This document shows positions 1-64,000 of a stretch of 64,000 nt of DNA, piece after piece (within the stretch, counting starts at the first letter, position 1; each line of letters starts with the position of its first letter). The DNA is from Macrostomum lignano (Eukaryota). Location of the stretch: the NCBI GenBank assembly GCA_002269645.1, contig NIVC01000014.1, forward strand, positions 186,001 to 250,000, read 5' to 3'. The position numbers and the translations under genes were made by a program. The notes beneath the pieces are model-generated. The model made no database searches. It saw nothing but the letters and a program-made list of their open reading frames with translations, and was not told the DNA's origin.

Positions 1-1
1 T

Positions 2-337
2 GTTATCTGTCACTTTTAGTTGTGATTGATGTGGTTGTGATTGTTGTTGTGATTGTTGTGGTTGCGGTTGTGTCTGTGGTTGCGGTTGTATCTGTGGTGC
101 TTCTGGAATTTTACCCAAAACCTTTTGCACTTGGGTTTCCTGTATGTCGTCGATAGTTTCTTTGACCTGATCAATATTTTTCTTAGCTTCTCCATACCCG
201 GGCTTATGAAACTCTGTGGCTGCTTGGACAAACTCATTGTAGGATTGTTGCTCCTTATTTATTAGCCCGGTAACTCGTTTCTCAGCTTGTGCTAGCTTCT
301 CCAATTCAGATATCTGCTGTGTACTTTTTCGCTTCAT
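2..337 (-). CDS. Partial ORF of the viral element, open at the window edge and absent from the ORF track; charged N-terminus then Gln/Pro-rich tract
   Basis: ATG at 337 reads MKRKSTQQISELEKLAQAEKRVTGLINKEQQSYNEFVQAATEFHKPGYGEAKKNIDQVKETIDDIQETQVQKVLGKIPEAPQIQPQPQTQPQPQQSQQQSQPHQSQLKVTDN with no stop for 112 codons. It lies 30 bp from the divergent capsid ATG. Confidence 0.7.
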   Translation of the reverse strand, partial: MKRKSTQQISELEKLAQAEKRVTGLINKEQQSYNEFVQAATEFHKPGYGEAKKNIDQVKETIDDIQETQVQKVLGKIPEAPQIQPQPQTQPQPQQSQQQSQPHQSQLKVTDN

Positions 338-367
338 TTCTTATTTTATTTTATTTTTAGTTAAAAA

Positions 368-1654
368 ATGAACGACCCACTGACACCAGTTTTCTACAAG
401 ATTAACAAGCCTATTTTGAGTGATGATAGCACAATCAAAGCGACTCAGGTAAGAGTTCCCAGTCAGGAAAATCAGAATGAAACTAATCTTGGTCCTGGTC
501 AAACACTGACATTTACATACAATGGATGTTCGTCTCTGGTTAGTGTGCACAGTCTTAAGAGCGGCTTCCATATGACATTTCAATTCAAGACAAAAGGTGG
601 TGCGGATGCGGCTCGTGCTAACGTTGACAAGCATGATGCGGATGTGGCTCTGATCAGTAACTTTTGGGCGTACATGTTCAAGGAGTTTAGTGTATCGAAT
701 GGGAGCACAGAGTTGGAGCGAATCGCCAACTTTGGAATTGTCTATGACGCTCATTGTTTGATCGAGAATCCTGATTTTATTCAATTGGGAAGTGGTGCGG
801 GTTTTATTGCAGACGAAAAAGAAGGAGATATCAATGACAGTGGTTATAAAAATAGGAAGAAGAGATACAACTATGCATTGCAAGGTGCTGATGATGCTGC
901 TAAGAACCCGCTGTATCGGTCTGTTGATGTATTTGTACCATTGAGATTCATGAGTGGATTCTGTAATACATTTAATCGACTGACTAGTAACTTTAGCTAC
1001 ACATTTAGACTGACTAGAGATGATCGCAGTAGAGTGTTGTGGACTGGGGCGGACCACACTGGGATGGCTGTGAAGCTAACCGGAATCGAGCTGTATTTGG
1101 AAGTCATTGAGCCAAAGACTGCACTAAAAGCGGATTATCTCAAGGCAATAGAGAAGGACATTGATGTTGCATACACGGCCTACATGTGTCGAGATGAGCG
1201 AAACGAAACTAGAACAAACATCTGCATTAAAGAGGGATCATGCAGCAATCCAAGGTATATCATTATTAATATGAGAAACCCAAATAGCATTATACGCTAC
1301 ATGCATGGAGACGTGCGGTCCATTCAGCATGAAATCAGTGATAATCTTTACCCTGCACTGCCACAAAATGGAGATTTCAGTCAGAACAAGATTAGCAAAT
1401 TTTACAGCGAGTTGGTCGACTTGGCTGTGAAAGAGAACAATGGAATTGCTATCACTGCTCTTCAATATGGAACTCTATATCCGATGTTTGGCGCTGATGT
1501 GTCTGCCAGACAAATGCCTACTGATAACAGCCCTGTGAATATCGTGACTAACATTGAGAGGACTGCCGCAACACCCGTGGACTTGTACATTATCTATGCA
1601 TTTGAGAGGAAGGTGAAGCTTAACATGATCAACAATTCATCCAGTAAAGTTTAA
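368..1654 (+). CDS. Polinton/adintovirus-type major capsid protein (double jelly-roll, hexon-like), 428 aa
   Basis: Intronless intact ORF. Motif order matches Polinton MCPs as recalled: LISNFWAYMFKE..NG.ELER..NFGI, VPLRFMSGF, PRYIII, YPALPQNGDF, YPMFGADVS. It is adjacent to a minor capsid gene. Confidence 0.8.
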   Translation: MNDPLTPVFYKINKPILSDDSTIKATQVRVPSQENQNETNLGPGQTLTFTYNGCSSLVSVHSLKSGFHMTFQFKTKGGADAARANVDKHDADVALISNFWAYMFKEFSVSNGSTELERIANFGIVYDAHCLIENPDFIQLGSGAGFIADEKEGDINDSGYKNRKKRYNYALQGADDAAKNPLYRSVDVFVPLRFMSGFCNTFNRLTSNFSYTFRLTRDDRSRVLWTGADHTGMAVKLTGIELYLEVIEPKTALKADYLKAIEKDIDVAYTAYMCRDERNETRTNICIKEGSCSNPRYIIINMRNPNSIIRYMHGDVRSIQHEISDNLYPALPQNGDFSQNKISKFYSELVDLAVKENNGIAITALQYGTLYPMFGADVSARQMPTDNSPVNIVTNIERTAATPVDLYIIYAFERKVKLNMINNSSSKV

Positions 1655-1674
1655 ATATTTTTTTAGGACAAAAA

Positions 1675-2538
1675 ATGGAAGCTATAGCCGAAAGACTAAA
1701 CAACATTGTTTCACACTCTAAGGAGAGCATTCCTATTACAATAACCGGGCGAATTAATGACTCAAACGGGATATTTGTTGAAAAATTAGAGCAGGCGATT
1801 CGCCTGGATCCTGGCGCTAATTACCATGTCTATCTTAACGACTTCACTGGTTGGTCAAACGTTCCCAATGTGATGGCAGCAAATAATAAGTTTTATTACA
1901 AATGGAAAGGTGCAGCAGCAGACCCTGTGGTATTCCATGTGAGCACGCAAAGTGTGGATACCTACAATAACTTTCTAGAAAATGTCTTTACTAAGAGAGG
2001 CCATTTTGAGACACCTGATGCGAGTAAGCCAGAGAAGAAACTGTTCCCTGTCAAACTAACCTATGATCTCACTGTAATGAGAGTGGTCATGCAAGTTCAC
2101 AAAGATGCGGAGGTTGAGTTTAAAGATGACACTTGGTATAGGGAACTGGGATTCGAGAAGAAAGTTTATAAGGCAGAATCCGCGGCGCGGACCGCCACTC
2201 AAGCATCGGGGACCGTTAAAATGGCCCGGGAAAACGTAAGCGGTTTGTTCTTAGCACCCAATATTGCAGACATTGTAAAGGGTTTGAATATTCTAATCAG
2301 AAGTAATCTCAGTCTTGATTGGGTATTTAAGGGAAAGCGAACTAATATTTTGTACAACATCTCCAACTCTGTAGCTGGAGGACAGATGGTGGTAGAGAAA
2401 CCAAATCCAGTGAAAAGAGTTGTATTGAGTAATAAGGAGATTCACGAGATTGTGCTACAGTTTGAGACTGAAGATGGGATGGGTGTTGATTTCAACGGTG
2501 AAGAGTTTGTATTGACGTTGATCATTGAGAGAATGTGA
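1675..2538 (+). CDS. Polinton/adintovirus-type minor capsid protein (penton-like), 287 aa
   Basis: Intronless intact ORF 20 bp after the MCP stop. Shows NVPNV...NNKFYY and the C-terminal DIVKGLNILIRSNL...GQMVVEKP...IHEIVLQFETEDGMGVDFNGEEFVLTL pattern typical of Polinton pentons. Confidence 0.8.
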   Translation: MEAIAERLNNIVSHSKESIPITITGRINDSNGIFVEKLEQAIRLDPGANYHVYLNDFTGWSNVPNVMAANNKFYYKWKGAAADPVVFHVSTQSVDTYNNFLENVFTKRGHFETPDASKPEKKLFPVKLTYDLTVMRVVMQVHKDAEVEFKDDTWYRELGFEKKVYKAESAARTATQASGTVKMARENVSGLFLAPNIADIVKGLNILIRSNLSLDWVFKGKRTNILYNISNSVAGGQMVVEKPNPVKRVVLSNKEIHEIVLQFETEDGMGVDFNGEEFVLTLIIERM

Positions 2539-2811
2539 GAAAATGCGTTCCCTTTTAAGTATGCTTGCAGAGAATAGAGTGGTATGAAAAAATGCGCGCA
2601 TGTGTACTCAAAATCTCTTACCCCATTCTGACAGGTTGTGGGCGCGGGCGTCGCGTGTGTGGGGGAGAGGGGAGTGTATGTATGTGGGCGCAGCGCGCGT
2701 GGGGGAGAGAGATTTTCACTTTAACTGAGCCCAGCCGAGGAAGAATTCCGTCTCGAGGGAAGGCCAGAATGCAAACGATTTCGGCCTCGCGCAAGGCCAA
2801 AATGAAAAGGG

Positions 2812-2920
2812 TTTTGGCCTTTTGGCCTTTTGGCCTTTTTGGCCTTTTGGCCTTTTGGCCTTTTTGGCCTTTTGGCCTTTTGGCCTTTTGGCCTTTTGGC
2901 CTTTTGGCCTTTTGGCCTTT
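2812..2920. repeat. (TTTTGGCC)13 octamer array preceded by a 10-bp perfect stem-loop
   Basis: 13 GGCC cores at 2816-2914. Stem AAGGCCAAAA (2793-2802) pairs with TTTTGGCCTT (2812-2821) around a 9-nt loop. Confidence 0.95.
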
Positions 2921-2926
2921 CAGTTT

Positions 2927-3169
2927 TTAACGCAATTGCTTAATGATTTCTGCAAAGTTATAGTAGCTGTCGTAATCTTTTACGTAGGTTACTCCATACT
3001 TATGAAACCAGTGTCTTTGGAGAGCTAGATTAATATTAGGGACATTGATATCAACGTTGGGCCAATATTTTCTCATGTACTCGCTGCATTCAAGTTTGCA
3101 TTGGTACTTGGATTTGTACAATGGATTAGGCTGAGTATAATAAGAACCTGGAGAGACAACTGGAAACAT
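2927..3169 (-). CDS. Small Tyr-rich orphan ORF (80 aa), probably viral
   Basis: Same AAAAA-ATG start context as both capsid genes. Stop codon lies 6 bp from the octamer array. No recognised motif. Confidence 0.5.
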   Translation of the reverse strand: MFPVVSPGSYYTQPNPLYKSKYQCKLECSEYMRKYWPNVDINVPNINLALQRHWFHKYGVTYVKDYDSYYNFAEIIKQLR

Positions 3170-3395
3170 TTTTTAGAGAAAATTTAATTTTTTTTCAAAG
3201 GGTAAGGACCCTGGGTTAGGGGATTTAAAGTTTTAGGGATCTGGTTTCGCCGCTTCGGATTGAATGTGGGCCCCATGGGGAGAAGAATGCAGATTTTTTT
3301 TTTCTGATTGTTTCGAAGATGCTATGGGTGGATGTCAGTGGATTATGTCAGTGTCAGTGAACATAACAGGTGTTAGTGGAAATCTGTTATGCACT

Positions 3396-3692
3396 GATTC
3401 TGTCAGGGATAATATGGATGGATTTAATACGATTATGTTCGAAGTTTTCGGAGCAAGTGCGACCCCTCCACTTTTTCATGATTCTGTCGGGGATAATATG
3501 GATGGATTTAATGGGATTATGGAGGACGTTTTGTGAGCGAGTGCGACCCCCCTTTTTTTCTGATTCTGTCAGGGATAATATAGATGGATTTAATGGGATT
3601 ATGGAGGACGTTTTCGGAGCGAGTGCGACCCCCCTTTTTTTCTGATTCTGTCAGGGATAATATGGATGGATTTAGGTGGATTATGGAGGAGG
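3396..3692. repeat. About 3.5 tandem copies of an 82-84 bp unit
   Basis: GATTCTGTC(A/G)GGGATAATAT recurs at 3396, 3480, 3562 and 3644. Confidence 0.9.
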
Positions 3693-4479
3693 TGAAAAAT
3701 TTTGTCCCAGAAGCCCCCTCATGCCTTCTACTTACCGTTGAAAAAATGAAATTCCTACAATGTACTTTATTGTATTATAGACATAAAAATAACACAAGTA
3801 AATACGTAAATATGGATAGATATGCATAGATAAGTGGTGCTTCCTACCGCGGTGGTAGGAAAAAAGAATATAATCCAGAAACAGAAGGGTAAAAAAGGAA
3901 CAGAAGAACACAGAAGAAGGAAACGCAGGGCAGTGGCAGACTCGCTGCCTATCAAGTGGGCTAGCAGAATTAGTGCAATCGACTGACTGCAAGCAAGAAT
4001 CCAAGAAGTTGAACAGTGGTGAGTTAGTATCCAGGGCCGCCGCTTGTGGGTGCAGTAGAAGGTTGGAGAGAATATGATGGAGAAAAATGTTTCTTTGACC
4101 TTGCGGAAGAGCCAGAAGGAGAGAGAGATAAGTGTTTTTTGTTTCCACCAGAAGAAAAATAGGAAATCCTTATCTTTCTAAGAATTCTAGAAAGTATAAC
4201 ACTTCTTCTATTAGCTTTTAATGGTTAATTACCAATTTTTAACTTTTATTTAACGCCGCAAAGTATGGTTTATTTCATAGCTTCGAGTTATTTATTTTAC
4301 AACACAATAGTCACAACGAAGCGTAACTTAAAGCGGAATTTTATTTACAAAAGTATTTTTTTACTTTTTTTGAGAATAATATTAGTAAAATTTGGTAGAT
4401 TCTACTTACACCAATTAATCAGTAGGATAGTTAGCGTTTTTTTGTTATTATTAAAAGCAGAATTCAGTTTCCAGTTGAT

Positions 4480-7164
4480 TCAACGAAAATAGCCAGGATT
4501 AAAGGTGACCCAGTGCGCCTTATCCTGCGCCTTGGCCTCCTTCGAACTGGTTAACAGGGACTTCAGTGCCGCCGAAGCCTTCGGGTTGTTTTGAATGCTG
4601 CTGCCACTTGGACGAGCAATCTTTGAACCGGTTGATGAAGCAGAAGCAGATTCTGCTGGTTGCTGCTTTCGCTTTGCAGCAGCGGGAGCAGCAGCGGCAG
4701 ACTTGGACGATTTATTACTTTTTGATTCCTGCCTGAGTTTGCGTTTCCTAGCAACCATAGCCTCGCTAGCGGCGGCAACTTCAGCGTCCGTGGCAGGATT
4801 GAGAACAATCAAATCTGACATGGCGTCAGGCTGCTGACAGGACGGGCAGGCCAGCGACTGCCTATTTGGTGCGGACTTCAGCAGCTGGTCAACGGCTTTC
4901 TCGGCCAGCGCGCAGCCGCAGGACCAGGGGAACACGAAACGGAACCGGCCGTTCATCTCCACGCCGGACAGGGGGCAGGCGAACAGGCTGGCGGCCGAAG
5001 CAGCGGCAGCACCAGCGCCTGCGGCGGATGATGAAGCAGCTTTCTCCTGGTTGTTGGGAGGCGGGGAGGCGAATTTTAGAATGTTACTCCTTTTTTAAAC
5101 TTGCGAATCAAGTATGTCAGATTCCCCTTAAAATCCCATAATTCTCAGATTCCCCATAAAATCCCATAGTTCTCAGATTCCCCATAAATCCCATAGTTCT
5201 CAGATTCCCCATAAAATCCCATAATTCTCAGATTCCCCATAAAATCCCATAGTTCTCAGATTCCCCATAAAATCCCATAATTCTCAGATTCCCCATAAAA
5301 TCCCATAGTTCTCAGATTCCCCTTAAAATCCCATAATTCTCAGATTCCCCATAAAACCCCATAGTTCTCAGATTCCCCATAAAACCCCATAATTCTCAGA
5401 TTCCCCATAAAACCCCATAATTCTCAGATTCCCCAAAAAACCCCATAATTCTCAGATTCCCCAAAAAAACCCCATAATTCTCAGATTCCCCATAAAACCC
5501 CATAATTCTCAGATTCCCCATAAAACCCCATAATTCTCAGATTCCCCATAAAATCCCTTAATTCTCAGATTCCCCATAAAACCCCATAATTCTCAGATTC
5601 CCCTTAAAATCCCATAGTTCTCAGATTCCCCATAAAATCCCATAGTTCTCAGATTCCCCATAAAATCCCATAGTTCTCAGATTCCCCATAAAATCCTATA
5701 ATTCTCAGATTCCCCTTAAAATCCCATAGTTCTCAGATTCCCCATAAAATCCCATAGTTCTCAGATTCCCCATAAAATCCGATAGTTCTCAGATTCCCCA
5801 TAAAATCCCATAGTTCTCAGATTCCCCATAAAATCCCATAATTCTCAGATTCCCCTTAAAAGCCCATAATGGTCTGTTTCCCTTAAAATCCCATAATTCT
5901 TGGATTCCCCTTAGAAGCCCATAATTCTCTGATTCCCTTGAAATCCTATAATTCCCAGTTTCCCCTTAAAAGCCCATAATTCTAGACATTCTTGAGGGTG
6001 AAATTTAAACCGCAAAACGCTCTGAATCTTAAAATCTCACAGCCTTGGTGATCTTCATAATAATAATAATTGATTACACTTGCCCCGATGGGAAGACTTG
6101 CAACCTATATTACGCCACACACACCCTCAATTACCCCAGCTAATGCTGGCACCCATTTTACAGCTGGGTGAACTGAAGCAATGCAGAGTTAAGTGTCATG
6201 CTCAAGGACACACATTGTTCCAGTGGGATAGGGAATCGAACCCCCGACCTTCAAGTCGCGAGTCCGAAGCTCTAAACACTAGGCTACAACTGTCTCCAGT
6301 TGGATCGGGAATCGAACCCCCGACCTTCAAGTCGTGAGTCCGAAGCTCTAAACACTAGGCTACAACTGTCTCCAGTGGGATCGGGAATCGAACCCCCGAC
6401 CTTAAGTCGTGAGTCCTAAGCTCTAAACACTAGGCTACAACTGTCTCCAGTGGGATCGGGAATCGAACCCCCGACCTTAAGTCGCGAGTCCGACGCTCTA
6501 AACACTAGGCTACAACTGTCTCCAGTGGGATCGGGAATCGAACCCCCGACCTTAAGTTGCGAGTCCGACGCTCTAAACACTAGGCTACAACTGTCTCCAG
6601 TGGGATCGGGAATCGAACCCCCGACCTTAAGTCGCGAGTCCGACGCTCTAAACACTAGGCTACAACTGTCTCCAGTGGGATCGGGAATCGAACCCCCGAC
6701 CTTAAGTCGCGAGTCCGACGCTCTAAACACTAGGCTACAACTGTCTCCAGTGGGATCGGGAATCGAACCCCCGACCTTCAAGTCGCGAGTCCGACGCTCT
6801 AAACACTAGGCTACAACCCCCCTCATTAATCTTCATATCCTTTCATTAAAAAACCTCGCAGAATTACCTGTCCCTCCGGATTATCAGCCAGTTTAAGCTC
6901 GCGCAAGTCCCGCAACGAGCGGATATGCTCGAACGCGCCGCTAGTGCCGTATTTCTCTCTGTCGAGCAGGAACTCCAGAGCGGCAGTCTTGTTGTACATC
7001 CGACCAAGATGACAGGCTACTATTGGCCGGTTGAGCAGCTCCTGAGACAGCTGGCAGTGTCTCCATCTGGCGGCCAATTCAGCCTCCTTGGCCACCTGTT
7101 CGGGTTTCTGGCGACTGCGCACCAGTTCGATTCGTTTCGGTATGCTGCCTCCGTCTCCGCCCAT
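4480..7164 (-). CDS. RTF2: Replication termination factor 2; exons 7164-6868 and 5046-4480 (287 aa)
   Basis: MGGDGGSIPKRIELV, WRHCQLSQELLNRPIVAC.LGRMYNK, FACPLSGVEMNGRFRFVF..SCGC and C-terminal HWVTF match the Rtf2 family. Phase-0 GT-AG intron 6867-5047. Confidence 0.95.
5130..5980. repeat. 28-bp minisatellite in the RTF2 intron
   Basis: Unit TTCCCCATAAAA(T/C)CCCATA(A/G)TTCTCAGA, about 28-30 copies, decaying on the right. Confidence 0.95.
6058..6300 (-). mobile_element. tRNA-derived SINE, copy 1
   Basis: Minus strand shows an A-box-like TAGCCTAGTGTTTAG, B box GGTTCGATTCC, body GACACTTAACTCTGCAT...TTAGCTGGGGTAATTGA shared with 51305-51490, and an (ATT)n tail. Confidence 0.8.
6231..6815 (-). 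repeat. Eight tandem 75-76 bp copies of the SINE tRNA-like head
   Basis: GGGAATCGAACCCCCGACC starts at 6231, 6307, 6383, 6458, 6533, 6608, 6683 and 6758. Confidence 0.95.
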
Positions 7165-7380
7165 GGCATGGAAAGTACACACGGGTGCAAATGAGACGCA
7201 AATGCACGTAGGTATAGGAGGCAGGATTAAATAGCTATATTACTCGTAAACTCACTTGACGTGTTAATCTTATAAACAGGTAACAAGATCGATGGGTCAG
7301 AAGTGAGTTCTGGGTCAGCGGTATGAGATCAGATAGGTCGGTGAGGGTGGTACATGTAGATGGGTCAAGGTAAAAAACTG

Positions 7381-8375
7381 GAGATGGTTCAAGCATGGGA
7401 ATGGCAGATGGGTCAAGCATGGGAGGGGCAGATGGGTCAAGCATGGGAATGGCAGATGGGTCAAGCATTAAATGGCAGATGGGTCAAGCATGGGAATGGC
7501 AGATGGGTCAAGTGTGGGAATGGCAGATGGGTCAAGCATGGGAATGACAGATGGGTCAAGCAAGGGAATGACAGATGGGTCAAGCATGGGAATGGCAGAT
7601 GGGTCAAGCAAGGGAATGACAGATGGGTCAAGCATGGGAATGGCAGATGGGTCAAGCATGGGAGGGGCAGATAGGTCAAGCATGGGAATGGCAGATGGGT
7701 CAAGCATAAAATGGCAGATGGGTCAAGCATGGGAATGGCAGATGGGTCAAGTGTGGGAATGGCAGATGGGTCAAGCATGGGAATGACAGATGGGTCAAGC
7801 AAGGGAATGACAGATGGGTCAAGCATGGGAATGGCAGATGGGTCAAGCATAAAAATGGCAGATGGGTCAAGCATGGGAGGGGCAGATGGGTCAAGCATGG
7901 GAATGGCAGATGGGTCAAGCATAAAAATGGCAGATGGTTCAAGCATGGGAATGGCAGATGGGTCAAGCATGGGAGGGGCAGATGGGTCAAGCATGGGAAT
8001 GGCAGATGGGTCAAGCATAAAATGGCAGATGGGTCAAGCATAAAATGGCAGATGGGTCAAGCATGGGAATGGCAGATGGGTCAAGTGTGGGAATGGCAGA
8101 TGGGTCAAGTATGGGAATGACAGATGGGTCAAGCAAGGGAATGACAGATGGGTCAAGCATGGGAATGGCAGATGGGTCAAGCATGGGAATGGCAGATGGG
8201 TCAAGTGTGGGAATGGCAGATAGGTCAAGCATGGAATGGCAGATGGGTCAAGTGTGGGAATGGCAGATGGGTCAAGCATGGGTCAAGTGTGGGAATGGCA
8301 GATAGGTCAAGGGTGGGAATGGCAGATGGGTCAAGGATGGGATTGGTAGATGAGTCAGGGACTGGAATGGCAGAT
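7381..8375. repeat. 24-bp minisatellite (ATGGCAGATGGGTCAAGCATGGGA)
   Basis: About 40 copies between RTF2 and RSRC2-like; source of the MADGSSMG pseudo-ORFs. Confidence 0.95.
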
Positions 8376-8876
8376 ATGAGAGATAGCTTAAGCCTGCCTC
8401 TATGACTAGCAGATTTGAACAATAGGGATAATAAGTCTTAGGTCCATAATAGGTACAAAATTTCCAAATAATAATACACAAGACAAAGTCCGATGTTACA
8501 CCCATTTATTAATACGTGGGGTTGGTGACTCTAGCAATAATCTTCGTTTTAGTTTTAGTCATAATTAATTAAATATTTTAATGCAATGAGCTGAATAAGA
8601 TAGAATGTAACACCATAAACTTAATGATCGAGAAACAACAGACATGGATTAAATTTCTTTTAAACAGATTGTTTTAAACAGCAACTTAGTAATGTATATA
8701 CAAAATGCAAAGCACTAGTCGACTTTAAAACTGAAAAACGGTAAAAATTTACTTAATTCAGTCAACAAACTTAAGGAGAATAAAATACTTTTCCTAAGCA
8801 ATTTCAGATCGTATTCCACATTGACACTGAGCACTGTCTCTGACACCTGAGCATCTCATTATGTAACAAATTTGAA

Positions 8877-11800
8877 TTAACTCGGGCCAGACGAATAGCC
8901 GAAACCGGCGCCCCGATGAGCACTCCGAGCCTGAGAATAGGCCTCCTCAAGCCGGTGAAACATGGCGTCCTGCCTTCGGCGAGCAACTTCGGGTAATTCG
9001 CCAGTTCCATCCTTGGACTCCTTGGCTGGTTGGACAGCAGCTCTGTCTGTAGGATTTATTATGAAACAATATTGTCTATATTGGGAATGGGATAGCTTTC
9101 TAAGAAATAACAAGACTGCTTGAATCTCACAACAGGGTGGGACAGAGGATAAGGTAGAGAAGGTTATGAGATGGTGGAGTCAGAGATAGCGAGGGTGAGG
9201 GGAGACAGAGTGAGGGTGAGGGGAGACAGAGTGAGGGTGAGGGGAGACAGAGGGTGAGGGGAGACAGAGTGGGGTGAGGGGAGACAGAGTGGGGTGAGGG
9301 GAGACAGTGGGTGAGGGGAGACAGTGGGGGTGAGGGGAGACAGTGGGGTGAGGGGAGACAGTGGGGTGAGGGAAGACTTGTGGGGGTGAGGGGAGACAGA
9401 GTGAGGGTGAGGGGAGACAGAGTGAGGGTGAGGGGAGACAGAGTGAGGGTGAGGGGAGACAGAGTGAGGGTGAGGGGAGACAGAGTGGGGTGAGGGGGGA
9501 CAGAGTGAGGGTGAGGGGAGACAGTGGGTGAGGGGAGACAGAGTGGGGTGAGGGGAGACAGTGGGGTGAGGGGAGACAGTGGGGTGAGGGGAGACAGAGT
9601 GAGGGTGAGGGGAGACAGAGTGAGGGTGAGGGGAGACAGAGTGAGGGTGAGGGGAGACAGAGTGAGGGTGAGGGGAGACAGAGTGAGGGTGAGGGGAGAC
9701 AGAGTGGGGTGGGGGGACAGAGTGGGGTGAGGGGAGACAGAGTGAGGGTGAGGGGAGACAGAGTGGGGGTGAGGGGAGACAGAGTGAGGGTGAGGGGAGA
9801 CAGAGTGAGGGTGAGGGGAGACAGAGTGGGTGAGGGGGGACAGAGTGAGGGTGAGGGGAGACAGTGGGTGAGGGGAGACAGAGTGGGGTGAGGGGAGACA
9901 GTGGGGTGAGGGGAGACAGTGGGGGTGAGGGGAGACAGAGTGAGGGTGAGGGGAGACAGAGTGAGGGTGAGGGGAGACAGAGTGAGGGTGAGGGGAGACA
10001 GAGTGAGGGTGAGGGGAGACAGAGTGGGGTGAGGGGGACAGAGTGGGGTGAGGGGAGACAGAGTGAGGGTGAGGGGAGACAGAGTGGGGGTGAGGGGAGA
10101 CAGAGTGGGGTGAGGGGAGACAGAGTGGGGGTGAGGGGAGACAGTGGGGGTGAGGGGAGACAGAGTGGGGTGAGGGGAGACAGAGTGAGGGTGAGGGGAG
10201 ACAGAGTGGGGGTGAGGGGAGACAGAGTGGGGTGAGGGGAGACAGAGTGAGGGTGAGGGGAGACAGAGTGAGGGTGAGGGGAGACAGAGTGGGGTGAGGG
10301 GGGACAGAGTGGGGTGAGGGGAGACAGAGTGAGGGTGAGGGGAGACAGAGTGGGGGTGAGGGGAGACAGAGTGGGGGTGAGGGGAGACAGAGTGGGGGTG
10401 AGGGGAGACAGTGGGGGTGAGGGGAGACAGTGGGGTGAGGGGAGACAGTGGGGTGAGGGGAGACAGAGTGAGGGTGAGGGGAGACAGAGTGAGGGTGAGG
10501 GGAGACAGAGTGAGGGTGAGGGGAGACAGAGTGAGGGTGAGGGGAGACAGAGTGAGGGTGAGGGGAGACAGAGTGGGGTGGGGGGACAGAGTGGGGTGAG
10601 GGGAGACAGAGTGAGGGTGAGGGGAGACAGAGTGGGGGTGAGGGGAGACAGAGTGAGGGTGAGGGGAGACAGAGTGAGGGTGAGGGGAGACAGAGTGGGT
10701 GAGGGGGGACAGAGTGAGGGTGAGGGGAGACAGTGGGTGAGGGGAGACAGAGTGGGGTGAGGGGAGACAGTGGGGTGAGGGGAGACAGTGGGGGTGAGGG
10801 GAGACAGAGTGAGGGTGAGGGGAGACAGAGTGAGGGTGAGGGGAGACAGAGTGAGGGTGAGGGGAGACAGAGTGAGGGTGAGGGGAGACAGAGTGGGGTG
10901 AGGGGGACAGAGTGGGGTGAGGGGAGACAGAGTGAGGGTGAGGGGAGACAGAGTGGGGGTGAGGGGAGACAGAGTGGGGGTGAGGGGAGACAGAGTGGGG
11001 GTGAGGGGAGACAGTGGGGGTGAGGGGAGACAGAGTGGGGTGAGGGGAGACAGAGTGAGGGTGAGGGGAGACAGAGTGGGGGTGAGGGGAGACAGAGTGG
11101 GGTGAGGGGAGACAGAGTGAGGGTGAGGGGAGACAGAGTGGGGGTGAGGGGAGACAGAGTGGGGGTGAGGGGGGACAGAGTGGGGGTGAGGGGGGACAGA
11201 GTGGGGGTGAGGGGAGACAGAGTGGGGGTGAGGGGAGACAGAGTGGGGGTGAGGGGGGACAGAGTGGGGGTGAGGGGGACAGAGTGGTGGTGAGGGGAGA
11301 CAGAGTGGGGCTGAGGGGAGACAGAGTGGGGGTGAGGGGGACAGAGTGGGGGTGAGGGGGACAGAGTGGGGTGAGGGGAGACAGAGTGGGGGTGAGGGGA
11401 GACAGAGTGGGGCTGAGGGGAGACAGAGTGGGGGTGAGGGGGACAGAGTGGGGGTGAGGGGAGACAGAGTGGGGCTGAGGGGAGACAGAGTGGGGGTGAG
11501 GGGGACAGAGTGGGGGTGAGGGGGGACAGAGTGGGGTGAGGGGAGACAGAGTGGGGGTGAGGGGAGACAGAGTGGGGCTGAGGGGAGACAGAGTGGGGCT
11601 GAGGGGAGACAGAGTGGGGGTGAGGGGGACAGAGTGGGGGTGAGGGGGGACAGAGTGGGGGTGAGGGGGACAGAGTGGGGCTGAGGGGAGACAGAGTGGG
11701 GGTGAGGGGGACAGAGTGGGGGTGAGGGGGACAGAGTGGGGGTGAGGGGAGACAGAGGAGCAGATAAATAAGGAAGACAGGAGAGGGGGAGACAGAGAGG

Positions 11801-12969
11801 TAGACAGAGGAGAAGACAGGTGAGGCATGCATTTTCACCTTCTCCATCAGACCCGCCGGAAGAAGTGCCGGCCGCACCGGCAGCGCCGCCGCCAAGACCC
11901 ATCAGTTTCCGGAATTTCTCTTCCCTACCGTAGCCGTCATCAACGGCTCCGGCTTGTTGGGCCCAGACTGGCGCGGTGCGTTGGCGATTCTCGCCAGCAC
12001 GAGACCAGAGCTGCCGGCGTTTCTCATCTTGTACAGCGGCGACAGCATTGATCTGGGCGGCTGCGGCGGCGGCGGCTAGCTTAGCGGCAGCCAGAGCGGC
12101 GGCCGGGTTGGCGGCTGGGACTGCGGCAGATGCTGAAGGCTGAGGCTGTTTAGCTTGAACAGGCTTCGCTGCAGAGCTGGTCGAGTCTTGCTTTGATCGG
12201 GTGTCCTGTTGGTGGTAATGGCGAGTGAGAACTAATTACACTCGAAGAGAGTTGGGATAGAACTGGGATCAGTCTACGTGCATTGGGGATTACGGGGACT
12301 TCTTTTAGGATCAGGAATGCATTTTGAGGATCAGAAGAGACCGCCTTGAGGATTACGAATGCATTTTGAGGATCAGGGATCGATTGGGGATCACGAATGC
12401 ATTTTGAGGATCCGGGATCGATTTGGGGATCACGAATGCATTTTGAGGATCAGGAATCGATTTGGGGATCTTAAATACATTTTGAGGATCAGGGGGGTCG
12501 ATTTGGGGATCGCTAATACATTTTGAGGATCAGGGATCGATCAGGAATGCATTTGAGGATCAAAGGATATACCAATATTTGGAAATAAATTTTGGTATTA
12601 GGAGTTCGGGCTGCAAAAGGAGAGCTGATTGGGGATGGTATCTATGAAATGGGATCGAAGACTTGAGTCCAATACTCACACCAGACCGGCGCTCTCTAGA
12701 AGAATCAGAGGACGAACGCGAACGATCTCGCTCTCGCCGTCGCGCAGGCCGTCGCTCGCGACTGTCCCTCCTTCGACGCTCACGATCCCGATTAGAACGT
12801 CGATCGTGTCGATAATGCCGCCCACGACGATCCGACGAGCTTGAACCGAGGATGACCTTGACCTTGACCTTCGTGACTTTGACTGCTTTCTATCTTTGGT
12901 GTCTGCGCTGCGGCCACCGCCGCTGCTGCCAGCACTGCTGCGACTGTGCTCCTGCTTTTCAGTGTCAGC
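8877..12969 (-). CDS. RSRC2: RSRC2-like Arg/Ser-rich protein with C-terminal SMAP-type region; exons 12969-12680, 12205-11839, 9046-8877; start exon not located
   Basis: RS/RD-rich exon, then EKRRQLW...EEKFRKLMGL and RRQDAMFHRLEEAYSQARSAHRGAGFGY, paralleling the RSRC2 KFRKLMG and RSQTH.QRGMGLGF motifs. Intron phases are consistent apart from a 1-nt shortfall in the RS exon. Confidence 0.8.
9192..11757. repeat. G-rich 18-21 bp minisatellite (GGGTGAGGGGAGACAGAGTG), about 2.6 kb, intronic
   Basis: Directly visible; source of the spurious 880-920 aa minus-strand ORFs. Confidence 0.97.
12290..12565. repeat. Degenerate ~38-bp tandem repeat (GGGGATCACGAATGCATTTTGAGGATC core)
   Basis: Repeated AATGCATTTTGAGGATC in an RSRC2-like intron. 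Confidence 0.8.
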
Positions 12970-13269
12970 CTGAAATTAAGAGCCAATAATAAACTGATTG
13001 CTTTGACCAATGCAAGCTACAATATTATATTACCAATAAGCATTTATATCCATTCCACTGTATATGTGTGCCTTGGGGCTGGCCCAAGGGATGTTTAAAT
13101 ACTTTAGAAATTTATTATTTTTAAAGTGAATACGAGTAAAGAGAGGAGAGGAGAGAGGAGAGAAGGGAGAGGAAGGAGAGGAGATTATTACGAGCTAGAG
13201 AAGAGGGCTGGGAAAAGACAAACCTTAAGCAGGCCAGGTTGCTAGTTTGAAGTTGCAAAAGGACCCAAA

Positions 13270-13330
13270 GACCAGATAGGCTTTTTAGGCCATATGTGGC
13301 CTGCAGACTGAAGTTTACCAACCTCTGCTT
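13270..13330. mobile_element. Decayed hAT-type transposon end; a similar relic is at 63960-64000
   Basis: TATGTGGCCTGCAGACTGAAGTTTACCAACCTCTG and TATGTGGCCCATGGGATGGAGCTTGCCCACCCTT resemble the common hAT terminal TATGTGGCCCGCGGGCCG..GTTTGCC.ACCCCTG with CpGs lost. Confidence 0.35.
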
Positions 13331-14331
13331 TGAAAAATTGCTGCCTTACTTTCTTTTTATAGAAAATAAATAGGCTATAACACAGCCACCTACAATACTA
13401 TATATAGCCTCTTCTGATCTATTAGTTTAGTTAAATAAGCTGTCCAAGGCCTTTACTGCCCTTAAATTGTTTAAAGTCTAGACTAGTCTTAGGCCTAGCT
13501 TTTCTTAGCCTGGCTAGGCCCTATATGTACATGTTCTATATAATCTACAAAAGCTTTTTTTTTATTTTATAATACTAGACTAATATATTTTATACTTTCA
13601 ATTTTAAACAACAAGATTTCTAACCCAACAAATAAAATACCAATTAAAACATTGATGCAAATATAGGGGTATTTGTCATAGTATTAGCAGCCTAGTTTGT
13701 TCATATCTAGGCTAGCTCTCATTGAATTTATAAATTAATTTGTAGCACCTATAATTTAATTATAATTAGCTATATGGTTGCACAATATAAATCAAGTCTT
13801 ATGCTATGTTTTCAAACTGCATTTTCAACACTTTGAAGCAATTGAATTCAAAGTCAAAATTTAGCTAGCATTTAGACAATATATAAAAAGCCTAGTATAA
13901 TAAATCTTTATAAGAATCAAAATTCAATTAGTCAGTTTTTTTCTAGCATTCTTATAATGCATTTCAAGTTGAAAAGTCTTATTGATCTTTGCAAAAACAT
14001 GTTTTTTTATATTTAATCTATTGTTTTAGTATTGAACATTTTTTTAGCTAAGATGTATTGTCATAAAAAATTTCAAATTGAATAATGCAAGTTTAAAGAA
14101 AAATGGTTTCTGCTAATTGATCACATGATCACATAGATACCTACCTAATAATAAACCATTTATAATATATTAGATTAGAAGATAAGATAGATAAATATTT
14201 ACAAAAAGTAAAACCCCTAATTTTTAATATTAGGCCTATGTCTATTTTGTAGTGGCCACTTGCTAGTAGCCAGTGGCCTATAATAGAATAAAAGTCACAC
14301 TAAATAGGCCTAAGCAAGCTTAGGTTACTAG

Positions 14332-14626
14332 TGGTAATGGCTAGAGTTCTAGCACTAGAATAGGCAGAACTTGTTTTCTAATGGCTATGGATAGATCTGA
14401 CAGTCTTCTGCAAGCAGTTATCTAATATTAATAATAAAGTCTTTGAACATTAGAAATAAAATCTTAATATCAAGTATCAATATTAAGATTAAGGCCTACT
14501 TGTTAAAAAATTAAAATGTTTCTGCTATAATATAATATACCCATAAATTGCATTATTATTGGAATACCACTGCTAGATAGGTTCTAGCAGAAAATGGGTT
14601 CTAGTGCCAGAACTCTAGCCATTGCT
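14332..14626. mobile_element. Old MITE with terminal inverted repeats
   Basis: 14336-14360 AATGGCTAGAGTTCTAGCACTAGAA matches the reverse complement of 14599-14623 at 24/25. Flanking direct repeat GTTACTAG at 14324 and 14627. Confidence 0.7.
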
Positions 14627-15859
14627 GTTACTAGCATACAATACAACTATATTAATGTAATATATAATATAATTATAGCTAAGAATTTATTCATATAATA
14701 ATTAAATATACTGTGTGTCTATGTTATACATTTAAAAATAGATGGATCTTGTTGCCAAACCACAAGCTAGCCAGCTAGGCCAAGCCTATAATAAATAACC
14801 TAGCCCTAGACTAGTAGGCCTATCTAGGCTTACAACAAAGCAAGGATATTCTCTAGAGCGTAGGCCTATTCACTTCACTATTGATAAATGATCCATTGTT
14901 CCAAGCCAATGGCAATCTAGGCCTAGTGTAGGCCTAGTACCTGCAAAAAGACACATTGAAACATGCCACATAGACAAAAAGGTTTTTTATTAGGCACATA
15001 AATTTGCCACACTGCCTACGGTCCTACGGACACTCGAACACATACACATGCTGTATCAGCGTCAGCGCATGAGGCTCCTGTCTAGCTATACTACGAGGTA
15101 CGAGCGAGCTATTAAAATTCGTTAAGGTGTTATTATTTGGGTTATTTGTATTGTATTTGTTTCTTTCTAGGGGCTATGCAATAGATCACTTTCATTAGCT
15201 AGCGAAGTTATTAAAAATTATTTTGAAGATAAAAAAGAGCTAGTTGATATTTTAACTTGTTCAATATCCCATTCTGTCACAAACTATTGTTAACTAAAAT
15301 TTTCGAAAACTCTTGAAGGCGCGAATTCAAAATTTGAAGATTTTAATTAATGATCTGCGGTATACTATTGAACACGTACGTGACTTTCTAGTAATTATAT
15401 TGGTAGTAATAATTGCAAAACAGAGTCCAAAAGTTTAGAAAGTCGCAGTCTCGTTCATATTTTTGGCGCTTTGAAACAAACACTTAAGAATTATTTTATG
15501 CGAAGATTTATATTAGGATATAAATTAATATTTAGTTCCTTGTTGCTATTTTACCAGCATTTATGTGTTTAAAATAGGAGCTCAAAGTAGAAGAAATCTG
15601 CTAATATGTTTATCAGATTGTTTTATGACTTATTTGCCATAGTTAGCCTTCAATCGAGTTTGCATTTTGACATTTAGGCGCTATATCATCCAATAGTATT
15701 TAGAGTTGTATTTACTCAAATTTAGTTAATGTAAGTATATAGACTTCTAAGTATTAGCTAAAACGCATGACATAAAAATATTCAGCTTCATTTACACAAT
15801 AATTCCTGCTGCAAAATTTTCTTTGCCAATACTATACGTTTATGGTGTGTCATGTGGGG

Positions 15860-17320
15860 ATAGCTCACAGACGTGGGACCGCGATGTCATCATCTCCCAG
15901 GCAAGACAGCCATGACAGCGACCAAGGCTAGTGCTTCCAGGGACGAGCTGTAGCGCATCCACGCTCAGCGGACTGAAGTCTTTAGCAAAGAGGCTGTGAG
16001 CAAAATCAAATTCGCCACTAACGACAGCCGCCAGCCGCCATAGTGCTGCCTTGAGGGCCCCCGTCGGCACTGATTCTGATTCCACGAAGCCTGAAAGCTG
16101 GCCCACGAGGTTCTCAACGCGCCCGCTCCAACTGCGCCTCTTCTGCCCATCCCAGACTTTGCTCCAGCCCAGCCAGGCGCCTTCAACACCGGTTTCATCC
16201 AGCAGGCGAGGTTGGCTGAGCACTGAGTACTGCAAGCTGATGCCGCCGCTGGGATGGACGCCATCGCTCCAAGGGATCCTGAAGCTGCCTGAGCTCACCC
16301 CAATCCCCACCAGACTGCTGAACAAGCACTGCAGCTTTGGAGGCAACGAGACCGCCTCAGCTCCTCAGCAATGGCGCACCTCCAAGATTGTCTCCATCAG
16401 CCTGGAAAGCCAGCGGGGCATCGTGCTATAATGCACAACGCCGAAGCCGCTAAACGTGATTCTGGCAACCGCCTCCTTCCCAGCCCTAACCCGCTGCTGC
16501 TGAGCTTCCAAAGCGGGCTTCCGCCTTGACAGGTCCACCATCGAGCAGGTTACCACCATCCGCTCTGTCATAGAGGCCTGCAAGACCCGCCAGCGCTCCG
16601 TGTCAATCGTCTTTGTCGAGTTCCGCAAGGCACTTTCCAGCTGCTACATAGCGCGCTCTCACAAGGCTCTGCGACGTGGGCGCCGCGACCTGGGCGCCCC
16701 GTGTTGGGCTGCTGGTGAATGCTCGCAAGACGGAGGCGCTGCACGTGGGCACAAATACCGCCCAACTCGCACGCTGCCAATGGAGACGGCATCGCGGTGT
16801 GCCAGGCACCCTGGTGATGAACCGCTATGCCATTGTCTCCGACAGGAGGACTCAGGCCTGTGGCGCGCCAAGCACCTCTTCAGGAACGTCTTTAATTCAG
16901 CTGTCAAAGACAATCTGATGGTGCGCCTGTTCCACGCGTCCATAGTGCCGATCCTCCTGTACGGCATGGGGATGCGAGAGCGAGCCCTGGACGCGCTCTA
17001 CCGATCGTTGCTGCGCTACACGGTGGGCGTGCATTACCCGGAGCGCCTGCCGCTCTGATGACCCGCCTTGGAGCTCCGCCCCAGATGCTGCTGGGCCACT
17101 GCCTACGGACCCTGGACCGTGGTGCGCCCGTCCCTCTGACCCTGGCCGACCGAGCAACTGCGCCGAGGCCAGACCTGCACTGCCACTCTGACGGACTGCC
17201 TCATTGCTGACTTGCAGGCGCTTGCACTGACCCCTCAGGCTGCTGCTGCCTGCCCCTCCTGCCTGTTCTGCAAACACGTGCGCGTAAGGGGTCTCCTCTC
17301 TGGTTTCTTAATAATAATAA
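15860..17320 (+). mobile_element. Internally deleted, frameshifted RTE-like non-LTR retrotransposon fragment
   Basis: RT motifs AGFR.DRSTIEQVTTIRSVIE...IVFVEFRKAL (about 16510-16640), GLLVNARKTE and VRLFHASIVPILLYG; 3' (TAA)n tail at 17309-17320. The QG and YADD motifs are missing. Confidence 0.8.
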
Positions 17321-17561
17321 CAGCTACTCGTTATTTTGCATAAACAATAATCATCTGAATGGCTATTTGTTTCATTGTGTATCAGTTGCAGCAAAGTTTA
17401 CTTTTTATGAGTGTCTCAACATTTTGATCATGATCAACTAATATGAAAATGAATTTTTATACTGAAATTCAATCGATACGCAATGATGTAGACTGGCTAT
17501 AGTACAAACATTCAACCTTTCAGCTGTCAAAAGTACTTTGCCAGCATACTGATACTCAGAC

Positions 17562-20272
17562 ATGGCCGAAGGCAGAAGCGACAGAGACTTTCGAAATTTC
17601 ATGGCCGAGAAGAAGGCAGAACTGGAAAAATTCTATAGTAAACTTGAAACAATGGTTGCGTCAGAACAGGCCAAGAAAGTAATCTCTGACAAAGACAAAA
17701 TGATTGATGTGATACGCGCCCTCCAAGTTCTAATGAATGATCACTATGGGGATATGGAGAGCCTGCAGCTGAACGAACCTCAGCTCGCAAAGCACCGCGA
17801 GCAGGTCAGCCAGCTGATCGCCAAGCGCCCGAAGCTGCTGGAAGGTCTCAGCCGCTTGTGCGTCGAGATCTACAAAGTGCAGGCGGATGCTTGCTTTTGC
17901 AAACCTCAGCTTGAAGCGGTTAACAAAGTTCACTCGTATCTATTATACTTTGTGACAGGAAATTTCCACAACTTATCCGACAGCAGCCTTGAATTCTGTC
18001 TTTCACTGTCTCGAATTGAATTTCTGTTCAATGATTTCGTAAAGCCGATGCTTTCCAATTGGTACGAAAAGCATGACTCAATTAAGGACTGTCGTCATGT
18101 TGTGACAGCTTCCATTGGATTCACGTACAATATGCTTTATCGGAACAATCCGGAAATCTACAAGGTCTTATCAGGCTTGATGGTAGCTGCCCCGGTAATA
18201 CCCTACCTACAAAGCCCCATCCTGCACGTGCAAACTCAGGCGCTGGTGCTAATTGCATTCGCACTGGATGAGACCAAGGCGAGCATGTTCGGAAACGCCA
18301 GAGAAGCGATGGAGTTTCTGGTCAACTGCCTCAGCGAGGCCTTGGATTCTGTTAAAAGAAGAGCCGAAGGATACCACATCTCAGAGCTGACCATCTGTCT
18401 GAACCGTCTGGCACTGAACGATGCAAACAAGCGGCTTTTTGTGCAGTTGAGGCTGCTTCCGGTCCTGCGCAGGATGTGCACCGGCGACCGGGACGACGAT
18501 GTCGTGTCGGCGTTGGACATTCTGTGCACCCTGAGCCACCTGGCCGAGAACCGGCCGCTGATTGAGCAGCAGTTTCTGGACATCCTGGCTAAACTGTTCA
18601 CCAGCTCGCAGCCGAACAGCAAAACTGGCGGACTGCTGCGCAACTATTGCTCGCTGCAGGTCAGTGACGACTGCAGACCGACCGCTGATGCATGGCAGTT
18701 TTGTCTAGTTTTCTCGTTACGCTCGTATAGGATTCTAGCCAATAGGTTGTTAGTTGTAGGCGTAAAGCTTTCATTAAACTTGCTTGACTAACTACTACTA
18801 GCTAAGGTAATCGCTGTGGGTATTCTCACTTTATCAGTGAGTTAATGAAGCGTTGAACGAACAGTTTATTCATTTGCATCTGCATCGAATATATATCTGC
18901 CCTCACTTGACCTTCCATTCGCGACAACGATTAAGGGCCTGGACAGAAACCTCGGCGGTCGAGTTTCAGCAGCCGGCGTCAAAGCTGCTCAGCGAACTCC
19001 GGAGCTGGCGTGCTTCATCGAGGCGTTCAAGAGGCTGCATGCAGATGTGAGAACGTTTACACTGCGCTATTAGATTTATTTCAGTAGCTGAAATAACTTG
19101 GTCCCATGGTTCACAAATTAAAGCGCAGCTTTTGATTAGTTATTAAATGACGGCTTACGCCTTTAGTCCGTAGCTCTTTACCAATACCAAAACACACAAA
19201 AATGTCTAAACTCACTCGCAAACTCAACTGTGAAGGCCGCACCTGAGGCTGTGTCGCCCAATCCACCAAGAAGGCCGCAGCGGCAGCCGTCGCCACCGCC
19301 ACAGCAGTCACCACCGCAGTCGCCGGTCGACGATACACCTGAAATGGACGCCAGCTTTACCACCTGGGACTTTGTTCTCGAGGACAACAAGAAGAAGGTC
19401 ATTGGAGCCGGCGGATTCGGCAAGGTGTTCCAAGCCATCACCGACCGGCACCAGTTTGTAGCCGTCAAGGTCATCAAGCCGCTGATGCAGATGACTCCGG
19501 AGGCGCAGCGGAAAATCTTCGAGATGGAGAGGCGAGCTCTGGAGCTGCTCAGCACCGTCCGACACAGAAACGTAGTTCGTTTCCTCAGAGCCGAAGAGCA
19601 GTCCGGCAAGTACTTCATCTTCTGCGAGCTACTCTCTGGCTGTACTATTGAGCAATTGATGACGCGTCGGGGAACCCCCATCGATGAGGACGGAATTCGC
19701 AAGTTCATCGGACAGGTGCGTTTCTGTGCTGATTAGGCCGATTCCGATGCATTGCTCATGCTTGATGCAGCTCACTCAAGCTTGTCTCACTCTGGCGTTT
19801 GCAGACGTGCTCAGCGCTGTCCCACTTGCACGGTCTGGCCCGCCCGATTCTTCACCGCGACATTAAGTCGTCTAACCTGATGCTGACCTACTCTGGCACG
19901 GTGAAGCTGATCGACTTCGGATTCGCTCGGGAGATCGCCACGTCGCAGATGGTGACTCACCAGCAGTGCGGCACTCCGCACTTCATGGCGCCAGAGATCC
20001 TCACAGCTGAGGACGCTGTGGTGTACACCGCCAAGACCGACGTATGGGCTGTCGGCTGCACTGCGTTCGAGATGGCCACAGGCAGTCCGCCGAATTCCGA
20101 CGTCAGGCAGATGTTCCGCTTGGCGATACTCATCTCCAGCAAGCCCATGCCGGAGCTGCCGGCATCTGTGGCCAGCTCGCTGCGTGACTTCTATCGGGTG
20201 TGCGTTCAGCAGCAGCCCGGAGATAGACCGAGTGCGAGCGAGCTGCTGAGGCACCGGTTTCTGGCTGGTTAG
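17562..20272 (+). CDS. ARM-like helical domain fused to an STE/MAP3K-like Ser/Thr kinase; exons 17562-18659, 18936-19046, 19236-19715, 19805-20272 (about 718 aa)
   Basis: Kinase motifs GAGGFGKV, VAVK, HRDIKSSN, DFG, GTPHFMAPE and DVWAVGC are intact. All three introns are GT-AG and phase 0, but two acceptors (TAAG, GAAG) are weak, so the fusion is less certain than the kinase. Confidence 0.75.
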
Positions 20273-21135
20273 AGTGTTTGACAGTGTGGGATTGGTGCTG
20301 ACTATAGTGTTTGACAGTGTGGGATTGGTGCTGACTAGAGAGTGTTTGACAGTGTGGGATTGGTGCTGACTAGAGAGTGTTTGACAGTGTGGGATTGGTG
20401 CTGACTAGAGAGTGTTTGACAGTGTGGGATTGGTGCTGACTAGAGAGTGTTTGACAGTGTGGGATTGGTGCTGACTAGAGAGTGTTTGACAGTGTGGGAT
20501 TGGTGCTGACTAGAGAGTGTTTGACAGTGTGGGATTGGTGCTGACTAGAGAGTGTTTGACAGTGTGGGATCGGTGCTGACTAGAGAGTGTTTGACAGTGT
20601 GGGATCGGTGCTGACTAGAGAGTGTTTGACAGTGTGGGATTGGTGCTGACTAGAGAGTGTTTGACAGTGTGGGATTGGTGCTGACTAGAGAGTGTTTGAC
20701 AGTGTGGGATCGGTGCTGACTAGAGAGTGTTTGACAGTGTGGGATCGGTGCTGACTAGAGAGTGTTTGACAGTGTGGGATTGGTGCTGACTAGAGAGTGT
20801 TTGACAGTGTGGGATCGGTGCTGACTAGAGAGTGTTTGACAGTGTGGGATCGGTGCTGACTAGAGAGTGTTTGACAGTGTGGGATTGGTGCTGACTAGAG
20901 AGTGTTTGACAGTGTGGGATTGGTGCTGACTAGAGAGTGTTTGACAGTGTGGGATCGGTGCTGACTAGAGAGTGTTTGACAGTGTGGGATCGGTGCTGAC
21001 TAGAGAGTGTTTGACAGTGTGGGATTGGTGCTGACTAGAGAGTGTTTGACAGTGTGGGATCGGTGCTGACTAGAGAGTGTTTGACAGTGTGGGATCGGTG
21101 CTGACTAGAGAGTGTTTGACAGTGTGGGATTGGGG
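20270..21135. repeat. 35-bp minisatellite starting at the kinase stop codon
   Basis: TAGAGAGTGTTTGACAGTGTGGGAT(T/C)GGTGCTGAC, about 24 near-identical copies. Confidence 0.97.
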
Positions 21136-21929
21136 TTATTTGAGTGAACTTTTCAATAGAGTACTGGACATGATCGCTATTTTTAATAACTATGAATGAT
21201 CTTCAGTACCTGATTTTTACAATATTAACGCAGTGCCAGAATTGAATAACTTTTCCATAATATTTTCTTACGCTTTTTCTTCCATATCTGACTTTTTTAT
21301 TCCACATACTGTACATATTTTATGAAGGCATCACTTCGATAGAGGTTTATACTGTAATGTATAGCAATTGATAATTATCAATACTCATTCGAAACATTCG
21401 AGACAGCCAAATTTTCTTTAATTCGTTTCATTGAAGTCATTACATCTTCATGTGCGAAATTTTAATGATTGACTCTTTACATGTACCTTGTGTTCCGATC
21501 TACCTTTTTACACTTATATATATGGTCACCAGGAGATAGTCTAAAAAAGCCAATTAAAACCAATTAGGCAATTAAAGCTGTAAAAAAATAGAGCAACTAC
21601 ACTTGTTACAGTAGTTTGTCTACGCAGTGTCACTTGAATTTAATTCTGCAACTAACGGTTCGCTTCCTTCATTTGGGCTTGCTGTCTCAAATGAGCATAT
21701 TGGGGTTAACCTTTGAAATAGCCACGCTGATCAGAGTAAAAATCCGAATGATCAGGCTGTTAAAAAACACGTCTCGTTTTGAGTCTAGACTCCTTGTTGT
21801 TTTACACTCAGCAACATGTTGTTAAAATTTCCAACGCGAAACCAGAAGTCAAAAAGTGCTCAGCGCTATATAATCTAATATAATTTTATCTAATCTAATC
21901 TAATTCGCAGTCTACTTGCGAAAGGCTGA

Positions 21930-22845
21930 GGCTTGCTATCTGGGGGATGCTTGCTATCTGGGGGATGCTTGCTATCTGGGGGATGCTTGCTATCTGGGGG
22001 ATGCTTGCTATCTGGGGGATGCTTGCTATCTGGATGATGCTTGCTATCTGGGGGATGCTTGCTATCTGGGGGATGCTTGCTATCTGGGGGATGCTTGCTA
22101 TCTGGGGGGATGCTTGCTATCTGGGGGATGCTTGCTATCTGGGGGATGCTTGCTATCTGGGGGGATGCTTGCTATCTGGGGGGATGCTTGCTATCTGGGG
22201 GGATGCTTGCTATCTGGGGGGATGCTTGCTATCTGGGGGATGCTTGCTATCTGGGGGGATGCTTGCTATCTGGGGGATGCTTGCTATCTGGGGGGATGCT
22301 TGCTATCTGGGGGATGCTTGCTATCTGGATGATGCTTGCTATCTGGGGGATGCTTGCTATCTGGGGGGATGCTTGCTATCTGGGGGGATGCTTGCTATCT
22401 GGGGGGATGCTTGCTATCTGGGGGGATGCTTGCTATCTGGGGGGATGCTTGCTATCTGCAGGATGCTTGCTATCTGCAGGATGCTTGCTATCTGCAGGAT
22501 GCTTGCTATCTGGATGATTCTTGCTATCTGGATGATGCTTGCTGTCTGCAGGATGCTTGTTATCTGGATGGATGCTTGCTATCTGCAGGATGCTTGCTAT
22601 CTGCAGGATGCTTGCTATCTGCAGGATGCTTGCTATCTGCAGGATGCTTGCTATCTGCAGGATGCTTGTTATCTGGATGGATGCTTGCTATCTGCAGGAT
22701 GCTTGCTATCTGCAGGATGCTTGCTATCTGCAGGATGCTTGCTATCTGCAGGATGCTTGCTATCTGCAGGATGCTTGTTATCTGGATGGATGCTTGCTAT
22801 CTGCAGGATGCTTGCTATCTGCAGGATGCTTGCTATCTTGGGGAT
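21930..22845. repeat. 18-19 bp minisatellite (GGATGCTTGCTATCTG-GGG/CA)
   Basis: Unit variant switches from GGG to GCA part-way along the array. Confidence 0.97.
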
Positions 22846-23818
22846 GTTTTCTATTTAGGGGGAATGTCTGTTATCTTTGTGAAAACTTATTGTCTTTTTG
22901 TTAATTTTAGAAAAAGAGAAAGAGATTCATTGTAAACATCTTTGTCTGTGACAATTGTACTCGAATAAGGGTGATTTATAAAACTGAAGAAGAAATTGGT
23001 TCTTAAGAAAAGGTGCTTTTTTAATTGTTTTCTATGAATACTTTTTGCTCCTTGCTTATTGCGCGCCCCGAAGGGGGGCACTAGATTGCTATTCACCAAT
23101 ACTATATTTGCCGTGTCGTTTGTCTGTCTGACCGTAGGACTTTTGATATAATGTAGCTGACAAAAATGAAGTCATTTTAGGTAGGTGGTTGCGACATAAT
23201 TTCTGTAGTGTAATTAATTATTTGCGGAGAAGGCTCAATTCAGATTCGTCGTCAGTACATGTATCGATGCATTGGTTATAACTTAGGGTGTTAAGTGCAC
23301 GAGCATGCAGAGTCAAGACGAGATTCCAATTTAGCCCCAAATTGTCCAGTTAAGCTTTTGCTGCTTGCAGCCAATATTGAGTTAATAGCAATATTCGCCT
23401 TTATTCTATGGTCCAGATTGTCAGAACTCAACTAATGCAAACGAATTGCGTTGGCATTTTTATGTATCTATATGATTGATTCTGGATTATTCGAAAACTC
23501 AATTAGCACAAAAGCGGCGTCATATTTATGGCAGTTATTGACACAAACGACAATGCTATTTATTTTTTTCTAAAGTACACTTTACCTAGAATCTCTGCAG
23601 TGACACCACCATACGAGCTACACTTCAAAGCTGTGAACGGTAGAAAGCTGAAGCAAAATTAAATTCTAGGCTTTGAGTAAAATAATTGAAAAAATATTAA
23701 AGCCTTTTTTTGCGCTCGATATAAAAAGTAAGTTAAATTGTAGTTCAACGTTCGAATGAACGCCCATGCAACTAAATCCACAAGGTGTAAGCGTTCTGTA
23801 ATCTCCGATTGTCAGACA

Positions 23819-24869
23819 CTAAATTCGATCTGCAACCAGTAAGCCAGCAACAGCAGCTAGGCTGTATGCAACTTGGCACCAACTCTGCTTTTGTGGTAGA
23901 CCTCCTATGGCTGAGTTTGAACTCGTAACGTTGACTGAGACGAGTCTGCGCACTTTTCTTAGGCTTTCACCGATGTCTATGCCTCCTATTCCGCTTCCGC
24001 TTCTGCTTCCGCTTCCGTTTCTGCCATCGCTTCCGCTTCCCCCGCTGAGTATCGGCTCGAAGATCATGCATGACGACAGCTTATTATAGTTTTTAGCGAG
24101 GAACTGCTTTCTATAGAATTCGCAAGTCTCCTCGCAGCCACTCCATACACGTTGCTGGCCCTGCAAATGTATAGTAAAACAAAGAAATAAATTAATAGCA
24201 AGGTTATAATGCATGCAAAACCAGAGTCTTTTCTACGAGCGTACAGTAAAAGGTAAGTGGAATGTTTCCAGTTTCGCTCACAGCGGAAGATTTGCTTTGA
24301 AATTCCAAGCGTGCGCACTTCCGGTTTCTTTCATTGCAGTGCACCACCATTGAATCATCGAGTGCATTGATTACATTAGTTTTATTTTCATTGTAATACG
24401 GGCACTGTGGCAAATTCGACAGCAGAGTTGGAAGCTGAAGATCAGGGATGCAGCTTTCTGATCCGGGCGTTCCCTGAGCCGTGCATTCCTTGCACTTGTT
24501 ATGTCTGATAGTCCAGTTTTTTAATACTGGCGAATTGCAGTTGCCGCAGAAGTAAATTGCAGCCTAAAAACATAGTATAATGCATGTAGAGTAACTGTGA
24601 GCAATCAGAACATTTCAGTTACAATATTCCTCAAAACTCACAAATGTTTTTGTCGTAGAGTAAGCAGCAGAGCATGTCTTCGTTGAAGTGGAAGTCGAGC
24701 ACTTTTTCGGTGCCATTTTACCAGCGATGACGTTGTTAAGCTCACTTAACTTGAATAGATCGTTGGACTGGAGGCAGCTCAGCGCGTTGGTGAAGAGAAA
24801 TTCTCTGCTAGCAAGTAGCAGCCATGCGAGCAGAAAGCAAAGCCGATTGGCATTAACTGATTGCATCAT
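23819..24869 (-). CDS. Secreted/GPI-type Cys-rich protein, Ly6/uPAR-like; exons 24869-24642, 24563-24282, 24160-23819 (283 aa)
   Basis: Signal-peptide-like N-terminus followed by LSC, two Cys-rich segments, a Gly/Ser linker and a short hydrophobic C-terminus. Both introns are GT-AG, phase 0, and the joined frame is open. Confidence 0.65.
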
Positions 24870-27504
24870 ATCGGCTTTCTCAAATATTAGCACACTGGCT
24901 AAACTTACTGCCGGCAGCTGTCAAAGTAATGCAGTTTAGCTATTCCCTCTTTACGCTCGTAGAACCTGCATCTCAAGTCTTATATAGACAAGTTTAGGCC
25001 ACAGATGTATATATGTTATTCCTTCAGTCGTTTTTTGACGCAACCCTTACAGCCATAGATGAAACCAGTGGGGATGCGCGCTTGAATTTATCACTCAGTT
25101 TGAGTGATTTAAATCATGCGACGTTCTTGAGACTTCAGCCAAATAAAATGAGTATAGTTGACGACTTTTTTTGACTTAACTAGCTTTTGCCGTACATGAT
25201 GGATTTTAATGTTAACCTGTTCCTGCAGTGGTTGAAGGCGACAAACAGCGCCGGATGTAGAGTTTTCGAGTTGGCATCATGCGATGATAGACAATTCTGA
25301 GTTGAATTTGCAACTTGGATAAAGCGCGACACCAGAAATTAAAATACGAATAAGAATTGACTGAATGAATCTCCACCAGCTTTGTTTTTGTGCTAATTGG
25401 TTCTCATCTCTGGCGGTAATAGTTGCCGAATAGCTGGTGGAGATTCTGTCGCTCACTTAGGATCCACTAGAGCTAGGTCTCTGCTGTCACTACTACTGTT
25501 GGAACGGCTACTGCCACCTCTACTAATGCATATAGGCAACTGCAGTGGCGTTCAATTCCAAAATGACAAAATTATCTGCTGTTGTTGCTTCACCTTAATT
25601 TTACGTTTTCTGCATGTTTTTTCGTTTAAACAAAACTGCTTTTGTTCTCGGGCCGATAAATATTTTTAATAAGCTTTGCCTCGGCCAAGATACATGTGCA
25701 TACATATATTTGCATCCTCAGGCTGCTTACGGCCAAAATAAATAAAACCAGTGGGAATTAGCATAGGTATTTCAAGTCAATTGCCTTAATCAAGTCAATC
25801 ATTAAGGGCAGGTGTGACTGGACTGCAATTTTACTTATCGCTTTGATCTTAAAGCTGTTCCGAAATGCTAATGCATAATTTCTCTCGCCCAGTGTGAATT
25901 CAATTAGCAACAACGTACGTGTAGCAGTCTGTACAGTCACATGTAGTACAGTACACAAGTATATACTGTATAATGTATATGGAACTTTTCACTCTAGGGT
26001 TACGACCAGCTCTGCTTCTTTTGTGTTCGCAAGTTTCCTGTAAACATTTGCATTTGGTCTTGAAAATCATGTATTTTACAAAACACAAAACGCCTAAAGT
26101 GTACACATGAACAGGCGATATATAAAAGACAAGGACCACTGCATGTATATATCTATATACAGTGGTCCTTGATAAAAGCATCCTTTCGTAATTTCATGTT
26201 AATTTGGAAGACCAGCACCGCAGCTTCAATTCACCAAGTTTCGACTCGAGGCATCACGAAGAGGATTTTAAGGCTGCTGACGGATAAGTTGCAAAATTTC
26301 CTGTCAAAATATTCTAGCAGAAAATTTTTTATGATGAAAAAACAAACTCAGCGAAATTCCGCTATCGATGTGTTAAATTATTTCAGACAGGACACGCGCG
26401 TTTCTTCCACGCGATAAATTTAAATGTCAGCTAAAAACAATAAAACAAAAAGTACGGCTTAGAAATGTTTCTTTTGCAATTAATCAATAGTACATTATTG
26501 AAAAAGGCATACATAGAATAAAAACAAAGAAGTTTTCATTTTTATCATGATTTTCCCATTGTTTTTCGTCACAAAGAATATAGCGATATCGTTATCGTTA
26601 CCTCGTCGATCGTTATTAGCGAGATCGACTTTTTTTCACACTGTTTTCTTGTGGTTTTATGGGCAGTTGTTTATTTAATGAACTTGACAAAAAAGTTTAT
26701 TTCCAAAGAATTTACTGGGGTTGATAGATTGACAAGATAAGATAAATTGTTCTTAGTCATTATGTCATTTGCCATTTTATTATTTCAAAAGGGCAATCCT
26801 CCTCAGAAATCCTGTAGTTATGCATGTTAAATTATTTTTGTTGTCATTGTTGAAAATAATAACTTTAAGTAAACTCAAGCTTAGTAAGTGACAGAATAGA
26901 TAATAAGGAACAAATTCCCTATTTGCTATTTATTACCTTATCTTGACTTTGATTTAGGTCATTGTCATCTTCATTAATTTAGCCCCCCCCCCCCCCTAGT
27001 GTTTTCTGTCTAGGGCCTATCTTAGTATAGGCCTAATATAGCAATATTAACAATATACATGTCATTTGTAGCTAAAGCCATGTTAAAAATAAGGTGCAAA
27101 ATTGCACCCTGTGGGCTATGCCCAATTTCAAGGTGAGATTTTAAAGCTTAGACAGATCAAGTGCAATTTCTTTTTTATTTTAAATTTAAGCCTGCCCTTA
27201 AGCTATAAATGGAAGAATAGAAAACTGGTTGTGGTTGTTATAGCAGTCCTAAGCATAGGCCTAGCTATCCAGGTATTTTTTGCCTTGTAATAGGCCTACT
27301 TGCAATCATATATCTATAGAGCCTGCTTAGTCAACTACTTTATTATTGACTAAGTATCTTATGTTGCCTTGCCTCATACAAATTTTGTTGAGTGAATTGA
27401 GCATATATTAGGCCTAGCTTTAGCAGGTCTGCAGTTTAAAGCTATTTTGAAGGTGGAAGTATCTACATAGGTGTAGGCCTAGCAAGAGTACCAAGTTGAC
27501 AAAC

Positions 27505-28330
27505 TATCTCTACATATAAAAATCAAAACTCTGTCTGTCTGTCTGTCTGTGTGTGGACAATTTTGATTGCTATGGACTCCCAAACCGCTCAACCAAATTA
27601 CACCAAACTTTACACCCACCCTAAACTTACTACGGAAAATGTCTTAGGCTACCTTTTAATTTCCTAAATTTGAGTCTTCCTACCTAAAAGTGCAAAAAAC
27701 TGCTCAAAATGCGCAATTTTTTCACTAAATCCTCCATAGCGCCGCTCCACTTCTACCGATTCTCTTCAAATTTGACACAGACAATTTTCAACTATTTTGG
27801 CACAATCATGTAAAATTTCGAGTCTGAAAGTTAATCCTGAACGGCGCTGTGCACTTTTAAAGTTAGGCTGTTTTTTTCAGCGAGGCAGCCACCCCAACCT
27901 CCGCCCGCCTGCCTCTCTTTCCCGATCTGGGCAAAGGGTGTGAGTAGGTTTTAAAATGCCTAACTTTCGGCTGCCATAGTTTTGCTCCACTTAAAGCGAT
28001 TGACTTCAAATTTGACACAATTCTTTATTGACTCATTCTCTGCCTACATGTAAAGTCTCAACTCTGTATCTCAATCAGGACAGAAACTATAAGCATGTGA
28101 ATTTTGTCTGCTTTTTCTGTTGTTTGTGCCTCTCACTCACTCATTCTCCCAGCCCAGACGAAGGGTCAGGCGATAGGGCTCAATGTACTTAGCGAATGTA
28201 AAGTGTTTTGGAATAACTTTTTAATAGCCTTCTCGGCACCCCGCGCGCGGAGAGGCGTGGAGAGGAGAGACAGTTTCAGCGAGAGATTCAAACCACTGTC
28301 CTCTGAATAGACAAGTCTGCAGCCGTTTAA
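27505..28330. mobile_element. Possible Helitron-associated non-autonomous element; boundaries uncertain
   Basis: Begins TATCTCTACATATAAAAATCAAAACT followed by (GTCT)n, a layout typical of such elements. The 3' end was not confirmed. Confidence 0.3.
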
Positions 28331-28699
28331 CAGTGGATGGCAAATCAAGGCGATGTGGGATGGTTTGTAAAAATAGGGAAAAATTAATGAATAACTGATT
28401 AGTACAATAGTACAACTGATTAGTACAATAGTACAACTATGAAAATTTTAACATCAAGATTCGCATAATGTAACTTTAAAATTTAAATGGCTTCTAAGAA
28501 ATATGTATTTCCTTGGTTGCTAGACTGCTGCAGACTGTGGTGGTGGAGCTGGGCTGGAGGGAGATACACAAATTCCTCTCAGGGCTGCTAATTGGCCAGA
28601 AATATGATGTGATTAAAGCATAACAACTATGAGAGTACTACGTTCCACAAACGCTTTCGAAGCGGGGATTGACAGACTTTAACCTCAAATGCCAGATAA

Positions 28700-29960
28700 A
28701 GAATCAAGCTCATGGCTGATGAGATGAGAGTGAAAAGGAGAAGGAATAGACTATAAGAAGAGAGGAGAAGCGAGAGGAGGATAAGAGAAAAGATAGAAGA
28801 CAAGAAGAGAGATGATGGGGTAAGGATAAGGAGTGAGCAGATAATATTGGAGTAAGAAGCGAGAGGAGGGGAGAGAGAAGAGAGAGGAAAGAGTAGAAGT
28901 GAGAAGAGGGAGAGAGAAGATGGGAGAGATGAGACAGGATCGATGACAGAGGAGAGCAGAGAAGAGTGAGAAGAGAGTAGAGATGAGAGATGAAGGAGGA
29001 GAGAGCAGAGTGCAGAAAGGCGAGAGAAGAGAATAGAGGGGAAAGAGTATAGAAGAGAGAAGAGAAGAGGAGTAAGGAAAGAGAGTAATCAGAGGAGGGT
29101 AAAGAGAAGAGTACACTGAAGATTGGAGAGTATAGATGGCAGAAAAGAGAGGGGATGAGAGTGAACACGATATCTGAGAGGAGAGAGGAGAGAGGAGTCA
29201 GATGAGGGGAAAGAGAAGAGTACAGAGGAGAGAGGTGAGAACATACGAGTATACGAGAGTAAAGATGACAGATGAGAGAGGGAAGATAAGACTAAGAGAG
29301 CAAAGACGAGAGTGAACACACGAGAGATGGGAGAGTAGAGAGAAAAGAGGATAGATAAGAAATAAGAGATGAGAGATGAAAGGTGAGACAAAGGGAGAGA
29401 GAGAGAGAGAAGTGAGTGAGGAAAGAGGGGAGGGGAGAGAATCAAGAGGACAGGGGAAAGAGGGGAAAGGATGAGAGAGAGGTGAGGAGAGAGAGGGAGA
29501 GATAGAGGTAGAGAGCATGAGAGACGATAGAAGAGAGGAGAGAGAGACGAGAGAGTACAGAGTACAGAGGAGGGAGGAGAGGAGAAAAGAGAGAGGAGAA
29601 GTGTTCGGAGAGGGTAGAGTAAGGAGTGAGAAAAGGGGAGAGGGAAGAGAGAATAGAGAGTAGAGAGCAGAGAGAAGATAGTGCAGATCGATCAGAGGGA
29701 AGATAGAGTAGAGAGCAGAGAGAAGAGAGAGTAGAGAGCAGAGAGAAAATAGAGTAGAGAGGAGAGAGAAATGGGAAGAGATAAAACAGGAGAAAGGGAG
29801 AGATAAGAGAGCAGAGACGAGAGAGGAGAGGAGAGGAGAGAAAATAATAAGAGGGAATAGACGAGAGAAGAGGGGATAGAGGAGAGAGAGAAGAGACCAT
29901 AGACCAGAGAAGAGAGAAAACAGAAGAGAAGGTAGAGATAGAAGTTTCTAAGGATCCAAC
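28700..29960. repeat. Purine-rich (AG) low-complexity tract
   Basis: About 1.25 kb, mostly A/G on the plus strand; source of the Leu/Ser pseudo-ORFs. Confidence 0.9.
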
Positions 29961-30684
29961 TTCAAAGGGACACAAGGAGAGGCAGAGGCCATGAGTTTGC
30001 CTGACATTCTGTGTAGCACCCCAACCAACAATATTAATGTTTGCTTCAAATACTAATTGTACATGAATGTACTCTATTTTATGTTTAACTCTATCCTAAA
30101 TTCCTAACTATTAAAAAGTTTTTGTTTAAGTATGGGCTCAGATTTCAGAATACATGCAAAAATAGTTCCGGGGTTGGAATTCCCCGGGTTCAAATTCCGC
30201 GGGTTTCAAAAGCTTGTTCTAATATAGATCTAGAAAGTGATTAAGTTTTCAAATTATTCTAAATATTGGCAATCATCATTTATACAAATGCTAACTTTAA
30301 ATAATTATATAAAACAAACTATTAAGCTCTATCAATAAGATTTATTAGAACTAGGGCCCCAGAAGATTAGCAAAACAACCAAATTGATTGACTTTCTAAT
30401 TGCTCCCAAACAATGACAAACTTTAGTTTTCTTTTGACAATGAGACACTCATGGAATCTGTTAAGTGACTGTCTCATACTTAAATTTCCTATTGCTTACC
30501 ATCTATTTAATTGTGCATGCTACCACTACAGATCTAAAAATAGATCATATAAATAGAACATTATTACCTTAGGAAAATAGTTGAATGTGTTGCCTATTAA
30601 TTTATTATTATAACAACCAATAATAGTAATATAGTATTATGTCTTCTGCTCCAACATGGAGCTGCTACATTTAAGTAAGAAGAC

Positions 30685-31549
30685 CAGTGTTGGGCACCAT
30701 TAATGAAAATCTTAACTTCCGTTAATAGCAAAAGCGTTAGCATTAAAACAAAAAAATCTTAACTTTTTAACTCCTAATTTTGTTAAGTTAATCATTGATA
30801 AGTGTTAATCTGTTAAAGTTAACATAGAAAATACAGAAATCTTGCACGTTTTTTTCCAAAACAGACTTCGGATTGCACATCTTTGCTATTCCATCTTTTT
30901 AGTGAAATACAGAGGTCATCTAAGCAATTTAAAAGCTAAAAAAGTAATAAATAATCATTTTAAAAACTTGCATGCATAATACTACTAAAAGTAAAGCATA
31001 TGGTAAAAAAAGTAACTTATTTTATTTGAAACTTAAAAGCTAATAGCGAGAAATTCATAATTAAATACACATAAGAAGATTGTTTTAGTACTATTAGTAG
31101 GCGCAGCAGAAAGTTGCGAAAGATTAGGACAGAAGTGAATCAAAGCAATCGATGCTCACGCACAAGAAATAAATTTTCACACTATTTTAATTCATTATTT
31201 TAAAGTTTATTTGTCAGAAGTTGTTAATTACATATATGTCTGTATGATCATCGTCATAAATAAAGAGATTTTATTCAGGCATATAGGTAAGCTCAAATAT
31301 GTTCGTAATGTTTAAACTTCTTGTAAGACTTCTATTTTTCGTTCCTTCTTTGCGTATTTGGTCATTGACATAGACACTACCATTAAAAATGAATTTATTG
31401 TTAATTCACAAAATTTTTAATGCAAATTTGTTAATCTGTTAGTTCAAAAAAATCTTAACGATAGTCCATTAATGTTAATGAAAAATCTTAACACTTATTA
31501 ATGCTTATTAACGGATTAACGCTTATTAATGGACTGGTGCCCAACACTA
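30685..31549. mobile_element. hAT-type MITE inserted in the 3' LTR
   Basis: Ends CAGTGTTGGGCACCA and TGGTGCCCAACACTA; 8-bp TSD AAGAAGAC at 30677 and 31550; absent from the other LTR. Confidence 0.95.
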
Positions 31550-32558
31550 AAGAAGACAATGGTTCACTTAAGGGTTTGAGCTATCATATTGCTCCCATAG
31601 TTGCAAATTCCTCTTGGGATTCATGTTGTAACTAGCTCGTACTTTATTATAAAATAATAGGTTATGCCCTAGACAAAAAACATTGGGCTAGGGGCATACT
31701 CTGTGTCTTCTCTGTTAATATACAACATTCCCCCTTTTGTCAATAAAAAGTTGCATTGTCAGTTATCCAGAATTATTCACTGTAATGCAACCAATCTGGT
31801 TTTCTCAATTTGCTTCAATCCCTCAGTATCCTTGTGCCCACGCCTTCTGCTCCAGGGTCAGCGTCATCCTGGTCTGTGTCCGCTGCCTGAGATTCTCTTC
31901 GGCTTGGCACGTCTTTGACTGGTTGAGTTGATTCACTCTCTTGTCGCTCTTTCTCAGTGGTAGTTTTGTCTCTCTGAACTCTCCTAGGATCCTTCAGAAT
32001 AGGCAATAGGTGATGAGCCTCCGGCTTGTTCTGTCCAGGTAATTCTGCACTGACAATTTGGTCGATGTGTTGCTTCCAGACTTGTCTATTGACCAACAGT
32101 CTATAGGACAGCGGTCCTGTGGGGGCAATCACCTTGGCAGAAATCCACCTGTTTTCTCTCTCTTTTCTGAAGTCCAATGTCACAACTGAGTCTCCTTCTT
32201 GACATTCTCGAATAATTGATCCTCTCTCTATTTGTCGTTCAGTGACATCTGTCTGCTTGTTTAACACTCTTGAGTATGCATCCAGCTTGAGAAAATCCAA
32301 CTGTGTCCTGCAACTATAGCATAACATCATCTCTGCTAGTGTTCTACTAGTTGTTGAATGAGGTATGCTGCGATAGCAAAGCAGAAAGTTCTGCATGCTC
32401 AAGATTGGATCACCGTGAGTCTTAATTCCTGTTTTGATAGCAGACTTTGCTGTTTGCACCATTCTTTCACTAAGTCCATTGGTACGCGGATGTCCAACAG
32501 CTGTCAAAATCTGTTGGATGTTATTCTGCTCTAGGAAAGTATGGAACTCAGCTGAGCA

Positions 32559-32854
32559 CATACATGCGCAACGTCCAAAATTCGGTCGGCCGTGCGACTT
32601 AGTTTTAACAAAAATGCGACGTAGTTTTTGGCCAAAAATGCGACTTACATGTAAAAAAAAGGAAAGCAAAATTAACGCAACTTTGGGTAAACGGCGGGAG
32701 TAACTATGACTGTCTTATCAGGCAAAAATGCCTCGTCAGCTACTTAGTACTACTGCGTGGGTATTTTTTGGGTGGGCATTTTTGCGACTTCCTTGGTTGG
32801 CTGCCAAATCAGTCGGCCGGATCGGCCGACTCGGCCGACTGTTGCGCATGTATG
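32559..32854. mobile_element. 296-bp hAT-type MITE inserted in the Gypsy integrase core
   Basis: Perfect 14-bp TIR CATACATGCGCAAC; 8-bp TSD GCTGAGCA at 32551 and 32855; splits SDNGSQFC/SAEF. Confidence 0.95.
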
Positions 32855-35800
32855 GCTGAGCAGAACTGGCTACCATTGTCACTCAACACTTGCTGTGGGA
32901 TGCCAAATTGTGGGAACATTTCTCGTAGACATTCTATCGTCCTGTTGGTAGTTGTGTGCTTCATGGGAAAGATCTCAACCTATTTAATTGTTGCATCGAC
33001 TATAACAAGCCAGTAGTCCATGGAATGGTCCCATGTAGTCCAGTTGAATTCAAGTCCAAGGCCTTTCTGGCTAGACAAGAGGCTTAACTGGTGCTTGTGC
33101 AGGCAAATTCCTTTGCAGCTGACAGCCTTCACAACTACAGACTAGGGCTTCTATAGCCTTGTCGATTCCTGGATTGAATTCCTTCAATCATGAAGCAGTT
33201 CTAACATAACCTGTTGTACGCTTCTTGGAATAATTACTCTTACTCCCCAAAATAGCACACCTTGCTCAATGCAAAACTTGTTCCGCTTCCTGAAGTACTG
33301 TTCCAGCTCTTGCTCACAGGTGTCTGGCCAACCATTTTGACAGTATCAAACAACTCTCTGAAACTATGAATCTTTCTGTTTCTCGGTTCATATTGTTTCT
33401 GAATTGACTGGTAGCATTTCTAGCCTCACCTCCAAGACACGATCAACCTTGCTGATATTACTAGGCACTGGGAGACATGAAAGTGTGTCAGCATTAGAAT
33501 GATCCTCTGTTCTTCTGAATTTGATGGTATACTGATAGGCAGAAAGCAACATGGCCCAGCGCTGAAGTCTGCTTGCTGCTATGCTCGGAATGTCCTTCTT
33601 ATCTCCAAAAATGGTCAGTAAGGGTTTATGGTCAATCACTAGTATAAAATGATGTCCAAAAAAATATTGGTGAAATCTTTTAACTCTAAAGACGATGGCC
33701 AGCGCTTCTTTCTCTAGTTGAGAGTAGTTTATCTCAGGTTTTGTTAGAGTTCTCAAAGCAAACGCTACAGGCCTTTCCTTGCCATTTGGCATCAAATGTG
33801 AGATGACACACCCAATTCCATATTTGGAGGCATCCATTTGCAACACAAGCTGCTTCTTAGGATCAAAATGAGCCAGAACACACTCAGACATTAGAGTTGC
33901 CTTCACTTTCTCAAATGCTGCCAAACATGCCTCACTCCAATGAAACTCTGCGTCTTTGTGCAATAGTCTGTTGAGAGGTACCAGTATTGATGATAGGTTT
34001 GGAATAAACTTTCCATAATAGCTGATCATTCCTATCAAGGAACGAACCTCTGACACGTTAGTTGGTGTTGGAGCTTCATGAATTGCCTGAACTTTCTCTT
34101 TCAAGAGATAGATTCCTGATTCATCGATAATGTAGCCCAAGAATTCAAATCTGTTTAGGCGGAATTCACACTTTTTCCGATTTAAATGCACACCGTGTGC
34201 TAAAAGATGTTCTAATACAGCTTCCAACCTTTTGTCATGGTCTTTCAAATAACTGCCGGATACAATAATGTCGTCTATATAGACAACTACTTCTAAGCCT
34301 TGTAAAATTTTCTCCATCGCTTCTTGAAATTGCACAGGGGCTAATGCCAGACCCATTGACAGTCGCTCGTATTGGAACAAACCCAGATGTATGTTAATTG
34401 TAGCAAACTTTTTGCACAAATCCTCCAGTTCCAGTTGTAAAAACACTTGCAAAATATCCAATTTCAAGAAGACTCTTCCACCATTCAGAGTTGCGAAAAT
34501 TTCTTCTGGTTTCGGCAGAGGGTACTTATCAACTTCCAATTGGGGATTAATGGTTCTCTTGAAATCAGCGCAAATCCTTATGGATTTTGCATCATGCTTC
34601 AAAACTGGGACAATCGGAGATGCAAAGTCTGATGTGCTCACTTTTTTATTATGCCTTGAGCTTTCAAATTTGCCAGCTCTTCTTCAATGAGGCTTTTGAT
34701 TGCAAATGGCACTGGTCAACTCTAGCAAAACTTTGGAATGAAGTTTTCTTTTAATAGTATTCTGGCCTTTAACCCTTTGATAGTGCCAAGGCTTTTAGCA
34801 AACACTTGATCATACTTCTTCATTAACTGCTTGATAGGTGGAACCAACGTTGTTGTTTTCACATGGGTAAACTTGCTCCAGTCAATTTTCAACAAAGAAA
34901 GCTAGTCCCGACCTAGAAGATTCACTCTGTCTCCCTTCACAACAAGCACAGTTAGTTGATACTGTCTTTCCTGATAATCAGTTATGGTAATAGTAGCTTT
35001 GCCCAGAACTGGTATAAGATGATCTGTGTAACTTGACAGTCTAACATTAGATTTAGACCACCTTAAGCCAATTTTCTTGCCAGTATTTTCATTAATAAAG
35101 GTTTTGTCTGCGCCAGTATCCAGTTGGAAATTTATAAAATGCCCATTTATATTTAACTCGCACATATACGGTGCTGATCCACTAAAAGCCAGCCATTCCT
35201 ATAGCAAACACAGTCCTGATCTTGGAATGCTTGTCTCGACCACCGCAGTCCAAACCCTCACTTTCTGACTCACTGTCGAAATTCCGTGCATAATGCACCT
35301 TACTGGACTTCCCACGTTTTGAAGAGTTGAATCGCTTCGACTTGCCATTTCTAGACTCTTTTGCTTTGTCCTTTGTATGGCATGCATCTCTAAGATGTCC
35401 TACTTGGCCACATTTGCTGCACATTTTATTCCTATATGGATAGCTCCTTGCCCAATGATCCTTTGTGTTACAGCGGAAACATCCATCTTGGGCGCGGCTC
35501 CTTTTCCCATGTTGCGCTGCAGTTGATTGCTTGTTAGTTTCCTTCGAGAAATTGACACTATGACCAACTCCTGTGGCAGAGGTGATAGTCACGACTCCTA
35601 GCTCTGCTGCTTCCATCGCAGTTGCTAGCGTTAATGCACCCGACAGGGTCAGTGTCTTTTCTTGTAGCAATCGCTGCTAGATGAGCCCATTCCTGAGGCC
35701 AATGACGAACCTGTCAGTCCTGTCTCTCAGTGCCTCCTCCAAGAACTTGTCAAAACCACATGTGGCTGCCAATCTCTGCAGACTTGCAACAAAGTCACTC

Positions 35801-36418
35801 ACTGTTTCTCCTTCATGTTGGACTCTGCTGTGGAAGTTGTACTGCTCGACAACAATCTTTGGCTTTGGGTTGAAGTGTTCCCTCAGCGACTTCACTTGTT
35901 CATTGTATGCCACATCCTTTGGCTTCTTAGGCAATAGTAGGTTGCGTAGCAATTGATAACAGTCATTGCCTATCACTGTGATCAAGCTTGCTTGCTTTTG
36001 TGCCTCCTTGGTCATTTTATTCACGACGAGAAATTGTTCTAGCTGCTCTTTGTAGGCTTCCCATTGATCTGGTTTAGCCATGTCAAACTCGCCAATTTTT
36101 GTACTTATTGCCATTGTTATGTCTTCTGCTCCGACATGGAGCTGCTACATTTAAGTAAGAAGACAACGGTTTGCTTAGGCGTTTGAGCTATCGTATTGCT
36201 CCCGTAGTTGCGAACTCCTCTTGGGATTCATGTTGTAACTAGCTCGTACTTTATTATAAAATAATAGGTTGTGCCCTAGACAACAAAACATTGGGCTGGG
36301 GGCATACTCTGTGTCTTCTCTGTTAATATACAACATATAGTGACCAATAGAGCCAGAGAAAGAAAAAAAGTATTATAGTATCCATTTACTAAAAATGAAA
36401 ATCTGGTTTGCTTGTATG

Positions 36419-36986
36419 CCAGTGTGCGGATCATGTACCCATGTATGCTGGAAAAAATTTGGGCGTCAAGGACTTTTTATGCCAGTGTACGCCAAAAACA
36501 AAAAGTTGCACTAATGTACACCAAAAATTCCTAAAAAAAGGTCATTCGGTTTCATGAGTAGAGTTTTCTAAGAAAGGCTTTCGTATGAAAAGTGTTTTTA
36601 AAATATTATGAATATTTTCAATTTAAACAAACTTAAATTATACCTACAAAAATATGATGCAAAATTAATACTCTTAGCAAAAATTTACACTAATTTTATT
36701 TATTATTAATTTAAAAAAAGCAAAAAGTTTATCACTGACGATATAAATTTTCCTTTACTTTACATAAAAATGTTAATTTACATTACAATTTTCATGAACA
36801 GCATGAATTTATTCACCAAAATTTGTATGCCAAAAAAGTATGCATGGCTGTGTTACTTGTGTATGCCAATAGTGTATGCCAACGCGCCAAGGGTTGTGTA
36901 TGCTGATTGTGTACGCCAAGGACTTAAGGTGGCCATTTTGTACACCGGAAAAGTTCCAGCGTACATGCATACCATCTGCAACCTGG
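36419..36986. mobile_element. hAT-type MITE with imperfect TIRs
   Basis: Ends CCAGTGTGCGGAT and ATCTGCAACCTGG; 8-bp TSD CTTGTATG at 36411 and 36987. Confidence 0.8.
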
Positions 36987-38289
36987 CTTGTATGCAATTC
37001 ATATCTAAAAAAAATCAAATAAAATTTTATTTGACTAGTAACCTAGACTTAGTAGGTTAAAGCTTTAACTTTATTTATCATTAGACTTAGATCTAGCTAT
37101 TTACTTTAAGCTAATTCGTTTTCCTATTATCTTTATCAATATATTCATTGTCAAGGATATATAGAAAGAGTAGTCATTATAATTTATTTCAAATAAAGTT
37201 CTTATTAATATTGCTAATAAAGAATTAATTTTTTAAATTATAAATGTTTTTATTAAAAATATATAATAGAATTAGAAAGATCATTATAAGCTATTTAAAA
37301 TAAAGCCTTTGTTACCAACAAGGTTTTTACCAAAGCCATAGTGACTTGATTCTATTAAGCAAAATCATTATTGCCAAGATGGTCTATTATCAAAATTTAC
37401 TATTGCTAATAATACTATATATTAGATAGTTAGCTAGTTTTTTCCTGAGACAAGATGCCAAATTACACATTGTAACCAATTTCAAAGTGCAATTTTAGGG
37501 CTCAGAATGCAATTTCTCTTTTTTCTAAGTGCAAATAAGGCCTAAAAATGAAAATAGTTTGTGAGACCATATCTAAATTGTATCTACTTTTTCAATTTCA
37601 AGGTGCAATTTCAAAATTCAGGGTTTAAAGGCACATTCTATGCTCAAAAACCTAGATAGTATGGCTAAAGGCTTAGGAGTAGACCTAGATTCAAATTTTA
37701 TCATAATATATTATATTATATATATTAAAATAATAATGTTAGACATAGGGCCTAAGATAAGCATAGCCTATAAAATAATCCAACATTGGCTAATGTCTTA
37801 CTGATGTTAGCACTGACCTTTGACCAATATCATATAACATATATATAAATATGATATTAAATGTTTTTTCCTTGGTCAAATGTCAGGCTGACATCAAGGT
37901 CAACAAATTTTCTATTTTAATTTTTTGCCTGTCAACCTGATTTATTATTTGTGTTTTTATAGCAACCTGGTAGCAATATGCACATTAAAAGCCTAGTTAA
38001 TCAGCTAATTTGTACCCCCCTTATTAAAGATGACCTAATAGATTAAATCTTGACTCTGTATAAGTTTTAGAGCTTTATATTTTATTGTTCCGGCTAGTAT
38101 TTACTACTTAAAACTTCAAAATTAATAATATCTTATATAGTTAATGAATGACAGTTTGACATCTACTTGGTTCAAATTGCAGCTGGGCAGCCAGAAGAAA
38201 AGCAATTATTTGGTGCACAGATTTCTACATACAAAAGAGGTCCAGTTGGCCCAAAAAATCATACCATTTGTACTGCTTAGAATTGCTGC

Positions 38290-40650
38290 ATGGTACACAG
38301 ATGCAAAGTGAACTCCCACAGTGGCAGTAGTAGCAGCGGCAGCACTGGTGCCGGCAGCAGCGGCTCCTTAGGCGGTGGAATTCTCAAACACTCCAATTAT
38401 CAGCATCACCACCACCAGAATATGACGCAGTCCAATAACAATGTGACTTTGTCTCCAGGTCATCATTCACCATCGACTTCGTCCACTAGGTCAACAGGCA
38501 GTCCAGCTGCTGGCTTATCTGGAGCTTCATCATCGTCCGCAGCATCGGTATCAGCGGTGGCGTCTTCCTCAACTTCGTCAACTAGTTTAGCGGGTCCTTC
38601 AGTGACATTTGCTGCTGGCGTTGCTGGCGGAAGCAGCAGTGCAGGTAGCAGTAGTCGACGCCAGCGCATCCTTCATCACCAGCCGCATCATCAGCATCAG
38701 CTGGAACGACTGCAGCATCCGAACACTTACCTGTGGACTAAGTTGGAGCGCCTATTAGAACGGATGCAGAACGAAGATTCTGGTATTAGTGTTCGCACCG
38801 TGAAATCGTTTATGTCCTCCAGGCCGTCGTGTTTTACTGGGGCGGAGATGTGCAGCTGGCTGCAGGCCAACGCTGACGCTGATGATGCTCAGGAAGCGTC
38901 CCATTTGGCTACTATGCTGGCTACTCACGGTTACATCATACCTGTTGAAGGGCATCAGTTAGCTGTTCGCAACGATTCCTCCTATTATCGATTTCAAACT
39001 CCATGTCTATGGCCGAGTAAATCTCCGGAAAGATTAGATAATACCGACTATGCTGTTTACCTGTGCAAGCGGACTCTATTAAATAAGCAGCGATTAGAAC
39101 TGGCCGATTATGAAGCTGAAAACTTGGCTAGATTGCAACGATTATTGTCGCATAAATGGGAATTGATTTATTTGCAAGCTGAGGCTGAGGCTAAAGTTGA
39201 CAGGTAATTAGTGGGATTGTGCGTTATTTGGTTAGATGGTAATATTCACTAGTTTAGCAGCCCATTTAGCTATTTCAAGCAACAGATGCTTCCTAAAAAC
39301 CATCAGGTTCCAACTATCCATGCTTTTTAGCTAGTGAAGTCTACTAATAGTAGTATATGTTATAATTAGAATTTTAAGTTACCCGACAGCCGTGTGCCGC
39401 TAGGTAACCAGCTGCAACTGACTGTTAAATTCCAGTAGTAAGACTAGTCACGATTATCATCTTTTGTTGCAATTGTGCAATTGTGTGCATACAAACTTGA
39501 CATGGAATAATGATAGTCCTTTTAAGGTCTATCCGGGGGAGATTAGTTAAAGGTCTAAGGTGCCCCTTAGTGGAATGAGGGCTTGCCGTGTTTCTTGTTA
39601 AAAGTCGCGCCTGAAGCGTGAAGTTACTAATCTTGTCTCTCTCCCTATTATCCGAGTAAAACTCAGGTAATTACGATTATAATTAGAAAAATGAGGCAGA
39701 TGCTCTCTACACGCAACTCAGTGATTCTACAGTGACTCTAGCACGCCTAAGATTCGACTCAACGGCTCCAGAGTTATTATAGAAGCGCCCCATAGTCACT
39801 TGAGTCGTCCAAGAGTCACTAGAGAGTCGCTCAAGAGTCACTAGAGTCGCCCGAGAGTCGCTTGAGTCGCCTAAGAGTCACTAGAGTCGCCCTAGAGTCG
39901 CTTGAGTCGCCCCAGAGTCACTAGAGTCGCCCAAGAGTCGCTTAAGTCGCCCCAGAGTCACTAGAGTCGCCCAAGAGTCACTAGAGTCGCCCCAGAATCA
40001 CTTGAGTCGCCCCAGAATCACTTGAGTCGCCCCAGAATCACTTGAGTCGCCCCAGAATCACTTGAGTCGCCCCAGAATCACTTGAGTCGCCCCAGAATCA
40101 CTTCAGAGTCGCAGAAAATCAAAAAGCCTCAAAATGGACTCTTAAGCGGATCTTGGACCACTTTTTGGCGGCTTTTATCGTCGTTTTAGAGTCATATACA
40201 GTCACTTTCTTCCTATTTTACCTGTGTTATCAGCAACGACTCTGGGGCGACACAAGTAACTCTGGGACGCTTCTTGGCGTGGATACCGTTTTCTTCGATA
40301 TAGTAAATCTAATGGCTAACTTTCTAGGAAATGCGACCGTTTGGAGCGTCGAGTCCTGGAAAGTCAAGAGCGCGGTTTCTGGATCCTGTACAGACCGCCC
40401 CCGGGCACCGTGAGCAGCACCGAGCTGAACATGCGCAAGCTTTGCCGGGCCAAACGGCCCAAGAAACCCAGCCAGAGACCCGCAAATTTTCCCATACCGA
40501 GCGGCCGGGTCAGCCCGGTTGAGGCTTGCGAATCCGATATGCACGCTGATAAGCTGAGGGCCGCGCTGGCCCGCTGCAGGGTTCGGGTGAGTGCTGGCTT
40601 TTGTTGTGGAATGTTATCCAGCTGTGTCTTTGTCTGGCTGTCTGTCTGTG

Positions 40651-40725
<75 letters not shown>

Positions 40726-40772
40726 GTGTCTGTCTGTCTGTCTGTGTCTGTCTGTCTGTCTGTCTGTCTTAG

Positions 40773-40813
<41 letters not shown>

Positions 40814-40840
40814 TAGTGTCTGTCTGTCTGCCTGTCTTAG

Positions 40841-40875
<35 letters not shown>

Positions 40876-40948
40876 GTGTCTGTCTGTCTGTCTGTCTGTG
40901 TGTCTGTCTGTCTGTGTGTCTGTCTGTCTGTGTGTCTGTCTGTCTTAG

Positions 40949-41009
<61 letters not shown>

Positions 41010-44000
41010 GAGTGTCTATCTGTCTGTCTGTCTGTTTCTCTGTTCATCTACATATCTATCATGTGCCATCTATTACGTCTTGATAATAGATAAGATGCAC
41101 CTTATTACCTAAAATATTTATTAATGTCGTTCGAAGGCCAATTCAATCAACGAGACACTTAGCATTTAAAAAGGAATATCTCCAGCTGGAATTTAGTGCA
41201 TAATTAATTATAATATTGAGAGGACTTCTTCTCATCAAAGGAATTCACAAGCGAGGTTACTGCTTCTCTGTCAGGTCCTTGGTTTCTCCATCTCTCCATT
41301 TCTGCTTAGAATTCTCTACATTTATCTTCAAAGAACAGATCCCGCCACTGCCAGACTTCTGCTGTTGCGATGGATTCGCTTGTGCTTATTTTCCCCCTTA
41401 GATATTTCCCCTTGGATTAGCCAGAAAGGCACAGTATCGATAGTCGGTATCGGGTGTACGCAAGCGGGCATGAATCATTAGCTTGGTCATTGACTGGTTT
41501 ATTTTATGGATTCTGTAGATTTCTTCTGTTTCTTTAATAAGATCACTTCGCTGTGACAAGCTTCTATTTGCATGTTGATAGATTCCTGATTCATCTGCAT
41601 GGATTGTTTCGACAAGCAAACCAAATTTGAGATGCATGTCTGTCCTCACCGGTAGGGTGGTTCTACTCACCGGTAGGGTGCTTGTCCTCACCGGTAGGTT
41701 CCTGTCCTCACCGGTAGGGTGCCTGTCCTCACCGGTAGGTTCCTGTCCTCACCGGTAGGGTGCCTGTCCTCACCAGTAGGTTCCTGTCCTCACCGGTAGG
41801 GTGCCTGTCCTCACCAGTAGGTTCCTGTCCTCACCGGTAGGGTGCCTGTCCTCACCGGTAGGTTCCTGTCCTCACCGGTAGGTTGCCTGTCCTCACCAGT
41901 AGGTTCCTGTCCTCACCGGTAGGGTGCCTGTCCTCACCGGTAGGGTGCCTGTCCTCACCGGTAGGGTGCCTGTCCTCACCAGTAGGTTCCTGTCCTCACC
42001 GGTAGGTTGCCTGTCCTCACCAGTAGGTTCCTGTCCTCACCGGTAGGTTGCCTGTCCTCACCAGTAGGGTGCCTGTCCTCGCCAGTAGGTTGCCTGTCCT
42101 CACCGGTAGGGTGCCTGTCCTCACCGATTGGGTGCCTGTCCTCACCGGTAGGGTGCCTGTCCTCACCGATTGGGTGCCTGTCCTCACCGGTAGGGTGCCT
42201 GTCCTCACCGATTGGGTGCCTGTCCTCACCGGTAGGGTGCCTGTCCGCCTGTCCCTATCGCCAGATTGCAGCGTCCCAGCCGGGCCGGTCAAACTGCTGT
42301 TCTATAATCTAGCAAATCCGTCAAATAAGAAGCATGTTTTTATATTTCATGTCCGATCTGACCGCTATTACATCACCCTTTCATTCGCAGATATCGAAAT
42401 CGGCCGAGTGCTTCACCGCCCACTGCAGCCAGTGGCTGGAATTCGACGCATTCTTAGGCGGCGGCCTACCGGAGTCCTGTCCAAATCCATGGGCCACGGA
42501 TTCGCTAGAGTTTTGGGAGTCGGAACGGCGAACTCACGACATACCGGCTAGGCGGGTGAAGCGATGGGCCTTCGACATGCAAGAGTTGCTAAGGGACCCG
42601 GCTGGTAGAATTGAGTTCGAGCGCTGGCTGGAGAAGGAGTTTAGCAGGGAGAACCTCAGCTTCTGGGAGGCTTGTCAGGTTTGTTTAGTGTTGATGCTTT
42701 TATGTTTATAAATAGCAGATAGTCTAGAACCCTAAACCAATCATCTAGATCCCTAAACCAATCATCTAGATCCCTAAACCAATAGTCTAGAACCCTAAAC
42801 CAATAATCTAGATCCCTAAACCAATAATCTAATCCCTAAACCAATAGTCTAAGTCCGTAAACCAATAATCTAGATCCCTAAACCAATAGTCTAGAACCCT
42901 AAACCAATAATCTAGATCCCTAAACCAATAGTCTAGATCCCTAAACCAATAATATAGATCCCTAAACCAATAGTCTAGATCCCTAAACCAATAGTCTAGA
43001 ACCCTAAACCAATAGTCTAGATCCCTAAACCAATAGTCTAGAACCCTAAACCAATAATCTAGATCCCTAAACCAATAGTCTAAATCCCTAAACCAATAAT
43101 ATAGATCCCTAAACCAATAGTCTAGATCCCTAAACCAATAGTCTAGATCCCTAAACCAATAGTCTAGAACCCTAAACCAATAGTCTAGATCCCTAAACCA
43201 ATAGTATAGATCCCTAAACCAATAATCTAGATCCCTAAACCAATAATATAGATCCCTAAACCAATAGTCTAGAACCCTAAACCAATAATCTAGATCCCTA
43301 AACCAATAGTCTAGAACCCTAAACCAATAATCTAATCCCTAAACCAATAATCTAAGTCCGTAAACCAATAATATAGATCCCTAAACCAATAGTCTAGAAC
43401 CCTAAACCAATAATCTAGATCCCTAAACCAATAATCTAATCCCTAAACCAATAGTCTAAGTCCGTAAACCAATAATCTAGATCCCTAAACCAATAGTCTA
43501 GAACCCTAAACCAATAATCTAGATCCCTAAACCAATAGTCTAGAACCCTAAACCAATAGTCTAGAATCCTAAACCAATAGTCTAGAACCCTAAACCAATA
43601 ATCTAGATCCCTAAACCAATAATCTAGATCCCTAAACCAATAGTCTAGAACCCTAAACCAATAATCTAGATCGCTAAACCAATAATCTAGATCCCTAAAC
43701 CAATAGTCTAGATCCCTAAACCAATAGTATAGATCCCTAAACCAATAATCTAGATCCCTAAACCAATAATCTAGATCCCTAAACCAATAATCTAGATCCC
43801 TAAACCAATAGTCTAGAACCCTAAACCAATAATCTAGATCGCTAAACCAATAATCTAGATCCCTAAACCAATAGTCTAGATCCCTAAACCAAAAGTCTAG
43901 ATCCCTAAACCAATAGTATAGATCCCTAAACCAATAATCTAGATCCCTAAACCAATAATCTAGATCCCTAAACCAATAGTCTAGATCCCTAAACCAATAA

Positions 44001-45729
44001 TCTAAGTCCGTAAACCAATAGTCTAAAACCCCAAACCAATACTCTAGATCCCTAAACCATAGTTTTCTAAATTGTCAGTAGAAAAAATATTATTATTGCA
44101 ATCGAAATTAAGGACATGGATTTCGTCCGCCCTCCCAGATGCTTCAGCCAATTATCCAAGCAGAAAATTGTCATTTTTAAATAAAATCTTTTTTTAGCAC
44201 GCCAGCATGCAGACACGTTAAATCGATTTCTTTTAGGAAATGTCATTACCGAAAACATGGAAAAGGTGGGTTCAGGTTTAATGCTCTGGGAACTGGAATT
44301 TTCAACCCTGGTCTTAAGGAATTAAGTAATTCACTTTTGTTAATCACTTTCAATATATCCATCTAGAATTCGAGTTGAATTTGCCTGATATCCCATCGTA
44401 TCAGTTTATTCAAAGTGAGAATCTCTCTCTCTAATCATAATCACCCTGAGAATCGCCTTTTAACCACTTTAAGAATCGCCTTTTAATCACCCTGAGAATT
44501 TCCCTTTTATCACCCTGAGAATCGCCCTTAACCACCCTAAGAATCGCCCTTAACCACCCTAAGAATCGCCCTTTAATAACCCTGAAAATTGCTCTTTCAT
44601 CACTCTGAGAATCGCCCTTCAATCACCCTGAGAATCGCCCTTCAATCACCCTGAGAATCGCCCTTCAATCACCCTGAGAATCGCCCTTCAATCACCCTGA
44701 GAATCGCCCTTCAATCACCCTGAGAATCGCCCTTCAATCACCCTGAGAATCGCCCTTCAATCACCCTGAGAATCGCCCTTCAATCACCCTGAGAATCGCC
44801 CTTCAATCACCCTGAGAATCGCCCTTCAATCACCCTGAGAATCGCCCTTTAATCACCCTGAGAATCGCCCTTCAATCACCCTGAGAATCGCCCTTAACCA
44901 CCCTAAGAATCGCCCTTTAATAACCCTGAAAATTGCTCTTTCATCACTCTGAGAATCGCCCTTCAATCACCCTGAGAATCGCCCTTCAATCACCCTGAGA
45001 ATCGCCCTTCAATCACCCTGAGAATCGCCCTTCAATCACCCTGAGAATCGCCCTTCAATCACCCTGAGAATCGCCCTTCAATCACCCTGAGAATCGCCCT
45101 TCAATCACCCTGAGAATCGCCCTCTAAGCGATATTATAATTGCCTTCATCAAGCACCCTAAAAATCGCCTCTAATCCAGCATTAAAAATCGGACCCCATC
45201 CGCCTTGTATTGATAGAACAGCCTCTCACCGTCTCCCCGCCTACGCCAAAATCCTTGTCAGGAGCTTCGCCGAATCCCCCTGAGCCAAGTTGGCGCCGAG
45301 CTGCAGCGAATCTATTCGAATTTTCTCGGCCCGGACGCCCAAGAGCCGGTCAACTTGGCCGGCCACGTGGCCGAACGAGTCCGACGTCGAATGGAAGGCC
45401 GGCTATCGGATCGATTCGCATTCGAAGAGGCCGAAGAGAATATCTATCAGCTGATGAGGACGGACTCCTATAGTCGGTTTGTTCACTCCGACTATTATCG
45501 CGACCTGTTGGCCGGCTGTAAAAAGAAAAGTAAGAAACGATTTCCTAGCGATGTTAGAAAAAATCTGGCGGCCACTGCTTCGTCTGGCGGCGCCGGCCCC
45601 TCTTCCGACCCTAATAGCGGCGGATGTCCGGGTGACAGCGACATAGCGGCGGCTGCTACCGGTGCCGTTGCCACGACCAGCTCCAGCGGTGGAAGCTGTG
45701 GCGGCGGCGGTGGCGGCAGCACCAACTGA
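38290..45729 (+). CDS. RGS7: R7-family regulator of G-protein signalling (DEP-DHEX-GGL-RGS); exons 38290-39203, 40328-40586, 42391-42678, 45262-45729 (642 aa)
   Basis: [56 protein letters not shown] and [13 protein letters not shown]. Exons sum to 1929 nt in one frame. RGS7 versus RGS6/9/11 orthology is not resolved. Confidence 0.93.
39790..40105. repeat. 20-bp minisatellite (CTTGAGTCGCCCCAGAATCA), RGS intron 1
   Basis: Directly visible. Confidence 0.9.
40630..41035. repeat. (GTCT)n microsatellite, RGS intron 2
   Basis: Directly visible. Confidence 0.97.
41640..42250. repeat. 21-bp minisatellite (GGTAGGGTGCCTGTCCTCACC), RGS intron 2
   Basis: Directly visible. Confidence 0.95.
42720..44060. 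repeat. 21-bp minisatellite (TCTAGATCCCTAAACCAATA(A/G)), RGS intron 3
   Basis: About 60 copies, nearly all containing CCCTAAA. Confidence 0.97.
44440..45130. repeat. 23-bp minisatellite (CACCCTGAGAATCGCCCTTCAAT), RGS intron 3
   Basis: Directly visible. Confidence 0.95.
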
Positions 45730-45869
45730 CTTTGACAATACTCTACATCTCGTATCCACGCGCAAAGCGATTCAAATCGATTTACGTTTACATATCGGTA
45801 GTAAAAAGTTCTTGGATATATCAAGATCTCATTCCAGTGTTTAAACTTTAACGCCCTTAAACCTCAGTA

Positions 45870-47110
45870 ATCATGCCCCTTTGAATCACTGATAACCTTC
45901 CCCTGAATCACACCGTTAATCAGCCCCTGAATCACACTGATAATCAGCCCCTGAATCACACCGATAATCAGCCCCTGAATCACACCGATAATCAGCCCCT
46001 GAATCACACTGAGAATCATCTCCTGAACCACACGGATAATCAGCCCCTGAATCACACTGATAATCAGCCCCTGAATCACACCGATAATCAGCCCCTGAAT
46101 CACACTGATAATCAGCCCCTGAATCACACCGATAATCAGCCCCTGAATCACACTGATAATCAGCCCCTGAATCACACTGAGAATCATCTCCTGAACCACA
46201 CGGATAATCAGCCCCTGAATCACACTGATAATCAGCCCCTGAATCACACTGATAATCAGCCCATGAATCACACTGATAATCAGCCCCTGAATCACACCGA
46301 TAATCAGCCCCTGAATCACACTGATAATCAGCCCCTGAATCACACTGATAATCAGCCCATGAATCACACTGAGAATCAGCCCCTGAATCACACTGAGAAT
46401 CAGCCCCTGAATCACACTGATAATCAGCCCCTAAATCACACTGATAATCAGCCCCTGAAATTAAACTGATAATCAGCCCCTGAATCACACTGAGAATCAG
46501 CCCCTGAATCACACTGATAATCAGCCCCTGAATCACACTGATAATCAGCCCCTGAATCACACCGATAATCAGCCCCTGAATCACACTGATAATCAGCCCC
46601 TGAATCACACCGATAATCATCTCCTGAATCACACTGATAATCAGCCCCTAAATCACACTGATAATCAGCCCCTGAATCACACTGAGAATCATCTCCTGAA
46701 CCACACCGATAATCAGCCCCTGAATCACACTGATAATCAGCCCCTGAATCACACTGAGAATCAGCCCCTGAATCACACTGATAATCAGCCCCTGAATCAC
46801 ACCGATAATCAGCCCCTGAATCACACTGATAATCAGCCCCTGAATCACACTGATAATCAGCCCCTGAATCACACTGATAATCAGCCCCTGAATCACACTG
46901 ATAATCAGCCCCTGAATCACACTGATAATCAGCCCCTGAATCACACTGATAATCAGCCCCTGAATCATACTGATAATCAGCCCCTGAATCACACTGATAA
47001 TCAGCCCCTGAATCACACTGATAATCAGCCCCTGAATCACACTGAGAATCAGCCCCTGAATCACACTGAGAATCAGCCCCTGAATCACACTGATAATCAC
47101 CTCCTGAATC
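45870..47110. repeat. 24-bp minisatellite (TGATAATCAGCCCCTGAATCACAC)
   Basis: About 50 copies downstream of RGS. Confidence 0.97.
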
Positions 47111-47929
47111 ACAATGACAATCACAACTGAAGCGCAGTACTCTTTGTCTTAGTAAATTAGATCCACATTAATTGTGTAAGCCGTAAAGTGATACTTTCCA
47201 GCCGATTCAATTTTTAAATCGCTCGGTGTTTTTTCTGATACATTCTACTTTTAGTAAGAGCGTTCGTTGTTGTGAGCATTTCCCGGGATTAATAAGCAAC
47301 AACTTAGATTAATTAATTAGCTTAGAAGCGTCTATGTCGAATGCCCTATAAATGGAGTTAGAAGTCATAATTTTATATTTTATAATTCCTATTAATAATG
47401 TTTTTGTTGTCGAGTGAATTGTCTTTTTCAGTAACAATGCAGTATTTTTTATTATTCTCCTGTGTTCTCTGTAGCGCTTTCATTGTTGTTTTGCTTCAAT
47501 ATTAAAAGTATTTTGAGTTTTTTATAATAGATTTTATATTTTGTTTTTAAAACAGTTCAGATGAAGAATTGACACAGTAGCTGTTGTTTAGAGCATTTTT
47601 GGCAAATTCGCATTATTGATTTTAATCGGAAAGATCAAGCTTCTCAGTTTGTATGTGTTTTAGTCATTGTCGTTATTTTTGTTTTGTGGCCGTTTATTGT
47701 CAATTCCAAATCGGATTAATTAACCTATGTGAATACACTGCGCGTATCCTGATTCTTTTTTGGCTCGCGTGTTTCTGATTTCTATTTTTAACTTGTAGAG
47801 GCAGTATGGCTTGGGATTAACTTGAGGATAGTATTATTGCTGATAAGGATCGGGTGGATTATTGTGAATAGGGGATTATTACGAATGAGGCGGTTATCGT
47901 GAATTGGAGATTATTAAGGATTGGATTAG

Positions 47930-48410
47930 TAAGGATAGGTGGATCATCGTGAATAGGGAATTAATAAGGATAGGTGGATCATCGTGAATAGGGAATTAAT
48001 AAGGATAGGTGGATCATCGTGAATAGGGAATTAATAAGGATAGGTGGATCATCGTGAATAGGGAATTAATAAGGATAGGTGGATCATCGTGAATAGGGAA
48101 TTAATAAGGATAGGTGGATCATCGTGAATAGGGAATTAATAAGGATAGGTGGATCATCGTGAATAGGGAATTAATAAGGATAGGTGGATCATCGTGAATA
48201 GGGAATTAATAAGGATAGGTGGATCATCGTGAATAGGGAATTAATAAGGATAGGTGGATCATCGTGAATAGGGAATTAATAAGGATAGGTGGATCATCGT
48301 GAATAGGGAATTAATAAGGATAGGTGGATCATCGTGAATAGGGAATTAATAAGGATAGGTGGATCATCGTGAATAGGGAATTAATAAGGATAGGTGGATC
48401 ATCTTGAATA
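47930..48410. repeat. 35-bp minisatellite (GTGAATAGGGAATTAATAAGGATAGGTGGATCATC)
   Basis: About 13 identical copies inside degenerate flanks of related sequence. Confidence 0.95.
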
Positions 48411-48809
48411 GAAAAAGTAATAAGGATTTGCTTGTAGTGAATAGTGGATTAATATTATTGGATTATCGTGGTTCGTAAATTAGGGATTAATAAGGATTGG
48501 ATTATCCTCAATATTGGATTAATAAGGATTCGCAGTCTATCACGAAAAGGGGATTAGTAAAGATATGTGGATTATCATGAATAGGGGATCAATAAGGATA
48601 GGTGTAATAATACAAACACAGGATTACCATAAATTGATTATTAATCAAAGGAGAGGTTTGCTAGTAATATTTTCATTATAAAATAAAATAATACACTCAT
48701 TCAGTTCACTAATCCCGAAGGTTTTTTTCCAGATTATTACCATCTGCAATTGTCTTGCTGTCAAGCTCACCTCTAAGCTTTACTCACGCCAAACGCAACC
48801 CGCTGTTGA

Positions 48810-51800
48810 ATGGACCGCTATCAAGAACGCGACCATCGCGACAGGACAAGCAGTCGCTATAACCGGGACCACCGGGACCACAGGGACTACCGGGACCACC
48901 GTGACTACCGGGACCACCGGGACGATCAGTCTCGTCAACATTCGTCGCGTCGTCGAGACGACGATCGTCCGCGTCGACGCGATTACGACGACGATGACTA
49001 CAGCTTCGACGATTTCGACGACGACTTCCGCGGTGGAAGAGGCGGAAGAGGCGGTGGAAGAGGCTACGTTTCCTCGCGTCGGCAGCCGTTTGATCGTCGT
49101 GGAGGAGGACGCGGCGGTTATTATCAGCGGAATTATCGAGATCAACCCCCGACGTCAATGTCACCTAGAGGCGGACGGGCCAATCGATTCGGCGGCCGCG
49201 GTGGCCGCGGCGGTCGCGGCGGCTATTACGACGACAACCGTGACGGTGGGAGAGGCGGCGCTGGTTTTGGCAGCGGACGTAATCGGTTTGCTTCGTATCA
49301 ATCTGGTAAGTAGCTGGTATATGTTGTGCGCGTAAGGCGGGGGGGGGGGGTTTAAAATTCACTTATTAGCTGACGAGGCTCTTTAAAATAGTTACTCCTG
49401 CTGTTTACCTAGTCTTATTTCTGATTGTTTCAACTTTTAAGAAACTAAATTTTATGATAGATAAACACTAACGCTGTATTCACCCCTTCCTTTTTTCCAT
49501 CGCTGCGAACTATTGAATGCAAAAAGTTGAAATAAATCAGAGAAGCATTTAACATACGGTTGGCTTAATTCATAACTACGAAAAATACTAATAACGACCA
49601 TCTCACCTCAAGAGAGTCAATTATCGGTTCAACATGCATCTAATAATAATTAAAATTAAACAATAAACAAAACAAAGACACTCTCGGGCTGTTGGTCTAC
49701 AAAGACTACTTGCTGTCAGCGCTTACGGAATCGGAGAAACTGATGAATACAGACAAAACAAAGTTTATATACATTACCTGATATTAATTAAAGAAACTTA
49801 ACGAACAAAGAGACCATCCTTATTTAATCATCGTCAGTTTATATAAAAGAAACACAAAGAAAAAGCATCATTTTTAATGCAGAACACTTTGTTAACGATT
49901 GTTAACAATCAAAGTAAGATTGCAAAGAATTCAAAAGAGAGAGAAAATACACGAAAATGCAATAACTTATAGATGACCGACGGCGGCAACAGACAGATCG
50001 TTACCAGCCGCAGCACGAGCAGCCACTCTCTTCTGATCCGGTACCTTACTACCCTCCGATGACCAGTCACTACGCCTCTCTGCCGGCGTCTGCTTACGAG
50101 CCAATCCTGTGCCCCAGGTACAATTGGACTCTGCCGGACTGTCGGGATGCCGCGTGTAAACTGTTGCACATCTGTCGCAGCTGGCTTGGCGGCGAATGCA
50201 CCAGGGCTGATTGTAGACTAAGTCACAGTCTGGCTGATGAGCATAATTGGCCCAAGTTTCTTGGCTGGCTGTCTGAACAGGTATAATTTTGTTGCCACTT
50301 TTGTACTGTAGGATGTAGGATGAGATACCTGTGATCCTGTGATACAGGTACAAAATATCGTACTATGATGAGATACCAAAATTGCAGGGTGAGATACCGA
50401 GATTGTAGGGTGAGATACCGAGATTGCAGGGTGAGATACCGAGATTAAAGAGCGAGATACTGAGATTTCAGGGTAAGAGACCGAGATTACAGAGCGAGAT
50501 ACCGAAATCAGAGTGAGATAGTGAGATTGCAGAGCGAGATACCGAGATTGCAGGGATCAGATGAGACTGAGATTGAATCGTGAGAAAACAGGGTTGCAAG
50601 GTGAGATAGCAAGAGTGTAGGGTGAGATAACAGGATTGCTAGGTGAGATGTCAATATTGCAGGGTGAGATACCGATTAAAAGGCAGGTTGAGATACGTAC
50701 CGATATTACAAGGTTAGAATTCAAGATGATAGGATATATCAATGTTTTTCATCCTAAAACGCAACTAACGCAGATGATGAAATTATTTTACACTTTTAAT
50801 ACGACACAATAAGAGAGCAACCGCTATTCTTAACAAAAATGCCACGACCAGGAACTATCCGACATGATTCCTGCTCGAGATTCGCCAGCTACCAATCACC
50901 GCCTACGCACCTGGCTATTTGATAAGCTGCCAAAAATTTGTCCGTCAAGCTTGGTGCCCAGACTGGTGTGCAACAGTCCGCGCTGTCGTGACCTGCACGT
51001 GTGCGTTAATATTGTCAAGACTGGCCACTGTCACTACAGGCAGCATTGCGCCTCGCCCTATCACAGTCTGTTTACTCAACGAAATATGGAAGTGCTGCGC
51101 ATGTTTTATCCGTCTATTGCGGCTCACGTTGATCCGACTAGGCCGTTGGAGGAGCAGGCTTGGCTGTCTGATGTGCTCAAGAACGATATGGACAAGCCGG
51201 CGCCTGCTGGATTTGTGAGCACTTGCCCGATCTATTCATGTTTTATACTCTTTTGTTTTGCTAAGATGTCAAAGCTCATGGGGAGGATTTTAAATTCTGT
51301 GACCTTCGGCGCTTAGTAGTTACAGCGTCAGACTCACGACTTAAAGGTCGGGGGTTCGATTCCCGATCTCACTCGGAGTAATTTGCATGTCTTTCAGCAA
51401 GACACTTAACTCTGCATCGATTCAGTTCACCGCAGCTTTAAAAAAAGGGGGGCCAGTTTTAGCTGGGGTAATTGAAGGTGCGTGTGGCGACCCCCCTCAA
51501 GTCCTTGGACTGTGCAGCCGTATGCAAATCGTGTCGTGTCTCGAATTCTCGATAATATACTGTAATTTCAACCTCACGCTGTCCCGTCCAGGATGAGCAC
51601 CATTTCAAGCTCCGCGGCCTCACCATAGACACCGTACAGCTCTGCGTCAACTATGGCGAAGGCCGGGGCGAGTGCCAGGTGCCCAACTGCAAAGATCTGC
51701 ACGTCTGCCGGGCCTGGCTTGGCGGCTCGTGTCCCAACCGCCGCTCCTGCCGCTGGGTGCACGGCTTCACTAGGGACGTCATGCTGCGACTGGAGCCGCT

Positions 51801-51940
51801 GGCCGAGGGCCGCCCGCTCACCTGCCAGTACAATGTTAGGGATAATCTTAAGGTGAGATCCGGTGGCTTTGTTGGTTATAAAAGTTTTGAGTTTTGTAGC
51901 TTCTACTAGGGCAGATATCTGACTGACTGACAGACAGACT

Positions 51941-52010
<70 letters not shown>

Positions 52011-52983
52011 TAGACACACAAGCAGACAGACAGACAGACAGACACTCAGACAGACAGACAGACAGCCAGACAGACACCCTGAGAGTCACTTAAAGACCAG
52101 CTAATAGCAACGTTTTGCTTTAGTTTAATTTACTACAGACAGAGCAGAAGTAGACTAAACATGACTATAAATAGAGAACACAGCACCCACACCCGCCCTA
52201 ACCAAGGTGGTGTTCCCCTGCACCTGTTGCTATTACAACACTGAGCGCGGCTGCCAACGCGGCGCCAACAGTTGCGACTATTTGCACCTGTGCAATGCGT
52301 ACGTGCGCGGCAAAACCGACTGCCGATGTCCTCGCAATCACGACCCTCTGGCCCTCTCCGTGCCGCACCGGTTGGCTCGCAAAGGCGTCAACACTGGGGA
52401 GAAAGATCCCCGCGTACTGCTGCGCAATGTACTCTACGCCGACTTCCGGTTGAAACGGCCCTGCCCGGTGTGCAGCGGAGGCCGCGACAGCGACTGCAGC
52501 TCCAGCCCGGAGTTAATTGGCAGTCCCAGTCGGAGCCGAAGTCGCAGCCGCAGTCGCAGCCGTAGCCGCAGCCGTAGCCGTAACAGTCAGCGGCATTGTG
52601 AGAAGAGTAGCAGCCGGAAGTCCGTGTCACCCGACGGCGATTCGCAGCATCGGGTCGCCTCGCCGCCCGGGTCTCCGCCGCCGCAGCAGCAACGGTCGAG
52701 AAGAAAATCCAAATCGTCTTCGTTAAAGCGTCGATCATCTGACAACGACGCCACGCCGGAGGGAAGTGACGACGAGAATAGCGGCCGACACCGCGGTAGG
52801 AAGCGACCTCGTCGGCATAGCAGAAGTCGTAGCCGCAGTCGGAGCCGCAGTTCCGCTGGCATTCGAGATCGTCGCGGCGGCGGCGGCGACAGCGATCTCG
52901 GCGACAACAACGACAATGGCAATGCCGATTATGATGACGCCGACAGATCGCCAGCTGGTAGCGACAGTCGGCGAAAGCGTTGA
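48810..52983 (+). CDS. Protein with four ZAP/PARP12-type paired CCCH zinc-finger modules between an RD/RGG-rich N-terminus and an RS-rich C-terminus; exons 48810-49305, 49973-50280, 50852-51214, 51592-51852, 52207-52983 (about 734 aa)
   Basis: Four GT-AG introns with consistent phases (1,0,0,0). Repeated C-x7/9-C-x4/6-C-x3-H-[ILV]-C pattern, e.g. CPRYNWTLPDCRDAACKLLHICRSWLGGECTRADCRLSH. Confidence 0.85.
50380..50700. repeat. Degenerate 21-bp repeat (GAGATACCGAGATTGCAGGGT), intronic
   Basis: Directly visible. Confidence 0.8.
51305..51490 (+). mobile_element. tRNA-derived SINE, copy 2, intronic
   Basis: GGTCGGGGGTTCGATTCCCGATC, GACACTTAACTCTGCAT and TTAGCTGGGGTAATTGA align with the reverse complement of 6100-6300. 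Confidence 0.85.
51920..52080. repeat. (CAGA)n microsatellite, intronic
   Basis: Directly visible. Confidence 0.95.
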
Positions 52984-53229
52984 AACAAGTCGGGGTTGTT
53001 TATAAAAAGTGAACTTCATTGCTTAATTTGATTCGGTTTTGCTTGTTTGCTTCAAGTTATATTGGGTGTGTGTTTTCTCCAAAATCTATTGTTCGTTATT
53101 AGGCTCAGATCTGATACGAGCTTAATAAGGGCCAGGTTGCAATTCTCTATCTGAGAGTGAGACTTTTGGGTGTGTTTTCCAGGTATCATATTGATTGCGG
53201 GATTCCAGGACTCGGGTAGAAAGTGAAAT

Positions 53230-53760
53230 TCAGATCTCATGTCTAGGGTGAGATTCAGATCTTACTCGTATGTCTCGGGTGAGATTCAGATCTCATGTCT
53301 CGGGGGAGATTCCGATCTTATGTCTCGGGTGAGATTCCGATCTCATGTCTTGGGTGAGATTCAGATCTCATGTCTTTAGTGAGATTCAGATCTCATGTCT
53401 AGGGTGAGATTCAGATCTCATGTTTCGGGTGAGATTCAGATCTCATGTCTCGGGTGAGATTCAGATCTCGTGTCTCGGGTGAGATTCAGATCTTACTCGT
53501 ATGTCTCGGGTGAGATTCAGATCTCATGCCTCGGGTGAGATTCCGATCTCATGTCTTGGGTGAGATTTAGATCTTACTCGTATGTCTCGGGTGAGATTCA
53601 GATCTCATATCTTTAGTTAGATTCAGATCTCATGTCTAGGGTGAGATTCAGATCTTATTTCTCGGGTGAGATTCAGATCTTATATCTAGGGTGAGATTCA
53701 GATCTCATGTCTCGGGTGAGATTCAGATCTCGTGTCTCGGGTGAGATTCAGATCCTATCT
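53230..53760. repeat. 25-bp minisatellite (GGGTGAGATTCAGATCTCATGTCTC)
   Basis: Directly visible. Confidence 0.95.
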
Positions 53761-54274
53761 CGTAGTAGATTTTCCATGTCGCAACCTGCATCTCTATGAC
53801 GAGATTCGTATCTCATTTCGAGTGTAATCTACTCACATGTTAATTCCTTCTCTTTCCCATTTGAGCTGTTTCAAAAGTCAAAGTATGATTTTATTCAGTT
53901 AACACTGTTTGCATATTTAATATATTATCCATGCAGGTTCATTACCGCTTTACTACCCACTCTGGCATACTTGTACGATTTCACCTGGCTCTAACTCACT
54001 AGTCTTTGTTAGTTAGTGAGAGGTTTTATTTGCATGCAACATCTCAAATAGCATTACCACCTATTCTGTCCATGTATCCCATGTGGCTATGTTGTTCTGT
54101 CTCATTATTAATAATATAATCTGTTCTCCAACTTCATGAACTATCAGCTTTATGCTATGCTGCATCACTAAAAAGTCTGTCGTAGCCTGCTGCTTCTTAC
54201 TAATTAGTAGCTTAGTACGAAATATATTGGCAATGAATTTGATATTTGCATTCGCTTCGATTTAATTTTGAACT

Positions 54275-54735
54275 TAGCAGATCCTCAGTTCCTGGACCAG
54301 CCTCCCAGATCCTCAGTTGCTGGGCCAGCCTCCCAGATCCTCAGTTGCTGGATCAGCCTCCCAGATCCTCAGTTGCTGGGCCAGCCTCCCAGATCCTCAG
54401 TTGCTGGGCCAGCCTCCCAGATCCTCAGTTGCTGAGCCAGCCTCCCAGATCCTCAGTTGCTGGGCCAGCCTCCCAGATCCTGAGTTGCTGGGCCAGCCTC
54501 CCAGATCCTCAGTTGGTGGGCCAGCCTCCCAGATCCTCAGTTGGTGGGCCAGCCTCCCAGATCCTCAGTTGGTGGACCAGCCTCCCAGATCCTCAGTTGC
54601 TGGGCCAGCCTCCCAGATCCTCAGTTGCTGGGCCAGCCTCCCAGATCCTGAGTTGCTGGGCCAGCCTCCCAGATCCTCAGTTGCTGGGCCAGCCTCCCAG
54701 AGTGTCAGTTGCTGGGCCAGCCTCCCAGATCCTGA
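54275..54735. repeat. 28-bp minisatellite (CCCAGATCCTCAGTTGCTGGGCCAGCCT)
   Basis: About 16 copies just upstream of the aldolase-fold gene. Confidence 0.95.
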
Positions 54736-54820
54736 ACGCATTGCATGGCACGCAATTTCAGCTACAGCCTAACAGAGGTATCAGTCATCAGAGTCCAGCG
54801 TCAATCGTCCAGCCCTTCAA

Positions 54821-55205
54821 ATGCCCGATGGCGAGGCCTCAAAATCTGCCGGCGGCGTGTCAGACGAGGTCGGCGTTCGCGTCAAGTTCAACTGCCGCTA
54901 CCTCGGCCGTCTGGAGGACTGGTGGCACGCTGCCGGCACCACCGCCGAGCAGCGAGAGAAATTCGACGCCAACCTGCTGACCATGGCCTGCGCGCTGGAG
55001 TGGATGCAGGACCGAGGCGCTGCGCCGGTTGCACCCGACGGCCGACTGGCTGGCAATGCGGCCGCGGTGTTGGCGCGAACTGCAGGCGGCGTTGGAGGCG
55101 ACGATCAGCTGACTCTGTTGGTTAGCAGGTACAAAATGATCTATGGAATTTAATGGCATGTTTTAGATTAAAACCAATATAGTCTTTGTGAAAATTTCTG
55201 CTATT

Positions 55206-55293
<88 letters not shown>

Positions 55294-55934
55294 CGCTAAT
55301 ACTACTAGTACTACTACTACTATTACTACTACTACTACTACTACTACTATAACTACTACTACTACTACTACTATAACTACTACTACTACTACTACTAATA
55401 CTACTACTACTGCTACTGCTGTCACCCCTCAGATCGGGCCGAGCACAAGGCCCATCGGACACCGAGCGCGACTTCTGCGTAGTCACAAGCTTCGATTTCA
55501 CCGCCTGGTCGTGCGGCTATTACGCCAGCAGCTCGGAGATTCAGCCAACCAGCGACACTCCGCTGCACTGGTCGGCCCTGCTGGAGAGTCGCACAGCGTC
55601 TGTCAGCTTGCACGGGCACGCGTTTGAAACCGAGGCAAAAGCTGCTGCAATCAACGTGCCCTGCTCGAACGTTGAGACGCTATTCTCAACGCCGGAAGAT
55701 ACGGCCGCTCTAGTCGAGCTGATGCGCCAGCATCCTTATCCCCGATGTCGAATGTACATCCGTCGGGGCCACGGATTTGTCATACTGGGCTCAAGTTTTC
55801 CTCAGGCGGAGGCTCTGCTAGATGCTAAGCTGCATATTCTTAGAGTTGGAAAGCCTTCGAAACGGCAATGGTTGCTAGCCGCTGTCCTGTGCGTTATTCT
55901 GTCCGCCTGCGTGTCTCTGCTGGTGCTCCGGTGA
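54821..55934 (+). CDS. Class II aldolase/adducin-head-fold protein with C-terminal transmembrane tail; exons 54821-55128 and 55433-55934 (269 aa)
   Basis: A phase-2 GT-AG intron joins LLVSR|SGR. Motifs AGN, PTSDTPLH, LHGH and RRGHG parallel the GN / PSSE..LH / HxH / NHG pattern of class II aldolases. Ends in LLAAVLCVILSACVSLLVLR. Confidence 0.7.
55200..55420. repeat. (CTA)n microsatellite filling most of the aldolase-fold intron
   Basis: Directly visible. Confidence 0.97.
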
Positions 55935-56374
55935 ACTATCTTATCGTTAAATATGAGTATAGTCCTCCATTCGCAATGCTGGGCACACAATTAGCGCTGA
56001 CTCATTTGATAATTAATGCGATGTTTATAGAGTAGTTTTGGAAAAAAAAACATAAATTTCACGTCTTTCCTATTACTAATTTTATTGAGCAATTTTTTGT
56101 TTTGCCGCTGACGCTTAAGTTGGTGATTTCCAATTGATTATAATTGCTTACTTTATTGCCTAATTAATATATTGTATTTCACTTGTATTTGGAAAAATTA
56201 TGCCTATAAATTAATTCTAATTTTGGTATGCGACACAGTTTTCTCGCTAAATTTGATTGCGGTATTACTTTTAGTAATTTAGTGTCATGTTTTTTTTCTA
56301 AATTTAGGATTAACCACAGAATACACCAGAATGCTTAATCAGCTTCCAAATCGAAAGCCGAAATATAAAACCAA

Positions 56375-57220
56375 AGACCACCTAAGTCAGTCCTGTGAGA
56401 CACTCATCAAAGACAACCTAAGTCAGTCCTGTGGGACACTCATCAAAGACAACCTGAGTCAGTCCTGTGAGACACTCATCAAAGACAACCTGAGTCAGTC
56501 CTGTGAGACACTCATCAAAGACAACCCAAGTCAGTCCTGTGAGACACTCATCAAACACAACCTGAATCAGTCCTGTGAGACACTCATCAAAGACAACCTG
56601 AGTCAGTCCTGAGACACTCATCAAAGACAACCTGAGTCAGTCCTGTGAGACACTCATCAAAGACAACCTGAGTCAGTCCTGTGAGACACTCATCAAAAAC
56701 AACCTACGAGTAAGTCAGTCCTGTGAGACACTCATCAAAGACAACCTAAGTCAGTCCTGTGAGACACTCATCAAAGACAACCTGAATCAGTCCTGTGAGA
56801 CACTCATCAAAGACAACCTGAGTCAGTCCTGAGACACTCATCAAAGACAACCTAAGTCAGTCCTGTGAGACACTCATCAAAGACAACCTGAGTCAGTCTT
56901 GTGAGACACTCATCAAAAACAACCTACGAGTAAGTCAGTCCTGTGAGACACTCATCAAAGACAACCTAAGTCAGTCCTGTGAGACACTCATCAAAGACAA
57001 CCTGAATCAGTCCTGTGAGACACTCATCAAAGACAACCTGAGTCAGTCCTGAGACACTCATCAAAGACAACCTAAGTCAGTCCTGTGAGACACTCATCAA
57101 AGACAACCTGAGTCAGTCTTGTGAGACACTCATCAAAAACAACCTACGAGTAAGTCAGTCCTGTGAGACACTCATCAAAGACAACATAAGTCAGTCCTGT
57201 GAGACACTCATCGAAGACCT
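56375..57220. repeat. 36-bp minisatellite with 220-bp higher-order repeat
   Basis: Unit AGTCAGTCCTGTGAGACACTCATCAAAGACAACCT(G/A); variant AACCTACGAG at 56701, 56921 and 57141. Confidence 0.95.
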
Positions 57221-57808
57221 GAGTCCTTCCCTTACGGTATTTAACAAAAACAAGCTTGAATTTCGAGCAATTAAAAATACGAGTATGCCTGCCACCTAGT
57301 CTACCACTGTTATGTTAGAGCAAATGTATTCATAGTATACCGTTTTGGGATAATTAAGTAAATTATGTAAACCATTGCGCTCGTACGTTCGTACAGATGC
57401 ATTTTCATCGATTCATTCCATTTGAAGATTGAGTTTGCTAAAATTTAAGTCGAATGATCACGAATGGCACTATCGATTGATTCTTCTTGCACTGCAAAGT
57501 TTATCGTTTATAGTTGTCTTTTGTAGTGAGCAGCTGCATTTTGCAAAGCAAGTTATTATCTGATTTCGTATGTGATTATCGCAAAAGATTGTCCGAAATA
57601 GGTGCCAAAGATTCCTTGGTAAAACAGCTTGCTATGGCAAATGCGCGTTGTAAATTTTCTTGCTTTCGGCAGTGAACTTTTTTTGGAAACACAGGCCTTG
57701 TAAAAACTAAGCAGTTCCACTTTAAAGACCGAGTGTTATTCCTTTTCGTGACTTCCACCACAGTTTGGCTCGATTGTAGTCCGGTATCTGACTTTCAAAG
57801 CCGGCGAT

Positions 57809-58318
57809 ATGTGCTCATGCTCGAGCCTACTCCTTGTGTTCCTCGCCCTGATGGTGATCAGCAGCCTGGGATTGGGACTAGCCCAGATCACCGTTGGCAC
57901 CAGGAATCTTCACGACTGCCCACTGGAAAGTTTCCTACCTGTAGCAGTTGTGGTTAACGGCGCTTTGGCCGCACTGCTAGCTGTCTGGGGCGTCTGGGAC
58001 GCCGTCCGAGCTAACAGCAAGTGGACTGGCGTGCCCGGTGAAGCCGAACGCCTTATGGGGCCCTCGGTGCCGAACGACGCCTGCGTCCAGTGCATGGAGG
58101 CGGTCAGATGGCTTCTGAACACGGCCGCCGTGGCCTGGGCCTCCCTTACGCTATTCGTAGCGCTGAGAATCAGAGACAATTACGTTCGGATGGCCGCCAA
58201 TTCTCCAGCTTACTGCGACCCGGATCTGGTGCGCAATTCCGTCATCCTGGCCGCCTTGTCTGCCGGCAACGCCGGCTTAGTAGTTCTAATTGGCTTTGTT
58301 TGCAACCTGATCAAGTGA
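57809..58318 (+). CDS. TMEM272-like multi-pass membrane protein (169 aa)
   Basis: Four hydrophobic segments, with ITVGTRNLHDCPLESFLPVAVVV and AYCD resembling the TMEM272 IG..YL.DCP.EP.IP and YC motifs (recalled). Confidence 0.6.
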   Translation: MCSCSSLLLVFLALMVISSLGLGLAQITVGTRNLHDCPLESFLPVAVVVNGALAALLAVWGVWDAVRANSKWTGVPGEAERLMGPSVPNDACVQCMEAVRWLLNTAAVAWASLTLFVALRIRDNYVRMAANSPAYCDPDLVRNSVILAALSAGNAGLVVLIGFVCNLIK

Positions 58319-58374
58319 TTTTTTTTACTGATGATTCACAGTTGGCCCATATTTGACAGGGCATGGACTATGGG

Positions 58375-58803
58375 CTATATCCATATTGTAATACTGGTTT
58401 GGTGTTTCTTGTGATCATTTTTCCTCCCAAAAATTGATTTAATAACTCTTGTCGGGTAAATGAAAGATTTATGTCGCGATTTTCTTCGATTTGTTTTCCC
58501 AGTAACCAATGACTTCTTTGACCCACTCCGGTCCAACAGGATTAGCGTGCCTTCGTGCTGAATTGAGCTGTCTATTTTAACTAAATAACTATAATGTAGA
58601 AAGACGCTAAACTCGTAATCGAGTGAATGTTCCATGAGACTAGAAATCGTCTCTGGTAGCTGCATCCTGGCTTTATTTGGAATTCGGAAGTCCAGAAGGT
58701 CCATCATCTCATGGAAGGTCCAGCAGTCCATCTCGACAATGATTTTCGCCATTACATCGTCCTTGGAATTGTAATATTTTATTATAATTTCCGTACTCAG
58801 CAC
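58375..58803 (-). CDS. AT-rich intronless orphan ORF (125 aa from the first ATG, MAKIIV)
   Basis: Protein-like composition with a basic C-terminus (KTNRRKSRHK); no recognised motif. Confidence 0.3.
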   Translation of the reverse strand: MLSTEIIIKYYNSKDDVMAKIIVEMDCWTFHEMMDLLDFRIPNKARMQLPETISSLMEHSLDYEFSVFLHYSYLVKIDSSIQHEGTLILLDRSGSKKSLVTGKTNRRKSRHKSFIYPTRVIKSIFGRKNDHKKHQTSITIWI

Positions 58804-59349
58804 GGATTATTTTAAATTACTGCTTTACTTTAATGCCTCACCTTTTAATTCATCGGTTTAAGTTGGAATGTAATCAACTATCAATGATCAACTAGAAGGG
58901 CTCAACTTGTTCAAACATTGAATTTTGGTTGTGGGCTACCAAATATTACGATTCTGGCTATATGAAAAAAGTTTACATAATGTTACACAATTCAGAACAA
59001 CAACTCACAACCGAAGTGAGTGACATTCCAGTTTGTACTTTTACTCATAAATCAAATATCCTTGTGTTTATATTTTCACATCTACAAAGACTGGTGAGTT
59101 ATTACCGAAAAAAAAATATCACAGCGATAACACGGTGAACATAAAAAGGCTTAGTTTAGAAAAGAAATAGAAAAATTTTAGGTTGAATTTTAGTATAATG
59201 GATTATTATATTTGTTATCGAGCATATGAAGTCAATTTTCAAACAAAATTTTCTTTAAAAGCTGGCTCGTAAATTAAAACAAGTTATAAACGAGCTGGAC
59301 AGTAAGTGGTGTATTTTAACGATAAAAACTTTCTCACTTATACTATAGA

Positions 59350-59960
59350 CGGCCAAAGCTGCTGCGAGGGGCGCCAAAGCTGCTGCAAGGGGCGCCAAAG
59401 CTGCTGCAAGGGGCGCCAAAGCTGCTGCAAGGGGCGCCAAAGCTGCTGCAAGGGGCGCCAAAGCTGCTGCAAGGGGCGCAAATGCTGCTGCAAGGGTCGC
59501 CAAAGGGACTTCAAGGGGGCACCAAAGTTACTGCAAGGGGGCGCCAAAGCTAATGCAAGGGGGCGCCAAAGCTGCTGCAAGGGGTGCCAAAGCTACTGCA
59601 AGGGGGCGCCAAAGCTGCTGCAAGGGGTGCCAAAGCTACTGCAAGGGGGCACCAAAGTTACTGCAAGAGGGCGCCAAAGCTAATGCAAGGGGGCGCCAAA
59701 GCTGCTGCAAGGGGTGCCAAAGCTACTGCAAGGGGTGCCAAAGCTACTGCAAGGGGGCGCCAAAGCTGCTGCAAGGGGTGCCAAAGCTACTGCAAGGGGG
59801 CACCAAAGTTACTGCAAGGGGGCGCCAAAGCTAATGCAAGGGGGCGCCAAAGCTACTGCAAGGGGCGCCAAAGCTACTGCAAGGGGCACGAAAGCTGCTG
59901 CAAGGGGTGCCAAAGCTACTGCAAGGGGCGCCAAAGTTACTGCAGGGGGCGCCAAAGCTA
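59350..59960. repeat. 21-bp minisatellite (GGGCGCCAAAGCT(G/A)CTGCAAG)
   Basis: Directly visible. Confidence 0.95.
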
Positions 59961-59982
59961 CTCGCAGCCGCTGCCAAATGCT

Positions 59983-62126
59983 CTAGTCGCCGCCGCCGCC
60001 GCTGGCGCCAAAATCTCTTCCAAAGTTGCCTCCGTTGGCTCCGCCGCCGCCGCCACCGAAGCCGCCGTCTCCTGTCAGAGCGTCTTCGCCGCGAATTCAG
60101 CCCAGCCACGGCGGGTTGCCGTCGCGGCTGCTGCCGCCAGTGCCGTCGCATTTTTTGAATGAGCTGTCTGAGAACGCCGAGCTCAACCAACCAGCGCCAG
60201 GGCCACCTTTGCCGTAAGTATAGCAGTCGGTAATGAAGAACCTGAATTGTACTGTGTAGCGAGTTGTTGGCACTTTGCCGGGCCCGCCATCCGTTCTTCC
60301 GGCTCCGATATCGTCCGTTGAAGCCGGATAGTTGGTGTCAGCTCCTTTGGTATCCGAGGAGCCGGCGATTCCTGGAAATAATGAGGAGTTGCTGAGATGC
60401 CAAGCCTCATGGGGGGAATTGCTGAGATGCCAAGCCTAATGGGGATTGCTGAGATGCCTCTGCCTAGCCTTGGTGCACACTCTGCCTAGCCTTGGTGCAC
60501 ACTCTGCCTAGCCTTGGTGCACACTCTGCCTAGCCTTGGTGCACACTCTGCCTAGCCTTGGTGCACACTCTGCCTAGCCTTGGTGCACACTCTGCCTAGC
60601 CTTGGTGCACACTCTGCCTAGCCTTGGTGCACACTCTGCCTAACCTTGGTGCACGCTCTGCCTAGCCTTGATGCAAACACCAATACAAGATGCTATTGTA
60701 TATGACTCGATTACGTCATCACTAGCTGCCATCTATATAGTAGGCCGCGCCGCTGCCTCCACCGGCAGCGAGAAGCGGCTGACTGTCGCCACTTCTGTAC
60801 ACGAAGCTGCCGCCGCCGCCGCCAGAACCGGCTTGTTCGGCAGCCGAGTTGCCACCCGCCTGTGCAACCACGATAGCCAGCTGGGTGTCTGCTGTCAGGC
60901 TGAAGCTGCCAGAAACCGATGCGCCTCTGCCCGGCTGCTTGGTCGCGTCGAAATCGAAGCCGCCCCTTGCGCCGAAAGCATCGATACGGTAGCAGCCGGC
61001 CTCGGCAACAGTCAGGTACTGGACGGTGTCGGTTCTGCCTGAGCCGCTCTCTGTGGAATTGCAGTGCCTCTATTTGATTTTTCAAAGGCACTGTGGCGCA
61101 CACAACCGGCGAGAGGCATTGCTGCCCATTCCGCCGACTCCCCTGAGCAGGCACACAAGCGCGCGGATACGTACGCAGTCATACCCAAAGGCACACACTC
61201 ACACAGGAGTGTACAGCGGCCCTAACTTTATTTATCATTCGTTAGGCATGTACATAACTGTGCCTTTGGGGTTGGCCCTCGAGGCCGTTAATTTCATGAG
61301 CAGAGCCAAGAAAGAGGGGGAGAAGTTAGAGAGGGTAAGAGAGAAAGAGGGGAGAGGGGGAGAGAGGGGAGAGGGGGAGGTGGGGAGGGGGCCAGGGGTA
61401 ATGAGGGAGAGAGGGGGAAATGGGGAGAGGGTGGATAGGGAGAGAGAGGGAGAGGGGGCCGAGAAGGGAGAAGAAGAGAAGGAAGAGCAGCAGAGCCAAG
61501 TGTGGGAGCTCTATCCATCATAAAAAGCAGCTTTTCATAAAAATCACTCACTACCGTCTCGCCACTGCGCGGACAGCAGTAAATTACAATTTAAAAATGT
61601 AATACTTAAAAATCTTGAAGTATACAGTTAATATGGGTGTTTTACTACTCTACAGTAGAAGTAGTAATTCACTTTAAAAAAAATTAAAATCAGAGACTCA
61701 CTGTAGAAGTACATGTACTTTACCACGGTGCCTTTGCGTCGCTTCTCGTTGAAGTCGTCAGCCTTCCAGACCCTGACGCCGTGGCCAGGCCGCGCGCAGC
61801 TCCCTGGCAGCGAAGGTCTCCGGACTCAGGATCAGCTGACTGGCATCGTTGATGACTAGCATCTGGCACAGTCAGCGCCGGTCCCAGGAGTCCTTGACGA
61901 CCACGGCGGCGCAGGACTTCGTCCGACACTTCATCGCGCGGTGACCATCAGAGTCCTCGGTGGTGTCGGCAAGCAGCTGGCTGGTGACGGAGCTGTTGAG
62001 GCTGATGGAGCCGCTGGTCACCTGATAATAGTTGACAGCTCTGGGAGCCACGAATGAGTAGCTGATCAGCTTTCTGCAGTTTGGGAGGGTGGGGATAGTG
62101 ATACTGGGGGACGGCTGCCTCATCAT
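59983..62126 (-). pseudogene. Disrupted gene with an ALK/LTK-type glycine-rich domain and a possible N-terminal PAN-like domain
   Basis: Exon 61069-60722 reads VQYLTVAEAGCYRIDAFGARGG...GRGASVSGSFSL...GSGGGGGSFV...PLLAAGGGSG then TAG. The exon from 60371 continues Gly-rich (GGFGGGGG) with a stop and frame change. The upstream exon 62126-61724 has an internal TGA (61872) and a frameshift. Confidence 0.65.
60460..60670. repeat. 22-bp minisatellite (TCTGCCTAGCCTTGGTGCACAC)
   Basis: About 9 copies between pseudogene exons. Confidence 0.95.
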
Positions 62127-64000
62127 TCAGTAAAAGAACGCTTCACGTATCGCTAGTGTTAGTATACTCCTCATATACTACAATAACTAGGTCGTATAAA
62201 TGTCACTCACAAAAATGCGCTCACCGACTGTTTCTTCAGTAGTAAAATTAGCGTCTTTTGCTTTTGCTTTTTGAATCTGTACCCAAATCCAGTGACGCGT
62301 ATCCATAAAAATGTGTAGGCCTATGAACAGTTAGGAATCTTGCCGACTTAAGTTATTTAATTAGGTCGTTTTTTCTCCTCATTCCTTCGACAGAGTGGTC
62401 ACATCAACAAAAGTTCACTTCATTACATATTAATGTTTCCAAGGACAACTAGTTGTGAATGAAGTCCTTGGGTGTTTCATTAGACGCTTCCACTTAAAAG
62501 CTGTTAAAATAGTTCCTGTAGGTAATATCATCATGTATGAATGTAAATATAATTTTGACTATGAATCTGTGAAAATCTGTCTCTAATCAGCATTAGTTTT
62601 TTTGCCACAGTAGTCCCCCTCACTAAATCACCAGTCACTTTTCTAATGCTCGTTATAAACGAAACGTTTTTATTGTCGCGGATAAGTTGGCTGGTTCCTA
62701 GAAAGTGATCAAACGGAAAGACGGAAAGTGCTCATTACTCACAGCTTAGCGCAGTCTGCGCAGAGAACTTCCATTCTCGTCTAATCTATGTTATGTACGT
62801 ATCGTATACCTTACATTGGTAGTACATTATTACTTAAATATACTTCAAGCTTGAGTTAATAATAATGTCAATGATATTCACAGCTCTAACGTCCAATTTA
62901 TACATGTTAAAGGCAAGCCATGCAGTAGTTTGTAGTCTAGTCTGTAGACTTTAGTGTAATAAGGATATTAGTCTCTTAAAGTATTGATTAAGTAAATTCT
63001 AGAGCCAGTGAAGATTATTTATTCTAATTTATATACTCATTAAAAATTGTTTTTTATTATTTGTTTTTATTGGTTTTTAATATAGGCTTATAACAAAAAA
63101 TTATATGTTAGCCACCCATTGTCTATTATCTTTATTTGGCTTATGTTTTTCTTAGAAACAATATTCTTATTCTTCAATTCTAGATATATTGTCTTATAAA
63201 CTTGGCTAAAGTTTGAGAAGATATGCTACTAAACTTTTAGTTAGTAGCATTAGTTTGGCATCAAGTCTATTTTTTATTTTATAATTAATATGATTTTTAG
63301 ATAAGTTATGCTTAGGCCTATTTAGTTAAAAATATAGACTTTTTCATTGGCCTATATCACTATCAGAGGTTAGTCTAAGCCAAACAAAGAATTTTGATAA
63401 AGTATTTGTTTAATTTCAAGTAAGAAAAGTTAAAATTATAAAAAATTGTATAAAAATAGATTTGTGTTTATGACTGAATTTTTATTCAAATAACATTTTT
63501 AATTCATATGATTATTTTTTGTCTTTGTTGATCTGATCTCTTTTTAGTAGCCATATTGGCTAGGAAATGAGGTTCTGTCCTATCATATATTAAATCAAAA
63601 AGTGACTAGTAATATGTAGCCAAGTAGCTAAATCGAGTATAATGTGTTTTTCTGTCTATAATAGGGGCAGGCAAGCTTTTTTATATAAGGGCTATATAAA
63701 AAACCTAGTGCATGGCTGGGGACCAGGGAGAATAAGCCTATAAAATAAAGGATATATAGGAGAAAAGGGAAGAAAAGAGGAGAGAGGGGAAATAAGGGAA
63801 GAGGGGAGATTAGGGGAGAAGGGAGAGGAAAGGAAAGATGCACAAAGATTGGAGAGAAAGGAGATGAGTGGAGAGGTAGAAGATTAGAAAAAAGAAAGAC
63901 AGGTGTTTCCAAATTGCTATTGCAAAGTTTCAAAGGACCCAATGGCTGGATAGAGAGGCTTCACAGTATGTGGCCCATGGGATGGAGCTTGCCCACCCTT

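Follow-up and report, generated by a model that had tools for sequence, protein, structure and literature searches.

The first 3732 bp of the window (the whole stretch of 64,000 nucleotides of Macrostomum lignano DNA that was analyzed) appear to be the right-hand end of a multicopy integrated element, likely a Polinton/Maverick, with unbroken genes for a predicted major capsid protein (MCP) and a predicted penton. The insertion, close behind the 3′ end of the host gene Rtf2, is likely recent. We give this reading a probability of about 0.8. Polintons are defined by self-synthesis, an integrase, and a capsid module, with lengths of 13–25 kb (PMC10748475). Since only 3.7 kb of an element of this type lies in the window, we claim neither an intact element nor virions; this copy may be complete or a deleted passenger.

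The two capsid genes occur on the plus strand as open frames, ORF1 at 368–1654 (428 aa) and ORF2 at 1675–2538 (287 aa), with a gap of 20 nt. The preliminary description, made from the sequence alone, had listed them as uninterrupted and intronless, and rightly so: relatives of similar length align with both over the full length, and no intron is therefore required. In a search of 1.84 billion representatives, 100 proteins were obtained (E up to 0.001). The relatives of ORF1 (nine, 43%–78% identity) and those of ORF2 (13, 38%–64% identity) come from short contigs in ENA, JGI, and Logan. The nearest capsid relatives (P0001–P0006, P0009–P0015, and P0016–P0025), likewise on short ENA/JGI/Logan contigs, show 70%–78% identity in the MCP and 55%–64% in the penton. 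Profile comparison found no sequence relation between ORF1 and ORF2. No related loci with flanks were found in viral contigs, metagenome contigs, or prokaryote genomes.

A third frame was overlooked in the preliminary description. ORF0 (1–337, minus strand, 112 aa) is open-ended and forms the 5′ part of an element gene that crosses the window start. It is head-to-head with ORF1, with 30 bp between the starts, and its depth is raised to the level of the element. The product has a charged N-terminal stretch followed by a Q/P-rich repeat; there is no Pfam match below E = 0.04 and no longer homolog among 163 candidates (weak evidence).

The 30 bp between the starts of ORF0 and ORF1 (338–367) are an A/T spacer, with a motif in common with ORF2. 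At the start of each capsid gene stands T5-AG, then 2–4 bases, then A5-ATG, a pattern that occurs only at 354 and 1660 on either strand of the 64-kb window; since the pattern was drawn up from these very sites, it has no valid P-value. The motif might act as a trans-splice acceptor or as a promoter specific to the element; we favor a promoter, or a plain A/T-rich spacer. A literature search on Polintons with trans-splicing and spliced leaders, outside most subscription papers, returned one dinoflagellate work. The CpG observed/expected ratios are 0.69 (ORF1) and 0.74 (ORF2), lower than in all seven host coding stretches measured (0.86–1.24) and higher than in three Gypsy stretches (0.42–0.60). 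With both ORFs below each of these seven, CpG is uninformative on age, and its retention, taken earlier as a sign of youth, loses that meaning.

Jelly-roll folds, for which structure prediction had been suggested, are recovered in the models of both products. The ORF1 model (pLDDT 90.2, pTM 0.89, from a 59-row alignment) was compared with 48,161 solved chains. The best match is the PBCV-1 capsid (Z 24.7, rmsd 3.5, 345 residues aligned), with the faustovirus MCP (Z 23.8), Sputnik (Z 21.2), and the mavirus MCP (Z 19.9) among the other matches. Viral capsid or scaffold chains fill all of the top 16 rows, and cellular chains begin at Z 8.4. On this modeled structure, ORF1 is predicted with high confidence to encode a double jelly-roll MCP, equivalent to Polinton PY or hexon. 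The Pfam family PF21738 matches ORF1 itself weakly and under the cutoff (E = 1.2e-4, 21.8 of 27 bits); among the 59 aligned members, 56 match it (best E = 3.9e-51). No BFVD entry among the best 50 is more than 12% identical to ORF1 (6%–12%), which points to a divergent capsid lineage. A quick tree was built from the window protein and 45 full-length matches (46 rows, with fragments excluded and no named references). In it, ORF1 falls in a group of eight with 100% support, whose sister is formed by three relatives with 43%–45% identity. In the ESM Atlas, scores of 0.97–0.98 to viral and PF21738 clusters, with recognition below the 2300 mark, are leads only.

For ORF2, the model is of middling quality (pLDDT 71, pTM 0.57, from a 12-row alignment). 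It matches the mavirus penton with Z 10.8 (rmsd 11.7, 233 residues aligned), a chain of the PBCV-1 capsid with Z 9.8 (rmsd 3.2, 127 residues aligned), and Sputnik with Z 9.6; full-length superpositions give rmsd values of 11–17. The top nine rows are viral and the first cellular row has Z 6.2. In BFVD, a putative minor capsid protein ranks first (E = 3e-11), with further matches to minor capsid or LO5 entries of mavirus, MELD, and adomavirus. With fair confidence, the predicted structure identifies ORF2 as the penton, a single jelly-roll minor capsid protein with an inserted domain. Sequence searches gave nothing in Pfam below E = 0.05 for the 12 members of alignment A2, nothing in NCBIfam and PHROGs below E = 0.03 (six proteins), and, among the sequences of solved structures, no match for alignment A3 and one chance dynein match (E = 0.015) for alignment A2. 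ORF2 contains an extra loop of 22 residues in frame (approximately residues 166–187; window 2170–2235) that is missing from most relatives. At this site, shorter inserts are present in two relatives, and the model confidence is low. Four of the six listed nonsynonymous variants of ORF2 fall in the extra loop, which resembles a variable surface loop of a penton.

Sequencing runs locate the end of the element. At least half of the words of 1–5100 occur in 20 of the 24 runs listed. These 20 runs come from one organism and eight studies, with the source possibly among the studies, and none of them is recorded as RNA. Four runs (X3, X6, X11, and X13) were compared with the window, all as contigs. 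Contigs of X3 and X6 are DNA, since they cross the Rtf2 splice site and continue in the intron; in X11 and X13, contigs pass at 5049 straight to the upstream exon, as expected of RNA. In all four runs, the summed depth falls between the bins ending at 3740 and 3910 (from 59,222 to 56 in X3 and from 18,959 to 25 in X6). In X13, at least seven contigs, among the 24 of 636 loose ends listed, exit the window behind 3732 into differing sequence (agreement 0.46), which fixes the end of the element there. The boundary is thus at 3732/3733 and not near 4.2 kb, where a junction had been placed; a candidate end at 4201–4209 was rejected, the depth there being that of the flank.

The last bases before the boundary are those of a Maverick-type terminus. 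The end is CTACT at 3732, with five of the last six bases matching (ACT)2; this is the right end only. In vertebrate Mavericks, the end motifs are (AGT)2//(ACT)2 or (AG)3//(CT)3 (PMC8097293). The noncoding end (2933–3732) is a candidate terminal inverted repeat, with a subterminal array of 3.6 copies of an 82-bp unit at 3394–3690. A raised depth over 2891–3740, with loose ends before 3138 in X6, X11, and X13, fits a repeat of ∼600–800 bp, of which the right arm would lie in the window, and 3138 may be its inner edge; Polintons/Mavericks have terminal inverted repeats of 100–1500 bp. The host bases 3733–3738, next to the terminus, are by position only a candidate 6-bp target-site duplication, the usual length in Polintons/Mavericks being 5–8 bp. 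Between the penton stop and the noncoding end, the 390-bp segment 2543–2932 is present in part of the family: joints from 2542/2543 to 2933 are found in all four runs, with a local drop in depth. The segment contains an array of TTTTGGCC × 13 (2812–2920) and folds better than shuffled sequences (z −3.0), likely because of this GGCC array. The array adjoins a short inverted copy of its unit.

The element shares several features with Polintons/Mavericks (Orthopolintovirales; PMC8097293, PMC10748475): intronless genes for a double jelly-roll MCP and a penton, a terminus of the AG…CT type, many integrated copies both intact and decayed, and purifying selection on the capsid genes. There are also differences. 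The MCP is divergent and under the PF21738 cutoff. In vertebrate Mavericks (PMC8097293), PW, protease, and integrase are listed in the module as well; here the MCP and penton genes adjoin each other immediately inward of the end, and the terminus departs from (ACT)2 at one of six bases. Capsid, penton, terminus, and multiple integration agree with membership, the replication genes being outside the window. Within the Polinton-like viruses, the sequence of ORF1 leaves its class unfixed, with a Pfam score under the cutoff and no BFVD match among the best 50 above 12% identity.

With adintoviruses (PMC8502044, PMC11071296), the element has in common an animal host, hexon-like and penton-like genes, and ends running into host DNA; on the other hand, there was no close match to a named hexon, the structure match of ORF1 to an Adintovirus sp. 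entry in BFVD being just 10% identical. Alpha- and Beta-adintoviruses are defined by a hexon that BLASTp recognizes reciprocally with the Alpha or Beta references, a PolB with an OTU-like domain at the N terminus, and an integrase with a chromodomain. In the text of the adintovirus supplement (PMC8502044), where long cells are cut, there was no match for two short motifs or three flatworm terms. Both folds are also those of the mavirus and Sputnik capsid proteins (in that order, Z 19.9 and 21.2 for the MCP, and 10.8 and 9.6 for ORF2), with identities of 9%–12%. Virophages depend on giant viruses of protists; the present element differs in showing no sign here of such dependence.

The capsid pair could instead belong to another integrating virus of the same broad group (a Polinton-like virus, a MELD virus, or a virophage-like element) whose replicase or integrase differs from that of canonical Polintons. 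The BFVD matches of ORF1 are indeed mixed (virophage MCP, MELD virus, adomavirus LO7, and Adintovirus sp., all 6%–12% identical), the closest capsid relatives are known from contigs of only 0.9–3.7 kb, and capsid modules are described as swapping among these groups of viruses (PMC8502044, PMC11071296). We nevertheless consider such an origin unlikely, given the animal host, the Maverick-type terminus, and the presence of PF21738 in 56 of 59 aligned members.

The element is present in many copies. In X6, at least five contigs over ORF0–ORF2 have depths of 869–1299 against 24.4 for the flank (∼36- to 53-fold), and at least six contigs over the same region have 0–4 differences from the window. 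This excess hints roughly at tens of copies; contig depth does not equal copy number, and part of it could come from free DNA. One X6 contig (record 31) fits 3733–5100 and continues beyond 3733 with 135 letters unlike the element, as in an empty site (one contig in one run, with the orientation checked on records 1 and 7 of X11). The differing exits at the terminus in X13, the empty site in X6, and the step in depth together place the element at several host loci. Internal deletion joints also occur, at least four among the 15 of 29 joints listed (693–1817, 924–993, 1264–1643, and 2112–2458, at depths of 3–47), and a deletion is seen in P0030 as well. Such internally deleted copies indicate that part of the family is decaying. 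The family is thus probably young, multicopy, and insertion-polymorphic.

Two statements of the preliminary description gain from these data. True integration in the host, as opposed to contamination, agrees with the 20 runs of one organism and with the depth step and differing flanks at 3732. A recent insertion agrees with the many copies, the empty allele in one run, and variants that are mostly synonymous. There is a very small probability that the family is real and that the assembly misplaced this copy beside Rtf2. In support of such an artefact, no contig among the 32 of 5497 pieces listed bridges the filled junction 3732/3733, X6 has the empty site, and the window letters at 284, 1812, and 1815 are replaced by another letter, at all depth, in all four runs. 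However, the join is at the exact base where other copies exit (seven X13 contigs) and where the empty allele of X6 diverges, and a polymorphic insertion accounts for the same data, since contigs drop rare alleles.

The capsid genes appear to be under purifying selection. Among the 40 of 178 variant rows listed, 26 variants are in the capsid ORFs, with 16 synonymous, 10 nonsynonymous, and no stop; these are the best-supported rows, not a random sample, and neighboring changes were scored singly. The expected synonymous share is 21%–29% under four transition weights, and the excess has P-values of 1e-5 to 6e-4. Among the 12 of 25 indels listed, none is in ORF1 or ORF2. In fish Mavericks, the same pattern is read as spread through particles (PMC8097293). 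Selection on the capsid genes suggests that the present family also spread, at least partly, through particles in the recent past. The X11 and X13 contigs, of RNA type, cover both capsid ORFs; DNA carry-over from a multicopy family could explain this cover, and expression is not claimed. Domestication of the two capsid genes as immobile host genes of Polinton origin would suit the open frames, the purifying selection, and the cover in two RNA-type runs, but with a depth tens of times that of the flank, several flanks, an intact terminus, and deletion derivatives, it is hardly credible and is largely refuted by the empty allele.

By analogy with Polintons, a protein-primed polymerase would copy the linear DNA, starting at the inverted termini, and a retrovirus-like integrase would insert it with a short duplication. 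Trimers of the MCP and pentamers of the penton would build an icosahedral shell, which a packaging ATPase would fill with element DNA. It is improbable, though conceivable, that the family is a presently active endogenous polintovirus with a capsid of divergent lineage, still making particles and new insertions in a much-sequenced invertebrate, and that its capsid genes, each after a T5-AG…A5-ATG motif, are cut from a shared transcript by the spliced-leader trans-splicing of the host.

Polinton virions had not been observed according to a 2023 account (PMC10748475), and for the DNA of an insect adintovirus the report in PMC8502044 is of copurification with particles only. In most hosts, Polinton virions are known by inference and not by observation, and a young and polymorphic family is of value for a particle search. 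With tens of near-identical copies, a polymorphic insertion, selection on the capsid genes, and an organism sequenced in eight studies over ten years, this family is a fair place to seek particles. The capsid pair alone is ordinary, such modules being common in animal genomes, and the idea of a rare, little-characterized lineage was overstated. In vertebrates, 134 intact Mavericks are described (PMC8097293); Polinton-related regions are reported to form the majority of 781,111 viral regions in 7103 assemblies, and insertions of Orthopolintovirales are already reported in Rhabditophora (bioRxiv 2025.04.19.649669), in a work whose supplements may list the present family. Literature searches found no paper for Macrostomum lignano with transposable elements and Maverick (most subscription papers being outside the search), and only unrelated work for Macrostomum with Polinton. 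Elements of this type are already well described.

On the host side, the last exon and 3′ UTR of Rtf2 occupy 3737–5049 on the minus strand (Pfam Rtf2, E = 3.9e-20). The stop at 4480 is 1.9 kb from ORF2, in accord with the distance of about 2 kb first noted. An RNA contig (X13, contig 15) covers 3737–5049 and continues into the upstream Rtf2 exon, and AATAAA is present at 3771–3766 on the minus strand. From the end of the RNA contig at 3737 and this hexamer, the element lies tail to tail with Rtf2, a few bases past the likely end of the gene. Two further long loose ends of X11 contigs, at 4993 and 5028 in the Rtf2 exon, suggest a second, diverged Rtf2-like copy. In the Rtf2 intron, a 75-bp unit is repeated 7.9 times (6219–6817) and has a tRNA-derived look on the minus strand. 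The Rfam tRNA model scores 30.9 bits at 6751–6820 (cutoff 29) and 23.5 bits at 6297–6368; ARAGORN calls no tRNA in the repeat.

Elsewhere in the window, a frame at 16504–17058, with no Pfam match at E = 0.001, resembles a decayed non-LTR reverse transcriptase. At 17553–20272, a 412-aa frame without Pfam match is followed by kinase exons. The decayed Gypsy of the preliminary description is found as an LTR retrotransposon at ∼31.8–36.1 kb, split over several frames. This Ty3/Gypsy in pieces (31815–36144, minus strand) includes PNMA-like and zinc-knuckle frames, an RT–RNase H frame at 33388–34683, and an integrase-like frame at 31815–32714 with no Pfam call. Together with the spliced Rtf2, a DEP–DHEX–RGS gene (38281–45729) and an ALK/LTK glycine-rich exon (60722–61069), both presumably of animal genes, indicate an animal host. 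Most host introns in the window are filled with minisatellites.
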